A stretch of DNA of 64,000 nt from an uncultured Pseudomonadales bacterium (GTDB taxonomy: Bacteria > Patescibacteriota > Microgenomatia > UBA1400 > UBA12028): positions 214,966 to 278,965 of the forward strand of contig CAZDWN010000001.1 of assembly GCA_964509365.1 (NCBI GenBank), in the 5' to 3' direction. Positions 1 through 64,000 of this stretch are shown here, in pieces. Made by a program: the position numbers and the translations under genes. How positions within the stretch are numbered: position 1 is the stretch's first letter; each line of letters starts with the position of its first letter. The notes beneath the pieces were generated by a model. That model worked only from the letters and a program-made list of their open reading frames with translations. It made no database searches and was not told the origin of the DNA.

Positions 1-464
1 TCATCTTGAATTTTTTTCGTTTCCTGTCGAGTTTCATCGTATAATCCAGCGATTTGCTCGCGAATTTGCGTCTCACTTGCTGCCACTTCTTTTGAGAGTG
101 AGGTGGCAAAGGCCTGTACTTGAGTAAGTGATTCTTTTTGGAGTGAATCTCCGACTTGCTTTACTACTTGCTCATAGGCACCGGACTCTTTTTGTGCTTG
201 GGACTCGAGAAGCGATGACAACTTATTTTTGAGCTCGGCTGAGAGTTCATCGGAGTGAGCGATGAGCTTTTGCAGTTGATCCTTGGAAGTGGCAGTCAAG
301 ACATTTCCGTACTCATCCAGTTCTTTGGTTAACTTCTCATGATCGAGTCGAAGTTTGTTGTACCCTCGAAGCAAACGAAAATAAAAGATCGCGAACGCGA
401 TGATCGCTGCGACGCCCGTGGCGAGAATAAATGATTCATACATGAGAAGTGGACTGAGTTCCAT
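1..464 (-). CDS. membrane-anchored coiled-coil protein, C-terminal part cut by window edge
   Basis: Reverse-strand ATG at 462-464 (MELSPLLMYESFILATGVAAIIAFAIFYF...). One N-terminal TM helix, then K/E/Q/L-rich heptad-like sequence that runs off the window. Absent from the ORF track because there is no in-window stop. Confidence 0.4.
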   Translation of the reverse strand, partial: MELSPLLMYESFILATGVAAIIAFAIFYFRLLRGYNKLRLDHEKLTKELDEYGNVLTATSKDQLQKLIAHSDELSAELKNKLSSLLESQAQKESGAYEQVVKQVGDSLQKESLTQVQAFATSLSKEVAASETQIREQIAGLYDETRQETKKIQD

Positions 465-505
465 AAAAATAATAGTAGACCAGTGTGATCAGTATGACCA
501 GTAGA

Positions 506-2239
506 TCAGACCATCCCTACTGATCCACTGATCGCCTGATCGCCTTTTAAGAGGTTCTTCCCCGTCATGACAGCAGGAACTGGAATCTTCATGAAATTGA
601 GGATCGTTGGCGCGACATCAGCAAGCGTGCCGGTTTCTAGCGCCGTTGGTTTGCCTCGCATCGAATTTTCAATCATGACAAACGGCACAGGATTATTACT
701 ATGCTCCGTATTCATGGACCCATCATGGGTCGTGTAATAAAATCCGGATGGATCAAAAGTCAAAAGCTCCTCTGCATTCCCATGATCAGCAGTGATAAAG
801 ATAGCACCATCGACGGTGAGCACAGCAGTTTTCATGACACCAAGGGCCCAATCCACGTGCTCGACCGCTTTGATTGTCGCTTGCAATTTTCCGCTGTGAG
901 CCACCATGTCTGGGTTCGCAAGGTTGAGGACAAAAAAATGATACTTGTTAAGTGAAAGTGCCCAGAGAAACTCTCTTACTAGACCAGGCAACGACATCTC
1001 GGGTTTGTGATCATACGTTCCCACTTTTGGGGATGAAATAATCTTCACGTCTTCTCCCTCAAATGGCACGCCTCGCAGTCCATCAATGTAGTAGGTCACC
1101 ATTCGTTCTTTCTCACTTTCTGCCATATGCATCTGCTTCATGCTGTTCTCAGAAATTACTTGACCAATTGGTTGGTCAATGGACTCGGTCGGAAAGCCAA
1201 CTGCGCTCACTGGCACTCCAGATTGATACTCAGTCATAGTGACAAAACACAACTCTTTGATCACATTTTTTCGTTCAAACGTTGGCGGAGGCGCTTGCCC
1301 TTTCAGACCCAAACTCCCCCCAATTTCTTTTTTCAAAAATGCTCCCGATTCAAATTCAGGTTTAGGAATGACGAATGCTTTCGTTAGCTGTCGTGGACGG
1401 TCGACACGAAAATTAAAGAAAATGACTGCATCACCGTCCTTGACGATTGAAGGTTCTTCACCTGCTTTGGCAATGACCGTCGGTTCGACGAACTCATCAG
1501 TTTTTCCGGCTTTATATGAATCGCTGACTGCTGAGACCGCAGAGTCCGCTCGGGGACCAATTCCCGATGTGATCGCCTCATACGCTTGCTGCGTGCGCTC
1601 CCACCGGTTATCTCGATCAAGTGCATAGTAGCGACCCGCAACTGATCCAATTTTTCCGATTCCCACGTCCTTTAAGGCAAATTCGATATTTGAAAGAATA
1701 TTCACCCCGTCATGGGGAGGAGCATCGCGGCCATCAGTAAAGACGTGCAAGACCACGTTTGTGACATTCATTCGCTTGGCCATCTTAAGTAATGCGTACA
1801 GATGCTCTACCGATGAGTGGACGTTTCCTGAACCGACAAGTCCCATGAGATGAAGTGTGCTTTTTTTGGTCAGTACATGATCCACTGCAGTTGTCAGCGC
1901 TGGATTACGGAAAAATGATTCATCTGCGATACTTCGATTGATACGCAATAAGCTTTCAAAGATCACTCTCCCGACTCCCATAGTCAAATGACCGACTTCA
2001 GAATTTCCCACTTCATTCGCTGGCAATCCCACTGATTCACCGGACGCTATGAGTGAGGTGTTCGGATATTCCTTGAGGATTGACTCCCAGTTTGGTAACT
2101 TCGCCGCAGTCAGCGCGTTGCCGTGACTTGGTGGGGCTATCCCCCACCCGTCCATGGAGATCAATACAACTGGTCGTATGCCATCCGGCCGCTTCACTAT
2201 TTTCGGATCAAAAAAACTCGAGACTATAGGAATACGCAT
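506..2239 (-). CDS. gpmI: 2,3-bisphosphoglycerate-independent phosphoglycerate mutase
   Basis: 577-aa ORF with iPGM hallmark segments (VVLISMDGWGIAPPSHGNAL; SGESVGLPANEVGNSEVGHLTMGVGRV; metal-binding ADHGNAE). Immediately downstream of the 2246-3004 ORF on the same strand. Confidence 0.9.
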   Translation of the reverse strand: MRIPIVSSFFDPKIVKRPDGIRPVVLISMDGWGIAPPSHGNALTAAKLPNWESILKEYPNTSLIASGESVGLPANEVGNSEVGHLTMGVGRVIFESLLRINRSIADESFFRNPALTTAVDHVLTKKSTLHLMGLVGSGNVHSSVEHLYALLKMAKRMNVTNVVLHVFTDGRDAPPHDGVNILSNIEFALKDVGIGKIGSVAGRYYALDRDNRWERTQQAYEAITSGIGPRADSAVSAVSDSYKAGKTDEFVEPTVIAKAGEEPSIVKDGDAVIFFNFRVDRPRQLTKAFVIPKPEFESGAFLKKEIGGSLGLKGQAPPPTFERKNVIKELCFVTMTEYQSGVPVSAVGFPTESIDQPIGQVISENSMKQMHMAESEKERMVTYYIDGLRGVPFEGEDVKIISSPKVGTYDHKPEMSLPGLVREFLWALSLNKYHFFVLNLANPDMVAHSGKLQATIKAVEHVDWALGVMKTAVLTVDGAIFITADHGNAEELLTFDPSGFYYTTHDGSMNTEHSNNPVPFVMIENSMRGKPTALETGTLADVAPTILNFMKIPVPAVMTGKNLLKGDQAISGSVGMV

Positions 2240-2245
2240 ACAGTT

Positions 2246-3010
<765 letters not shown>

Positions 3011-3086
3011 TTAAGTATACGACGTTGATTACAAAAAATATAATCAAGCCAATTTTTTTTGGACCGAATGATCGCCGCATGAACCT

Positions 3087-3255
3087 GAAAATATTGGACA
3101 TTTTCTCAAGCAAACCTAAGAACCCCACACTCCTAATGGTTCGTATGTACTCAACATTCGTACTTTGAATTCTGATCTTGAGATACTTTTCCCAGTCCAA
3201 AACTCAAACCACGTCCTATTTATTGAAGTATTCTTGAGAAAATGTCCAATTTTAT
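3087..3255. repeat. pair of 23-bp inverted repeats (3087-3110 and 3233-3255) flanking a 122-bp spacer in the divergent promoter region
   Basis: gaaaatattggacattttctcaag versus cttgagaaaatgtccaattttat; the arms are reverse complements with one mismatch. Confidence 0.6.
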
Positions 3256-3267
3256 AACTCACCATAC

Positions 3268-3372
3268 TATCTCCCATTCACTCTTCTCCCTTTTCTCTCC
3301 ACTCTTCACTCTCCACCTTTCACCCTTTCCCTTTCCTTTCGCTTCCCCCTTCCTACTTCCTACTGAAACGTC
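3268..3372 (+). repeat. strand-asymmetric polypyrimidine (C/T-only) tract
   Basis: About 100 nt that are almost exclusively C and T on the plus strand (ctcttctcccttttctctccactcttcactctccacctttcaccctttccctttcctttcgcttccccc...), about 500 nt upstream of the giant gene. Confidence 0.7.
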
Positions 3373-3750
3373 GACGAGCAAATGAGACGTGCGATCACTC
3401 TCAAACTTTTGTACTCAAAGTTTTCAAAAGAAACTTTGAAAAGTTTGACATCGCGATAACAGAAAATGGAAATTGGAAGGCGACAAATATTCATTTCCCT
3501 ATAATACGTACGCGAGGCTCGATCATTTCCATGCGGAAATGGTGCTTTTTTTCTCATTTTTTCTACACATATAAAAATCTTTCATTCGCTAGTGATCTCC
3601 GCCTGTATCCCGCAGTTTTTTCAACAAGAATTATTCCAAATTACCAGAGTTAAAGCGAAGATATTACAATTGCAGATCTGTTTATAGTGTGAAATACACT
3701 TTACAACATTTTTCAGGCTAAATGACCATATTTTTGAGCGGTATTCCCCG

Positions 3751-3779
3751 TTGACATGCCATGCAAAAAATCCCATTAT
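3751..3779 (+). promoter_or_regulatory. candidate sigma70-type promoter for the giant gene
   Basis: Perfect TTGACA (3751-3756), 17-nt spacer, then CATTAT (3774-3779), about 90 nt upstream of the ATG at 3872. Confidence 0.3.
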
Positions 3780-3871
3780 AGAAGTTGGACATTGCAACAA
3801 GAAAAAGTTAGACAGAACCAGAGAAAAAATAAAAAAACACAACGAAGAAAAAACTTACCCAAAGTGAAGTT

Positions 3872-6800
3872 ATGGATCAGCAGAGTCGAAATAGTTCCCA
3901 TCTTTCCATTCAAGAGGCTGCCCACATCCTCAAAGTTTCTGAAAAAACATTGCGACGCTGGGAGGACAAAAATATTTTGGTACCTATCCGGACTGCTGGT
4001 GGCCATCGTCGCTATACGCTTGATCAACTTCACGCATTCAAATCAAACAAGAAGAAAAATAGAGAAATTCAAGCCAGTGAAGCGATCTTTGTCCCTACAG
4101 TGGAAATTCGCCCAACTCTTATCAAGCAGGCTGTGGCTTCACCACTCCTCCATCGCCCCGCTCAAACGCGTTTCTCATTTCCAGTGAAGCGAGTGGTTAT
4201 ATTTGCTTCCTTAGTGTTGGCCCTTTTTGCCCTGAGCATGATTGCCAAGCCTATCACTAGTTCTTTGGCGTCAATCAAATTACCGACTCTACGTGGACCA
4301 CTCATTGCGACGAAGAAAACTCCTGCCAAAGCCATCACTAAAGCGTCCTCTGCTTCAGTGCTCGGCATAGCTGATGAATATATTCAGTTCACTCTCAATG
4401 TCGATACGGTTCTCAATGAGAATTTGAGAGTAGTCAAAGATGCGAGCATCGGCGGGACTCTGGGTGTCAATAGTGGTCGCATCGCGTCAGCAGCTTCCTC
4501 AGGAAGTATTTTTGATGACAATGTATCGACGTTGACGATTGGCTCATCAGGCACGGCAATTAGTATCGGCGCGACTACCGGAACGACGACAATCAACAAT
4601 CAAACAACAGCAGTCCGAGGCACTCTTACTCTTATTGGAAATCGGCTGACCTCGGCTGCTGATCTCGTCATCGATCCAGGTGGAGGCGGTGTGCTCATTG
4701 GGACAAGTACTCCTGCAAGCATCGATTCCGCCTCAGGCGATTTGTTCGTTTCTGACCAGTTTGAAGTCAAAGGTGCTTCGTATTTACCAACCATCATCAC
4801 CAATGGTGATACCATCACTGATTTCACCGGCACAGGACTCCAGGTCTCAGCTGGGATCCTCTCTACCACGCTAGGCACAAGTATCCAAAGCACTGAAATC
4901 GACAATTCAGCTATTACGAGTGACAAGCTAGCAGATGAGGCAGTGACCGAGCCAAAGCTCAATGTCACGAACGATGCAAGCAACGGATATATCCTGAGTT
5001 CTGCTGGTGATGGCAAGTTTACTTGGGTACCTCAAAATACCGCAGTGAACTTCTTTACCGATGCTGGACCAAATATCTACATCACCGACACCACCGATGA
5101 TCTCAGTCTCGGGACCACGAGCGATTTGGCCAAACTCGGAGTCAGCGGCGACAGCGACGAAATTCAGCTGTTGGCTCGTGGGAATACGACGCAGACGAGT
5201 GACATTCTATCTGTGCAAAATTCGAGTGGAACGAGCCTGTTTTCTGTGAGTGGTACCGGTGTGCTGACTGCATCGCAACTCAACTGTACGTCGTATGCAA
5301 ATGGAGGAGCGTTGACGACCAATGCATCTGGAGTGATTTCCTGTGCTGATGATGATGGTGGCGGCACCGCATCCCCATTCCAAACCACAGCTGGTGTCGC
5401 GAATCTGATTACCCCGACTGACGACGTGACAGTCGGGTCAAACACTGACTACGGTAAACTTGCAGTTGCTGGCGATAGCGATGAAGTCCAGTTCTTGGTT
5501 CACGGGAACGCCACACAAACCTCTTTCCTCGGTGTTTTCGAACAATCAACTGGCACAGATGTCTTTACAATCGCAAATAGCGGAGATCTCGTAACTGCTG
5601 GCAATTTAGCGGTCAATGGTGGAAGTATCACCACCACATCGACGACAGCAAATATCTTCAACTCGACGGTAACAACGCTCAATATCGGTGCAGCGGCAAC
5701 CAATATAAATATCGGAGTGGTCGGAGGGACAATGACCATCCCAAGTAATGTAACGATCACCGGGACGTTGACAACCGCTGCCAGTGATTTTGCTGCCGAT
5801 GGCGCAGTGACGCTCTCGCCTTCTGGCACAAATGACATCACCTTTAATCTCGATGCGAACTCAACCTTTATTCTCAATGGTGTACAGTCTGGTACTGCTT
5901 CCAATGGCTTGTGTCTCGATGGCAGCAATAACTTGATTACGTGTTCGACTGTCGGCTCGCTGACGTTGCAGTCTGCCTACAACAACGATGGCGACGGATC
6001 GGATACAGTGATTGCTCTAACTTCGGCTGATGATTCCGTGGTTATTCGAAATCCTGCTTCATCTGGAACAGATTCTGGGTACACATTCTTCATCGACCAA
6101 CTCAATACAGGAAACGTCGACGGCATTCGAGTTGATACAGCTGGTACAGGCACAGGCATCGCCGTCAACAGCTCTTCAACGGGCACACTTCTGAGTCTGG
6201 TCGCAAGCAGTATCGGGACGACGACGACAGGCATCTCAGTTCAAAACTCAGACACTGGAGTCATCACAAATGGATTGGATGTGTCCGATCCTGAGATCGT
6301 GAATGCCATTAGCCTGGGCAGCAACAGCATTTTGACGGGATCTGGCGCGGTGACTTCTGCAGAATTATTCAGACTCTCGGGGAAAGATGCTGCGCTCGTC
6401 GATACGAATGATGCAGTCGTAACTGCGATCACAGGCACAGGCGCGTTAAACACTGGAAGTATCACCAGTGGTTTTGGAAGTATTGACGTCGGCGCTGATG
6501 CAGTCGCCGCCGGGACGATCACCGTCAATGGTGACAGTATCACCGACTTCACAGGCAATGGCCTACAAGTGAGCGGAGGCAATCTCGCACTCAAGCTGCA
6601 GACTGCCACTGATGCACTCTCTTCCACTATTTCAAGTGGTTCTGGGCTAGAGACGTTTGCTGGCGGAGTCGCCATGCTCCAAGGGTGTACCGATGGCCAA
6701 ATTCTCAAATGGAACGAGACTACTGACGAGTGGGGTTGTGCAAATGACTCAGGAGCCACGAGCGCAATTATTAATGTCAAAAACAACGGCTCATCGGTAG

Positions 6801-9800
6801 GCACCAATGTCGACACCCTCAACTTCACCACGGACTTCCTCGTCGCTGAGAGTCCAAGCGGAACTGACAATATCTCAGTTGCAGATGACATTCTCAATTT
6901 TACAGAGTTGAGCGATTCTCTCGTGCTTGATGCAAATACCACCATCACCGCCGGATCTGCCTTGAGTTTAACGATTGGAAACAACGCGACGTTGACGACA
7001 ACTGGATCTGGATCAATCATCGCGACTGATCTTGTGTGCGCTGATTGCGTAGCATTAGGCAGTGAGACGACCGGAAACTATGTCGCCACAATCACTGCAG
7101 GCAACGGTCTGACCGGTGACGTCTCAAGCGAAGGGTCGACACCGACCTTGGCAGTTGGAGCTGGGAATGGCATACTTTCCAATGCAAATGACGTCGCAGT
7201 CGATCAAAGTTATGGTTTCACCTTTACTGGAAATGTTTCCTTCTCACCTTCTGGCACGAATAATCTTTCCTTCACTGGTGATGCAAACTCACAAATTAAT
7301 TTGACTGGTCTCCAAGCGACATCAGCTGTTTCCGGATTGTGTCTGGATGCATCAAATAATGTGGTGACATGTGCTGTTGGAGGTTCTATGTCGAGCTTCT
7401 CTTTGGCAGGAGATTCTGGAAGTGACACGGTGTCCAATGGCCAAACTGCCACGATTGCAGGTGGCACCAATGGGATTGACACGGTTGAATCAGGGCGAAC
7501 TGTGACCTTGAACTTGGATACGACCGAGATTACGAATGCGACATTTGGCACCGGTGCAGCTGGATTCACTTGGACCTTTGATGCTTCAGCAGGCACTGAT
7601 ACGACGATCGCATTTGGCAATAACACGCAGACATTTACGACAGGTACTGCCACATTCACCGGCAACTTGACGGCACAAGGCACGACGCTTTCCCTTGGAA
7701 ACGGTTCTGCAAGCACTATCTCTACCCCGTCCGGAAATGCGGGATTAACTATCGCACCAAATGGTACTGGAACTTTGAATCTGGCGACCACAAACACAGG
7801 AAATGTCGTCATCGGAAATGGCACGGGCAGCTTTCAATTAACCTCGAGCGGTGGACTCAATGTCTCTACTGGAGGAGCACTGACGGGAGTGGCCTCGCTT
7901 GATACGATCTCGACGTCAGCCACTGCGCTCGGATTTGCTGGGACGGGGACACTGAGTTCCGGAGCGGCCACTGCCCTCAATATTGTCCCTGGGACATCAG
8001 GCGCCTTAAATCTGGCCACAACCAACACAGGAAATGTCGTCATTGGGAACGCGACTGGGACGTTTGTCCTCAATTCAAATGGTGGTCTTAATGTGACGAG
8101 TGGAGGAGCGCTCACGGGTGTCGCCTCTCTTGATACGATCTCAACGTCAGCGACTGCGCTCGGATTTGCCGGCGCTGGCACTATTACCTCTGCAGGCGCA
8201 AATGCGCTGACTCTGGACTCCGGATCCACGGGTACGATCAATATCGGCACCGGCACAAGTGGAAAGACAATTAATGTCGGTACAAGTAATAGTAATGCGG
8301 ACACCATCAACATTGGATCTGCGCTTGATACCCTAGCCTTGGCAGGCACAACCGGTATTACGGGGACGACGACGATCACTGGCACAGCAAATATCAATTC
8401 CTCAGGAGCAGCGACAACAAATATTGGGACTGGCACTGGGAACGTCGTCATTGGGAATGGCACGGGCACGTTTGCTCTGACAAGTAATGGTGGGCTGAAT
8501 GTCTCGACCGCAGGTGTACTCTCTGGGATCACTGGATACACCCAGAGCTCAGGCGCATTCTCACTCACACTTTCGACCACAAACTCCGCACTGTTTGCAT
8601 CAACGACGAGTGGAGCTGATGCCCTAGCTATCAAGCCACAATCAGCACTGACTTCCGCAGGGTTTACTGGCACAGTCAGTACCGTTGATTTGACTGCTGC
8701 TCGCACCTACACGTTCCCAGATGCGACTGGAGACGTCTGTTTGACGAGCGGAAACTGTGCTGGAGTTGGCGGTGGATTGACTGGTTCAGGAACCACAGGC
8801 CAGATTGCATATTTCAATGGCTCGGGTTCACTCACATCTGAAGCAAGTGGATTTGCATGGGATGCTACCAACAATCGACTTGGTATTGGGACAGATACGC
8901 CGACTGGTATGCTTCACGTGACCGGAGCCGTGACTGGGAAAGCACTTACTATCTTTAATGAAACTGGAGACCAAAACATACTCGCTGCATCAGCTTCAGG
9001 CACAACGGTCGCTACTTTGGACCGCAATGGTCAGTTTATGGTCAATACAACGACGGCAAACGCAGACAAAATTGCGCTCGTTGGAAATGCGACTGGAGCA
9101 AATACGTTTACAGGATCCGTATCGGTCGCTGACCTGACTGCAGATCGCACATTTACCTTTCCAGATGCAACCGGCACCGTGTGTTTGACCAGTGGCAACT
9201 GTACTGGAGCTGGTGGCTCGATGGCAAGCTTTAATCTTGCCGGAGACACTGGCAGCGACGCAGTTGCTGACGCACAGACTGCAACAATAGCTGGTGGGAC
9301 TAATGGGATCGATACTACGGAAACAGGACGAACAGTGACATTAAATCTCGATGCGACTGAGATTAGCGGTACATCTTCTTCCGGTGCAACGACGTTTAGT
9401 GATGGCACTCAGTCGACAGTTACGTGGACGTTTAATACTTCAGGAGCAACTGATACTTCCCTCGCCTTTGCAAACAATGCGGTGACGTTGACGGCCGGAA
9501 CCACGACAATGTCTGGCAATCTGACTGTACAAGGCACTGCACTTTCACTCGGGAATGGATCGGCAAGTACCATCTCCACTCCATCTGGAAATGCTGGAAT
9601 CACCATCGCACCAAACGGCACCGGTTCGCTCAATTTAGCAACGACAAACACTGGCGCAGTAACCATCGGCAACGCGACTGGAGCTTTCCAGTTGATTTCA
9701 AATGGTGGTCTCAATGTGAGTACCGGCGGAGCTCTCACTGGAGTTGCATCGCTTGATACGATTTCCACTTCTGCCACCGCAATTGGATTCGCTGGCGTCG

Positions 9801-12800
9801 GGGTACTTTCGTCTGGAGCCGGGACAAACTTGAGTATTATTCCGGGGACAACGGGATCGCTAAACCTCGCGACGACGAATACTGGAAATGTCGTGATCGG
9901 GAATGGCACTGGCACGTTTGCCCTGACAAGTAATGGAGGGTTAAATGTCTCAACGGCAGGCGTGCTCACTGGTGTGACGAGTATTGATACAATCGGAACG
10001 ACCGCCACTGGCCTGACATTCGCCGGCTCTGGAAGCATCGTTACAACCACTTCATCAGCGTTGACGCTCGACAGCGGTACTACTGGTGCAGTCAATCTTG
10101 GCTCAGGAAACAATGCCAAGACGATCAACATCGCCACTGGGACAGCTGGCGATACGGTGAATATCGCTACAGATAACTCCATCGCTGACACCATCAACAT
10201 CGCCAGTGCCCTGGATACGACCACCATTGCCGGATCATTTAAACTCACTGGCCTATCTGCACAAACTGGCTCACAATTGTGTATTACCGGTGGGAATGTC
10301 GTCGGTACCTGTTCATCTGGTTCAGGGGTCACCGGATCAGGATTAGCAAATCAAATTACCTATTGGTCATCAGGAACAGCAGTCACAGGAAATGCAAACT
10401 TCTTGTTTAACCCATCAAATGTCAGTGGAACTACAACGTCCTCATCAGTTGTCTTGACTGACGCATCGCTTACAACGGGTACAAATCTCTACGTTTCAGG
10501 GACCAGCACACCAGTTGCGAATACAGCGACATCACAAAATGTCATCGCCGTCACATACGCACAAGTCACTGCAGCCAACACCAATGGATTTACTGGCCTT
10601 GATCTCAAGTTCACCAATGCAAGTACCATCGCTGGAAATACAGAATATGCTGCTCGCATTCAAAACCAAGCAAGTGGAAGTAGCCCCTCAGATGCAGCGA
10701 TAGCCGCACTGCTTCAGCTTGATAACGCGGATACCACCTCAGGAAATTCGATTGTCGTCACCGATGCGCTCCAAATCAGTAACTCTGGAGCAATCGCGGC
10801 TGGCGTCACCAACGGTATCGCGTTCAGATCAACCACCATCGACACCGGAATTAACTTTGTCTCCACACCGACGACCAATTACATCAGTGGCACAAACTTC
10901 ACAGTCACCGCTGCAGGTGCAGAAACGCTTGGGAGTAACTTGACTGTCAATGGAACATCTTTGTCACTTGGGAATGGATCCGCCAGTACAATCTCGACCC
11001 CATCTGGCAATGCTGGGATCACCATCGCTCCAAATGGCACAGGGACCTTGAATCTTGCGACGACCAATACCGGCGCAGTCAGCATTGGAAATGCGACGGG
11101 GTCATTTGCCTTAGCTTCAAGTGGTGGATTAAACGTCTCTACCGGCGGGGCACTCACTGGAGTCGCGAGTATCGATACGATTGGGACCTCAGCCACTGGA
11201 TTGACGTTTGCTGGAGCTGGCACAATCGTCACAAACACTTCCTCTGCTCTAACACTTGATAGCGGGACAACAGGGATTGTGAACTTAGGCACAGGAAACA
11301 ATGCAAAGACGGTTAATATTGCGACTGGTACCGCCGGAGATACCGTAAACATTGGCACTGACAATTCGATAGCTGATACCATAAACATCGCCAGTGCCCT
11401 GGATACGACCACCATTGCCGGATTATTTAAACTCACTGGCCTCTCTGCACAGACAGGATCACAACTCTGTATCACTGCTGGAAATGTCATCGGTACGTGT
11501 GCCTCTGGGTCTGGAGTCACTGGATCAGGTGTCGCCAACCAAATCGCTTACTGGAGTGGGACGAATGCACTCACCGGAAATGCAAATCTCACATTTGATC
11601 CGACCGCGACCACTGGAAATGCGCTCGCACTTGCCGATACGTCACTCACCACTGGAAAGCTCACATCCTTTACGGGTACGAGTACACCAGTTGCAAACAC
11701 CGCGACCACTCAAAACTTATTTGCAGTCACGTATGCTCAGGGTACGGCGGCAAACACCAATGGCTTCGTTGGACTTGGCGTGAACTTTACAAATAGTCCA
11801 ACTATTGCTGGGAATACTGAGTATGCGGCTCAAATTCAAAATCAAGTGACGACGAATACGACTGACAATGCAGTCGCTGCACTCCTCCGACTTGATAACG
11901 CTGACACGAGTGGCACGGGCTCGACAGTCGTCACCGATGCATTGCAAATCAGTAACTCGGGAGCAATCGCCGCTGGCATCACCAACGGAATTGCGTTCAG
12001 ATCAACGACAATCGACACTGGGATCAACTTTGTCTCAACCCCGACGACCAATTACATCAGTGGCACAAACTTCACAGTCACCGCTGCAGGTGCAGCCACG
12101 CTTGCAAGCAATTTGACTGTGAATGGGACGACGCTCTCACTTGGCAACGGTTCTGCCAGCACAATTAGTACGCCATCTGGAAATGCTGGTATTAGTATTA
12201 CTCCAAACGGATCTGGGGCTCTCGCATTAGGGTCAGGAAATACAGGAAATTTCACCCTCGGCAACTCGACAGGTACTGGCGCGATCACCACCAGTGACTG
12301 GGTAATTGGCACCACTGGGAATATGACTGGCATCGGCAATATCGTCGCTGATGGAAATATCTCATTTACTCCAAGTGGAACATCAGACATCACGTTCAAT
12401 ACTGCTCCAGGTTCAGGCGCGAACTTGACGATCACTGGACTGACGAGTGGCACAGCATCAAGCGGCATTTGTCTTGACGGTTCAAATAATGTCATTACAT
12501 GTAATGCGGCAACGACCGTAAACTTACAAGATGCCTATGACCATGACACTGATACCGGAGACACGCTCATTACATTCTCTGCCGCCGATGACTCTCTGAT
12601 CTTTCGAAATCCTGCATCATCAGGAACCGATAGTACGTTCCTCTTAAACCTTGATCAACTTGCTTCAGGGACGCAAGATGTCTTGACGATCTCACAGGCC
12701 GGTACGGGAAATGCGTTCGCCATCACGACGACCAATGCAGGCACGACGCCGGCTGCCATCAAGATCAGTAACAGTGCAGGGACCATCACCGATGCAATTG

Positions 12801-15800
12801 ATTTGACTGATGCCACCGGTATCACCAATGCGATCAATGTCGCAGGAAACAAGATCAAAGGGACGACTGGATCAATCGACTACACCAACTTTGATGTCGA
12901 TGGCGCGACTGGGAATATCACCGTTGCCGCGGGTGTTGGACTCGATTCGAATGCCGCAGGAATCTTGGCACTTGGAAATACGACTGCGACTACGGTAAGC
13001 ATTGGTTCGACAGCTGCAACGACTTTAAATCTTGGTGCAAGTGGATCCTTAACGCGAGCCATCAATATCGGTACTGGAACTGGAGCGGACACAATCAACA
13101 TCGGTACTGGTGGAACAGCCGCAGATGCCATCACCATCGGAAATAATGCTTCAAGTACATCCCTGGCATTCACTTCAGGGACTGGGGTACAGACATTTAC
13201 CAGTTCAGCGACGAGTGGAAATGCATTTGTATATGCCGCAAACGCGTTGACGTCTGGAAATGAACTCAACCTTTCATCAACATCCACGACGTTGACTTCA
13301 GGAAAATTGGCTTCCTTTGACTGGAGCCCAGGATCTGCGACACTCGCGACTGGAGATTTGTTCAACATCAACATTGGCACTAACGGTACCACCACTGGAA
13401 ACCTCTTCTCTGTCAGTGATACCGCCAGTAATCTCTTCACAGTGTCTGAGTCTGGCATCACTGCAAACTTGCCTACGGCCTTCACTGCTGCTGGCGACGT
13501 GACGATGGCCTATGACCTGCAGTTTACCAATCAAACTTCAAGCTTTATCAAGAGTAAAGCTCCGTTGTATCTTGACGTCGGTGAGACATTCGAAAACAAT
13601 GATTTGACGCTTCGCACTTACAATTTCGGTCGAGTCATCGCTGATGTTTCAAACAATGGTGGCGTCTTAATCTCAAGTAACCCAGCAGCGTCCACTCAAA
13701 ATGGATTGCTGCAAGTCAATGGTGCCGCGACTGGAAAAGCACTCGCAATCTTTAATGAAACTGGCGATCAAAAAATCTTGAGTGCTTCTGCCTCTGGGAC
13801 GACAGTTGCGACATTGGATCGAGCTGGCCAATTTACGGTCAACACGACGACTGCAAATGCCGACAAACTTGCACTCAAAGGCAATGCGACTGGCTCGAAC
13901 TCATTTACGGGGACCTTGAGTACAGCCGACTTGACTGTCGGAGATCAGACCTTCAATCTTCCTGATCTAGCTGCCGCCACTTCTGCCACGATCTGTGTCT
14001 CGACCGGAAACTGTGCTGGCTTGGGTACGGGAGTGACGCAATCAGGCACGAATGCGAGCGGCCAAATCGCGTACTTTACAAGCACAAACAATATCACTTC
14101 AGATGCAACCTATCTCTTGAGTCCAAATGCAACCACGGGAACTGCACTGTCACTGACTGACACTGCATTGACAACTGGGAAGCTCACCTCTTTCTCTGGT
14201 ACGAGTACTCCAGTCGCAAACACGGCCACGACGCAGAACTTGTTTGCAGTCACCTACGCACAAGGCACCGCTGCCAACACCAATGGCTTCGTCGGCCTCG
14301 GAGTGAACTTTACAAATAGTCCGACCATCGCTGGAAATACAGAGTATGCCGCTCAAATTCAAAACCAAGTGACCACCAACACAACAGACAACGCAGTCGC
14401 TGCTCTCCTCCGACTTGATAATGCGGACACGAGTGGCACGGGTTCCACAGTCGTCACTGATGCATTGCAGATCAGTAACTCGGGAGCCATTGCAGCTGGT
14501 GTCACCAACGGTATTGCCTTCAGATCAACCACCATCGACACTGGTATCAACTTTGTCTCCACTCCGACAACCAACTACATCAGTGGCACGAACTTCAACG
14601 TCGCTGCAACCGGTGCGATCACGGTCGCCGGTGGAGTTGGTCTTGATACCAATGCATCTGGAGTCTTGGCTCTAGGCAACACGACAGCGACCACGGTCAA
14701 CATCGGCAATACTGCTGCGACCACGCTCGCGCTCGGAGCTGGAGGAGCACTCACTCGCACGATCAATATCGGTACTGGTACTGGCGTGGATACGATTCAT
14801 ATTGGTGATGGAGGGACTGGAGCTGATGTCATCACAATTGGGAGTACAAATGCCGGTAATGTCTCCATTAAGAGCGCAGCAGCCCTAAATCTCACCGGTG
14901 GAACGAGCTCGTTGATTGATTTCCCGAACTTTGATGTCAGCACAACCGGCCTTGTCACTTTCCTCGGTGGCCTGACTCCAGACATCACCACCCAGTCAAA
15001 TAATTCCTTGACCATCACGCCTGCTGGTACTGGCGACTTAGTGTTCGCTGGTGATGCTGATACCACGTTTGAAAATAATTTATCAAATACCTCAGCATTC
15101 AATATCAATGGGACGACTGCATCATCAAGAACAGGCGTCGATATGGTGACAATCTCGCAAGCAAGTGGCGCAGGCTCATCAAATTCAAACTTGCTGCAAC
15201 TTACAAATAATGACGCTGATTCCACTTCAGCTGCACTTGCAATTAGCCAAGTTGGAAATGGCACCGGCATCGATATTTCAGGAGTGACTTCAGGATCCGG
15301 AATCACGCTGGCGCTAGCTCTCTCGGCTGGGGGATCAGGAATCGCATTCCCAGTTGGATATGGCATTAGTGATGCATACGGAATTATCTTTAATGGCAGC
15401 GGTACTGTCACTGCAGGACTATCAGGCTCGATGATTGAGGCGTCACCAACTCGTATCTATCAAGGAGCTGGGACTATCAGTGAAACTGGCAACTTCTTGA
15501 AACTAGCAAGGACCGAAACTCAAAATACAGGCGTCGGGACTATCGCGATCACCGGTGACGTTGCTTCACTGTCGTCTACGTGTACGATCTCAGGCGGAGT
15601 GTGTACCGATAACTCAAATATTTTGTCATTGGCACAAAACTTTGCATCTGCCACGGGTGCCGTACTCGATATTACGAACGCAGGTACCGGAAAAGGAACA
15701 TTGCTCACATCCTCCTCCACTGGAGATTTGATGGAACTTGATTCTTCGGGAGCAGTGACGACGACCAATGGCTTGGTCATCGCAGCCACGAATGGCTCTG

Positions 15801-18800
15801 GAGTCATCACGAATGCACTCAATGTATCTGATGCTGAGATAGTCAACGCCATCAACGTCGGCGCCAATGATATTACGGGTACGACCTATACACAGTACGC
15901 AACCGCTGGCGATCTGACGTTGGATTCTTCAAACGATATCAATCTTGATGCAGATGGTGCCGATGTGATTTTGAAAGACAATGGTGTCGTCTACGGCAAT
16001 CTTTCAAATTCAGCCGGTGCACTTTCAATCACTTCAAATACCACGAATGCTGCCAGTCTAGATACGGGCGCTGCTGGAGCGGTCAACATTGGAAACGCAA
16101 ATGCTTCTTCAGTAAACATTGGCGCTACTGCTGCCACGACCATCAGTATTGGGAATGGTGGAGCGTTGACACGAGCCATCAATATCGGTACAGGGACTGG
16201 TGCAGATACGATCAATATTGGTACTGGTGGAACCACCGCCGATGCCATCACTATCGGCAACAATGCTTCGAGTACTTCCCTCTCCTTCACCTCAGGCACC
16301 GGAGCTCAGACATTTACCAGTTCAGCAACCAGTGGAAATGCTTTTGTATATGCCGCAAACGCACTGACGTCTGGGAATGCCTTGAGTCTCTCATCGACGG
16401 CGACGACGTTAACCTCAGGGAAACTCGCCTCCTTTGACTGGAGTCCAGGGTCAGCGACACTCGCATCTGGTGACTTGTTCAACATCAATATTGGCACCAA
16501 TGGCACCACTACAGGAAGCTTGTTCTCTGTCAGTGATGCTGGGAGCAACCTCTTTACTGTCTCTGAGACTGGAGTTACTTCAAATCTCCCAACCTCATTC
16601 ACGTCAGCTGGAGATGTCTCGATGGCATATGACTTGCAATTTACGAATCAAACCTCAAGCTTTATCAAGAGCAAAGCACCACTCTACTTGGAAGCCGGAG
16701 AATCATTCGAAAGTAACGATTTGACGTTGCGTACGTATAACTCAGGTCGAGTCGTCCTGGACAATATCTCTGGAGGATACGCCCAGCTGAACTTCTTGGG
16801 CAAATCAACAACTGGTGATCCGGCAACTTGTTTACCAGGTGATATTTACTTCAACAGTACTGATGCGACCGTCAAAGCGTGTACAGCAAGCAATACGTGG
16901 GAGACGCTTGATGGCGGTGGAACTGTAACTGGATCAGGAGCAACAAATCAAATGGCATACTGGACGTCTGCTTCGAACTTATCTACATCTGGGAACTTCA
17001 CGTTTAATCCAAGCGCGACGAGCACTACTCAAAATGCAATTAGTAACAACGCATTGACGACTACCGGTCAGTTACTCACCTTGAGTTCGTCAGCTACTGG
17101 ATTGACCAGCGCAGGTTCAAACTTGGGATCGCTGTTTGATGTCACTGAGTCAGGAGTCATGACTGGATTCACTGGTTCACTTGCCAGCATCAATGCTTCT
17201 TCAATCAATAACGTTGGGAACACTGGAAATGCACTTAATATCAACTTAGCTGGCGCTGCTAATATCATGAAGGCAGTGAATATCACCGATAACTCGACCG
17301 GCGCACTGACGAACGGAGCGTTCTATATGAACATGACCGGCAACCACACCGGTAGTGCGTTTGCGATCGATGATGTGACGACAGCAGGAAACGTCATGAG
17401 CTTGCGTGACAATGCGCTGACTACTGGGACCGCGTTCCTTGCCTCACACACGACGTCAGTCATCGCCGCTGGTGGATCTTTGATTCGTGCCACATCAAGT
17501 TCAAACGACACCTCGACGACGACCGGTACACTGCTTGATCTCCAGTCATCTGGATCAACCGCTGGCACGATCGCCACGATTACGAATAACACAGCTTCCT
17601 TTACTGGTATCTCTGAGAGCATTTCAAACACAGGATTGACGACGGGAACTGGGCTCAACATTGCTGGTGGTTCCACCATGGCCGCGGGAGGAAAACTCAT
17701 TAATCTTGATATGAGTACATCCACAGCCGGCAATGGCCTCAACATCTCGTCTACCGGCGTCTACGCTGGGACAGGACTTGAGACATTGAGCTCGACCGGA
17801 TTGACCACTGGGACGGTACTGTCAGTTGCTTCGTCAGGAAACAGTCAAACAAGCGGCAAATTAATAAACGTCGCACAAACTGGCGTCACCACCGGATTCA
17901 CTGGCAACTTACTCAATCTTTCCTCGACGAGTACGACTGGAGCTGCGACATTTATCAACCTAGCAGCAGACGCCTCGACAGTCGGAATCGGACAAAAAAT
18001 CTCAATGAATGCACTGACCACTGGTACTGAACTCAGTTTGACGTCTACGTCAACCGCGATCACTTCCGGTAACATGTTTAGCTCTTCACTGACCGGAGCA
18101 TCTGCATTCACTGGTAACCTCAATTACTTTGACTGGACATCATCCGCAGCCACCGCCACTGGCGACCTGATGCGACTGCACATTGGTCCAAACAATAACG
18201 TGGGCAACTTGTTCAACGTCGTTGACGACACGACCAGTCTCTTCTCCATCTCAGAAGCAGCGGTCACTTCAAATCTCCCGACTTCATTCACTGCAGCTGG
18301 TGATGTCTCGATGGCGTATGACTTGCTCTTCACTAACCAAACATCCAGCTACATCAAGAGCAACGGACCACTTACGATCCAATCTGGTGAGAGTTTTGAG
18401 AACAACAACTTGACCCTGCAAACCTTCGGAACTGGAGCGATCATCCCAAGTGGAAAGTTTGCATTTGGATCACAACTCACGCTGACTGCAAACAGCACGA
18501 CGCCATCGGTGACTGCCGGCAACACGTACATCACTGCAAACACCTCGGGAACATTGATCACAAACTTTACGAATGGGACTCCAGGTCAAGTCATCTTCGT
18601 GAAGATTAATGACGTCAACACAGACTTTGACTGTACCAGTTCAAACATCGTCTGTGGGACCACTGACCTCACCACACCGACCACCGGAGATCAACTCGAG
18701 TTTATTTACGATGGAACGAACTGGAACTTACTCGCCTGGATGTTACCAGCAGTCAACAATGCAGATACCACATTTAGTGGCGGTGTCGACGTGGCTGAGT

Positions 18801-20320
18801 TCTACCCAAGTAGCGAGTCACTGCAGGCCGGAGATGTGATCAGTATCGATGCATCCACACCAGTGACAATCAAGAAAGGCGCTCAAGCAGATGGCCAGAA
18901 AGTGATCGGTATCATCTCTACTCAACCTGGTATGACTTTGGGAACTCAGACTCCAAACTCCTACAAAGTCGCACTTGCTGGTCGAGTCCCAGTCACTCTT
19001 GATCCAAATTCTCAAGCAATTCAGCCTGGTGACTTCCTCGCCGCATCTTCAGTCTCTGGAAAAGCAATCAAAGCCACGAGTGGCTACATCATCGGTCGAG
19101 CACTTGAGACATGGACACCAGGCAATGGGACAAATTCTGTCACCGTCTTTGTTGAGACTCACTACATCGATCCAATGATGGCATTGACGACGACTGGGAA
19201 TATGGCGATTGCCGAAGTCGTCAATGGCCAGATGCCATCCACTTTCTCGCTTGCGAATGCAAGTTCGTTCACCGACCGCATTGGGATCTTTACCAAGGCA
19301 ATCATCGCCAATTTGACTGCTGGTCGAATCAATTCGACTGAAGTGAATACGAGTCGCCTCTCGATTGATGGAAAGAGCGTCCAACAGTTGATTAGTGAAG
19401 CAGTGCAAAATGCATCTGTAAGTGGCACGTATGATGGAAACGCGACTATCTCTGGTCAGTTAGTTGCGCAAACGGCATCTGTCTCCGGTGATGCAACCGT
19501 GTCCGGCACTCTCTATGCCGATCGCATCGCCGCATTGGATCCAATCAAATCAGCACTGGACCTCAACACCGCGTCGATGAGTGCCCTCCTCTCTTCTTGG
19601 TCGAACTGGAGTGCGTCAGCCTCCGCCAATGTGATCACTGCAGATGCTGTCTTTGCAAATGAGTATTTGAATGTCCAAGGGAGTGCCAGTATTACTGATG
19701 CTGCGATCAACCACAGTTTGATTGTCGGCGGCTCACTTGCACTAGATCACAACTCACTGACATTGATTTCGGACAGTGAAGATACTCTGTACATCCAGGC
19801 GACGACATCTGGCAAACTCAACTTACTCGCAGGAACGATGACGTTGTCGACCGAAGGAGGTCTCTTCGTCAACACCAACGCAACTTTTGCCAAAGATGTG
19901 ACAGTCCAAGGGACACTTGAAGCTCGCACACTCGGAATTGCGACAGAGAGTGGCAAACTCGCGATTGCCAATAGTGAGCACTCTGAGGTCGCGAGTATCG
20001 ACGCCTCAGGATCAGCAACCTTCGCCAAACTCGCCTTGACGACAAGTGCTACCAGCTCAGCAGTGGTAAAACTTGACGCAACCGTCGGAAAAGCCACGTT
20101 GAAGAATGGTCAGACATCAGTGACGATTTATACCAACCAGATCTCAGACAAGTCTTTGATCTACATCACTCCGACGAGTAGTACAGGCAACAAAGTGCCA
20201 TTCATCCAGAGTAAGTTCTCCTATGACCCACAAAATCCAAGTATCGTCGGTAGCTTCACCGTCGCGATTGATGCCCCAGTGGCAAACGATATCTCCCTCA
20301 ACTGGTGGATCATCAACTAA
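3872..20320 (+). CDS. giant (5,482 aa) repetitive Thr/Gly/Ser/Asn-rich surface protein with N-terminal excisionase/MerR-type HTH and single TM helix
   Basis: Single uninterrupted ORF of 16,449 nt. aa 10-58 match the HTH_17/excisionase pattern (LSIQEAAHILKVSEKTLRRWEDKNILVPIRTAGGHRRYTLDQLHAF). One TM helix (VVIFASLVLALFALSMIA). Then several families of long internal repeats (LSLGNGSASTISTPSGNAG units; about 200-aa GSGxANQIxYW...TNYISGTNFTVTAAG units; about 190-aa NIGTGTGADTINIGTGG...FIKSKAPLYL units), paired Cys motifs (CLTSGNCxG, CLDGSNNxITC) and a non-repetitive C-terminal region. Antisense ORFs in the track are Pro/Val-rich mirror artefacts. Confidence 0.85.
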   Translation: MDQQSRNSSHLSIQEAAHILKVSEKTLRRWEDKNILVPIRTAGGHRRYTLDQLHAFKSNKKKNREIQASEAIFVPTVEIRPTLIKQAVASPLLHRPAQTRFSFPVKRVVIFASLVLALFALSMIAKPITSSLASIKLPTLRGPLIATKKTPAKAITKASSASVLGIADEYIQFTLNVDTVLNENLRVVKDASIGGTLGVNSGRIASAASSGSIFDDNVSTLTIGSSGTAISIGATTGTTTINNQTTAVRGTLTLIGNRLTSAADLVIDPGGGGVLIGTSTPASIDSASGDLFVSDQFEVKGASYLPTIITNGDTITDFTGTGLQVSAGILSTTLGTSIQSTEIDNSAITSDKLADEAVTEPKLNVTNDASNGYILSSAGDGKFTWVPQNTAVNFFTDAGPNIYITDTTDDLSLGTTSDLAKLGVSGDSDEIQLLARGNTTQTSDILSVQNSSGTSLFSVSGTGVLTASQLNCTSYANGGALTTNASGVISCADDDGGGTASPFQTTAGVANLITPTDDVTVGSNTDYGKLAVAGDSDEVQFLVHGNATQTSFLGVFEQSTGTDVFTIANSGDLVTAGNLAVNGGSITTTSTTANIFNSTVTTLNIGAAATNINIGVVGGTMTIPSNVTITGTLTTAASDFAADGAVTLSPSGTNDITFNLDANSTFILNGVQSGTASNGLCLDGSNNLITCSTVGSLTLQSAYNNDGDGSDTVIALTSADDSVVIRNPASSGTDSGYTFFIDQLNTGNVDGIRVDTAGTGTGIAVNSSSTGTLLSLVASSIGTTTTGISVQNSDTGVITNGLDVSDPEIVNAISLGSNSILTGSGAVTSAELFRLSGKDAALVDTNDAVVTAITGTGALNTGSITSGFGSIDVGADAVAAGTITVNGDSITDFTGNGLQVSGGNLALKLQTATDALSSTISSGSGLETFAGGVAMLQGCTDGQILKWNETTDEWGCANDSGATSAIINVKNNGSSVGTNVDTLNFTTDFLVAESPSGTDNISVADDILNFTELSDSLVLDANTTITAGSALSLTIGNNATLTTTGSGSIIATDLVCADCVALGSETTGNYVATITAGNGLTGDVSSEGSTPTLAVGAGNGILSNANDVAVDQSYGFTFTGNVSFSPSGTNNLSFTGDANSQINLTGLQATSAVSGLCLDASNNVVTCAVGGSMSSFSLAGDSGSDTVSNGQTATIAGGTNGIDTVESGRTVTLNLDTTEITNATFGTGAAGFTWTFDASAGTDTTIAFGNNTQTFTTGTATFTGNLTAQGTTLSLGNGSASTISTPSGNAGLTIAPNGTGTLNLATTNTGNVVIGNGTGSFQLTSSGGLNVSTGGALTGVASLDTISTSATALGFAGTGTLSSGAATALNIVPGTSGALNLATTNTGNVVIGNATGTFVLNSNGGLNVTSGGALTGVASLDTISTSATALGFAGAGTITSAGANALTLDSGSTGTINIGTGTSGKTINVGTSNSNADTINIGSALDTLALAGTTGITGTTTITGTANINSSGAATTNIGTGTGNVVIGNGTGTFALTSNGGLNVSTAGVLSGITGYTQSSGAFSLTLSTTNSALFASTTSGADALAIKPQSALTSAGFTGTVSTVDLTAARTYTFPDATGDVCLTSGNCAGVGGGLTGSGTTGQIAYFNGSGSLTSEASGFAWDATNNRLGIGTDTPTGMLHVTGAVTGKALTIFNETGDQNILAASASGTTVATLDRNGQFMVNTTTANADKIALVGNATGANTFTGSVSVADLTADRTFTFPDATGTVCLTSGNCTGAGGSMASFNLAGDTGSDAVADAQTATIAGGTNGIDTTETGRTVTLNLDATEISGTSSSGATTFSDGTQSTVTWTFNTSGATDTSLAFANNAVTLTAGTTTMSGNLTVQGTALSLGNGSASTISTPSGNAGITIAPNGTGSLNLATTNTGAVTIGNATGAFQLISNGGLNVSTGGALTGVASLDTISTSATAIGFAGVGVLSSGAGTNLSIIPGTTGSLNLATTNTGNVVIGNGTGTFALTSNGGLNVSTAGVLTGVTSIDTIGTTATGLTFAGSGSIVTTTSSALTLDSGTTGAVNLGSGNNAKTINIATGTAGDTVNIATDNSIADTINIASALDTTTIAGSFKLTGLSAQTGSQLCITGGNVVGTCSSGSGVTGSGLANQITYWSSGTAVTGNANFLFNPSNVSGTTTSSSVVLTDASLTTGTNLYVSGTSTPVANTATSQNVIAVTYAQVTAANTNGFTGLDLKFTNASTIAGNTEYAARIQNQASGSSPSDAAIAALLQLDNADTTSGNSIVVTDALQISNSGAIAAGVTNGIAFRSTTIDTGINFVSTPTTNYISGTNFTVTAAGAETLGSNLTVNGTSLSLGNGSASTISTPSGNAGITIAPNGTGTLNLATTNTGAVSIGNATGSFALASSGGLNVSTGGALTGVASIDTIGTSATGLTFAGAGTIVTNTSSALTLDSGTTGIVNLGTGNNAKTVNIATGTAGDTVNIGTDNSIADTINIASALDTTTIAGLFKLTGLSAQTGSQLCITAGNVIGTCASGSGVTGSGVANQIAYWSGTNALTGNANLTFDPTATTGNALALADTSLTTGKLTSFTGTSTPVANTATTQNLFAVTYAQGTAANTNGFVGLGVNFTNSPTIAGNTEYAAQIQNQVTTNTTDNAVAALLRLDNADTSGTGSTVVTDALQISNSGAIAAGITNGIAFRSTTIDTGINFVSTPTTNYISGTNFTVTAAGAATLASNLTVNGTTLSLGNGSASTISTPSGNAGISITPNGSGALALGSGNTGNFTLGNSTGTGAITTSDWVIGTTGNMTGIGNIVADGNISFTPSGTSDITFNTAPGSGANLTITGLTSGTASSGICLDGSNNVITCNAATTVNLQDAYDHDTDTGDTLITFSAADDSLIFRNPASSGTDSTFLLNLDQLASGTQDVLTISQAGTGNAFAITTTNAGTTPAAIKISNSAGTITDAIDLTDATGITNAINVAGNKIKGTTGSIDYTNFDVDGATGNITVAAGVGLDSNAAGILALGNTTATTVSIGSTAATTLNLGASGSLTRAINIGTGTGADTINIGTGGTAADAITIGNNASSTSLAFTSGTGVQTFTSSATSGNAFVYAANALTSGNELNLSSTSTTLTSGKLASFDWSPGSATLATGDLFNINIGTNGTTTGNLFSVSDTASNLFTVSESGITANLPTAFTAAGDVTMAYDLQFTNQTSSFIKSKAPLYLDVGETFENNDLTLRTYNFGRVIADVSNNGGVLISSNPAASTQNGLLQVNGAATGKALAIFNETGDQKILSASASGTTVATLDRAGQFTVNTTTANADKLALKGNATGSNSFTGTLSTADLTVGDQTFNLPDLAAATSATICVSTGNCAGLGTGVTQSGTNASGQIAYFTSTNNITSDATYLLSPNATTGTALSLTDTALTTGKLTSFSGTSTPVANTATTQNLFAVTYAQGTAANTNGFVGLGVNFTNSPTIAGNTEYAAQIQNQVTTNTTDNAVAALLRLDNADTSGTGSTVVTDALQISNSGAIAAGVTNGIAFRSTTIDTGINFVSTPTTNYISGTNFNVAATGAITVAGGVGLDTNASGVLALGNTTATTVNIGNTAATTLALGAGGALTRTINIGTGTGVDTIHIGDGGTGADVITIGSTNAGNVSIKSAAALNLTGGTSSLIDFPNFDVSTTGLVTFLGGLTPDITTQSNNSLTITPAGTGDLVFAGDADTTFENNLSNTSAFNINGTTASSRTGVDMVTISQASGAGSSNSNLLQLTNNDADSTSAALAISQVGNGTGIDISGVTSGSGITLALALSAGGSGIAFPVGYGISDAYGIIFNGSGTVTAGLSGSMIEASPTRIYQGAGTISETGNFLKLARTETQNTGVGTIAITGDVASLSSTCTISGGVCTDNSNILSLAQNFASATGAVLDITNAGTGKGTLLTSSSTGDLMELDSSGAVTTTNGLVIAATNGSGVITNALNVSDAEIVNAINVGANDITGTTYTQYATAGDLTLDSSNDINLDADGADVILKDNGVVYGNLSNSAGALSITSNTTNAASLDTGAAGAVNIGNANASSVNIGATAATTISIGNGGALTRAINIGTGTGADTINIGTGGTTADAITIGNNASSTSLSFTSGTGAQTFTSSATSGNAFVYAANALTSGNALSLSSTATTLTSGKLASFDWSPGSATLASGDLFNINIGTNGTTTGSLFSVSDAGSNLFTVSETGVTSNLPTSFTSAGDVSMAYDLQFTNQTSSFIKSKAPLYLEAGESFESNDLTLRTYNSGRVVLDNISGGYAQLNFLGKSTTGDPATCLPGDIYFNSTDATVKACTASNTWETLDGGGTVTGSGATNQMAYWTSASNLSTSGNFTFNPSATSTTQNAISNNALTTTGQLLTLSSSATGLTSAGSNLGSLFDVTESGVMTGFTGSLASINASSINNVGNTGNALNINLAGAANIMKAVNITDNSTGALTNGAFYMNMTGNHTGSAFAIDDVTTAGNVMSLRDNALTTGTAFLASHTTSVIAAGGSLIRATSSSNDTSTTTGTLLDLQSSGSTAGTIATITNNTASFTGISESISNTGLTTGTGLNIAGGSTMAAGGKLINLDMSTSTAGNGLNISSTGVYAGTGLETLSSTGLTTGTVLSVASSGNSQTSGKLINVAQTGVTTGFTGNLLNLSSTSTTGAATFINLAADASTVGIGQKISMNALTTGTELSLTSTSTAITSGNMFSSSLTGASAFTGNLNYFDWTSSAATATGDLMRLHIGPNNNVGNLFNVVDDTTSLFSISEAAVTSNLPTSFTAAGDVSMAYDLLFTNQTSSYIKSNGPLTIQSGESFENNNLTLQTFGTGAIIPSGKFAFGSQLTLTANSTTPSVTAGNTYITANTSGTLITNFTNGTPGQVIFVKINDVNTDFDCTSSNIVCGTTDLTTPTTGDQLEFIYDGTNWNLLAWMLPAVNNADTTFSGGVDVAEFYPSSESLQAGDVISIDASTPVTIKKGAQADGQKVIGIISTQPGMTLGTQTPNSYKVALAGRVPVTLDPNSQAIQPGDFLAASSVSGKAIKATSGYIIGRALETWTPGNGTNSVTVFVETHYIDPMMALTTTGNMAIAEVVNGQMPSTFSLANASSFTDRIGIFTKAIIANLTAGRINSTEVNTSRLSIDGKSVQQLISEAVQNASVSGTYDGNATISGQLVAQTASVSGDATVSGTLYADRIAALDPIKSALDLNTASMSALLSSWSNWSASASANVITADAVFANEYLNVQGSASITDAAINHSLIVGGSLALDHNSLTLISDSEDTLYIQATTSGKLNLLAGTMTLSTEGGLFVNTNATFAKDVTVQGTLEARTLGIATESGKLAIANSEHSEVASIDASGSATFAKLALTTSATSSAVVKLDATVGKATLKNGQTSVTIYTNQISDKSLIYITPTSSTGNKVPFIQSKFSYDPQNPSIVGSFTVAIDAPVANDISLNWWIIN

Positions 20321-20410
20321 TGACCGCAACAGTCCTTGTCAAATCCTCAGAGCGCAACGCAAGCAAAAAGGTAAAGGTATCAATGCGAATGGAATGGAGA
20401 GAAAGTGATT

Positions 20411-21964
20411 TTACTTTTGAAGAACTTTAAATATTCTCGCGCCGCCTTTATCGAAGACTTTTTCAAGATATGATTTTGATTCTGGATGATAGCCGTATTG
20501 CAACAGCGAATCATTATTACCCACGTAGATATACGTGATGGAGTTCTCACGTAAAAATGATTGTGATTTTTCATCGTCTTTCTCAAGTAGAAAAGAATTA
20601 ATTCGAGCTACTTTGTCTTCAAATGTAATGGTTTGTGCCTTGTGCCCGACATACACTCGTCGTCCCGAAGTCCCAGGAATCAGATTGCCATAAAACCAAT
20701 TGGAGAGAATCACATCGGTTGGCTGCGTGTGCTCTCGCAACCAAGTCAAACCTTCATATTCTTCCGTTGAAACAAAGTAATAATACGAGGCCTTGCTATC
20801 CTTCCCTATTGTTTGAAAATCGGTTATTACCAGTTGAACGGACCCCAGTAGTAAGAAGATGGTGATCGCGGCAATGCATGGAACTGCGAGGCGTACGCGA
20901 TAAGATTTGATGACACTGTACAGTTGAAAGAGACCCGCAGCTGCAAGTAGGCTGATTGGAATCGAAATTCCTTCACTCAGTCGTCGTTGAAAACCAACGG
21001 GCGCATACATCATCACGATTCCAATGCCACTCCACAAGAGAATGAGCTTGATACTCGCGCGCCTTGAAAGCAGCCAAGTGTTTGCGCCACTCAGTGCGAG
21101 TGGAATGAACATTCCAAATCCAGATAGGAATGCCATTGGTGACGGTGAGAGCGATACACCTTGCGCTTGTTCACTCGCAAACACTGGATTTACTCGCAAT
21201 TGGTAGAGCGGATAGGCGATGCCTATGACGGAGAAAAAACTCAACAAGAACGTAGGGGCCAACGCAGCGCTTGAGAGCAAGCCAGTAAAAAACAGCACCG
21301 GTCCCAAAATCATGAGGTCAAATGGATGATCAAATGCCAAGAGTGCACAGCAGATGAGTATGACAATCGGCAAGTGAGATCGTTTGGTCTTCAGAAAGCG
21401 TACGTAACAGTACAACACAGTGAGCATCAGCGCTTGTGAAAAAATAAAGTGTGGACTCTCAGCAAGTGACATGAACACATTTGATTCAGGGATCCACAAA
21501 TCAGAAGATTGATTGATAAATCTGCCGAGCAGCCATCCCAGTCCAGAGGAAGTCAAGACTAGGAGGAATGCACATACCCGTTGTTTTTCTCGCTGAAATA
21601 GTTCGCTGATAAACAAGTACAGGATAAAACAAAAGTAAAGCGAAGCGAGGACTCGAGCGAGTTGATACGACTGCAGTGATGAGGTATGCGTAAAACGCGC
21701 GAATGTGCCAATGGCTAGATATACAGGTCGAATAATGGTTGGAGATTGAGGTTCAGTCGTGTACAAGTTTTCAAAAATAAGTTTTCCCTGCCTTGATTGC
21801 TCAATAAAAGAGAGGTAGGTGTACATGTCTTGTGAGTTGATCACTCGACGACCCAGGAATGTGAGATCTAACTTCCCAACAAATGAGAAATAGAGTATCG
21901 GGGCGTTCACAAAGAGGATGACAAGTACAGCAACTAACGTGGCGATGAGGTGTTCTTTTTTCAT
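20411..21964 (-). CDS. polytopic membrane glycosyltransferase, GT-C fold, STT3/AglB/PglB-like (paralog B)
   Basis: Start taken at the internal Met (MKKEHLIATLVAVLV...) that forms an ATGA overlap with the upstream gene stop. About 11-13 predicted TM helices plus an approx. 120-aa C-terminal soluble domain containing SNWFYGNLIPGTSGRRVYVGH, which resembles the WWDYG...DGxxH region of oligosaccharyltransferases. Confidence 0.5.
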   Translation of the reverse strand: MKKEHLIATLVAVLVILFVNAPILYFSFVGKLDLTFLGRRVINSQDMYTYLSFIEQSRQGKLIFENLYTTEPQSPTIIRPVYLAIGTFARFTHTSSLQSYQLARVLASLYFCFILYLFISELFQREKQRVCAFLLVLTSSGLGWLLGRFINQSSDLWIPESNVFMSLAESPHFIFSQALMLTVLYCYVRFLKTKRSHLPIVILICCALLAFDHPFDLMILGPVLFFTGLLSSAALAPTFLLSFFSVIGIAYPLYQLRVNPVFASEQAQGVSLSPSPMAFLSGFGMFIPLALSGANTWLLSRRASIKLILLWSGIGIVMMYAPVGFQRRLSEGISIPISLLAAAGLFQLYSVIKSYRVRLAVPCIAAITIFLLLGSVQLVITDFQTIGKDSKASYYYFVSTEEYEGLTWLREHTQPTDVILSNWFYGNLIPGTSGRRVYVGHKAQTITFEDKVARINSFLLEKDDEKSQSFLRENSITYIYVGNNDSLLQYGYHPESKSYLEKVFDKGGARIFKVLQK

Positions 21965-23511
21965 TGCGGTTGTCCATTGATGTGTGGTTTTTGCGGAAGC
22001 GCCGTCGAGTCGCCATCTTTGATCGCAAACACCACGCGCTCGTCTTGATAGCTGACTTTCCAATTGCCTAGCGTTGTCCCAGTGAGGAGTTTGGTCGCCA
22101 GCTCCGAGTGAGCTGGAATGAACACCCAGTCAAAATTATATTTTAAGAAAATATCATCTCTGCCGTGATAATACATCTCGATGTAATCGCCAAATGGTTG
22201 ATATCCATCTTCTGTCTTCCAGACATGCATTCTGCCATCGATAAATAATTTGACGGGAACTCCTTTCCCTATCAAGTACCCTCCCCAATCATAAAATGTA
22301 AATCCTTTCCCATGCGGAGGATGCGTGAGGAGAAAATTGGCCCCATCGACGGGACAGTTCGCCGCAAAATCACAATACGCGACTTCATCATAGTGATACA
22401 GTCGCCCAGCGGTGAAGCGATCAAAAAAATGATATTGAATAAAAATTATGAGAAGAAGCAAGTATGCGACAGGAGTAATTCGATAGCGATCAAATTCCAA
22501 TTTGAGATACGTGAGCGACTCTGCGATGAGCGGCAATGTGACGATCGCAAACACAGGAAGCAGTCTCCTGGTGTCCCACGTTGGCATTGCAAAGAGTACA
22601 AATAAGACGACGCTTGGGAGCGCATATTCATTTTTCTTCCACACTGCGATTGCAGCACAGGCAGAAAAAAGGACTCCATATGCAACAAATGCATGAGGAT
22701 GACATGCCTGACATCCATCAGAAATGGGGTCCCACTCGAGAATATTTCGTAAATATGGATTGCTCGCGTGACGAAACGACTCAAAGTAAGCTTGATAGCC
22801 AAACGGATTGATGAGCGTTGCGATGAAGCATACCAGGAGTATTTTTGAACAAAAGAAAAACAAATCTGTCGAGAAATCGTGCTCTCTATACGCATCGATT
22901 AAAAAGTAACTTCCTAGATAGACAGCGAGTATTCCCATGCCGATAGTGAAATCACCATGAAAGTTTGTCCACAAGAGAAAAAGTCCTGGCAATATCCAGA
23001 GGAGTGTCAGTTTTTCCCTTGCCTTGATGAGGATCCAAATGAGGAGTGAGAAGAACAGAAGTGAAATGATTTGTGAGCGCATGCCGGAACCGATGACTAT
23101 CTCATTCATGAGTAAGAAGAATGCCGCGAGGATGCCTTTCTTCCAGAGGGAAAGACGAAATGCGGTCGCAACAAAATAAAATGTCAGTGCCGATACTACT
23201 GCGGCCAGAATGGATAAACCCGCATAACCCAACACGTTGGTCCACACATAAAACAGCGCATCATAAGCCCAAGAATGATTCGCCCACTTGTAGCCTGGTA
23301 ACGTCCAAGAGAAAATATCTTCGCGTAAGAGTTTCCCCGTTGTCAAAAAGTACTCTCCATATCGGTAGTGCCATCCTTGATCTCGATCTGCTTGTGGGTA
23401 GACTGAAGCAAGCAGCACAAGAACATACAGACTTGCATGAAAAAACCGATCTTTGTACAGTCCGTACGAGAGAAGCGCTGAGTAATACAACGAGCGAAAT
23501 GTAGTTGTCAT
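21961..23511 (-). CDS. polytopic membrane glycosyltransferase, GT-C fold, STT3/AglB/PglB-like (paralog A)
   Basis: 516 aa with many TM helices. Acidic first external loop (YPQADRDQGW...LLRED). C-terminal soluble domain with FTFYDWGGYLIGKGVPVKLFIDGRMH, which aligns to the PglB WWDYGYP....VK.L.DGGKH motif. Translationally coupled to paralog B. Confidence 0.5.
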   Translation of the reverse strand: MTTTFRSLYYSALLSYGLYKDRFFHASLYVLVLLASVYPQADRDQGWHYRYGEYFLTTGKLLREDIFSWTLPGYKWANHSWAYDALFYVWTNVLGYAGLSILAAVVSALTFYFVATAFRLSLWKKGILAAFFLLMNEIVIGSGMRSQIISLLFFSLLIWILIKAREKLTLLWILPGLFLLWTNFHGDFTIGMGILAVYLGSYFLIDAYREHDFSTDLFFFCSKILLVCFIATLINPFGYQAYFESFRHASNPYLRNILEWDPISDGCQACHPHAFVAYGVLFSACAAIAVWKKNEYALPSVVLFVLFAMPTWDTRRLLPVFAIVTLPLIAESLTYLKLEFDRYRITPVAYLLLLIIFIQYHFFDRFTAGRLYHYDEVAYCDFAANCPVDGANFLLTHPPHGKGFTFYDWGGYLIGKGVPVKLFIDGRMHVWKTEDGYQPFGDYIEMYYHGRDDIFLKYNFDWVFIPAHSELATKLLTGTTLGNWKVSYQDERVVFAIKDGDSTALPQKPHINGQPQ

Positions 23512-23532
23512 GACGAGCTTTCATTCTACAGG

Positions 23533-24783
23533 TCAAGCACTCACAACTTCTAGAGTCGGTAATGGAAAGATCATTACCCCGCCACTTTGAAGAAACTTGC
23601 GTTCTCGATGCAGAAACTCTTCCCGGAAATGCCAAGGTAAGACAAGGAGCACATCAGGTTTGTTCAGTCGAAGGTCACGATCGGACACAATTGGAATATG
23701 ACTCGCCACCGTGACTCTACCTACTTTCTCGGGATTACGATCGTATGCAGCGGCGATGACCGGAAATGACAGGCCGCAATATTGAAGCATCGTGTTCCCT
23801 TTGGTTGACGCTCCATACACTCCTATCTTCTTGCCAGCAGTAGCGTACGCATCAATGAGCGTGCGCAATTCCCGTCGCATCCGCCGCACTTTGCTGGCAA
23901 ACGCCTTGTACGTGCCCAATTTTGAAAGACCGAGTAGTCGTTCACTCTCCAATACAGCTCGAATTTTGGCGCTAGCTGCCTCACTCGGCTGTAATATCGA
24001 GTCATTTTTGACGGCAATCGTACGAATGCTTCCGCCGTTGACATCATTTTGGTCCACATCAATGAGTCGCATCCCACCTCGTTTCAACACCTCCATAAAT
24101 GTCGCGAGCGAGTAATAGGTCACATGTTCGTGACAAATATTTGGATAGTCGTTTTTCTCAAGCATTGACCCAAGATACGTCATTTGATTGACCCACATAC
24201 CATCTTGAGCGAGGCAGTCTACGACATCACTGACAAATGTGACCGGATCATCGAGATCATAGAACATTGCAAGGCTTGTGATCAGTGTAGCTGGAGGTTG
24301 ACCTACATATTTAGTATAGGCCTTTTTAGTAAAATATTCTGGGACGTTGACACTAGTATACAGAGACAAGTCCTTCTGAATATTGAGCGCCGGCTCAAAA
24401 CCCACTCGAGTAAGAAATTGAGGAAAAAAAGACAACAACGTCCCGTCATTTGCACCAATATCGACGATCACATCACCTGCTTTGAGTGTCATTCTCCTCT
24501 GGCAGTCGACCGCAACTTCTTTTAGTGCTCGTTTCATGCTTGCGTTCACACCTGACTTGTACCAATACTGCCGATACAGTATGTCTTGATCGACGCCCAT
24601 GGTACTCAGTTGCAAGAGCCCGCAACCGTGGCGAGGATCGCACAGGACGAGATGCAGCGGATACGTATCGGCCAACGTGTTTGTGATGGGAAAATCTGAC
24701 ACAGCCAAATCTCCGAGATCAAGAATGGAGTTGAGATGTGGTGAGCCGCACACACGACAGGAATGCAGTGATCGAGACGACAT
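23533..24783 (-). CDS. SAM-dependent C-methyltransferase family protein (sugar C-methyltransferase-like; zinc-ribbon N-terminus)
   Basis: 416 aa. N-terminal CxxC...C/H zinc-binding module (CRVCGSPHL...CDPRHGCG), class I SAM-MTase motif (VIVDIGANDGTLL) and a C-terminal domain typical of the TylC3/NovU-like C-methyltransferase family. Confidence 0.65.
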   Translation of the reverse strand: MSSRSLHSCRVCGSPHLNSILDLGDLAVSDFPITNTLADTYPLHLVLCDPRHGCGLLQLSTMGVDQDILYRQYWYKSGVNASMKRALKEVAVDCQRRMTLKAGDVIVDIGANDGTLLSFFPQFLTRVGFEPALNIQKDLSLYTSVNVPEYFTKKAYTKYVGQPPATLITSLAMFYDLDDPVTFVSDVVDCLAQDGMWVNQMTYLGSMLEKNDYPNICHEHVTYYSLATFMEVLKRGGMRLIDVDQNDVNGGSIRTIAVKNDSILQPSEAASAKIRAVLESERLLGLSKLGTYKAFASKVRRMRRELRTLIDAYATAGKKIGVYGASTKGNTMLQYCGLSFPVIAAAYDRNPEKVGRVTVASHIPIVSDRDLRLNKPDVLLVLPWHFREEFLHRERKFLQSGGVMIFPLPTLEVVSA

Positions 24784-24824
24784 GATTCCCAGATAGTATC
24801 AAGGAAGTGACGATACATCCAGGT

Positions 24825-25568
24825 TTAGATTCGTTTCATTGAATCAAGCCGATGTCGAATTGCGAATTGAAAAGAATCGAGGAGTTCTTTGATAGCCTTA
24901 GAGGCAACCATCTTCGATGTGCCCACTTGCCTATCCTGAAATCGTACCGGAAGTTCTCGAAATGAAGCGGTATGTTTTGAAAGTTCATACAACATTGCTG
25001 GAAAAAATGCGTATCCATTGGGAAGAGCACCAAAATTTATTTCATCGATAAGTCCATTGACTTTGATTGCGCGTCCCGCGCTCGTATGTTCATGGACGGC
25101 AGTCATTCCTGCAATCCATTCCGCAAGGATCGTATTCGCCACGAAGTGACCCACTCGTCGCGACAGGCTCGAACTATAAAATTCTGCCTCATTTACTCTG
25201 GAAGCTATGACGACGTCATTTTCCGAAAGGAGATCAATCATTGAGAGTATAGTTTCGGGTGGAAACACGAAATCTGATTCATAGGTAACAATTCCTTCAG
25301 CGTGCATATTTTCCATCGCATACGCATAGCCTCGCTTCATTGCTGCTCCGATTCCGGACTTATCCCCATATGATACAAAAAAATGTGGATATGTCCGAAC
25401 AAAAGAATCCAACACTGCTCGAGTGCCATCCTGAGAATTATCATCGACAATGAGTGTGGAAAAAGAAATGTTTGGACGCATCAAATAAATTTTCGAGTAC
25501 AGCAGTGGTACCAGCTTTTCCAAATTCACCTTTTCGTTGTAAGTCGGAATGAGAATTGTTACTTCCAT
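24825..25568 (-). CDS. GT2 polyprenol-phosphate sugar synthase (Dpm1/AglJ/ArnC-like)
   Basis: 247 aa. ILIPTYNE ... VDDNSQDGT ... acidic DxD-like pocket, typical of dolichyl/undecaprenyl-phosphate glycosyltransferases. Divergent from the LamG operon. Confidence 0.8.
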   Translation of the reverse strand: MEVTILIPTYNEKVNLEKLVPLLYSKIYLMRPNISFSTLIVDDNSQDGTRAVLDSFVRTYPHFFVSYGDKSGIGAAMKRGYAYAMENMHAEGIVTYESDFVFPPETILSMIDLLSENDVVIASRVNEAEFYSSSLSRRVGHFVANTILAEWIAGMTAVHEHTSAGRAIKVNGLIDEINFGALPNGYAFFPAMLYELSKHTASFRELPVRFQDRQVGTSKMVASKAIKELLDSFQFAIRHRLDSMKRI

Positions 25569-25668
25569 TTTTTCATTGTACTGCCAGCTCGCATATACGT
25601 CTATTCTTTGGGTACAAAAGACGGTGGAAAAGAGGCATACTAACTTGGAGAAATACTCTCAATTTTTT

Positions 25669-28600
25669 ATGCACTTTTTTACGTATCAGCGGCGTACAGG
25701 CCACAGGAAAAAATCCAACCGACGAGTCTTCATGTTGGCACTTACCGTTCCAATTGTTCTCGTGCTCCTCCCTGCTTTGTACTTCGGCCTCAAAAGAGCT
25801 TTTCCAGCCAAAGCTGCATGGATGGATAGCAATTGGCGGTATCGCAAGACTGTCGCGATCGTGAATAATGGCTCGACTCAGACGTCGTATCAAGTCATGG
25901 TACCAGTTGACACCTATACGTTGATCAACGCAGGAAAAATGAAATCAGATTGCAGTGACCTGCGGTTTGCGGATAGTGCTGGCTCGACAATGGGCTATTA
26001 TCTTGAGTACTGCGTCAATACCGCAAGCAGTGGAAACTCCGTAGTTTGGGTGACCGTACCGTCGATCACTGGTTCTGCGACGACCAATGTCTACATGTAC
26101 TATGGCAATGGGAGCGCCTCTGCAGTCAGTGCATTTACTTCTGCACCGACTGGCATTGACATCGGCAGTGGCGCAGATGGAAATATCGCGATTGCAGCGG
26201 ATACAAATATCAATACGGCTGATTCCATCAACACTGGTACTGCCCGCGCATGCAGCGATACTACTGGCGGTGACGCTGTCATTTACACGACAGGAGTGAA
26301 TGCTGTCGCTGGCAACACGTCAGTGAATGTCGCGACTGCTGTGAGTTCGAGTTGCTTAAACTCCGGCGACGAAGTCATTATCATCGTTCTCTCTGGTGCC
26401 AATTCAGGGAAATTCGAATTCAATCGCGTCACCTCCACTCCGAGTGGCAATATGATTTCTCTCAGTCATGCGCTCGTTAATTCATACAATGGCGCCGCAG
26501 AAAAAGTTGTGGTCCAGCGCGTACCCAATTATGCAAACGTCACAACCAGTGGCACTGCAAACTTTACTCCCTCCGCATGGAACGGTACATCTGGTGGTGT
26601 GATGATGTTTCGAGCCAGTGGAAATGTCGTCGTCGCCGCGAGCACTGCTATTCATTCAAATTTCTTGGGAAGCAATGGTGGGACGTTTGGAAATGCTGGA
26701 TCTGGAGGAGCGGCCGGCGGTAGCGGCGGCACAGCTGGAACAAGCGGAAGTAGTGGCGTCACTGGAAGTGGCAATGGCGGAGGTGTCTTGGCTACTGCAC
26801 CTGGCACTGGAGGAAATGGTGGAGCGAACGGATCGAACACAGCATCTCTAGGAAACATCCCAGGTGGTGGTGGAGGCGGAGGAGGTGGTGGTGGTGGAGG
26901 CGGTGCCTACGGCACAGCCGCGACTGGAGGCACCGCCGGAAGTGCCGGAGGAAATGCAGGAAACGGAACCTCCACTGCTTCGTATGCTGGCGCGAAAGGA
27001 AATGCTGGCCAGGCAGGAGCCGCAGGCTCTACCTATGGGAACACGAACTTCACGACTTCAAATGCGAATCTGTATTTAGGTTCTGGCGGAGGAAGTGGCT
27101 CTGGAGGAGGAGGAGGTGGTGGTGCTGATTTATTCTTGGCTGCCACCGGTGGAACCGGAGCCAATGGTGGCCGCGGTGGCGAAGGTGGCAATGGTGGCGG
27201 CATCGTTGGAATTTTTGCAAACGCGATTATCAATAATGGCAATATTGGCTCGAATGGACAAAACGCAGCTGCCAGTAATGGAGGAAATGCCGGTGTCGCC
27301 GGATCAGGTAACTCAGCTGGCGGCGGTGGTGGTGGAGGCGGTGGTGGTGGAGGCGGTGGTGGCTCAGGAGGCTCAATTTGGCTGTCCGCAAATAGCGTCA
27401 CGCTTGGGACCTCAAAAGTTGTTGCCAACGGAGGCACTGCTGGCGTCGGTGGCGGCGCGGGAGCTGGTGGAACTTGTGGCAGTGGTGCGAATGATGGTGG
27501 TGGTGGCGGTGGAGGTGGAAATACTGGTGGTGCCGGAGGTACTACGAGCTGTCTCAATGCTGGGACAGCGGGAACAACTGCGGCAAGTTCAGGAAATGGT
27601 GGTAGTGGTGGTCAAGGTCGCATCTTCCAGCAATACAACTCAAATTCAGGGACGACCTCCCCCGCCGCTTCTGGCGTCCAGCTGCCGGTCGCAGCAGCTC
27701 CGACGAGTGAGGAATCTGTCACAAGCTCAGCAAATGTCGAAGCCGTAAACTGGAAATTTGATGAAGGATATGGGACGACTACGGCCGACTCTATGTCAAA
27801 TGCGACGACAGCGACTCTTGCAGGAGCTGCCTTGCCGACTTGGGCAACGGAAGACCAATGTATCTCTGGAAAATGTCTGTATTTCGGAGGCGTCTCCTCA
27901 AAACTGACGGTCGCTAATCCCATTTTGGTGAGTAGTATCTCGTTTTGGATTCGCCCGATTACCACTGCTTCATCAGCGTTCTTTGATTTTGGAGGTGGCA
28001 CAGTCACGATAAAAAGTGACGCTTCAAGCAACTTGACCACCACTGGGTTTACCGGCGCCACCATGTATCTCAATGGCGCAGCATGTACTACCTGTACTCT
28101 TGTCGCGAACCGTTGGCAACACATTGCGGTGATTAGTACTGCAGCGATCACCAGTACAAGCAGTATGACTGTCGCCACCGCGACTCAGTTTTACAAAGGC
28201 TACATGGATGAAGTACGTATCTACTCGTCGACAGTGACCGCTTCACAGATTCTCTCAGAGTACACTAGTCGAGGAAGTATCAACGGGACTTCCGTGCAAA
28301 CTGGCCAGGCATCCCAAGCATTTTTGAGCGATGGTCTTGCTGCGTATTGGAAACTCGAAGAGTCCTCGACCAGCTCAGCTGATAGTACAAATAACGGTAT
28401 GACTGGCACTTGGAATGGTGCCCCTGCCGTCGCAACCGGAAAATTTGGGAAAGCGATCTCCTTTAGCGGGACACCCACTGCCTATGTCAACGTGCTTGAT
28501 AATACGATCCTTGATCCAAGCTATATTACTATTGCTGCTTGGATTAACCCTACGAGCGGGACAGATCGACTCCTCGTCGCCAAGGATGTAAGTTACACAT

Positions 28601-31600
28601 TTGGGATCAATAGCTCTGGATTTTTAAGTTGTGAGATTTACAATGGCTCGGGCTACCTCCCTTCTGCAGTGAGCACCGTGGCTGTCTCGACCGGTACCTG
28701 GCAACATGTCGCCTGTACTTTTGATGGGACAACTACCGCAGTGTATCTCAATGGACAGTTGGTTGGTTCAATCACCACAAGCCCACCAAAAACGGTAAAC
28801 AACGGCTCAAATTCTCTCCGGCTTGGTCATCACGTCGCGGGTACATACGGGGACTACAATGGCAAACTTGACGAGGTTCGTATATACAACCGAGCCTTAC
28901 CCATCAATGAATTGCGTCAATTATATTCCTGGGCTCCAGGGCCGGTTGGCTACTGGCCGTTTGACGAAAATACAGGCCAAATTGCCAATGATCTGAGTGG
29001 CAATGATTGGTCTGGAGACCTTGGCACGACAACTGGTGTCGATACGACAGATCCAGCCTGGGATACTGGGAAGTATGGCTCGGCACTACGATTTACGACG
29101 AGTGCCGACACCTCGGTAAACATTGGAGATGACGATGCGCTCGACGCAGATGCAAACTCGAGTATGTCTTTTGGGCTTTGGGTGAAAGTAACTGGCGTTT
29201 CTTCGTTCAATAATGACACAATCCTCATGGACAAGGAAAATATTGGCGCAGATGCGGGATTTACTTTGGCAATTGGAAATGACTCTTGCGGATCTTTTGG
29301 CCAGATTTGTGTCACCTTGTGGGATGCAGGAGCGGCGATCACCTATTCGATGCACACGACGACTACCGTACCTGATTCAAACTGGCATCATATCGCTTTC
29401 GTCTTTGATCGAACTAGTGAGACGAACACGAATATCTACCTTGATGGAGTCGTCCAGCCGGTTACTCGAACTGGTACATTTGCCAGTCTGGGAAGTCTTG
29501 CGACGACCGATGTACTCTGCGTCGGGATTGAGTCATCAGGCTCAAACTGCGGAGGACTTCATGAACTGACAGGTTCTGTCGACGATATCAAATTTTACAA
29601 TTATCCTCGGACGCAATCGCAAATCATTGAAGACATCAACGGCGGACATCCGATTGGAGGCTCCCCGGTTGCATCACAGCTTATTTATTGGAATTTCGAT
29701 GAACAATCCGGTGCAGGTACGAGCAACAAAGGGTTTGGAGGCACGACGTACAATGGGACCGCCAACGGACCGCAATGGTCAGGTATCTCCAGATCAGTAT
29801 GTAAAGTAAATGGCTGTCTGAAGTTTGTAAGCGGGACAGATTACGTCAGCGTGGCCGATGCAAACTTAGCCTCACTTGATAGTCTGGCTGGCTTTGGCGT
29901 GTCCTTTTGGATAAATCCGCAGACGATGGGCACTGATAAATCGATTCTTTCAAAAAACGATTCAGCGCAGAGAAGTTTCGCTATCGTCACCGATTCGTCA
30001 GATAACACCAAGCTACGTGTCCATATCGCTGCAAGCACTGCTGAAGCAGCAAATACGACCTACTGCACGACAGATTCCGGAGCATTGACGACGAGTGTTT
30101 GGCAGCACTTCACGATTTCCTATGATGGCTCACAATCGACTGCAGCAAATCGAGTGAAAGTCTATAAGAATGGGAGTCAAATAAATTGCTCCATGACGGG
30201 CACATTCCCTACTGCAATGACTTCGGGAAGCACCTCAGATTTGCGAGTTGGTGACGATGTTTCAGCGACATACACCGCCTTATTGGCTTTGATTGATGAG
30301 GTCAAAGTATACAATGCAGCCATATCTGCAGACCAGGCAAAACTTGAAGCAAACTACGGATCTGCTGCCGCCTACTCTACAGGCAATGACGAAGTCACGC
30401 AGATCACAGGAACTGCCGAGACTCCACCAGTCGGCTACTGGCCGTTTGATGACAACACCGGGACCACTGCCTATGACCGCAGCGGCAACAGTAATGATGG
30501 GACCTTAACAAGTTTTGTCAGTAATATCTGGGTACCAGGCAAAGTTGGCTCGAGTCTCAATTTTGATGGCGTCGATAGTCGCGTGACCATTTCCAATTCA
30601 TCGACTTTAGGAGATTTGCCAAGCAGCGGAATGACCTTATCCGCTTGGGTATATCCTCGCTCGACCGGTGAATCTGCTGGAGGTCGTATCGTATCCAAAG
30701 ACGACACCGGACCTGCTAATGGCTGGCAATGGCTGATTGAGAGTACCTCAAAGATGGAGTTTCAAGCAGATTTTACGGGTGGGACCAATACTGACCTTGA
30801 TGTGAAGACGACGGGGACACTCACACTCAATACCTGGCAACATATCGCCCTCACCTGGGATGGCTCAGCAAACGCATCAAATGTGCACATTTACATAAAC
30901 GGTGTTGAGCAAACCCATAGTACCAACACGAGTGGAGACTCAACCAGAGTCTCTGATGTGACAAAAAACTTCATGATTGGCAATGGCCAGACAGGGACAC
31001 GTACGTTTGATGGAATGATCGATGATGTCCGCGCATACAACTATGTACGGACAGCGACTCAAATTGCCTATGATTACAATCGAGGTGGTCCTACCCGATG
31101 GTACAAATTCGATGATAACGTTTCGGGAAATACTCAAACGCTCAAGGATGCGTCAGGCAATACTCTGAATGCCACTACTCATTATGGTGCAAACACGACT
31201 GGCATGGACTGCACCGCAGAGGCGAAGTTCAATAAAGGTTGTTCTCTTGACGGAGTTGATGACTATATCGATATGGCCAACACAGGTTTCCCCACTGGAG
31301 ATTTTACCTTCTCAGTGTGGATAAACCCGACAGCGACAGCGAGTTTCCCTGTTGTATATTTACCGAATGGTAGCGGCAGCTACGTCTTTGAAATACTAAC
31401 TATTAACAGCACAAATAAAATGGAACTGTCACTCAATGCAAGCGGAGTCGTTCTGGACACAAACCAGACAATTACTCCTGGTGCATGGAACCACGTCGTC
31501 TTTACTCGTTCTGGAAGCTCCATAAAAGCGTACATAAACGGAAAGCTCGACTCTGTGACTGCGACATATGGGACTGCCATGACACTAGGAAGTTGTAACA

Positions 31601-31773
31601 TCTTGATTGGCAATCTTGCTTCTTCATCGTGTGCGACTGGGTTGTCGTCTTATTATTCAGGGAAAATTGACGACTATCGATTTTTTAATTATGCGTTGAC
31701 ATTGCCTCAAGTGCAAAAACTGTATACCAACGGTTCCAGTGTGTTTTTTGGCCCAGCAACTGGGTCCCCATAA
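25669..31773 (+). CDS. secreted DUF2341 + multi-LamG (concanavalin A-like lectin/glucanase) protein, paralog 1, with long Gly-rich insertion
   Basis: Start trimmed to the ATG at 25669 (MHFFTYQRRTGHRKKSNRRVFMLALTVPIVLVLLPALYF signal anchor) because the longer ORF overlaps the divergent gene. DUF2341-type N-domain (WMDSNWRYRKTV...DLRFADSAGST..YYLE...VWVTVPSI...VYMYYGN). Repeated LamG_3 signature (W.H.A.T.DG...LY.NG....LDEVRIYNRAL...E). Ends in ...NGSSVFFGPATGSP. Confidence 0.8.
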   Translation: MHFFTYQRRTGHRKKSNRRVFMLALTVPIVLVLLPALYFGLKRAFPAKAAWMDSNWRYRKTVAIVNNGSTQTSYQVMVPVDTYTLINAGKMKSDCSDLRFADSAGSTMGYYLEYCVNTASSGNSVVWVTVPSITGSATTNVYMYYGNGSASAVSAFTSAPTGIDIGSGADGNIAIAADTNINTADSINTGTARACSDTTGGDAVIYTTGVNAVAGNTSVNVATAVSSSCLNSGDEVIIIVLSGANSGKFEFNRVTSTPSGNMISLSHALVNSYNGAAEKVVVQRVPNYANVTTSGTANFTPSAWNGTSGGVMMFRASGNVVVAASTAIHSNFLGSNGGTFGNAGSGGAAGGSGGTAGTSGSSGVTGSGNGGGVLATAPGTGGNGGANGSNTASLGNIPGGGGGGGGGGGGGGAYGTAATGGTAGSAGGNAGNGTSTASYAGAKGNAGQAGAAGSTYGNTNFTTSNANLYLGSGGGSGSGGGGGGGADLFLAATGGTGANGGRGGEGGNGGGIVGIFANAIINNGNIGSNGQNAAASNGGNAGVAGSGNSAGGGGGGGGGGGGGGGSGGSIWLSANSVTLGTSKVVANGGTAGVGGGAGAGGTCGSGANDGGGGGGGGNTGGAGGTTSCLNAGTAGTTAASSGNGGSGGQGRIFQQYNSNSGTTSPAASGVQLPVAAAPTSEESVTSSANVEAVNWKFDEGYGTTTADSMSNATTATLAGAALPTWATEDQCISGKCLYFGGVSSKLTVANPILVSSISFWIRPITTASSAFFDFGGGTVTIKSDASSNLTTTGFTGATMYLNGAACTTCTLVANRWQHIAVISTAAITSTSSMTVATATQFYKGYMDEVRIYSSTVTASQILSEYTSRGSINGTSVQTGQASQAFLSDGLAAYWKLEESSTSSADSTNNGMTGTWNGAPAVATGKFGKAISFSGTPTAYVNVLDNTILDPSYITIAAWINPTSGTDRLLVAKDVSYTFGINSSGFLSCEIYNGSGYLPSAVSTVAVSTGTWQHVACTFDGTTTAVYLNGQLVGSITTSPPKTVNNGSNSLRLGHHVAGTYGDYNGKLDEVRIYNRALPINELRQLYSWAPGPVGYWPFDENTGQIANDLSGNDWSGDLGTTTGVDTTDPAWDTGKYGSALRFTTSADTSVNIGDDDALDADANSSMSFGLWVKVTGVSSFNNDTILMDKENIGADAGFTLAIGNDSCGSFGQICVTLWDAGAAITYSMHTTTTVPDSNWHHIAFVFDRTSETNTNIYLDGVVQPVTRTGTFASLGSLATTDVLCVGIESSGSNCGGLHELTGSVDDIKFYNYPRTQSQIIEDINGGHPIGGSPVASQLIYWNFDEQSGAGTSNKGFGGTTYNGTANGPQWSGISRSVCKVNGCLKFVSGTDYVSVADANLASLDSLAGFGVSFWINPQTMGTDKSILSKNDSAQRSFAIVTDSSDNTKLRVHIAASTAEAANTTYCTTDSGALTTSVWQHFTISYDGSQSTAANRVKVYKNGSQINCSMTGTFPTAMTSGSTSDLRVGDDVSATYTALLALIDEVKVYNAAISADQAKLEANYGSAAAYSTGNDEVTQITGTAETPPVGYWPFDDNTGTTAYDRSGNSNDGTLTSFVSNIWVPGKVGSSLNFDGVDSRVTISNSSTLGDLPSSGMTLSAWVYPRSTGESAGGRIVSKDDTGPANGWQWLIESTSKMEFQADFTGGTNTDLDVKTTGTLTLNTWQHIALTWDGSANASNVHIYINGVEQTHSTNTSGDSTRVSDVTKNFMIGNGQTGTRTFDGMIDDVRAYNYVRTATQIAYDYNRGGPTRWYKFDDNVSGNTQTLKDASGNTLNATTHYGANTTGMDCTAEAKFNKGCSLDGVDDYIDMANTGFPTGDFTFSVWINPTATASFPVVYLPNGSGSYVFEILTINSTNKMELSLNASGVVLDTNQTITPGAWNHVVFTRSGSSIKAYINGKLDSVTATYGTAMTLGSCNILIGNLASSSCATGLSSYYSGKIDDYRFFNYALTLPQVQKLYTNGSSVFFGPATGSP

Positions 31774-31774
31774 T

Positions 31775-34700
31775 ATGATTTGGCAAAAAAAATATTCCCA
31801 GCGCAAAAATCCAAATCGTCGACTCTATGTCTTGGCGGCTACCCTTCCTCTACTCTTCATATTGATTCCAGCAATCTATTTCGGCCTGAGGTTTGCCAAT
31901 CGTACACGAGCAGTCTGGATGGATGACTCTTGGCAATATCGAGTGAAAGTCCCAGTGACTGCGCATACAGGAGCCGAGACAAATAAATACTTTACGAAGA
32001 CCGTCGATACATCTGACACTACTCGATTCCAAGCGGATTGTGGTGACATACGGTTTACCGATGTCGGCGGAAAAATACTCTCATATTACATTGCATCAGG
32101 GTGCAGCAGTGCGAGTACCGTCATCCATGTACTTGTGCCAGACTTCACTGCTGGAGCCACTGATTACTACATGTATTATGGGAACCCAAGCGCGCCAGAT
32201 GGATTCTCAGCAAGCGACTTCACTGCTGGCTCTCTTGTCACGGTCGGAACTTTGGGAGGTGAAGAAAAAGGAGTTGGGCCGGTTGCGTATTGGTCATTTG
32301 GTGACGGCAATGGGACGACTGCTCAAGATGGCACAAATAATAATAATGACGGAACCTTGAGTAACGGTCCTACTTGGAAAGCCGAGGGAGACTGCATCTC
32401 TGGCAAATGCATCTCTCTTGATGGAACTGATGACATCGTCACGGTCACCAACTCGACTGCTATAGACTTAGACGCTACTGGAGGCCTGGCATCCGGATTT
32501 ACTGTTGAAGCTTGGATCCGGCCAAACGGAGCTGGCGAAGGAACCGGTGGACAAATCTTCTTCAAAGGTACGAATACTTGGTTGAAAGTGACCAATCTTA
32601 CGAGTGGTCTGCTTGATCTCTCTGCCAGTGTTGATCTGGCCACCACTGATGCGACGTTGACTGCATCTGCCAAAGTGACAAACAACCAATGGACCCATGT
32701 TGCTTTGTCATACACAGATGATGGCGACGATGAGATTACGATTTGGGTCAATGGTGTCTCCGTCGGCAGCTCGACGAATGGAGTTGGCTCTTTGGCAACG
32801 GACACCAACAACTTTGTGATCGGAGGGACGACGACCAATAACTTCGCCGGAAGCATTGATGAAATGAAGATTTACAATGCCGAAAGAAGTGCAGCGCAAA
32901 TGAGAGTTGATTATAATTCTCGAGGCGGTATGACTGCCTCTTCAACTGTCCAAGGTACTGGTAACGCACGTTCACTCTCAAATGGACTGGTCGGATATTG
33001 GAAAATGGACGAAGCGAGTTGGGCAACTGACTGCTCGACTGCGTCAGTACTCGACTCTTCGGGCAATGGCAACAACGCTCGCCCATGTCCAAACGCCTCC
33101 GCCGCGACACAAGGAGTCGGCAAGTTTGGAAAAAGCGGTAGTTTTGACGGCACAAACGATTATCTTGAGATACCGACAGCGACAAGTTTGCATCCGGGTG
33201 ATACGTTTACGCTCTCTGCCTGGGTGAAGCGCAGCGGCACTGGGACGTTCGATGCGATTCTTGGGACCGGTGCAGATGATTTTCAGTTAGCTTTTGTAAA
33301 TGACAACATCAAATTGTCCAGACAATCCACCTCAGATGTATTTGTTAGCACCAGTACCTATACCGACACCACAAACTGGCATCACATCGTTGCCTCCAAG
33401 AACGGATCAACTTCAGCAACTGTCTATGTTGACGGCCAACCCATAGCAGGTACGTACACCAATCAGACTATCATCGCTGGTTCAAGTTCGGTGTACATCG
33501 GTGGCGATGGGAACGGAGCCGACATTCTTGCAGGGTCGATCGACGAAGTGCGTATCTATAATCGAGCTCTTTCGCCGGCGGAAGTAAGCCAACTGTATGC
33601 ATCAGCTCCTGGGCCGGTGGCGTATTGGAAGCTCGATGACAATACCGGAAGCAGCGCGATTGACTCGAGCGGCAACACAAACACTGGATCGTTGGGAGGA
33701 GCACTTTCATGGACCCAAGGGAAACTTGGAGGCGGCGTCACCTACCCCACTGCAGGCGGCACCTGTATTAGTGCCGGCACAGGAGCCAGTATTACGAATC
33801 TCCCTTCCCTCACCATTTCTGCGTGGATAAAACCGACGAGTGAAGGATCTGATAGTGGAGTTGGCCGCATCGTCGGGAAAGACCCTGGATATTCTTTTTT
33901 AGTTGGCGACACCGCACCGGTCAACACGACAAATGGATTGACATTTACCAAAGGATACGCCACTACTGAGCTCAAAGTACAGTCTGCAAATAATGTGTGG
34001 ACTGCAAATACTTGGCAGTATGTGACCGTAACCTGGAATGGAAGTCAAACCGCCTCGACAGCGGTCAAGATGTACGTCAATGGCGTTGAGACGACGTATC
34101 AAACACAACAAAATGGAGTCGGATCGACCAGCTCAGATGTCAATGGTCTAGCCATTGGTGCCTTTAGTGCTGCCTCATGCAACTTTGCCGATTTTGAGGG
34201 AGCTCTCGACGATGTAAAGATCTACAACTACGCTCGTACGCCTTCGCAGATCATTGAAGATATGAATGGAAGTCATCCAATCGGAGGCTCGCCAGTAGGC
34301 TCCCAACTCATCTACTGGAATATGGATGAACAAGCGACAGCGGTGATAAATAACACAGGATCAGGAGGATCGACTTATAATGGATCGGCGAATGGTCCCC
34401 AATGGTCCACGATCACCGTTCCAAGCTGCAAAGTAAACGGATGTCTTTACTTTGACACTGCAGCAGATTATACGAACACGTCACTTGGAACCATACTGAA
34501 TGGAGCATCCGCATTTGCGACTTCTTTGTGGATCAAACCAACTTCGCTTGCCGGCGGCACAATGATTGTTTCAAAAGCAAACACCACGACGCAGCGGGCA
34601 TTTCAGATCCTTGAAGACTCAGCGAACACTAACTCCGAAATCAAAGTCATGATTTCATCGATTGCAAGCGATACGAGTAATTATTGCATTACGAACGGGT

Positions 34701-36319
34701 TTGGTTTATCTACGACAGCTTGGCAACATCTCAGTGTGAGTTACGATGGATCTCAGCCAACTGGTGACAATAACCGAATCAAAGTGTATAAAAATGGTTT
34801 CCCTATCCCCTGTGTAGTGACTGGCACCATACCGACTAGCCTGCCCGCCACAACCAGTCTACTCAAACTTGGTCAAGGTGATGACACGACTCCAAACTCA
34901 GTCACAGCGTATATCGACGAATTCAAATTCTATACCGTGCCACTTTCAGCCGATCAAGTGAAAATCGAAGCAAATTATGGTGCATCGACGGCGTACTCGA
35001 CTGGAAGTGATGAACCGACGCAGATCACTGGCACGGCAGAGACAGTCGGAATTGGATATTGGCCGTTTGAGGAAAACAGCGGAACGCTGGCAAGTAATAA
35101 ATTTGGCACATCCTATGATGGTACTCTCAACAACTCACCGACGTGGATGCAAAGCTCCAACTGCAAAGTCGGTCACTGTCTCTCGTTTGCGAGTGCAAGC
35201 AGCCAAGATATATCTGTTGCGAATACAGTTCTTGGTATCAAGACCGTCTCATTTTGGGCAAAGCCGACATCGACAACTACGAGCCTTCTCCAACTACAGG
35301 CGAGCGGTGCTGTGGCAATCACTGCTACTGCCGGAACACTTTCAGCGACGGGCTTTACGAGTCCAACCATCTACGTGAATGGATCACTGAGCTCGACCAT
35401 AGTCGCCAATGTCTGGCAATACATCACTGTCACGACTGGTACGAGCATTTCGGGATCTGCAGTCAAATTTGGACACGTAAACGCTACGTATTACGACGGT
35501 CAACTGGATGAAATCAAGATGTATAACTATGCTCGTACCAAAGCGCAAGTGAACTATGACTACAATCGTGGAGCTCCGATTGGCTGGTGGCAATTTGACG
35601 AGTGTCAAGGTTCGAGTGCGTTTGATGCAAGTGGAAATGGAAGTACAGCCACCTTGACGTATGGAGGTGGGACATACACGCAAGTGGGCACGTGTAACTC
35701 TGGGACAAGTTCCGATGCCTGGTATGGAGGTGTATCAGGTCGATTCAATGGTGGCATCGCGATTGACTCAACCACAGATACGATCAACGTCGGGAATGTG
35801 AGTCTCTATTCATTTGACCGTACTGATCCATTTACGACATCAATTTGGTTTAAGACATCGACATTGCAGTCATCGACATTATTTTCAAAACAAGACAGTA
35901 GCGCCCCTTTTAGCGGATGGAATATCCAGACAGATAATACGGGAAAACTCTATTTTCAATTCGTAAACACGTACAGTTCAAATATTTTAGAACGACGGAC
36001 AACTAGCGCAGTTGCCTATACGGATGGCAACTGGCACAACGTTACTACGACGTATGACGGTTCTAGTTCCCCTTCCGGTGTCCACATCTATTATGATGGA
36101 AATGATCAAGTGCTGACGACCGATTTTAATAGCTTGAGTGCTGCTACAACAAATTCAATATCAGTCTACATTGGTTCGCGAAATGGAACGGCGCAAAAAT
36201 ATTCTGGACTTCTTGATGATGTTCGCTTATACAACTACGCGTTAAGTAGCAGCCAAGTAAAGAAACTTATTATCAATGGCTCATCGATAAATTTTGGCCC
36301 CGCGATAGGATCACCGTAA
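31775..36319 (+). CDS. secreted DUF2341 + multi-LamG protein, paralog 2
   Basis: ATG at 31775, one nt after the paralog-1 stop (taatATG). Signal anchor RRLYVLAATLPLLFILIPAIYFGL, DUF2341 domain and multiple LamG_3 repeats (IDEVRIYNRALSPAEVSQLY and others). Ends in ...NGSSINFGPAIGSP. Confidence 0.8.
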   Translation: MIWQKKYSQRKNPNRRLYVLAATLPLLFILIPAIYFGLRFANRTRAVWMDDSWQYRVKVPVTAHTGAETNKYFTKTVDTSDTTRFQADCGDIRFTDVGGKILSYYIASGCSSASTVIHVLVPDFTAGATDYYMYYGNPSAPDGFSASDFTAGSLVTVGTLGGEEKGVGPVAYWSFGDGNGTTAQDGTNNNNDGTLSNGPTWKAEGDCISGKCISLDGTDDIVTVTNSTAIDLDATGGLASGFTVEAWIRPNGAGEGTGGQIFFKGTNTWLKVTNLTSGLLDLSASVDLATTDATLTASAKVTNNQWTHVALSYTDDGDDEITIWVNGVSVGSSTNGVGSLATDTNNFVIGGTTTNNFAGSIDEMKIYNAERSAAQMRVDYNSRGGMTASSTVQGTGNARSLSNGLVGYWKMDEASWATDCSTASVLDSSGNGNNARPCPNASAATQGVGKFGKSGSFDGTNDYLEIPTATSLHPGDTFTLSAWVKRSGTGTFDAILGTGADDFQLAFVNDNIKLSRQSTSDVFVSTSTYTDTTNWHHIVASKNGSTSATVYVDGQPIAGTYTNQTIIAGSSSVYIGGDGNGADILAGSIDEVRIYNRALSPAEVSQLYASAPGPVAYWKLDDNTGSSAIDSSGNTNTGSLGGALSWTQGKLGGGVTYPTAGGTCISAGTGASITNLPSLTISAWIKPTSEGSDSGVGRIVGKDPGYSFLVGDTAPVNTTNGLTFTKGYATTELKVQSANNVWTANTWQYVTVTWNGSQTASTAVKMYVNGVETTYQTQQNGVGSTSSDVNGLAIGAFSAASCNFADFEGALDDVKIYNYARTPSQIIEDMNGSHPIGGSPVGSQLIYWNMDEQATAVINNTGSGGSTYNGSANGPQWSTITVPSCKVNGCLYFDTAADYTNTSLGTILNGASAFATSLWIKPTSLAGGTMIVSKANTTTQRAFQILEDSANTNSEIKVMISSIASDTSNYCITNGFGLSTTAWQHLSVSYDGSQPTGDNNRIKVYKNGFPIPCVVTGTIPTSLPATTSLLKLGQGDDTTPNSVTAYIDEFKFYTVPLSADQVKIEANYGASTAYSTGSDEPTQITGTAETVGIGYWPFEENSGTLASNKFGTSYDGTLNNSPTWMQSSNCKVGHCLSFASASSQDISVANTVLGIKTVSFWAKPTSTTTSLLQLQASGAVAITATAGTLSATGFTSPTIYVNGSLSSTIVANVWQYITVTTGTSISGSAVKFGHVNATYYDGQLDEIKMYNYARTKAQVNYDYNRGAPIGWWQFDECQGSSAFDASGNGSTATLTYGGGTYTQVGTCNSGTSSDAWYGGVSGRFNGGIAIDSTTDTINVGNVSLYSFDRTDPFTTSIWFKTSTLQSSTLFSKQDSSAPFSGWNIQTDNTGKLYFQFVNTYSSNILERRTTSAVAYTDGNWHNVTTTYDGSSSPSGVHIYYDGNDQVLTTDFNSLSAATTNSISVYIGSRNGTAQKYSGLLDDVRLYNYALSSSQVKKLIINGSSINFGPAIGSP

Positions 36320-36320
36320 T

Positions 36321-39300
36321 ATGTTGTGGCATCACAAGAAATATCAGCGCAAGAGTAACCGGCATCTCTACGTTTTGGCCGCGACACTTCCCTTGCTTCT
36401 CATCTTGATCCCTGCGATTTACTTTGGATTACGCTTTGCCAATCGAACCCAAGCAGTCTGGATGGATGATTCCTGGCAATATCGAATTAAAGTCCCAGTG
36501 ACTGCTCACACAGGAGCCGAGACAAATAAATATTTCTCGGCCACATTTGACACATCTGACACTACAAGGTTTCAGTCCGACTGCGGAGATATTCGCTTTA
36601 CTGACCTGAAAGGGAGGATTTTGCAGTATTACATTGCCTCAGGCTGTAGCAGTGCAAGCACCGTTATCCATGTACTGGTGCCAGATTTTGCCATCAATGC
36701 CACTGACTATTATATGTACTATGGAAATCCCAATGCAGCGGATGGCTTCTCAGCGAGTGACTTTAGCGCTGGCACGGGTGTGACGATCGGGACACTTGGA
36801 AGTGAAGAGAAGACGACTGGACCCTATGCGTACTGGGCGTTTGACGAAGGCACGTCGACGATCGCTCATGATTCTGCCTCTGGTCGATATGATGGCACAA
36901 TTACAAACGGCCCTATCTGGAGAGATAGCAACCTCTGTATCTCCGGAAAATGTCTTTTTTTTGACGGGACCAATGATACTGTAACCATTGGAAATATCGC
37001 CGCTCTCAATTTTGAAAAGACAGATGCGTTCTCCATCTCGACGTGGATTCGTACAAACAATCCAGCAGCAGCAAATATCATTTCCAAACAAGCTAATATT
37101 GCCCCGTTTGCTGGCTGGAATTTGCAGACTGGCGGATCAGGAAAAATTATTTTTCAACTCGCCAACACCTACAGCTCAAATACGCTCGAGGTCGTTACGA
37201 CAAATGACATGGCGTATTCAGATAACAAATGGCATCACGTCGAAGTCACGTATGATGGTTCCAATACACCCGCAGGAGTTAATCTGTATTTTGACGGAGT
37301 CGCCCCTGCCATGACCACCACCACAAATACACTCTCGGGTTCAATCGCCAATTCATCAAGTGTTGAGATCGGCTCAAGAAATGCTGCTGGCAATTTCTTC
37401 AAGGGTGAGATCGATGAAACAAAGATCTATAAATCAGTTCGATCGGCCGCGCAAGTGCGTGCAGACTACAACTCCAAGGGTGGCTCTCGTTTAACTGGGA
37501 GCGTTCAAGGTGGAGTCGACAACGTTGCCTTGAGTAGTGGCCTTGTCGGATACTGGAACATGGATGAGGCATCCTGGAACAATAACTGCTCAAGCCAGTC
37601 AGTGACCGATCTCTCTGGCAACATCAATGCGGTCAAGAGTTGTCCAAATACAACTGGACCGACTGGAGGTGCCGCGGGGAAATTTGGCAACAGCGGGAAC
37701 TTCGATGGGACGAATGATTACCTAGATGGCGGCGATGATACAGACTTTGAATTTGGAAGTGCGACTTCAGAGATGACACTTGCCGCTTGGGTCAATCCGA
37801 CGACAATCACACCTGCTGCCGCGATGACAATCGTGAGTAAATATAATTCCACTTCAAATCGAGAATACATTTTTCAGATGTCGACGAGTGGCAAATTGAC
37901 GTTGACTCTTTCAGGTGACGGTGCGAGCGTGACTTCGCTTTCAAGTACGTCGTCAATGACTGCGAGCACGTGGCAACATGTCGCCGTGACGTTTGCTGCC
38001 TCGACGGGCACAGTCAGATTTTATATCAATGGAGTGTTGGATAAAGAAGGCACGATTGCGATTTCACCTATTTTTACAGGTACTGCCCTCTTTGAGATCG
38101 GAGCGACGAATAAGAGTGGGACGACACCTGACTTGTTTTGGAGTGGGAATCTCGATGAGGTACGAGTGTACAAGAAGCTTTTGTCACCTGGAACGATAAG
38201 AAGTCTGTACGCATTCGCCCCTGGCCCACTCGGGTACTGGCCACTTGATGAGCATGCGGGTACATCGGCATCAGACTTAAGTGGCAATTCTCTCACCGGC
38301 ACCGTCACAAATGGCCCAGTATGGACGGCTGGGAAATTTGGCTCCGCACTGACGTTTGATGGCTCCGATGACAACGTAAATATCGGAAACACCATTGATC
38401 TTTCAGGAAACAAACCGATGAGCCTGTCGGCATGGATCTATCCGACAGCGACACCAGGGGTGAATGGCGCAGGAATCATCTCAAAATATGATCGAGGAAA
38501 TGCTGGTGAATGGAGATTGTTTCTTAATTCTTCTCGGCAAATTCAAATGTTACGAGAATGTGGAGGGTTTGGAATTGTCAGCACAACCGCAGTCACCCTC
38601 AATACGTGGACTCATGTGGAAGGATCTTATGACGGAACGAACTTGAGGATCTATTTGAATGGAGTTTTGGACAAGACTACCGCAGACAGTTGTTCCGTGA
38701 GTAGTACCGCAATCGAAGTCATCATTGGGGCCGGAGATAACGGATCAGGCGTGGAAGACGTTTTTACTGGCAGCATTGATGATGTACGCATGTACAGTTA
38801 TGGGAGAACTGCGTCACAAATTACAGAAGATATGAATGGAGGACATCCGATCGGAGGATCTCCAGTCGGTTCGCAAGTCAGTTATTGGAATATGGATGAA
38901 ACCAATGGGACGACTGCTCGAGATACATCCGTCAACGCAAACAACCTGACGTTATCAACTGCTTCATGGACACGATCAGGGAAAACCAATTCAGCCTGGA
39001 ATGGTGTAGGGACAAACTGGCTCTCTCGCGCCGATGATGACGATCTTGATTTCTCGGCGGCAGAAGATTTTACGCTCTCACTCTGGTTCAAATCAGATTC
39101 AGCTAGTAATCCCGCGGCCACTGAATACTTGATGTATAAAGCTCCGTCAGGGGCTAGCAATGGTGGATATGGATTGTATGTCAATACGTCGGGCCAGCTT
39201 TGTTTTGGCATTGACGATGACAATACATCCTTCCCTGAGGATTCCTCTTGCTCCACTGCAGACTTTTATGATGCCACGTGGCATCACGTGCTTGCGATCA

Positions 39301-40967
39301 AGACTGGCACGTCAAAAATTCAACTCTTTGTGGATACGAGACCACAAACTGCAGATGTGAGCATCTCATCCACTGGGACACTAGCAAACACTTCTACGTT
39401 TTATCTGGGAGATAAAGATGGGACAGACAATGGCGATGAGCTCAATGGAGATCTCGACGAAGTAAAGATCTACCGGTCTGCACTGACAAGTGAGCAAGTT
39501 GCCATTGATTACAATGCGGGAGCTTCACTCAACTACGGAGTCACAGCGACAAGTGAGAGTACACAAATCACTGGTTCAGCCGAAACTGGACCCATCGGCT
39601 ACTGGCCTATGGATGAAAAAAACGCGTCAACCGCAAAAGATATGTCTGGCAACGGAAGAGACGCTACGCTCAATGCGAATTTTACGTTCGATAGTGACTC
39701 TGGATGGACTCAAGGAAAGCTCGGAAGTGCAGTTCATTTTGATGGGACCAATGACGTCATGCAAGTGATCTCGACGGCATACAACTTGGTCGGCAGCGGA
39801 GATTTTACGATCGAAAGTTGGGTCAAGCTCGATACGATTAGCTCTTCCGTCAACTCGCGTATTTTGACGTTCCAACAAGACGCTTCAAATGGCTACCATT
39901 TTGCGGTTGTCAGTAGCGCCAGTGGGACATGTGGAAGCCGGTTCTTATTTGAAGTTGATAAAGCAGCCACGTATCATGCCAGCGGCTGTTCATCGAGTAA
40001 TCCACTAGCTGTAGTCAATACGTGGTATCACCTCGTCGGCGTCTACAATGGGACTACCAATGTAGCGACATTGTATGTCAATGGTATCCCTCAAGTTGCC
40101 GGCTCCAACGTCACACTCGGTCTTGGCGTCGCTGGTCGATTATCTTGGGCCAGTCAATCGACTGCCGGGACGAACCTCATGGATGGAGTCATCGATGAAA
40201 CGAAAATTTTCGATTATGGCCGGACGCAGGCTCAAGTCGCCTATGACTATAATCGCGGGGCTCCACTTGGGTATTGGCAACTCGATGATTGCCAGACTTC
40301 GACAGCTCGCGATGCGAGTGGCAATGGTTACAATGGCACACTGACGATCGGAGGATCGGGGACTTCGGTGGTTGGAACTTGTAACACCTCATCTTCTGCC
40401 TGGGGCAATGGCTCGACAGGAAAAGTAAATTCTGGACTTGGCCTGGACGGTACCGATGACTTTGTCGACGTTTCCGATACCTCAAACATACGATTTGATG
40501 CTGCGACACAAGACTTTTCAGTTTTTGCCTGGGTAAAACGTGGAGCTACGGGCGCGGAAATGGACATCGTGAGTAAAGAAGATGCTGATAACGACGGGTG
40601 GAGACTTGAGTTCACCAGCAGCAACACCGTGAGGTGTAGTGTGAACTCAATCGATGTTGATAGCACACAGACGATCACTGATACGACCACTTGGCACCAT
40701 GTGGGATGTAGCGTTTCGCGCGCAGGAAATGGTCAAGTGTATATTGATGGCAAACCATCTGGTAGCGCTACGGCGATTTCCTCAACAGCCATGGCGACGA
40801 CCGCTGGACTTCGTTTTGGGGCACGCTCGTATACAGTGGCAAATTATTTCAACGGAATTCTCGATGATGTGAAGCTCTTCAATTATGCTTTGACACTTTC
40901 GCAAGTACGGACCATCTTTAATGGCGGTGGTGGTGTCAATTTTGGCCCATCTACGGGACAACCGTAG
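36321..40967 (+). CDS. secreted DUF2341 + multi-LamG protein, paralog 3
   Basis: ATG at 36321, one nt after the paralog-2 stop. The first approx. 130 aa are nearly identical to paralog 2. Multiple LamG_3 repeats. Ends in ...GGGGVNFGPSTGQP. Confidence 0.8.
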   Translation: MLWHHKKYQRKSNRHLYVLAATLPLLLILIPAIYFGLRFANRTQAVWMDDSWQYRIKVPVTAHTGAETNKYFSATFDTSDTTRFQSDCGDIRFTDLKGRILQYYIASGCSSASTVIHVLVPDFAINATDYYMYYGNPNAADGFSASDFSAGTGVTIGTLGSEEKTTGPYAYWAFDEGTSTIAHDSASGRYDGTITNGPIWRDSNLCISGKCLFFDGTNDTVTIGNIAALNFEKTDAFSISTWIRTNNPAAANIISKQANIAPFAGWNLQTGGSGKIIFQLANTYSSNTLEVVTTNDMAYSDNKWHHVEVTYDGSNTPAGVNLYFDGVAPAMTTTTNTLSGSIANSSSVEIGSRNAAGNFFKGEIDETKIYKSVRSAAQVRADYNSKGGSRLTGSVQGGVDNVALSSGLVGYWNMDEASWNNNCSSQSVTDLSGNINAVKSCPNTTGPTGGAAGKFGNSGNFDGTNDYLDGGDDTDFEFGSATSEMTLAAWVNPTTITPAAAMTIVSKYNSTSNREYIFQMSTSGKLTLTLSGDGASVTSLSSTSSMTASTWQHVAVTFAASTGTVRFYINGVLDKEGTIAISPIFTGTALFEIGATNKSGTTPDLFWSGNLDEVRVYKKLLSPGTIRSLYAFAPGPLGYWPLDEHAGTSASDLSGNSLTGTVTNGPVWTAGKFGSALTFDGSDDNVNIGNTIDLSGNKPMSLSAWIYPTATPGVNGAGIISKYDRGNAGEWRLFLNSSRQIQMLRECGGFGIVSTTAVTLNTWTHVEGSYDGTNLRIYLNGVLDKTTADSCSVSSTAIEVIIGAGDNGSGVEDVFTGSIDDVRMYSYGRTASQITEDMNGGHPIGGSPVGSQVSYWNMDETNGTTARDTSVNANNLTLSTASWTRSGKTNSAWNGVGTNWLSRADDDDLDFSAAEDFTLSLWFKSDSASNPAATEYLMYKAPSGASNGGYGLYVNTSGQLCFGIDDDNTSFPEDSSCSTADFYDATWHHVLAIKTGTSKIQLFVDTRPQTADVSISSTGTLANTSTFYLGDKDGTDNGDELNGDLDEVKIYRSALTSEQVAIDYNAGASLNYGVTATSESTQITGSAETGPIGYWPMDEKNASTAKDMSGNGRDATLNANFTFDSDSGWTQGKLGSAVHFDGTNDVMQVISTAYNLVGSGDFTIESWVKLDTISSSVNSRILTFQQDASNGYHFAVVSSASGTCGSRFLFEVDKAATYHASGCSSSNPLAVVNTWYHLVGVYNGTTNVATLYVNGIPQVAGSNVTLGLGVAGRLSWASQSTAGTNLMDGVIDETKIFDYGRTQAQVAYDYNRGAPLGYWQLDDCQTSTARDASGNGYNGTLTIGGSGTSVVGTCNTSSSAWGNGSTGKVNSGLGLDGTDDFVDVSDTSNIRFDAATQDFSVFAWVKRGATGAEMDIVSKEDADNDGWRLEFTSSNTVRCSVNSIDVDSTQTITDTTTWHHVGCSVSRAGNGQVYIDGKPSGSATAISSTAMATTAGLRFGARSYTVANYFNGILDDVKLFNYALTLSQVRTIFNGGGGVNFGPSTGQP

Positions 40968-41022
40968 TCGATACAAATCAGCGCTAGCTTTTTGTAAAAA
41001 AAAATGGAATACTTAGAGACCT

Positions 41023-43116
41023 ATGCAAGGCAACTCATCCTTTTCCCTGAAAAACACATTCTCTTTCCTCTCTATCGCAGTTGCACTCGGCGTAGTCGCA
41101 CTACTCCCCGTCTTGTTTTTTCCGTTCATTCCAAATTTATTTGACACTGCAAAATACTCAATGGTGATCATCGTGAGTTTGCTCATGGTCATCGCATTTG
41201 CGGTCTTCGCAGTCCTTCGTCGTTCACTCGAAGTGTCTCGTTCCCTCGTGACCGTCGGTTTTGGGCTTCTCTCGCTCTCGACTGTCATTTCAATAATTCT
41301 TTCCAGTCCAAATAAATATGAAGCCATGACCGGATCAGGCGTCTTCTTCTTGTGTCTTGGGCTTCTGTATATCGTTCTCGCGACGAGCATTAAAAAAAGA
41401 TTCACTACTTCCCTCGTCATTGCGATGGGTGTTGGCGGTGTGTTGATCACTCTCTTTTCTATACTTGAGAAAGTCGGCGCAAATCTTTTCTCATTGTTTG
41501 GACTCAACGGCACCACCGTCATGGGATTGTTTCCAAATGGTGGCAGCTTGATCAACTTCTCACTACTGCTGATCATTTTGGTGACATTAGTATTGTCCGC
41601 GATCACTCAGAAGCAAGTGGTGACTCGAGCAATCTCGATCGCGCTCTCCGGAGTCGTCGTCCTCGGTCTCATCCTCAATGGAGTGAATCTCTTACCTGGA
41701 AGTGCCCAAGCTCCTGTATTGCTTCCGTTCAGTGCAAGCTGGAGTATCGCCTTGGATGTGTTGAAGACTCCTCGCACGGCTTTAGTTGGAGTCGGTCCAC
41801 AAGGCTACGTCCAAGCGTTCAGTTTGTTTAAGCCAATAGCGCTCAATAACACGCCATTCTGGGCTGTGCGATTTGGAGCCGCTCACAACGTCCCACTTGA
41901 TATCATTGTCACACACGGAGCCATCGGAGTTGTCGCATTGGCGCTGATTCTCTTGGGTATTCTCGCAAAAGTGAAATCCACGCGAAAGCAAGATCTTCCT
42001 CTGCTTGGTGGTGTCGCGATCAGCGTCCTGATTTTCCTCCTCATCCCTGCAGGACCAGTCCTCTGGGTACTGCTTGCAGTGCTGCTCGTTGCGTGGAATG
42101 CTGCAAACGCAGAGTCGTTGGTGGATGGCAGTGAAGACACTTCGACATTTGTGCTCTTGAGCGCGCATAGTAAGACTGGCAAAGATGAGAAACATGTATC
42201 GACGGGCATCATTGCCGTGATCGCTCTCCTATTGATCGGAGGCTCGCTCTTCGGCTTGTACTTCAATACTCGCTCACTGGCATCTCAAATTGTGTATGGA
42301 AAAGCGCTTGAAGCGATCCGTACCAACAAAGCAAAAGATGCGTATGATTTGATGCGCACCGCGATCACGATTGCTCCATATCATGAAGATCTGCGCCGCA
42401 CCTTCTCTCAGATCAACCTGTCGATCGCCCAAGGTCTCACCCAAAATAAAGATTTGAGCGATGAGGACAAAAAGACTGCGATCACCTTGATCCAACAATC
42501 GATCAATGAAGCAAAAGCTTCAGTGGCTCTCAACCAAACCGAGTCTTCAAACTGGCTTTCACTCGCTATCGTCTATGACAATTTGATCGGTGCTGCCAAA
42601 GAGGCCGATCAATGGACAGTAGCCGCGTATACGCAAGCGATCATTCGAGATCCAGCCAACCCACGCACTCGCGTTGATTTGGGAGGCGTGTATCGTAAGT
42701 TGAAGAGTGACGACCAAGCAAGTCGACTCTTTGAGCAAGCAGCTCAATTGAAGCCTGACTATGCCAATGCCTACTTCAATATGGCAAGTATCGCCCAGTC
42801 ATTGGATCACAAAGATCAGCAGTTGGCACTGCTCAAGAAGACCCTCTCACTGTTGGATCCAAAAGACCCTCAGTATGCACAGGTCAAAGACATCGTCGAC
42901 AAGCTTGATACCGAAGTCCAAGCAGCCGCGAAAGATTCAAAGACTGGCACGCCAACTGCAACGCCAAGGCCGACGGCGACACCAGTCCCGGCTGACGCGA
43001 CAGCGACAAGTAGTGCAAAGGCAAAGATTGAATTGCCACCGGATGCTGGGATAGCGAGCAACTCCGCTTCTGTCCCACCAGTCCCGACCGCATCTCCAAA
43101 AGCGGCGACACAGTAA
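41023..43116 (+). CDS. O-antigen ligase (Wzy_C) family membrane protein with C-terminal TPR repeats and Pro/Thr/Ala tail (WaaL/PglL-like)
   Basis: 697 aa. About 12 TM helices. Wzy_C signature loop (LVGVGPQGYVQAF...FWAVRFGAAHNVPLDIIVTHGAIGVVAL). Then an approx. 250-aa TPR-like helical region (KPDYANAYFNMASIAQSL...) and a TPTATPRPTATPVP tail. Confidence 0.7.
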   Translation: MQGNSSFSLKNTFSFLSIAVALGVVALLPVLFFPFIPNLFDTAKYSMVIIVSLLMVIAFAVFAVLRRSLEVSRSLVTVGFGLLSLSTVISIILSSPNKYEAMTGSGVFFLCLGLLYIVLATSIKKRFTTSLVIAMGVGGVLITLFSILEKVGANLFSLFGLNGTTVMGLFPNGGSLINFSLLLIILVTLVLSAITQKQVVTRAISIALSGVVVLGLILNGVNLLPGSAQAPVLLPFSASWSIALDVLKTPRTALVGVGPQGYVQAFSLFKPIALNNTPFWAVRFGAAHNVPLDIIVTHGAIGVVALALILLGILAKVKSTRKQDLPLLGGVAISVLIFLLIPAGPVLWVLLAVLLVAWNAANAESLVDGSEDTSTFVLLSAHSKTGKDEKHVSTGIIAVIALLLIGGSLFGLYFNTRSLASQIVYGKALEAIRTNKAKDAYDLMRTAITIAPYHEDLRRTFSQINLSIAQGLTQNKDLSDEDKKTAITLIQQSINEAKASVALNQTESSNWLSLAIVYDNLIGAAKEADQWTVAAYTQAIIRDPANPRTRVDLGGVYRKLKSDDQASRLFEQAAQLKPDYANAYFNMASIAQSLDHKDQQLALLKKTLSLLDPKDPQYAQVKDIVDKLDTEVQAAAKDSKTGTPTATPRPTATPVPADATATSSAKAKIELPPDAGIASNSASVPPVPTASPKAATQ

Positions 43117-43143
43117 GAGCGTTGAATAGTGAAAAAAAAGAAA

Positions 43144-43172
43144 GGGGCGCACCTACTCGGACGCCCCTTTTT
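43144..43172 (+). terminator. Rho-independent terminator after the ligase gene
   Basis: GGGGCG stem / 12-nt loop / CGCCCC followed by TTTTT (aaaggggcgcacctactcggacgcccctttttc), 28 nt after the stop. Confidence 0.7.
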
Positions 43173-43515
43173 CATGTTCATTTCCAAGCCTTTGCACGCA
43201 GACACATACATGCTCAGCTTGATGAATTGCTGCCGATTTTTGGCCAAAAGCGAGCTTCCTTCTATCCAAGAATCTCCACTGACCGAATGAATCCTACGTG
43301 TCATTTGGAGGCGGTTTTGGTAAACATATCCAACTATCTAATACTATATAAAAAAGCATCGCTTTTTCTTATTTCAAACCAATCACTCGAGGTAATTCTG
43401 CCACGGTATCAAAATACCTAACACTATATAAATAGACATCATTTCCGTAGTCAGCCATCTTCATTTTGGCAAGTCTCTGAGAGTCAAAATTTAGGAGGAT
43501 TGGGATGGATGACGA

Positions 43516-43728
43516 GTGTTTGTACCTCTCCTTTTGGCCACGTGTATAATAGAAACCATGGCCTACAACTCTCCCTACCAACCAAATGCAGATCGAAATG
43601 AGCTCAGGAGAATTGGAATGCAAGCCGGCGAATCGGCATTGCGCAACATCATTATTTGGAGTTCGCAACTTATCAAGTTTGTGGTGCAGTTTGTGATCGA
43701 CGCGATCAAGCAAGTATTGGGACAGTAG
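43516..43728 (+). CDS. small hypothetical protein (70 aa from a GTG start; 56 aa if the ATG at 43558 is used)
   Basis: ORF-track entry (GTG start) ending ...IIIWSSQLIKFVVQFVIDAIKQVLGQ. A separate perfect SD (AGGAGG at 43493-43498) precedes a 14-codon mini-ORF (ATG 43505) in another frame. The true start is uncertain. Confidence 0.25.
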   Translation: MFVPLLLATCIIETMAYNSPYQPNADRNELRRIGMQAGESALRNIIIWSSQLIKFVVQFVIDAIKQVLGQ

Positions 43729-43736
43729 TGAGCGTG

Positions 43737-43807
43737 TGGACTGTGGGGGAATCGAACCCCCGTTCTATCGTTGCGGACGATATGTACTACCGCTGTACGA
43801 ACAGCCC
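43737..43807 (-). tRNA. tRNA-Ala (anticodon CGC by manual fold)
   Basis: Manual cloverleaf: acceptor GGGCTGT/ACAGTCC with G3:U70, D-arm GTAC-AGCGGTA-GTAC, anticodon arm TATCG-TCCGCAA-CGATA, T-arm GGGGG-TTCGATT-CCCCC, discriminator A73, no encoded CCA. The loop has C33, which is unusual, so the anticodon call is tentative. Confidence 0.7.
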
Positions 43808-43840
43808 TTTTTCTACCCAAAGTATTGTATCATTAAATCT

Positions 43841-44203
43841 ATGAAGAAATTCTTCAAGGGATTTTATTATGCTGCCAGAGGGATCGCATTGTCGTCTTCA
43901 GAACGAAACATGCGGGTGCACTTTGTCGCCAGTTGGGCAGTGATTATAGCGGGCATATACTTTCGCTTGGCAAGAGTTGAATGGATTATTCTGTTCTTCG
44001 CGATCGCTCTTGTACTATGTGCTGAGGGTTTTAATACATCTATTGAATATGTCATCAATCTCATTCGAGATGACTGTCACGTCCCGTATGCGAATGTAAA
44101 ATTAGGCAAAGCCAAAGACATCGCTGCTGGCGCAGTTTTCGTGGTTGCAATCATGTCTGCTTTGATTGGCGCTCTTATCTTCCTGCCTCATATTTTCCCA
44201 TGA
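43841..44203 (+). CDS. dgkA: diacylglycerol/undecaprenol kinase family protein (DgkA-like)
   Basis: 120 aa from the ATG at 43841 (the upstream part of the 155-aa ORF overlaps the tRNA). Three TM helices. DgkA motifs SSERNMRVHF, AEGFNTSIEYVINLIRDD, AKDIAAGAVF. Confidence 0.75.
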   Translation: MKKFFKGFYYAARGIALSSSERNMRVHFVASWAVIIAGIYFRLARVEWIILFFAIALVLCAEGFNTSIEYVINLIRDDCHVPYANVKLGKAKDIAAGAVFVVAIMSALIGALIFLPHIFP

Positions 44204-44221
44204 TACAATAGTCTCCTAGCC

Positions 44222-44292
44222 GGGCCCGTAGTACACCGGTAGTATACTTCCATGGCATGGAATAGAAAGGGGTTCGATTCCCCTCGGGTCCA
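44222..44292 (+). tRNA. tRNA-Ala (anticodon GGC)
   Basis: Manual cloverleaf: acceptor GGGCCCG/CGGGTCC with G3:U70, D-arm GTAC-ACCGGTA-GTAT, anticodon loop ATGGCAT (U33, GGC, A37), T-arm AGGGG-TTCGATT-CCCCT, discriminator A73, no encoded CCA. Confidence 0.75.
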
Positions 44293-44298
44293 CAGTGA

Positions 44299-45588
44299 TC
44301 AATCTTGAGATTCGATGATTTGATTTCGAAGAGTATCCAATCCCTCACCCGTGCTGCTACTGATCCAAAATACGCCTTTTACGGCCTTGCTCATTTGCGT
44401 CAGGATTTCAGATTTTCGCTCTGGCGTCAAAAGATCTGCTTTTGAGAGGACAATGATTCGTTCCTTTTGAGAGAATGGGATCGAAGAGTTTGTTGCTTCC
44501 TTCTCGTACGTTTCAAGCTCATTTTCAAGGGTTTTGAGCGAGAATTGATACTGATCACAAATAGTATTCACTTCACTCATATCATCAAGCAGTATCGCAT
44601 CATCCATTGAGAGCAAAAATATGAGCATTTTGCAGCGGCTGACGTGACGCAGGAATTTTATGCCGAGGCCTTTGCCTTCACTGGCACCTTCGATTAAGCC
44701 TGGGATATCTGCGATCACGACAGTTTTTCGATCAGCCACATCGCCACTCTCGACCATCATGACTCCCAAGTTTGGTTCGAGGGTCGTGAATGGATAGTTA
44801 GCGATTTTTGGAGTCGCTTTCGTGAGTACAGAAAGCAGCGTGCTCTTTCCAGCGTTCGGGAAGCCGACAAGTCCGACATCGGCGATGAGTTGCAATTCAA
44901 ATAGGAAATCGCCTTCCTCTCCCCCTTCGCCCGTTTGGGCTTCCATTGGAGTGGTGTTGCGACTGCTCTTGAAGCTCTCATTCCCTTTGCCGCCTCGACC
45001 ACCTCGGGCAATGGTGACTTCCACACCTTCCTCTGTAAGATCTTCGACCAGCACGACGTCATAGGTTTGGCCGCCGTAATTGAGTGTCGCTTTGTCACCT
45101 TTGATGGCCGTGACTTGTGGGGCCTGCGTGTCTTCGTCATTGACGCTCACGGCATACGGATCACCTGCCAGAGTAAACACACCTTCTCGTTCGCGAATGA
45201 TGCTACTAGCCCGACGTTCGATCGGTCGTTCGACGCGGCCAAGCTCTTGGTCGTTTTTGTACATCATCTTCGGCTTGTTACGGACGTAGGTACTGATGAT
45301 GCGCCAGACTCGAGTCCCAATTGGGAGCTTCACGACCACATTTTCCTGGTCTTTCCCGTGCATATTGGTGACCCCACCCATTTGTCCATTATCTGCTTCT
45401 ATGTTTGATATACCCGCAAAATTACGCAGGGTGTTTTCATGGCCAGTACCAACGACGATGACACTGCCACCATTTCCGCCATCACCACCATCTGGACCCC
45501 CTTTGAGTGTCCGACGGTTTCGGAAAAATGAGATGCGACCATCTCCCCCTTTCCCTGCGCTAATGTGTATTTTGACGAGATCAACCAT
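44299..45588 (-). CDS. obg: GTPase Obg/CgtA (with large insertion in the N-terminal Gly-rich Obg fold; no C-terminal OCT domain)
   Basis: Start at MVDLVKIHISAGKGGDGRISFFR (the upstream in-frame extension lacks homology). GGPDGGDGGNGGSV and ARGGRGGKGN Obg-fold glycine motifs. G1 GLVGFPNAGKST, G3 DIPGLIEGA. About 80 extra residues between the Gly-rich strands. Confidence 0.85.
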   Translation of the reverse strand: MVDLVKIHISAGKGGDGRISFFRNRRTLKGGPDGGDGGNGGSVIVVGTGHENTLRNFAGISNIEADNGQMGGVTNMHGKDQENVVVKLPIGTRVWRIISTYVRNKPKMMYKNDQELGRVERPIERRASSIIREREGVFTLAGDPYAVSVNDEDTQAPQVTAIKGDKATLNYGGQTYDVVLVEDLTEEGVEVTIARGGRGGKGNESFKSSRNTTPMEAQTGEGGEEGDFLFELQLIADVGLVGFPNAGKSTLLSVLTKATPKIANYPFTTLEPNLGVMMVESGDVADRKTVVIADIPGLIEGASEGKGLGIKFLRHVSRCKMLIFLLSMDDAILLDDMSEVNTICDQYQFSLKTLENELETYEKEATNSSIPFSQKERIIVLSKADLLTPERKSEILTQMSKAVKGVFWISSSTGEGLDTLRNQIIESQD

Positions 45589-45657
45589 ATGCGTATTGTA
45601 CCAGAGATTGCTTCCCTTCTCCTTGACAAACTTCTTCACCGTCTTTAGGATCAGAAT

Positions 45658-46089
45658 ATGTCCGATAGCGCATCGAATGCGTCCAAAAATCCTCCAAAAA
45701 CAATCCTCATTATTGACGATGATCGGTATAATCGTGATTTCTATCAAGAGTTACTCCAAGATAATGGCTATGTGGTCGATACAGCAGAAAACGGTCTCGT
45801 CGGCTACGAAAAGATGAATACCTCTCCCCACTACGATATTGTGCTCCTGGATATCGTCATGCCGACCAAAGACGGGATGGAGACCCTTACCGATCTCAAA
45901 GCCCGTCCAGATATTCGTGAAAAGCATGGTCCGATTTATATGCTCTCGGCACTGGGCCAAGATTCTGTAGTGGAGAATGCAAAAGAACTTGGAGCGGCTG
46001 GCTATATCGTGAAGACCGATATCACGCCAGATCAATTTTTACGAAAGATCAAAGAGCTTATCCCTACCTCTCCTACTTCCCAAGCCTAA
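45658..46089 (+). CDS. single-domain response regulator (CheY-like receiver)
   Basis: 143 aa. ILIIDDD...DIVLLDIVMP..DG...KHGPIYMLSALG receiver-domain pattern (Asp pocket, phospho-acceptor Asp, conserved K region). Divergent from obg. Confidence 0.8.
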   Translation: MSDSASNASKNPPKTILIIDDDRYNRDFYQELLQDNGYVVDTAENGLVGYEKMNTSPHYDIVLLDIVMPTKDGMETLTDLKARPDIREKHGPIYMLSALGQDSVVENAKELGAAGYIVKTDITPDQFLRKIKELIPTSPTSQA

Positions 46090-46113
46090 AGCTAGTACGC
46101 TATATTTTATTCT

Positions 46114-46521
46114 ATGCACTTCGTTCACCATATTCCGACACTTATAGCAAGGCAAAAACGTATGTATAAAGCTTGGGGAAAATCAGTTGCAATCGACTTA
46201 CTTGATTGCCCACATGAAATGATCGACAACAAAGAGACTGTGTTGGACTTCATCAAAAAAGTGATAAAACACATCGATATGAAAGCCCATGGACCGACGT
46301 ATATTGAGAGGTTTGGCGAAGTAGGCAAACACCCTGGCCCAGGGTATTCCGCGATGCAATTCATCGAAACTTCATCGATTACGATTCATTGCGATGAGTT
46401 TGATAACCGTGTGTTTATCGATATTTTCTCCTGTAAAGATTTTGATGCTGATTCGGCAGCAGCATTTGCGAAAGAGTTTTTCAAAGCGAAAGAAATGAAG
46501 TACACACCATTAGAAAGATAG
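46114..46521 (+). CDS. S-adenosylmethionine decarboxylase-related protein (SpeH/SpeD small-type AdoMetDC)
   Basis: AWGKSVAIDLLDC...HGPGYSAMQFIETSSITIHCDEFDN..FIDIFSCKDFD matches the small pyruvoyl-dependent AdoMetDC family (processing Ser in ETSS; FSCK motif). The true start may be the Met at 46162. Confidence 0.6.
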   Translation: MHFVHHIPTLIARQKRMYKAWGKSVAIDLLDCPHEMIDNKETVLDFIKKVIKHIDMKAHGPTYIERFGEVGKHPGPGYSAMQFIETSSITIHCDEFDNRVFIDIFSCKDFDADSAAAFAKEFFKAKEMKYTPLER

Positions 46522-46530
46522 AGGAGATTT

Positions 46531-46707
46531 TATGTCGGATATTTCTAGAAAGTTGGAGCAAGCTAAAGTAGGTAACTTTGCAAAAGATGTCTTGACACCT
46601 GTTGGGAAAATCCCAGAGCCGAGTATAAATTCTTCTGAACAGACGAACCCGGAAAAAAAGAATTTAATACAGACTCTTCAAGACTTGATTAACAAGTTAA
46701 GAAGATA
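46531..46707 (+). CDS. small hypothetical protein (approx. 58 aa)
   Basis: ATG preceded by GAGGAG at 6-7 nt spacing (agatagaggagattttATG). Encodes MSDISRKLEQAKVGNFAKDVLTPVGKIPEPSINSSEQTNPEKKNLIQTLQDLINKLRR. Below the ORF-track size cutoff. Coordinates are within 1 nt. Confidence 0.3.
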
Positions 46708-46710
46708 GGT

Positions 46711-47604
46711 CTATTTGTAGATTGCCCAAAGTCCAAGGAGCATGAGTACGAAAGCTCCAGCTTTCTTTAGGAGTGTCTCCCTGCTCGTGTCTTCCGTAAA
46801 ATACTTTGGCACGAATACACTCAGGACAATCGAGTAGAGTAAGACAAACACCGGTTGTATTCCGGATAAGACGCTTACGATCGAAACACTGCCGAGTGAG
46901 TATGCATAGAGGAGCAAAAATCGAAACGCGACGTAAAACACTTCGGAAGTCGCCAAGGCTCCGTATCCTGCTGTCGGCATTTTCTTAAAATACTTTTGAA
47001 TCTTTTTTGAATAGCCTGGCTGCAAGAACAACGTTGCCGTTCCCACTCCAATTCCGATACTTTCTATGGATATTGTTTGCATGACATTTGTGTCATTGAC
47101 GATACCCTTGAATAACACGGTCGACAGTGCAAACAGAAATGATGCGCTCATCATGAGCCAAAACACTTTTCGAAGCCGAAAGCTTCCTTTTTTCGAGACA
47201 CTCATCCACACTGCTCCAGCGAGAATACACACAAATCCAATGACCTGCATTCCCGCCAATTTTTCACCAAGATAGAGACTTGCAAGTAACAGTGAAAAGA
47301 TAGGGACCGCCTGTGCGAGAGGTACGACGGTGGACGCATCTTCGAGCTCCAATGACTGGAAATACGGGATCAAATAGTACTGCAAACACATACCAGCAAG
47401 GATGACTCGAAGCCACTCACCAGCGCTATATTGAGGCAAGCCCACAAACGGAAGCATGAGGAACCCAACAACTGCAGCGATACTCCCAGTGAATACGACT
47501 ACCACTGCAGAGTCTTTCAAATATTTATCCACCAACAATTTATCAGTGATATTTGCAACTGCGACGACCGCATATGCTAGAAGTGCATACAAGATCCAGC
47601 TCAT
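46711..47604 (-). CDS. EamA/DMT-superfamily transporter
   Basis: 297 aa, about 10 TM helices, two EamA-like halves. ATGA overlap with the upstream gene. Confidence 0.7.
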   Translation of the reverse strand: MSWILYALLAYAVVAVANITDKLLVDKYLKDSAVVVVFTGSIAAVVGFLMLPFVGLPQYSAGEWLRVILAGMCLQYYLIPYFQSLELEDASTVVPLAQAVPIFSLLLASLYLGEKLAGMQVIGFVCILAGAVWMSVSKKGSFRLRKVFWLMMSASFLFALSTVLFKGIVNDTNVMQTISIESIGIGVGTATLFLQPGYSKKIQKYFKKMPTAGYGALATSEVFYVAFRFLLLYAYSLGSVSIVSVLSGIQPVFVLLYSIVLSVFVPKYFTEDTSRETLLKKAGAFVLMLLGLWAIYK

Positions 47605-48527
47605 GGTTGTTCTGTCTCTTTGAGCGATACTCGGTACTTTTTCAAAAAGAAAATTGGTTTACACAGTTCCTTTGCATGTCGCAATCCCTCGATTCCAAGA
47701 TCTTGTTCATAGTTGATGAGTGTACACCCCATGGCCTCGAGACGAACGAATGCTTCGCGTTGCAAGAACTCGCCACATCCTCGGTACTTCATATTCCATT
47801 TTCCAAATTCGAGCATTGCATACTTGTGATTCACAACTCGAGAAAGAATATAGCCAATGAGTTTCCCTTCTACTCGCAAGCCAAACGCATTCATTTCATA
47901 GGAGTCAATTCCAGAAAACAGTTTTTGCGTCGCTTTATATTCATGCGCATTCTCAAGTGGGTTCTTGTCAAAATTATCAATCCAAAACTGGAACAGATCC
48001 AGAATTTCTTGCTGCACTGTTTTGTTTCGTAGATCCAATTCTTCGACTTGAGCAGTTTCACTATACATATCTAGGAACCGATAGACTTCTTGTCGTTTAC
48101 TTCGGTATTCACCGCCTACAAGCATAGAAAAAGCGTGGCAATCGATGACGTAATCAAAATCATCTCGACTTTCTTGGATAAGTAAGTCCGATTCACCAGA
48201 GAGCGATTCGATGCACGTTTTCGGAATGAGTTTCAGAAATGGTTTGAGTCCATTCTTCTTTGCCTCAGCCAGGAGCGTGTGAATGACCGTATCCACATTA
48301 TTTGTTCCTAAGAATGTGTAAAACATTTCAAGGTCCAAATAGTCTTGAAATTTGAGGACCAGATTTCCTGACAAAGTTGAGACTTCAACAAGATGATCGG
48401 TATCGTAACTCCATAGGCTCACAAAATCAAAATCGGAATAGGGAGGAAAAGGCCGTGTCAGGTCTTCAATATCTTTTTGGTCAGATAATTCCAGTTTTTT
48501 AAACTGTGGAAACTCAGGGATCATCAT
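47601..48527 (-). CDS. DUF2156 / lysyl-phosphatidylglycerol-synthase C-terminal-domain-like (GNAT-fold, possibly aminoacyl-tRNA-dependent transferase) protein
   Basis: 308-aa soluble protein. DFDFVSLWSYD and C-terminal ...YEQDLGIEGLRHAKELCKPIFFLKKY resemble the MprF C-terminal/DUF2156 family. The assignment is from memory of family motifs only. Confidence 0.4.
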   Translation of the reverse strand: MMIPEFPQFKKLELSDQKDIEDLTRPFPPYSDFDFVSLWSYDTDHLVEVSTLSGNLVLKFQDYLDLEMFYTFLGTNNVDTVIHTLLAEAKKNGLKPFLKLIPKTCIESLSGESDLLIQESRDDFDYVIDCHAFSMLVGGEYRSKRQEVYRFLDMYSETAQVEELDLRNKTVQQEILDLFQFWIDNFDKNPLENAHEYKATQKLFSGIDSYEMNAFGLRVEGKLIGYILSRVVNHKYAMLEFGKWNMKYRGCGEFLQREAFVRLEAMGCTLINYEQDLGIEGLRHAKELCKPIFFLKKYRVSLKETEQP

Positions 48528-48613
48528 GTAGTCTTTGCTTCGCGAAAAAGACCTTGTTGATTATATACCACAAGTCGCTTGACAGGATTGATCAAACTCA
48601 CTACGCTTGATAC

Positions 48614-49429
48614 ATGAGCTCTTTTGTGGCCGAGCACAAATACCATGTGGTGACGGGAATCTTCTTTTTAGCGCTGTCCGCCTGGTGGGTACACGTCCAA
48701 CCTGGGACGTTCGGAGAAACGGATCGCCAGCACTTCTCTGATTTGTATGGGATTATGGCTCTTTGGGGAGCTGTCTGGGGCATGAAGACTTCAAAAGACT
48801 GGGGTGGGACAAAGAGCTTATTTGGCAAAGCAATCCTCATGTTCTCACTCGGACTCTTGTTGCAGGAATTTGGTCAACTTGCCTACTCCTATTATAAGAA
48901 CTTCCTTCAAATCGAGATTCCTTACCCATCGCTGGGTGACTTGGGATATTTTGGAAGTATTCCCCTGTATGCCTATGGGGCGTATCTGCTCGCCCAGACT
49001 TCAGGCATCAAATTCGCAGTGCAATCAGGCTGGGACAAACTCAAAATTATCTTTTTCCCGATTGCTTTGCTGCTTATTTCGTACACCCTATTTTTGCGAG
49101 GCTATGAGTTTGACTGGACCAACCCATTAGTAATTTTCTTGGATTTTGGCTATCCATTAGGACAAGCAATCTATATCTCTATTGCCATAGTGACGTACAT
49201 CATGTGTCGGAAAATGCTTGGAGGAGTCATGCGCTCAAGAGTGTTATTGATTTTGGGAGCGTTCTTGCTCCAATATCTTGCTGACTTTACATTTTTGTAT
49301 CAAAATAGTCAGCAAACCTGGGAAGTTGGTCGAATTAACGATTACATGTATTTAGTAGCATATACTGCGATGACGATCGCATTACTCGAGCTTCGTCACG
49401 TGATCCTGAGGATCAGAAAAAGCGAGTAA
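48614..49429 (+). CDS. integral membrane protein (about 7-8 TM), hypothetical
   Basis: 271 aa, strongly hydrophobic with regularly spaced TM segments. Directly upstream of a small ORF and a TM-less histidine kinase. Confidence 0.5.
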   Translation: MSSFVAEHKYHVVTGIFFLALSAWWVHVQPGTFGETDRQHFSDLYGIMALWGAVWGMKTSKDWGGTKSLFGKAILMFSLGLLLQEFGQLAYSYYKNFLQIEIPYPSLGDLGYFGSIPLYAYGAYLLAQTSGIKFAVQSGWDKLKIIFFPIALLLISYTLFLRGYEFDWTNPLVIFLDFGYPLGQAIYISIAIVTYIMCRKMLGGVMRSRVLLILGAFLLQYLADFTFLYQNSQQTWEVGRINDYMYLVAYTAMTIALLELRHVILRIRKSE

Positions 49430-49434
49430 CGCCT

Positions 49435-49725
49435 ATGTTAAGTATTTCGGTAGCCAGTGACATCGCTCAAGCTATCGTAAACCATCAAAGTGCAATTATC
49501 GGGCCCTTGGCATACGAACAAGCAAAGAAGGTCCCGGGTATTGTTGTTTCTTCAAATACGGTAGAAGTCGAAAATAAAGAAGCTGACCCGTCCACACCAC
49601 TGACTGGACTGGTAAAAAAATATGAGGAGCTATTCGGGACTACGTCCATAGAAGTCTGTAAAGATGCCGTCCGCGAGCTAAAAATAAGTTTCTCTGCAAA
49701 CGATCTCCCTTCCATTCTGCAGTGA
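49435..49725 (+). CDS. small hypothetical protein (96 aa)
   Basis: ORF 6 nt after the membrane-protein stop. No recognisable motifs. Confidence 0.35.
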   Translation: MLSISVASDIAQAIVNHQSAIIGPLAYEQAKKVPGIVVSSNTVEVENKEADPSTPLTGLVKKYEELFGTTSIEVCKDAVRELKISFSANDLPSILQ

Positions 49726-49744
49726 CATCCGCTAGAGTAAAAGA

Positions 49745-51070
49745 ATGTCCGATCAACCTTCTGATATCGCCAAACAGCTCTACGAGCAAAATTTTCAGTT
49801 AGCGGTCAATAACAAGACACTTTCCATCATTTCCAAGCTCTATGAGATTACGATGAGCTCACTCGATGTGAAAGAAGTCTGTCAGAAGATTGTCGACACC
49901 CTTGTCTCCGAACTCAGTTTTAATGCTGCCATTCTCAATATCACAAGTGCGGAAAAAAATGAATTTTGCCCGCTCGCAATTACGAGGACACCGCAGGTCG
50001 AGCAAGCATTGGCACTTCTTGGCAAGCCACTCGAAGAAATTTGTCTTCCTCTCGGTTCAAATGAGAACTTAGTCGCGACCAGCATGCGAGACAATGATCG
50101 CAAGATTACTGGAAGCATGCTCGATATCCTCTTCCCCGTTGCGAGTCAGGAAGTGGCCGATCAAATCGAAAACTTGACTGGGATCAAAACGTTGATTATC
50201 TATCCAGTCTCTTTAGGGACCAAGATGATCGGAAGTCTCGTGGTCGGACTCGGGAAAAAAGCGGATGACCTTTCCAAAGCGGAAAAACAGACGCTCGAAG
50301 AAGTGATCAATTTGATCGCGATTGCGATCGAACGTGCCCAGTTACATCAAAGTGTCGAGAAAGCGAATGAGGATCTCAAAGCCTTGGATAAGCTCAAGGA
50401 TGAATTCCTTTCCATGGCTAGCCATGAGCTCAAGAGTCCTATGAATGCCGTCAAGAATTACCTGTGGATGTCTTTAAACAAGGGTTTAGAGAATCCCGAG
50501 CGACTCAAAGAATATTTGACCGTTGCGTATGAGCAAATTCAGCGCCTCACTTCACTCGTGAATGATTTGCTAGACGTATCCCGTATCGAGAGTGGTCGCA
50601 TCAAGCTCGAGATGATTGATATTGATTTGACCAAAGCAATCAAAGAGACACTCGAGATATTCGAGACCCAAGCAAAGAATAAGAATCTGGAACTGATTAA
50701 TAAAGTGACGGACCCGGTCACTATCAAAGCTGACGACACAAAAATTCGAGAGATACTCAACAATTTTGTCTCGAATGCGGTCAAATACACGCTAGCTGGA
50801 AGTGTCACAGTGAGTACCGAAAAGAAGGATGGATTCTTGCGAATAAACGTGAGTGACACCGGCTCGGGAATCACTCTTGAAGATCAACAGAAATTGTTTC
50901 AAAAATTCTCTCGCGTCAATGCAAGTTACAAAGGGTTGGCCGCTGTCGAAGGCACGGGCCTAGGCCTGTACATCACGAAGCAATTTATTGAGATGATGGG
51001 TGGAAACGTCGGACTCGACTCTGTTGTCGACAAAGGGACTACTTTCTGGGTCGAGCTCCCGACCACATAA
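49745..51070 (+). CDS. cytoplasmic sensor histidine kinase (GAF-like N-domain + HisKA + HATPase_c)
   Basis: H-box LSMASHELKSPMNAVKNY, N/G boxes (NFVSNAVKYT; DTGSGI; GTGLGLYITKQFIEMMGGNVGL). No TM helices. Confidence 0.8.
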   Translation: MSDQPSDIAKQLYEQNFQLAVNNKTLSIISKLYEITMSSLDVKEVCQKIVDTLVSELSFNAAILNITSAEKNEFCPLAITRTPQVEQALALLGKPLEEICLPLGSNENLVATSMRDNDRKITGSMLDILFPVASQEVADQIENLTGIKTLIIYPVSLGTKMIGSLVVGLGKKADDLSKAEKQTLEEVINLIAIAIERAQLHQSVEKANEDLKALDKLKDEFLSMASHELKSPMNAVKNYLWMSLNKGLENPERLKEYLTVAYEQIQRLTSLVNDLLDVSRIESGRIKLEMIDIDLTKAIKETLEIFETQAKNKNLELINKVTDPVTIKADDTKIREILNNFVSNAVKYTLAGSVTVSTEKKDGFLRINVSDTGSGITLEDQQKLFQKFSRVNASYKGLAAVEGTGLGLYITKQFIEMMGGNVGLDSVVDKGTTFWVELPTT

Positions 51071-51110
51071 CACTTTTCTGATCGACTGATCTCCTGATCC
51101 TACTGTTCAG

Positions 51111-52253
51111 CTATTTCAAATAGTTTCCAGGGTCTTGTGGCACTCCGCCAAGTCGCACTTCAAAGTGACAATGTGTTCCGGTCGAGCGGCCAGTACTCCC
51201 CATTTGCCCGAGGACATCGCCACGTTTCACCGTCTGCCCGACTTGGACCGAGATGACTGACATATGTCCATACAGTGTGACGAAGCCGTTTCCATGATCG
51301 ATCATGACACGATTACCATATCCTGAGTTATCGACCCATCCGGCCACAATGACTCGCCCACTGTCTGCGGCGAGGATCGGACCACCACTTCGGTTCGCGA
51401 TATCGAATGCTTTGTGGAAGAAACTAAAACCTTGCGTAATTCGACCCGCAGCTGGCCAAATAAACTGTCCTGAAGCACTGACAGCGCCTGCATTTGGGGT
51501 CAAACGAGCAGACACACGTGTGACTGGCGCATCGTCAGGAGCTGGCATTTCTCCCCCTGGCACGACCAAGTATTGCCCTACCTGTAAACCGAACTCATCA
51601 TTGGTAAATGTATTGAAAGGATAGTCGACGATCGGCTGTGCCCCCGAACCACAGTCATCGCCTTTTTCAATCAAGCCGTACAATCTCGCGATACTACAGA
51701 TCGTGTCACCCTTTTTCACTTTGTGATACACGCCGTCGACTGGCAAAATTTTCAGTTTCTGCCCTGGTTTAATTGGATCTTTTTCATTGATGTTATTGAG
51801 CCAGGTGATACTGGTGGTTTTGCTTAAACCGTATTTTTGAGCGATGCTTTTTAATGTCTCCCCTGATTCGACCGTGTGCTCGTAGATCTCTCCACCTCGA
51901 TAGCGCGACACGTCTTCACCTTGGACAGTCAAAAATCCACCCGCGTCCACTTCCTGACCAGATGCACTCAACAACACTCCAGATGGTAGCGTATCGACCA
52001 CCGTGCCTTCAGCTGCCTGACTTTGGACAATGCGAGGACCGATGGTGATCCCAAAAAACAAGGTTACAAACAAGACGACATGCAGAAATGGTCGAGCGTA
52101 CTTCCCACGCTTTTGATACAACAAATCGACGATGAGGTCTTTGACCGTCTCAAACTTTGAAAACAGTGAATAGGCTCGCTCTTTGACATATCGACGCGCG
52201 AAATCATTAAATGCGCGGAAATCCGATATGAACGTAGGCTCCGACGGTGACAT
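51111..52253 (-). CDS. membrane-anchored LysM-domain M23 family metallopeptidase
   Basis: N-terminal TM. Two LysM-like segments (GETLKSIAQKYGLS...KPGQKLKILP; KKGDTICSIARLYGL). C-terminal M23 motifs (HxxxD region GNRVMIDHGNGFVTLYGHMS; GSTGRSTGTHCHFEV). Confidence 0.8.
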   Translation of the reverse strand: MSPSEPTFISDFRAFNDFARRYVKERAYSLFSKFETVKDLIVDLLYQKRGKYARPFLHVVLFVTLFFGITIGPRIVQSQAAEGTVVDTLPSGVLLSASGQEVDAGGFLTVQGEDVSRYRGGEIYEHTVESGETLKSIAQKYGLSKTTSITWLNNINEKDPIKPGQKLKILPVDGVYHKVKKGDTICSIARLYGLIEKGDDCGSGAQPIVDYPFNTFTNDEFGLQVGQYLVVPGGEMPAPDDAPVTRVSARLTPNAGAVSASGQFIWPAAGRITQGFSFFHKAFDIANRSGGPILAADSGRVIVAGWVDNSGYGNRVMIDHGNGFVTLYGHMSVISVQVGQTVKRGDVLGQMGSTGRSTGTHCHFEVRLGGVPQDPGNYLK

Positions 52254-52255
52254 CT

Positions 52256-53788
52256 CTAGCCCTCCTTCAGGCTTGCCAAGAATTCTTTATTGCTCTTTGT
52301 TTTCTTGAGCTTGTCCAAGATGATAATGGTTCGTTCATCTTTGCCCAAGAGGTCAATCATGCGTCGCATGGTGATCACACTTTGGTAATCAGATTGAGTG
52401 AACAAGAGATCTTCGTTTCGTGTCCCTGAGTGTGGGATATCGATAGCTGGATAGACTCGTCGCTCAGTGAGATTGCGATCCAAGATCAATTCCATGTTAC
52501 CTGTTCCCTTGAACTCTTCATAGACGAGGTCATCCATACGTGAACCGGTATCCACTAATGCAGTCGCGATGATTGTCAAACTGCCATTCTTCTTTCCTTG
52601 AGGAGTATCAAATTCCTCGAAGTTTCGAGCAGCTCCAAAGAACTTCTTTGGTGGGTGCAATGCAGCCGGATCAAATCCTCCAGACAATGTACGTCCTGAA
52701 GTTGGGATTGCTAAGTTATATGCTCGAGCCAATCGAGTGATCGAGTCAAGAATGATAAACACGTGCTGGCCCATTTCCACCAAACGTTTTGCTCGTTCGA
52801 TCGCAATTTCACTGACACGCACTTGATCTTCTGGTGGTTCGTCAAAGTTACTGGCAGCGACTTCACCTTTGCCATTGGTGATTTTGGCAATATGGCGTCT
52901 GATATCCGTGACTTCTTCCGGGCGTTCACCGATGAGCACAGCCATCAAATGAATTTCAGGATAGTTCGCCGCGATTCCGGTCGAGATCTCTTTCATGATG
53001 GTCGTCTTACCTGCTTTTGGTGGAGAGACGATCATTCCGCGTTGCCCTCGTCCGATTGGAGCAACAAGATCGATCAGGCGGGTCGACAATGGTTCATTGC
53101 CACTCTCGAGTTTCAGATGTTCTTTTGGAAACACCGGAGTCAGACTTTGAAATTTGACGCGAGGGCCGACGAGCGCAGCTTCGATTCCGTTGACTTTATC
53201 GACTTTCAAAAGCCCCCAATATCGCTCATTTTCCTTTGGAGCTCGAGCTGGCCCTTCCACGATATCGCCAGGTCGCAATCCAAATCGTCGGATTTGTGAA
53301 GTGGAGATATAGGCATCACGGTCAGATGGCGAGAAATTACTTCGCAACACTCCGTGTCCGTCCGTACTCGTATCCAAGACACCAGTGATGATCTCTGCAT
53401 CGACGCCAGCATCAGGCAGTACTCGCCCATCGACTTCTCCAGCAAACTCAACTGATTTTGCAGGATCAATAAATCGATTTGGATTGTACTCACCAGGCAT
53501 TTGCCCTTCAGTATTTTCCTCGTACTCATTGCCTGGGCGAGGCCGTGAATATCGTCCACCGCCACGAGAGTTTCCTCGGCTGTAATTGCCTTCAGAGCTT
53601 CGACTTCGACTCGATGTTGGGCGAGCGCGATAGGAAGTAGATCGAGCATTGCTGCGAGGTTCACTGACCGCTTGAATCGGCTCTGGAGTTGGTGCGACTC
53701 GAGTCGGTGCACCGATAATGTCGTCAATATTGACTACTGGTTTTGCCGCTGGGGCTGGGACTGGTGAAGTTTGTATATCGTCGCTCAT
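52256..53788 (-). CDS. rho: transcription termination factor Rho with Arg/Ser/Gly-rich disordered N-terminal extension
   Basis: Start at MSDDIQ, preceded by AAGGAGG. CSD-like RNA-binding region (GVLRSNFSPSDRDAYISTSQIRRFGLRPGDIV). Walker A GRGQRGMIVSPPKAGKT. RecA-like ATPase core with Q/R loops. Confidence 0.85.
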   Translation of the reverse strand: MSDDIQTSPVPAPAAKPVVNIDDIIGAPTRVAPTPEPIQAVSEPRSNARSTSYRARPTSSRSRSSEGNYSRGNSRGGGRYSRPRPGNEYEENTEGQMPGEYNPNRFIDPAKSVEFAGEVDGRVLPDAGVDAEIITGVLDTSTDGHGVLRSNFSPSDRDAYISTSQIRRFGLRPGDIVEGPARAPKENERYWGLLKVDKVNGIEAALVGPRVKFQSLTPVFPKEHLKLESGNEPLSTRLIDLVAPIGRGQRGMIVSPPKAGKTTIMKEISTGIAANYPEIHLMAVLIGERPEEVTDIRRHIAKITNGKGEVAASNFDEPPEDQVRVSEIAIERAKRLVEMGQHVFIILDSITRLARAYNLAIPTSGRTLSGGFDPAALHPPKKFFGAARNFEEFDTPQGKKNGSLTIIATALVDTGSRMDDLVYEEFKGTGNMELILDRNLTERRVYPAIDIPHSGTRNEDLLFTQSDYQSVITMRRMIDLLGKDERTIIILDKLKKTKSNKEFLASLKEG

Positions 53789-54009
53789 GGCGACCTCCTT
53801 ACATGGTGCCCTGTGGCTCAAAAATGCCTACAGGAACGTATAATTATAGATTGCTTGGGAAAAAACTAGGTAATTCATGAAAAAGACAATGGTACTTGAG
53901 AAAAGCTATCGATGTCCAAATTGTCGGGAAACGTCAAACCAAGGAATAATCCTTGAAGATTGGGTTCATTATGCCCCGAAACTACGATTTTGTCAAGAAA
54001 GCCTGCCAC

Positions 54010-55326
54010 CTACTTGACTGGCTCCGCGATGACCAGAAACCGCTTCCAGCTCGTTCCCGGTGGCCAGCAGGTCTGTAAGATGATCTGATCCTTGTCAGTT
54101 TGAGGCAGCAAGAAGCTGACATCATTTGCGGCGACGATCTTCGTTTCCTTTACTTGGTAGTGAAACTCTTTCCCCCAAAACCAGACAGAAAATGTATCCC
54201 CGACGATCATATCTCGCAGCGCATAAAAGAGCGCATTGTATCGTTCGATATTCCATTCTCCGTTCGTAGAATGACCAAAGATAAAGATCGTTTTGTTTTG
54301 ACTATTTTCTTCACCTGGAAGGCCGGTACCCGCTGCATGAGCCACTCCCTTCTTCAGCGCAGCTGTATATTCCTTTTCATTCGCGGCGTCGACATTTGCG
54401 ATCACTTTTGAGTTCACTCCAATCTTTGGGATGATGATTTGAAATTGTTTGTCAGGATCAGGATTCGCGCTTGGGACAGGAGTCGGTTTGGTGTCGACAG
54501 CGACGTTACTTTCTTGCGCATGAGACGAGACGGTTGAGAGTGAGTAGGAGATTTTTTGAGCGATGCTTTGGATCTCAAGTGCGACCATTGGACCCACGGT
54601 CAGAAGCATGAGTACCAGTGAGCCAGCAAGCAATGCTTTTGAGGTAAATGAAACGAAATTAAATTTCGGAATGAATACTTTTGATGGCCAATTCACTGTA
54701 GGCAGCGAAATTTCAGGCATTCCCTTTCGAAGTTGTCGAATCTTCTTGAAGATTTGAATGGATTCAAATTTCGCTACTTCCAGTAGTGACTGCACTGAAT
54801 ACGGTGCAAACGTAGGGATCTCTCCTCGCTCGAAATACCCGTCTCGGTGATGCGTATGAAGGAGTGTCTTCGTCGGTTTCGGCACAGAAATTCTTGGCAC
54901 CACTGGTTTGACGGACGCGAGTTCACGCAGAATCGTATCCAACTCGATGAGTGGAATCTCGATGCGGACAAGTGCTGGATCATCTGCCACTTCACTGCGC
55001 ACCGTTTCTGGTTGTACGCTAATAGGTACGGGCGGTGAGCTTACCAGCTCAGTGCTCTGCGCAAACTCGCCGGTCTGCCCTCCAGACGAGTCTGCGCGCA
55101 AAACTGATACTGGTATGCTGACGGTTGGAAGTGGTTTTTCACCATGAATCGATGCCAAAATAGCACTGGCCTTCGGAGAGAGGTACGTGCGGGAAATATC
55201 TTCAGGGACTGGAGTGTTTACTTTCTCCTTGAGCTTTGCCGCAAAAACGGGCACATCAGAGAGGCCCGCTTGCGTACGGTCAAAGATCACGACAGAGATA
55301 GGTTTTTTTCCGATTAAGGTGGACAT
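54010..55326 (-). CDS. sortase-family transpeptidase with approx. 220-aa N-terminal cytoplasmic extension
   Basis: C-terminal sortase fold with catalytic His (IFIFGHST), Cys (LILQTCWPPGT) and Arg (SWKRFLVI). One TM (ALLAGSLVLMLLTVGPMVAL) after a long N-terminal region. Last gene of the LPXTG operon. Confidence 0.7.
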   Translation of the reverse strand: MSTLIGKKPISVVIFDRTQAGLSDVPVFAAKLKEKVNTPVPEDISRTYLSPKASAILASIHGEKPLPTVSIPVSVLRADSSGGQTGEFAQSTELVSSPPVPISVQPETVRSEVADDPALVRIEIPLIELDTILRELASVKPVVPRISVPKPTKTLLHTHHRDGYFERGEIPTFAPYSVQSLLEVAKFESIQIFKKIRQLRKGMPEISLPTVNWPSKVFIPKFNFVSFTSKALLAGSLVLMLLTVGPMVALEIQSIAQKISYSLSTVSSHAQESNVAVDTKPTPVPSANPDPDKQFQIIIPKIGVNSKVIANVDAANEKEYTAALKKGVAHAAGTGLPGEENSQNKTIFIFGHSTNGEWNIERYNALFYALRDMIVGDTFSVWFWGKEFHYQVKETKIVAANDVSFLLPQTDKDQIILQTCWPPGTSWKRFLVIAEPVK

Positions 55327-55354
55327 AGGGCAGTATGTCTAACGATGATTCTGT

Positions 55355-58057
55355 TTACAGTCCTTTTTTCTTGAGCCACATCCCGATGGAGTACATGGCG
55401 ATTGAGCCAATGCCTCCAAATGCGGTCGTGAATCCGGTCGCTGGCAATGTTCTTGGAGTTGTCGCTCCGAGGACTTGAGGTTTCCCTCTCCAGTTTCCAA
55501 AGACCATTAATTGGTTGTTATCGGTGGTGATATGGATAGTGACTTCAGTTGGTGTTGTCGCACTCCATCCATCCGCTGACTTTTCTCGAATACGGACTTG
55601 CGTGCCTTCTGGCAACGTCACGACTCCCCCTTCACCCAAATGGTTTTCAAAGGTCTCGTAGTCGTGCCAGTTGTTGTCACCATTACTGTCCCATTGGAAT
55701 TTCCAAGAAAGTCCTTTTTCGCTCGTATCTTGATGTCCGTTCCCGTTCTCATCAAAGTACTTGCGGATAAAGAAGCCTCCCATTTTTCGGGTGTCACAAC
55801 TGGTGCTATCCACATTTTGTGGAGCGCGGCAGTATTTGACTGAGCCATCTGCGTGACAGACATATCCACTCTGACAATCACTATCGACACTGCACGTTGC
55901 ATTACAGACTGCAGGAGTCGGGGTCGGAGTTGGCGAAGTGGATGGTGTTGGAGTCGGAGTCACTTTCTTATGATTTCCAAACTTGAGCACCGTTTGCACT
56001 CCGCTGCGGATTGTCGCTGATTGCGTTGCATCGGTCGTGGCTTCCCAGCCGTCTTGCATCACTTCAGATGCACTGACTTGGGTCCCATCTGGCAAGTTGA
56101 CGACGTCTCCACAGCCGCTGTCTGTTTTCCAAAATTCATACCAAGACTTCACCTTTGTCTGGTAGGAGGTGTCAGAGCCATTGTTGAGTTTGTAGACAAA
56201 TGACCAGACCAATCCAGCTTCTCCGTCATCTTGCGTCTTATTTGCATTGGTATCTTCATACTTACAGATGCGCAGTGATCCTTCTGGAGTTGGAGTCGCG
56301 GTTGGAGTTGGACTTGGTGATGGACTTGGAGTCACGGTTGGCGTCGGCGTGACCGTCGGTGTCGGACTTGGGGTCTGAGTTGCTGTCGGTGTCACCGTTG
56401 GCGTTGGGCTTGGGGTGACAGTTGGAGTTGGACTCGGACTAACAGTCGGTGTCGGGGTTGGGTTTGGAGTGAATGTGTTGAGGAACCAGAGCACTTTCAC
56501 TGCATCGACATTTGAAGTGTACATGTAGATCACATCATCAAACTTGACCCCATCGACATAGAGGCCAGTTTGTCGCCAGCCAGACTTCATATCTTCACCG
56601 ACAGAGATTGTCTTGTCAGTTGGGACATCGACGATTGCGCATCCTTGCGTGAAGATATTCCACCAGTGAGCGGTGACTACCTGCTCTGGATCCGTACCAA
56701 CTTGGTAGCGGAAGTCCCATGAGATTTGGTTTTCACCGTTATCGACGACACCATTTCCGTTGTCATCTTCGTATTTACAGATTTTCAGTTGCGTTGTTGG
56801 TGCCGGAGTCGCCGTCGGGGTTGGACTTGGAGTCGGTGTAGCCGTCGGCGTGACAGTCGGAGTTGGACTCGGAGTCACCGTTGGCGTTGGTGTCGGTGCC
56901 TGACAAGTGAGACTGGCTGGATTTTGGTCCAATCGGCAGTAGCCTACATAGCATCGCAGTCCTGCACTGCAGTCTGTGTCGACACTGCAAGCACTATTAC
57001 ATACGCCTGGCGTAGGAGTTGGTGTTGGGGTCGGAGTTGGAGTAACTGTCGGCGTTGGACTTGGTGTAGGTGTTGGCGTCGACGTCAAATACAAATATGA
57101 TTTAAAAAGAATCTTAATCGTTTTTGACTCTCCTGGCTGCACTGTTCCAATGTTCATTGGTGAAGAATACAGTTGATCAGGGATTGGACATCCACCTTGA
57201 GGATCAGCTGGGTTTGGTGTGCAGTCATACAGTCCAGTATCGCCAAACTTCTTTGAATATCCCGGTAATGCGTAAAGGTAATTTGAAGTTGAAGAATGTA
57301 CTGTCACGTCGTCAGTGACAGATGGACTATTATCAGAAGACAGCGTAACTGATGGATGAAGATCCAATGCTTTTTGATCAAGTCCAGGAAGTTGAGCGAG
57401 TACTTTGACATTTCGTGCAGGGTTTGAACCATTGTTGGTGATTGAAACTTGATATTCAATGATGTTCCCTGGCCGACCATTCACTTCTTCACTCTGCCAA
57501 CCAGTTGCAGTAGTTACGTTCGCAACTTTGACGAATTCTCCACCCCACAATGTTGTATCAGTGTTTGGAGAAATAACTTTCACTTGTGAATCGACAGCTG
57601 ACCAAGGGACATTATCTGCACCAACCTCAGCGCCGGATTTGATAATAGTTCCAACGGGAACTGTTGATTTTGCTTTCACTTTGAATCGCACATACACCAA
57701 CTGATTTGGCGTCAGCGTTCCCATATTAGTCGATGTAGTTACCCAAGCATCGATCACTGGAGTCGTCGTACCATTCTTTTCTTTCTCTCCACTCCCAGCC
57801 ACATATTCAACGTCCGTGGAAAGTGCTGGGCGTGCAAGAACATTGGTCAAACTCGCGCCAGTTCTATTTTGGATCTGGATTGTATACATGAATTCTTCAC
57901 CTGGCTTCACTTCAGTCTTGTCCATGCCCAAACCAAACCAAAGATCTGGTTGAGATACAGCCTTACTGACAACTTGAGAGAATCCAAGAATAAAGATTGC
58001 AAAGAATGCAAGCGCTAAAGCGAGGATTTTTTGTGAGGTTTTGGAGAAAAGGTTCAT
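55355..58057 (-). CDS. LPXTG-anchored surface protein with DUF11/CARDB-like and SdrD-B/Cna-B-like domains, Thr-Pro linkers and Cys-rich modules
   Basis: Signal peptide. Two DUF11-like repeats. TPTPTPSPTPTV linkers. Two approx. 35-aa Cys-rich modules (CNSACSVDTDCSAGLRCYVGYC...). Three SdrD-B-like repeats (KYEDDNGNGVVDNGE...). C-terminal LPATG + hydrophobic segment + KKKGL sorting signal. Confidence 0.8.
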   Translation of the reverse strand: MNLFSKTSQKILALALAFFAIFILGFSQVVSKAVSQPDLWFGLGMDKTEVKPGEEFMYTIQIQNRTGASLTNVLARPALSTDVEYVAGSGEKEKNGTTTPVIDAWVTTSTNMGTLTPNQLVYVRFKVKAKSTVPVGTIIKSGAEVGADNVPWSAVDSQVKVISPNTDTTLWGGEFVKVANVTTATGWQSEEVNGRPGNIIEYQVSITNNGSNPARNVKVLAQLPGLDQKALDLHPSVTLSSDNSPSVTDDVTVHSSTSNYLYALPGYSKKFGDTGLYDCTPNPADPQGGCPIPDQLYSSPMNIGTVQPGESKTIKILFKSYLYLTSTPTPTPSPTPTVTPTPTPTPTPTPGVCNSACSVDTDCSAGLRCYVGYCRLDQNPASLTCQAPTPTPTVTPSPTPTVTPTATPTPSPTPTATPAPTTQLKICKYEDDNGNGVVDNGENQISWDFRYQVGTDPEQVVTAHWWNIFTQGCAIVDVPTDKTISVGEDMKSGWRQTGLYVDGVKFDDVIYMYTSNVDAVKVLWFLNTFTPNPTPTPTVSPSPTPTVTPSPTPTVTPTATQTPSPTPTVTPTPTVTPSPSPSPTPTATPTPEGSLRICKYEDTNANKTQDDGEAGLVWSFVYKLNNGSDTSYQTKVKSWYEFWKTDSGCGDVVNLPDGTQVSASEVMQDGWEATTDATQSATIRSGVQTVLKFGNHKKVTPTPTPSTSPTPTPTPAVCNATCSVDSDCQSGYVCHADGSVKYCRAPQNVDSTSCDTRKMGGFFIRKYFDENGNGHQDTSEKGLSWKFQWDSNGDNNWHDYETFENHLGEGGVVTLPEGTQVRIREKSADGWSATTPTEVTIHITTDNNQLMVFGNWRGKPQVLGATTPRTLPATGFTTAFGGIGSIAMYSIGMWLKKKGL

Positions 58058-59919
58058 ATTATGTTTGGATTATATACATCTGCCGTTGGTGCGGCTGACG
58101 GTTCTACTGGAGGTGCTGAAAGAGTGGACTCACTGCCGTTAGTTGCCAAAGTCGGAGCAACTGTTGGTTGAGGTACAGCTGTCGCATCAATGTTTGGCGT
58201 TGGCGTAGGATGATTTTGATTATTATTTTCTACATCAGTCGAACTTGGCTCGACTGTTGGCTGTTCTGTGACTGGAGTCTCGCCTGGTGAAGGAGTATCC
58301 ACAATCACTTGTCCCGGAGCCACAATTTCTGGTTGCGGTTGTGGTGTTGGAGTATAAACAGCTTCAGCACCTACCCCACAGTTCCATGGAATTTTTACTA
58401 CTTCCATTGGCTCTGTTGGTTTTGGAGAATTTTCAAAAAATTTTGGGATACCGTCCTGACCTCGGTCTCGAAGTGCAATGCTGAGACCTTGGACTTGTAC
58501 TGCGACATCTTCAGCAGTGAGTAGTCCGTCTTTGATTGCCTCAAAGTCTAATACTGTGAACGCACTGTATTCATGATTTCCGTCATGAGTACCGTACAGC
58601 TCTTCACTTACTCGAGCTGATCCGTCTGCATTTTTTGGAAATTTGACAGGCACTCGCAGTGCCATTAAAGGCTTCTGGAATTCCGGCTCATCGAGTTGCT
58701 TTGCTGGAGGTTTTTGAATCTCGCAAGTCTCGACGGGAAGCGGCATTCGAACGATTTCTTTCATTGTTGTATTGCCATCCTCGACTGTTTCTGCAGAGAT
58801 TCCAAAATCTGAGGATTTTGAGAATTCAAACTGTCGACCAAGATCCATCATCGCCAGTTCCTTGGCCATGTTCCACAGTTCTTCTTCAGACATACTGTGA
58901 GCTGAATCAGCGACTTTCAGAGCGGAAACATAGACCAACAGTTTTGAAGCTGCTAGTTCTTGATACCCATTGAGTTCGACAAATTCAGAGCGAAGTAAAC
59001 CATCTTTGGATTCTTCGAAAATTGCTGGAACAGTTCCAGCCTTATTTGAAAATAACTCAGCATCTTTAAAGACAACATCTCCGTTCAGTTGTTTCGATGC
59101 GAAACTAGAAAATGGTTCAATTCCCTCACGAGCAAGTGCTTCTTTTCTCGTGTCAATGATCTGATTAAAGCCAAGTCGTGCAGTTTCTGGAGTAAATGGA
59201 TTGAATTCCGAATTATTCAGACCCAGGTTGACTGGATCTTTTTGATCTTCATTTGAGAGCATGACCATTTCGAGGAGTGGAGAACCATCAAGTATTGTCT
59301 TGACAATCTCACTTGTATTTTCAGGTGCGACATGCGCGGCCGTTTCGTTGGCGATGCCTTGAATTTTCTCCAAGTTCTTGTACATGTCACTGGTGACGAA
59401 AAATCCTCCGAGGCCATGTAAAGAATCGGTCTCATCTTTTTGTACATCAATTCCGAACTTCAAGTACATGTAAGATTTGATTTCATTCTTTGACAATAAT
59501 TCACTGGGAGTAGGAGTCTCGAGATTCACCTCTCCGGTTGGAGTAGGTCGAGGTGTCTCAGTTGACGTAGCAGTTGCAGTGGATGTTGCAGGAATTTCAG
59601 TATTGGTTGATTTTTGAGCGTCTGAAGCCGCAGGTGCGAGTGGAGTTAGTGTCGAGAACTGATCTTCAAGTGCAGTTTGTGTTGCTTCTATCGCAGCCCA
59701 TTTCGTGGCAATGTCCGCGTTGGATTCAGAAGGAGATTTGAGCTTCATTTCAGGGGTCTGAGTCGGAGGCAAAGTGAGCGTGACGCTGTCTTTGACGGAT
59801 CTGAAGATTTGAGCATCTGACTTCTGCTCACCCGCCGCTTGAAAACAAGCAGCAGTTCCGAGTGCTGTTGCTGCCAGACCGACATACAATGCTGTCTTTT
59901 CTTTTGACATTCCACTCAT
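58054..59919 (-). CDS. secreted hypothetical protein with Pro/Thr-rich C-terminal tail
   Basis: Start set at the Met preceded by GGAGA (MSGMSKEKTALYVGLAATALGTAAC..., 18 nt inside the longer ORF). N-terminal signal/possible lipobox-like Cys. ATGA overlap with the LPXTG gene. Confidence 0.5.
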   Translation of the reverse strand: MSGMSKEKTALYVGLAATALGTAACFQAAGEQKSDAQIFRSVKDSVTLTLPPTQTPEMKLKSPSESNADIATKWAAIEATQTALEDQFSTLTPLAPAASDAQKSTNTEIPATSTATATSTETPRPTPTGEVNLETPTPSELLSKNEIKSYMYLKFGIDVQKDETDSLHGLGGFFVTSDMYKNLEKIQGIANETAAHVAPENTSEIVKTILDGSPLLEMVMLSNEDQKDPVNLGLNNSEFNPFTPETARLGFNQIIDTRKEALAREGIEPFSSFASKQLNGDVVFKDAELFSNKAGTVPAIFEESKDGLLRSEFVELNGYQELAASKLLVYVSALKVADSAHSMSEEELWNMAKELAMMDLGRQFEFSKSSDFGISAETVEDGNTTMKEIVRMPLPVETCEIQKPPAKQLDEPEFQKPLMALRVPVKFPKNADGSARVSEELYGTHDGNHEYSAFTVLDFEAIKDGLLTAEDVAVQVQGLSIALRDRGQDGIPKFFENSPKPTEPMEVVKIPWNCGVGAEAVYTPTPQPQPEIVAPGQVIVDTPSPGETPVTEQPTVEPSSTDVENNNQNHPTPTPNIDATAVPQPTVAPTLATNGSESTLSAPPVEPSAAPTADVYNPNII

Positions 59920-60026
59920 AGTATCTCCTTCATCCATCTATCTGACCAAGATGTGGCAGTAGTGTAAGAGGACTGAAGTAAACGTGTAATTTACTCAAGT
60001 CATCCGTTGTTTGTACAGTACTTCCC

Positions 60027-60043
60027 TTGACAAAGGTTGTCAA
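60027..60043. promoter_or_regulatory. perfect palindrome TTGACAAAGGTTGTCAA (candidate -35 element and operator) upstream of the sortase operon
   Basis: A 7-3-7 inverted repeat with TTGACA in both orientations. On the minus strand, TTGACA + 17 nt + TACTGT precedes the 59919 start by about 80 nt. Confidence 0.3.
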
Positions 60044-60361
60044 AGTTGATAGTTTGATACACGAGAAGCCCGGCCTTAGGTTTTACTTTAAGGTTAGGAT
60101 TCTTACATATAAAGCATTGCTACACGTGTCTTTCCAAGGTCAGCGGTAGTAATGCTTTTTTTTGATCTCCAGATAGTATAACTTTTTTGAGTCTCCTGTC
60201 AAGCCTATATTTATTTATCTCCTCTGGTATTGCCGTCCCGTAGTAATACTTTTACAACCTTTATTGGCGGAAATCAAGAGGTTATCCACAGGCACTGTTG
60301 AGCTCCAAAGGAATCGGGATAAACTGTGTTCAGCTGTGGAAAAGGAATGTGTGCAACGAAC

Positions 60362-61750
60362 CTACTTTGAAGATGATGTGGAAATCACGTCTTTGACCAT
60401 CCGAGCAGTACTCGCGGAGATTATAGAAGTAAAGCCAAGGCGCTTGCTTTCTTTGATTCGCTTCTCTAAGAGCTTCACTTTTCGTATCTCCCCCAAGAGT
60501 CCGACCTCACCGACATAGACGATGCCCTTCCCTACTGCTTTGTTGTGGTAGGAGGACGCGATAGCGACTGCGATACCGAGATCCGCGGCTGGCTCATTGA
60601 TCGTCATCCCACCTGCGACGTTGACAAAGATATCACACTCACCCAACGGTAGGCGACAAAACTTCTCCAGTACGGCACCGATCACTTGCAGCTTGGGTAC
60701 AGGGATTCCTCTGGCGACTCTCCTGGGGACTGGTAACTCACTGCGGACGACGAGAGCTTGGACTTCAATGAGGATGGGTCGTGTGCCTTCGACGATGGAG
60801 ACGAGTGCACTTCCAGCTGCACCTTCGACTCGTTCCTCCAAGAAACTAGCCGACGGATTCGTCACTTCTTCCAAACCATTATCAGTATGGACGAATATAC
60901 CGACCTCGTCAGTTGCCCCAAATCGGTTTTTTATCGCTCGCAAGATACGATATTGACCAGTTCGTTCGCCTGACAACTCCAAGACACTATCCACCATATG
61001 TTCGAGGACTTTCGGTCCGGCGATCGTCCCCTCTTTCGTGACATGACCCACGAGAAAGATCGGGATATTCGTTTGTTTGGCACATCGAGTCAGCCGATCA
61101 GTACTTTCCTTCAGTTGTCCGATCGACCCAGTCGCACCGGAAAGATCGTTGGTCGAGAGTGTTTGGATACTATCGACGATGACGAGCGTCGGTTTCTCTC
61201 GCTCGATCGTCGCAGTGATCTCATCGACGTCCGTGCTCGTCAAAAACAACAGATTTTCTTTCCACCCCTCTGCATTTCCCCCCTTACCAAGGGGAGATGT
61301 TAGGGGGTCCTGCATTCGTTGGACTCTGAGAGAGATCTGTTCCGGACTCTCCTCGCCAGCGATATAGAGCACAGACTGTTTATCTTCTCTATTCAACACA
61401 TTTAATGTCAAATGAGTAAGGAGGGTAGACTTACCGATGCCTGGTTCCCCGCCAATAAGTACTACCGAACCAAACACGATACCGCCACCCAAGACGCGAT
61501 CGAATTCTTCCATTCCCGTGCTTATACGGTTCAAATTTGCATCGTACTCTTTGACATCGCTGAACCGAAGAATTGACGCTGATTGTGAGGTATTATTTTT
61601 GGTCCGCCCGCTGGCGGATTGAATTTTGGTATTTTGCTTTGCCGTCTCTTCAAACGAGTTCCACGTGCCACATTCAGGACACTGCCCGAGCCACTTGGGT
61701 GATTCATACGCGCAGTTTTGACAGATAAAGACTGAGGAGCTTTTAGCCAT
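60362..61750 (-). CDS. radA: DNA repair protein RadA/Sms
   Basis: N-terminal C4 zinc finger (CQNCAYESPKWLGQCPECGTW), Walker A GGEPGIGKSTLL, KNRFG motif and a Lon-protease-like C-terminal domain. Confidence 0.9.
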   Translation of the reverse strand: MAKSSSVFICQNCAYESPKWLGQCPECGTWNSFEETAKQNTKIQSASGRTKNNTSQSASILRFSDVKEYDANLNRISTGMEEFDRVLGGGIVFGSVVLIGGEPGIGKSTLLTHLTLNVLNREDKQSVLYIAGEESPEQISLRVQRMQDPLTSPLGKGGNAEGWKENLLFLTSTDVDEITATIEREKPTLVIVDSIQTLSTNDLSGATGSIGQLKESTDRLTRCAKQTNIPIFLVGHVTKEGTIAGPKVLEHMVDSVLELSGERTGQYRILRAIKNRFGATDEVGIFVHTDNGLEEVTNPSASFLEERVEGAAGSALVSIVEGTRPILIEVQALVVRSELPVPRRVARGIPVPKLQVIGAVLEKFCRLPLGECDIFVNVAGGMTINEPAADLGIAVAIASSYHNKAVGKGIVYVGEVGLLGEIRKVKLLEKRIKESKRLGFTSIISASTARMVKDVISTSSSK

Positions 61751-61795
61751 ACTGGCATCCTACCTTGTGAGGAAAATGAATGAAAGGGGAGGAAC

Positions 61796-63607
61796 TTATC
61801 CCACCAAATCAAATTTTTTGAGTTTCTCGGATTTCTTCTCTTTATCTCCAGGAGCTTTGAGCAGCTGGGATTGGAGCTCTACCAAGCCGCGATACAAGCC
61901 ATCTGTCTTCTTGAGAAGCTCAGCGCTGGTCCCCTGCTCGGCGACTTTGCCCCCAGAGAGCACGAGGATATGGTCAGCATTGGAGATCGTACTGAGGCGG
62001 TGTGCGATTATGATCGACGTACGTCCATGGAGCAGTCGTTCCAATCCTTTTTGTACTTCTAGTTCTGATTTGCTATCGAGGGCTGATGTGGCTTCATCGA
62101 GGATGATGATTGGTGCATTCGTCAGCATGGCTCTGGCGATCGCAATCCGCTGCTTTTGGCCACCTGAGAGCTTCACTCCACGTTCTCCAGTCACACTATC
62201 GTATCCATCTGGGAGGGCCAGGATAAACTCGTGAGCATTTGCCCCTTTTGCGGCAGCGACTACATCTGCTCTACTCGCATCCGGTCGACCATAGCGAATG
62301 TTATCGATAATGGTCCCTGAGAAAAGTAACGATTCCTGAAAGACAACTGCGATATTTTTGTGAAGTGAGTCCTCAGTGAGACCATTAATATCTTGATCGT
62401 TGATTCGAATGTGACCAGATTTTGGTTCATAGAAGCGCAACAGGAGATTGACGATAGTCGATTTCCCTTGCCCAGACTCGCCAACAAGTGCGAGTTTATT
62501 TCCTTCGCGAATATGAAAGGAGATATTGTGAAGGACATTTTTCTCTTCATATCCAAACGAGACATCGTCAAATTCGATAATCTTGGCCGCGTCAGTTTTC
62601 TTCATATCAAGTGCTTGCGCTCCTGGTGTATCGGTGATGAGCGTTTTGGTGGCCAACACCTCAAAGAAATCTTTCGATCCACTACTTGCCTGTTGGATTT
62701 GACCCAAGATAAATGACATTGCAAACAATGGGAAGCGAGCTTGGTTGACGAGTTGGATGAGCAGAGTCATCTCCCCGATCGTGTAGCGTCCATTAAACGT
62801 CCAATACACGATATATGCGATGATTCCGAATAAAACGATATTGAGCATCAGACGTCTGGCAAAATCATATCCGTGCCAAATGCGAGTTTTGTCCTTTGCC
62901 AGTTTCTGGACGTCGTTTCTCGCCATGAGAAACGAGCTGAGCTCTTGCGCGCCACCAGTAAACGCTTTGACGACACGGATCCCAACAAGCGCTTCAAAGA
63001 CACGCCCCTGAGCGGTATCCTTGATTGCATTTTCCTTCGCTGAGTATTCCCCCCAGACAATCGTCGAGCGATGGGAGATGAGAATATAGAGAGGAAATAA
63101 CGAAGCGAGCAGGAGTGCGATGATCGGAGAGTAGAAAGCGAGCAATACGATCGTCACAAATGCCGTCAAGAAAAATGGCAAGAAGTTGTTGAGCATGTTT
63201 TGGATAAAGTCAGTGATGCTTTGAATGCCGCGAGTCATCTTGTTGGTAATTTTTCCAGTGATCTCATTGTCAAAATAGCCGATGTGAAGTGACAAGACGT
63301 GTTTGTAAAAACTCGAGCTTAAATGTGTTTGCAGTTTTTCACCCAACTGGTCACCAATCCACTGCCCGTACGCCGTGAGCGTCGTACTGAGCACATCACT
63401 GAGGATGATAGCTCCCAAGAGCCAAAAAATGATTTGAATGTCCTGAGGGACGCCTGCAAAATGAGCGACGATGACGTCCACAATCTGCTTAAACAATAGC
63501 GGTGATGCCAATGACAGGAGTGAGGTCGATATGACAAAGAAAGCCATGAAAGCGTACAACTTCCAGAATTTCTTCGTAAACTTGAGGATTTCAAAAATTG
63601 GAGACAT
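61796..63607 (-). CDS. ABC exporter, fused permease + ATPase (MsbA/lipid-A-type family)
   Basis: 603 aa. 6-TM N-terminal domain. NBD with Walker A GESGQGKST, signature LSGGQKQRIAIARAM and Walker B IIILDEATSALD. Confidence 0.85.
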   Translation of the reverse strand: MSPIFEILKFTKKFWKLYAFMAFFVISTSLLSLASPLLFKQIVDVIVAHFAGVPQDIQIIFWLLGAIILSDVLSTTLTAYGQWIGDQLGEKLQTHLSSSFYKHVLSLHIGYFDNEITGKITNKMTRGIQSITDFIQNMLNNFLPFFLTAFVTIVLLAFYSPIIALLLASLFPLYILISHRSTIVWGEYSAKENAIKDTAQGRVFEALVGIRVVKAFTGGAQELSSFLMARNDVQKLAKDKTRIWHGYDFARRLMLNIVLFGIIAYIVYWTFNGRYTIGEMTLLIQLVNQARFPLFAMSFILGQIQQASSGSKDFFEVLATKTLITDTPGAQALDMKKTDAAKIIEFDDVSFGYEEKNVLHNISFHIREGNKLALVGESGQGKSTIVNLLLRFYEPKSGHIRINDQDINGLTEDSLHKNIAVVFQESLLFSGTIIDNIRYGRPDASRADVVAAAKGANAHEFILALPDGYDSVTGERGVKLSGGQKQRIAIARAMLTNAPIIILDEATSALDSKSELEVQKGLERLLHGRTSIIIAHRLSTISNADHILVLSGGKVAEQGTSAELLKKTDGLYRGLVELQSQLLKAPGDKEKKSEKLKKFDLVG

Positions 63608-63656
63608 ATGAAAGTGATAAACTACACATATTCTATCAAACTAATGGAGATCTCAT

Positions 63657-64000
63657 ATGGCAAATCCTGAACAAACGGTATTGATCATTGACGATGCTCC
63701 TGACTATAGCATCATGATTCGGACGGTTTTGCGACAAAACTTTCCAGAAGCTAAAATTCTCAAAGCAGACGGTACAAAGAGTGCAGTGACTCAGCTTGAG
63801 CCACTATCCGATAAAGGAGCTGTTCGTTTAATCATTGACGGGCTTGAGGGGGAATGGAAAGCGATGGTCGAGCGTGCCTTGTCCTTAGGAATTTCCAAAG
63901 AAAATATGATCATCTTTAGCTCTGCTCCTGAAATTCAAAAAGAGGCAGAAGCACTGGGAATAGAATTTAAATTAAAACCAGACAGCCCTGAGTTGGAATC
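63657..64000 (+). CDS. receiver-domain protein (response-regulator-like), C-terminally truncated by window edge
   Basis: ATG at 63657. VLIIDDAPDY...RLIIDG pattern of a CheY-like receiver. It runs off the window. Confidence 0.55.
   Translation, partial: MANPEQTVLIIDDAPDYSIMIRTVLRQNFPEAKILKADGTKSAVTQLEPLSDKGAVRLIIDGLEGEWKAMVERALSLGISKENMIIFSSAPEIQKEAEALGIEFKLKPDSPELE

Follow-up and report, generated by a model that had tools for sequence, protein, structure and literature searches.

The O-oligosaccharyltransferases WsfB and PglL pair a Wzy_C domain with a C-terminal TPR domain (PMC2943079). According to Schulz et al., 21 of 31 pglL homologues neighbor pilin genes and do not lie in LPS loci (PMC3643930), and the gene for TfpW, the pilin oligosaccharyltransferase of Pseudomonas aeruginosa, adjoins pilA (bioRxiv 10.1101/2020.04.19.049825). 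In WaaL and PglL, the conserved residues lie externally (PMC10920833). The reference triad is R215/R288/H338 in E. coli WaaL, R224/R298/H349 in PglL, and R191/R265/H313 in CmWaaL. The equivalents of R215 and R288 are the first and second Und-PP-binding Arg, the second of which sits about 50 residues ahead of the acceptor-activating His of the H-N-x-x-L motif (H338). A G316-x-G318 element upstream of this His has been reported as PglL-specific.

CPR/Patescibacteria make up much of bacterial diversity and live on host cells, to which they attach via type IV pili and huge surface proteins. The modification of these surfaces is almost unstudied; our literature search found no paper joining CPR, O-antigen ligase, and pili, and none on Patescibacteria and pilin glycosylation. 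Published reports describe CPR bacteria as having no outer membrane and as unable to synthesize LPS or lipid A (PMC10221324, PMC6744442). Here, we describe a 697-aa protein from a monoderm CPR bacterium and the large family around it. So far unannotated and listed publicly as "hypothetical" or "TPR protein," this family is tied by our sequence comparisons to the O-antigen-ligase/O-oligosaccharyltransferase superfamily.

Gene neighborhood

The gene lies in a 64-kb window, by which we mean the whole stretch of DNA analyzed. A genome scan with family alignment A2 identified a Ca. Woesebacteria MAG as the closest genome, and relative P0012 originates from a Patescibacteria bacterium. The features discussed below are as follows, with the basis of each assignment in parentheses.

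20411..25568, minus strand: divergent glycosylation module with a GT2, a C-methyltransferase, and two large membrane proteins, one of them DUF6541 (Pfam, NCBIfam)
25549..31773, plus strand: LamG giant 1, 2074 aa (Pfam)
31739..36319, plus strand: LamG giant 2, 1526 aa (Pfam)
36321..40967, plus strand: LamG giant 3, 1548 aa (Pfam)
41023..43116, plus strand: complete ATG-to-stop ORF, 697 aa (ORF list; exact match to P0001 in a public collection)
41023..42276, plus strand: predicted membrane domain, aa 1-418, 11 TM helices, cytoplasmic N-terminus (AF2 helices, positive-inside count, hhalign)
41692..41889, plus strand: predicted large external loop, aa 224-289, between TM7 and TM8 (conservation; alignment to the Wzy_C motif)
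42331..42942, plus strand: predicted external TPR domain, aa ~437-640, 12 helices in about 6 hairpins (Pfam, PDB, Foldseek, conservation)
42943..43113, plus strand: disordered Pro/Thr/Ser/Ala-rich C-terminal tail, aa ~641-697 (pLDDT, sequence)
44299..45747, minus strand: Obg GTPase, a conserved downstream syntenic marker (Pfam)

Each LamG giant contains an N-terminal signal anchor, DUF2341, and five or six Laminin_G_3 domains. The 697-aa gene starts 55 bp past the third giant with no terminator-like site between them, which agrees with its placement directly downstream of the LamG triad in a preliminary description of the locus. In promoter and terminator scans, the counts did not exceed those of shuffled controls. 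The GT2 of the divergent module has weak best matches to polyprenyl-phosphate sugar synthases, and this GT2 and the methyltransferase are also present in the locus of a relative (L001). Elsewhere, the window holds a sortase, an LPATG protein, and a LysM-M23 protein, while Pfam and NCBIfam searches of the 64 kb returned no Lpx, Waa, or other LPS genes. The preliminary description had further placed two lipid-linked glycan transfer chemistries in this one locus. That proposal stays conjectural: genes for Und-PP-glycan assembly, such as a priming phosphoglycosyltransferase or Wzx, were found neither in the window nor in the flanks of its relatives.

Protein architecture

With a 139-sequence alignment as input, the AF2 model of the 697-aa protein reached a pLDDT of 91.4 and a pTM of 0.90; this is the model used throughout, as input of 7 sequences had yielded a pLDDT of 47. 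Lys and Arg account for 11 of 49 residues in the short inner loops and for 1 of 47 in the short outer loops. Read together with the model, this distribution places the N-terminus inside and the conserved loop and the TPR domain outside, in agreement with the external position of the conserved residues in WaaL and PglL. The pTM implies that the TPR domain is held in a fixed orientation relative to the membrane domain.

The TPR region has TPR_17, TPR_19, and TPR_11 matches above the Pfam cut-offs (hmmscan), PDB sequence matches to the TPRs of OGT and SPY, and Foldseek matches to CTPR, SPY, OGT, and MamA. Its conservation equals that of the external loop, with Y441, A469, W511, Y518, P544, P547, and K577 among the positions kept in at least 90% of the family. 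The tail that follows has a pLDDT of 44-65 (from below 50 up to 65), and Pro, Thr, and Ser make up 47% of the last 60 residues of the protein, against a family median of 35%. The preliminary description of an ORF with a TPR domain and a Pro/Thr tail is thus accurate. The further idea that these two regions recruit substrates is possible, given that the model puts both of them on the extracytoplasmic side. The alignment of close homologues (A1) reveals a clade-conserved tail motif, ELPxDAGIAS...VP. We considered ELPPDAGIAS as a sortase signal and rejected it, as neither a TM segment nor a basic tail follows the motif.

Remote homology to the Wzy_C superfamily

Assignment to the O-antigen-ligase (Wzy_C) family, as first proposed, failed when profiles were searched directly, an outcome that the preliminary description had itself listed as refuting: at E≤1, hmmscan returned TPR families only from Pfam and NCBIfam, with no Wzy_C, O-antigen_lig, PglL_A, or Wzy_C_2, and the protein does not reach the Pfam gathering score of Wzy_C (PF04932; 31.7 bits). 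Searches of PDB sequences, which should include the WaaL structure 7TPG, gave no WaaL and no credible membrane-protein match when run with the single protein, with a 7-sequence profile, or with a 31-sequence membrane-domain profile. Foldseek with the full-length model retrieved only TPR proteins among its top 50 PDB matches.

The assignment held at the level of remote homology. At E≤1e-3, the membrane-domain profile gathered 1,832 representative clusters (50% identity) with the same ~700-aa architecture; the family comprises at least 1,800 such clusters. This breadth and the quality of the AF2 model mark the ORF as a real protein, well above what chance would give. PF04932 was matched by 12 of 72 relatives on their own (best 6.1e-11), and the family profile (A5) reaches PF04932 proteins named O-antigen ligase that score 43-93 bits, above the Pfam cut-off. 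Aligned with hhalign against a profile of Wzy_C proteins above that cut-off (A6), A5 gave a probability of 99.4% and an E-value of 4.8e-22 over 303 columns, covering query aa 7-322. The family profile aligned to E. coli WaaL on its own gave no significant match (0.2% probability), and WaaL residues were mapped through the chain from the family to A6 to E. coli WaaL. From these comparisons, the membrane domain is solidly supported as a remote Wzy_C homologue, visible through transitive and profile-profile evidence only. Judged by its sequence, the 697-aa protein is not a canonical member of the family, because the Arg/Arg/His triad of WaaL and PglL is not conserved.

Conserved residues of the external loop

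Both Und-PP-binding Arg residues are missing. The Arg of the A6 "SRG" motif, which aligns to WaaL R215, falls opposite a 17-column gap in the family profile, and the invariant A6 Arg equivalent to R288 corresponds to position 236 of the 697-aa protein, where the 139 members have F/Y/L/W/P/V. At the H338 equivalent, H288-N289 of the 697-aa protein lines up with the AHN that is invariant in A6. Position 288 is His in only three of the 139 members, this protein included; it is otherwise mostly Ser (77), Arg (19), Thr (15), or Ala (15), and one close homologue has Arg there.

Loop 224-289 is the most conserved block in alignments A1, A3, and A5 and the counterpart of the Wzy_C catalytic loop, to which the motif W..A...G.G...F...AHNEYLQ..G..G aligns. 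In the 697-aa protein, the loop carries W240, D245, K248, G256-x-G258-P, K270-P271, N275, W280, R283, and H288-N289. Across the 139 members, G256, N275, and G299 are invariant, K/R270 is always basic, and K44, W240, P271, and W280 are each conserved in at least 95%; D/E245 and K/R248 are also kept.

The preliminary description had likened the protein to PglL-type O-oligosaccharyltransferases, for which the joining of Wzy_C and a C-terminal TPR domain in WsfB and PglL offers a precedent. The more specific hallmarks did not follow: the triad is not kept, and PglL_A (PF15864) was absent from the 697-aa protein at E≤1 and did not figure among the 25 families found most often in 72 members. The G-x-G pair is nearly universal, with G256 in 139/139 and G258 in 138/139 members, 30-32 residues ahead of position 288, but it also occurs in the generic Wzy_C set A6 and does not discriminate the PglL type here.

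Gene order in relatives

In the wider family, the usual order is a giant protein, two or three prepilin genes, the TPR-tailed gene, Obg, M23, Rho, and sortase. Two or three prepilin genes (GFTLIEL...) adjoin the family gene in L007, L013, L015, L016, L017, and L020, which corresponds to six of eight informative mid-to-distant loci. The window clade has LamG giants in place of the prepilin genes, none of which was found in the window or its closest relatives. In L001-L007 (43-100% identity), as in the window, the gene is directly preceded by LamG giants encoded on the same strand. Obg is beside or near the family gene in L001, L002, L013, L015, L016, L017, and L018, and a GT2 adjoins it in L020. 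One TPR-bearing relative, P0169, has been named TadD by JGI. Obg, Rho, and RadA belong to a generally conserved gene order, so the pilins and giants may lie next to the family gene without being functionally coupled to it.

Proposed function

Taken together, the sequences suggest, tentatively and somewhat short of probably, that the 697-aa protein, a highly divergent Wzy_C (GT-C_B) member, O-glycosylates proteins of the cell surface as PglL, TfpO, or WsfB do. The data establish the ORF with its topology, the homology to the superfamily, the size of the family, and the conservation of the neighborhood; surface-protein O-glycosylation is a plausible reading, and its catalysis, donor, acceptor, and use of the TPR domain are what we infer. 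From a polyprenol-phosphate-linked donor, the enzyme would transfer a sugar or glycan onto Ser/Thr (or Tyr) residues of secreted surface proteins, while the external TPR domain, rigidly joined to the membrane domain, would position the acceptor protein over conserved loop 224-289. Because the canonical Arg/Arg/His machinery has been replaced, the chemistry probably proceeds via other conserved external residues, namely K44, D/E245, K/R248, K/R270, and N275, and the donor may differ from that of WaaL and PglL.

For most family members, type IV pilins are the likely acceptors. Further candidates in the window clade are the LamG giants encoded just upstream, which are membrane-anchored and rich in Ser/Thr. 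The preliminary description had pointed to the Ser/Thr-rich giants beside the gene, and the LamG neighborhood is indeed conserved down to 43% identity, but since prepilin genes are the recurrent small neighbors across the wider family, the giants count as just one of the possible acceptors.

An unlikely alternative, though one to be taken seriously, is that the protein acts as a polymerase of the Wzy type or as a ligase for a glycopolymer of the cell wall or capsule. It would join Und-PP repeat units or attach the finished polymer to a wall or lipid acceptor, with the TPR domain as a scaffold for chain length or export. Among Wzy_C and clan GT-C1 are many polymerases with varying catalytic residues, in which Asp/Glu stands in for His alongside one or two Arg/Lys (PMC10920833), and retention of D/E245, K/R248, and K/R270 would suit such an enzyme. 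So would the glycosylation module near the gene in the window and the GT2 beside it in L020, and TPR scaffolds are known in polysaccharide export according to a reference cited in PMC2943079. The neighborhoods argue otherwise. About 14 loci inspected contained no Wzx, Wzz, priming transferase, or repeat-unit glycosyltransferase cluster; the recurring neighbors are proteins (pilins and giants) rather than sugar genes; and the fixed, housekeeping-like position of the gene is unlike the variable loci typical of wzy.

Protein O-glycosylation can also be cast more boldly, in a form that we regard as quite unlikely to hold in full. A CPR-wide enzyme family, with the 697-aa protein as its founding example, would have kept the WaaL/PglL fold, swapped the diphosphate-binding Arg pair and the catalytic His for a new external site (K44, W240, D/E245, K/R248, K/R270-P271, N275, and W280), fused a rigid acceptor-binding TPR domain, and become dedicated to glycosylating the type IV pilins and giant adhesins by which episymbiotic CPR bacteria attach to hosts. 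The donor may have switched as well, for example to polyprenyl-monophosphate sugars that the neighboring GT2 could make. Should the 697-aa protein glycosylate pilins or giant adhesins, whichever form of the proposal holds, monoderm, LPS-less, ultra-small bacteria would possess a conserved protein-glycosylation system, and the WaaL/PglL fold could work without the textbook Arg/Arg/His residues.

That the three canonical catalytic residues are lost across the family could also signal a repurposed membrane scaffold, a Wzy_C fold devoid of transferase activity whose external TPR domain assembles, anchors, or stabilizes type IV pili or giant adhesins in the manner of the TPR proteins PilF, PilW, and TadD. 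Tight adjacency to pilin genes, the name given to P0169, and the lack of donor-synthesis genes nearby would fit. We nonetheless judge this role decidedly improbable: conservation in the protein peaks in the external loop, a pattern typical of an active or ligand-binding site, and His is absent from other GT-C1 families too (PMC10920833). A conventional WaaL ligating O-antigen to lipid A-core, a role that the preliminary description called unlikely should LPS genes be absent, has a negligible chance of being correct and was rejected on lineage and context: superfamily homology is all that favors it, and it conflicts with the missing triad, the LPS-free 64 kb, the sortase and LPATG substrate that point to a monoderm wall, and the reported deficiencies of CPR/Patescibacteria in lipid A, LPS synthesis, and outer membrane.

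Comparison with known systems

WaaL (CAZy GT121) belongs to the same superfamily as the 697-aa protein. In both, conserved residues are borne by a long external loop located toward the C-terminal part of the membrane domain (PMC10920833), and they share the motif G-x-G ... H-N-x-x-L ... G-x-x-G. They differ in helix number, with 12 TM helices in WaaL (PMC10920833) and 11 here, and in that the CPR protein has no lipid A-core acceptor available, lacks both Und-PP-binding Arg, belongs to a family in which 98% of members lack the His, and carries a fused TPR domain.

The Wzy/BP-Pol polymerases of clan GT-C1 (CAZy GT122-135) show the same extreme sequence divergence around a common fold as the TPR-tailed family. 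Their variable outer-face catalytic residues (Asp/Glu for His; Arg/Lys) resemble D/E245, K/R248, and K/R270 (PMC10920833). They sit in polysaccharide clusters with Wzx and Wzz, whereas the present family has a TPR domain and occupies a fixed locus beside pilins, giants, and Obg.

Among the pilin-modifying enzymes of Pseudomonas aeruginosa, TfpO/PilO has no TPR domain, unlike the 697-aa protein. TfpW matches it in 11 predicted TM helices, a cytoplasmic N-terminus, and a periplasmic TPR domain, the best structural match of which is OGT (bioRxiv 10.1101/2020.04.19.049825); OGT is also matched by the TPR domain described here. TfpW is nevertheless a GT-C_A/ArnT-like enzyme with a DDX motif and a polyprenyl-P-arabinose donor, not a Wzy_C relative.

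Close parallels also exist in WsfB, the S-layer O-oligosaccharyltransferase of Paenibacillus alvei, and PglL, the general O-oligosaccharyltransferase of Neisseria. Going by their descriptions, the 697-aa protein is set apart from both by its 11 TM helices, the absent R215 segment, a longer six-hairpin TPR domain, and the Pro/Thr tail, in addition to its lack of a direct Wzy_C or PglL_A match and of a conserved R224/R298/H349 triad. As in the 697-aa protein, a multi-pass Wzy_C-superfamily domain is followed in each by an extracytoplasmic TPR domain. Both act outside LPS biosynthesis, WsfB in a monoderm, and just as pglL homologues commonly adjoin pilin genes (PMC3643930), so does the TPR-tailed family.

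Gene and protein architecture

The gene occupies 41023..43116 (+) from ATG to stop in the ORF listing and encodes 697 aa; the minus-strand ORFs overlapping it are short and unsupported. An identical protein, P0001 of the public collection, lies on a 326-kb NCBI contig. The preliminary description placed the gene immediately downstream of a LamG triad, and this stands: the three giants are real, and the gene begins 55 bp past the third.

Features adjoining the gene
25549..31773 (+): LamG giant 1, DUF2341 and 5-6 Laminin_G_3 domains (Pfam)
31739..36319 (+): LamG giant 2, DUF2341 and 5-6 Laminin_G_3 domains (Pfam)
36321..40967 (+): LamG giant 3, DUF2341 and 5-6 Laminin_G_3 domains (Pfam)
43736-43807 (-): tRNA-Ala (cgc), on one side of a DAG kinase ORF
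44222-44293 (+): tRNA-Ala (ggc), on its other side

The 55-bp gap contains neither a terminator-like nor a promoter-like site, and the scans gave the same counts as on shuffled controls, so co-transcription with the LamG giants is plausible. These giants are membrane-anchored, with 22-24% Ser+Thr, and neither an LPXTG nor a prepilin motif occurs in the three. At the N-terminus all three have a K/R cluster with a signal-anchor helix (…LYVLAATLPLL.ILIPAIYFGL…). Their C-terminal ends are nearly identical (…NG..V.FGP..G.P*) and may serve as a signal for sorting or recognition. Downstream, the ~620 nt between the stop codon and the first tRNA (43117..43735) contain neither a supported ORF nor a match in Rfam. 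The GTG start assigned mechanically to the DAG kinase ORF (43736) overlaps this tRNA and its Pfam match begins only at aa 45, so the real start is probably downstream.

The AlphaFold model of the protein (139-sequence alignment) has a pLDDT of 91.4 and a pTM of 0.90.

Parts of the modeled protein
aa 3-418: eleven transmembrane helices
aa 224-289: 66-residue TM7-TM8 loop with short helices
aa 437-640: twelve helices, about six TPR hairpins
aa 641-697: disordered tail rich in Pro/Thr/Ser/Ala

Lys and Arg make up 11/49 residues in the short loops predicted to be cytoplasmic versus 1/47 in the external ones, a bias that places the N-terminus inside and the 224-289 loop, TPR domain, and tail outside in the predicted topology. 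The TPR tail of the preliminary description is confirmed by matches to Pfam TPR models and by resemblance, in both sequence and fold, to the TPR domains of OGT, SPINDLY, and MamA. Within the disordered tail (42943..43113), the motif ELPxDAGIAS.SA..P.VP is kept in the seven closest homologues, not in the wider family; we rejected it as a sortase signal.

Superfamily assignment

The profile search that the preliminary description proposed gave no direct Wzy_C match, as Pfam and NCBIfam returned TPR families only at E<=1, and neither the protein nor its membrane-domain profiles found WaaL among PDB sequences. Taken by itself, this result would sink the family claim under the refuting condition that the preliminary description set; more sensitive searches overturn it. 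A word-indexed search recovered seven close homologues, 688-703 aa except for one 497-aa fragment. Their membrane domains, used in an exhaustive HMM search, brought in 1,832 representative clusters with E<=1e-3 (161 with E<=1e-30), and nearly all top matches are 650-740 aa long. When 72 family members were scanned individually, 71 carried TPR and 12 matched Wzy_C (PF04932; best E 6e-11). A membrane-domain-only profile (31 sequences) also reached PF04932 carriers labelled "O-antigen ligase family protein" by NCBI or JGI, one of them from Ca. Shapirobacteria (E 9e-21). All ten such proteins tested matched Wzy_C (E 1.1e-06 to 2.2e-26), nine above the Pfam gathering cut-off and P0158 (29.0 bits) slightly under it. 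When hhalign compared this family profile with a set of five TPR-less Wzy_C proteins, the probability was 99.45% (E 4.8e-22), and the 303 aligned columns extended from TM1 through the catalytic loop. On these profile comparisons, the membrane domain is almost certainly a Wzy_C-superfamily homologue.

Catalytic residues

WaaL and PglL share a triad, R215, R288, and H338 in E. coli WaaL and R224, R298, and H349 in PglL (PMC3643930); in CmWaaL, R191 and R265 bind the Und-PP phosphates and H313 activates the acceptor (PMC10920833). Positions were transferred by chaining two alignments through the TPR-less set. Although the set aligns weakly with E. coli WaaL (E 0.006), the Arg of "SRG", an invariant Arg, and the His of "AHNEYLQ" fall exactly over R215, R288, and H338. 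In the chained mapping, the family has a 17-column gap where R215 would fall, position 236 (F/Y/L/W/P/V among 139 members) corresponds to R288, and H288 corresponds to H338. The protein itself has His at 288, as do most of its nearest relatives (one has Arg); across the family, His occurs there in 3/139, with Ser in 77, Arg in 19, Thr in 15, and Ala in 15. A different set of external positions is conserved.

Conserved external positions (of 139 members)
K44: 135
W240: 132
D/E245: 127
K/R248: 128
G256-x-G258: 139 and 138
K/R270: basic in 139
P271: 136
N275: 139
W280: 136
G299: 139

Since the triad is not kept, the protein is not a canonical WaaL or PglL, and the family proposed in the preliminary description holds at the superfamily level only. 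Triad loss is no proof of lost activity, because other GT-C1 families have Asp or Glu in place of His and vary the basic residues (PMC10920833).

Organism and envelope

Among species-level genomes, the nearest is that of a Candidatus Woesebacteria MAG (50% identity), and a further member, from a "Patescibacteria group bacterium", is annotated "hypothetical protein". CPR bacteria reportedly have no outer membrane and do not synthesize LPS or lipid A, and type IV pili are reported to be widespread among them (PMC10221324, PMC6744442). LPS genes, the test that the preliminary description set for a WaaL role, are absent from the 64-kb window, which encodes a sortase, an LPATG-terminated DUF11 protein, LysM-M23, DAG kinase, Obg, Rho, and RadA. 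With this lineage and these envelope genes, the protein is very unlikely to act as a conventional WaaL. The sortase gene adjoins that of the 900-aa DUF11/DUF7601 protein (54010..58057, -), whose C-terminus consists of LPATG followed by a hydrophobic helix and KKKGL. This protein is a classical substrate for sortase, in keeping with a monoderm wall.

Genomic neighborhood

In the clade of the window (loci L001-L007, 43-100% identity), LamG giants lie directly upstream of the family gene on the same strand. In L007 and five distant loci (L013, L015, L016, L017, and L020; about 25-35% identity), 2-3 small prepilin-signal genes (GFTLIELLVV...) adjoin it, with a giant ORF (>2,000-4,600 aa) beyond them and Obg, LysM-M23, Rho, sortase, and RadA on the opposite side. 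Pilin genes are absent from L018, and L019 is too short to judge. The five distant CPR loci share one syntenic block: giant, prepilins, TPR/Wzy_C-like gene, and the Obg-to-RadA genes. The window has the same backbone (a giant at 3872..20320, the target, Obg, M23, Rho, sortase, RadA), with the LamG triad and a glycosylation module (GT2, C-methyltransferase, and two large membrane proteins, one with DUF6541) in the pilin slot; no prepilin motif occurs anywhere in its 64 kb. Pilin adjacency is a genomic signature of pglL homologues (21/31; PMC3643930) and is likewise reported for tfpO and tfpW (bioRxiv 10.1101/2020.04.19.049825). Taken alone it is weak evidence of functional coupling, because the whole block is syntenic, housekeeping genes included.

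Several features of these loci stand apart. The 3872..20320 (+) giant (5,482 aa, 28% Ser+Thr) has an excisionase/MerR-like helix-turn-helix (HLSIQEAAHILKVSEKTLRRWEDKNILVPIRTAGGHRRYT) at its N-terminus, and giants of the same slot in L013 and L017 match Phage_int_SAM_1; a DNA-binding-type N-terminus is odd on a presumed surface protein. In L016, a bAvd/23S_rRNA_IVP gene (12105..12467, -) separates the family gene from the pilin genes; it encodes an accessory protein of diversity-generating retroelements and hints at such an element acting on neighboring surface proteins. The two membrane-protein ORFs at 20411..23511 (-), 550 and 516 aa with a ~100-nt overlap as listed, are the putative "GT-C pair" of the preliminary description; one has a DUF6541 match at its C-terminus, while the other matches nothing in Pfam or NCBIfam.

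Proposed function

The best-supported reading, held tentatively, is that the protein would move a polyprenol-phosphate-linked sugar or glycan to surface proteins outside the cytoplasm. For most of the family the acceptors would be pilins; in the window clade they may be the Ser/Thr-rich, membrane-anchored LamG giants. The rigid, conserved TPR domain would present them. The missing Arg/Arg/His triad stands against it, and no Und-PP-glycan priming transferase or flippase was found nearby: the window GT2 best matches, weakly, polyprenyl-monophosphate sugar synthases, while the ABC exporter belongs to a generic MsbA-like type. A Wzy-like polymerase or wall-glycopolymer ligase is an unlikely alternative given some weight; a non-catalytic pilus or adhesin scaffold seems improbable. 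A classical WaaL can practically be dismissed.

The observations of the preliminary description were therefore largely right and its interpretation partly supported. A role as O-oligosaccharyltransferase is a reasonable hypothesis to which the CPR lineage and pilin association lend strength, but it is unproven. For the transferase reading, WsfB and PglL, in which Wzy_C is joined to a C-terminal TPR domain (PMC2943079), offer a precedent in architecture, and TfpW is a further one. An O-oligosaccharyltransferase-like Wzy_C domain joined to TPR is already known, both as an architecture and as a general idea; the novelty lies in the subfamily, which is very large, centered on CPR, and effectively without annotation. 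Its conserved site is rewired, its membrane domain has 11 TM helices, and its place in the genome is fixed, next to pilins and giant surface proteins.
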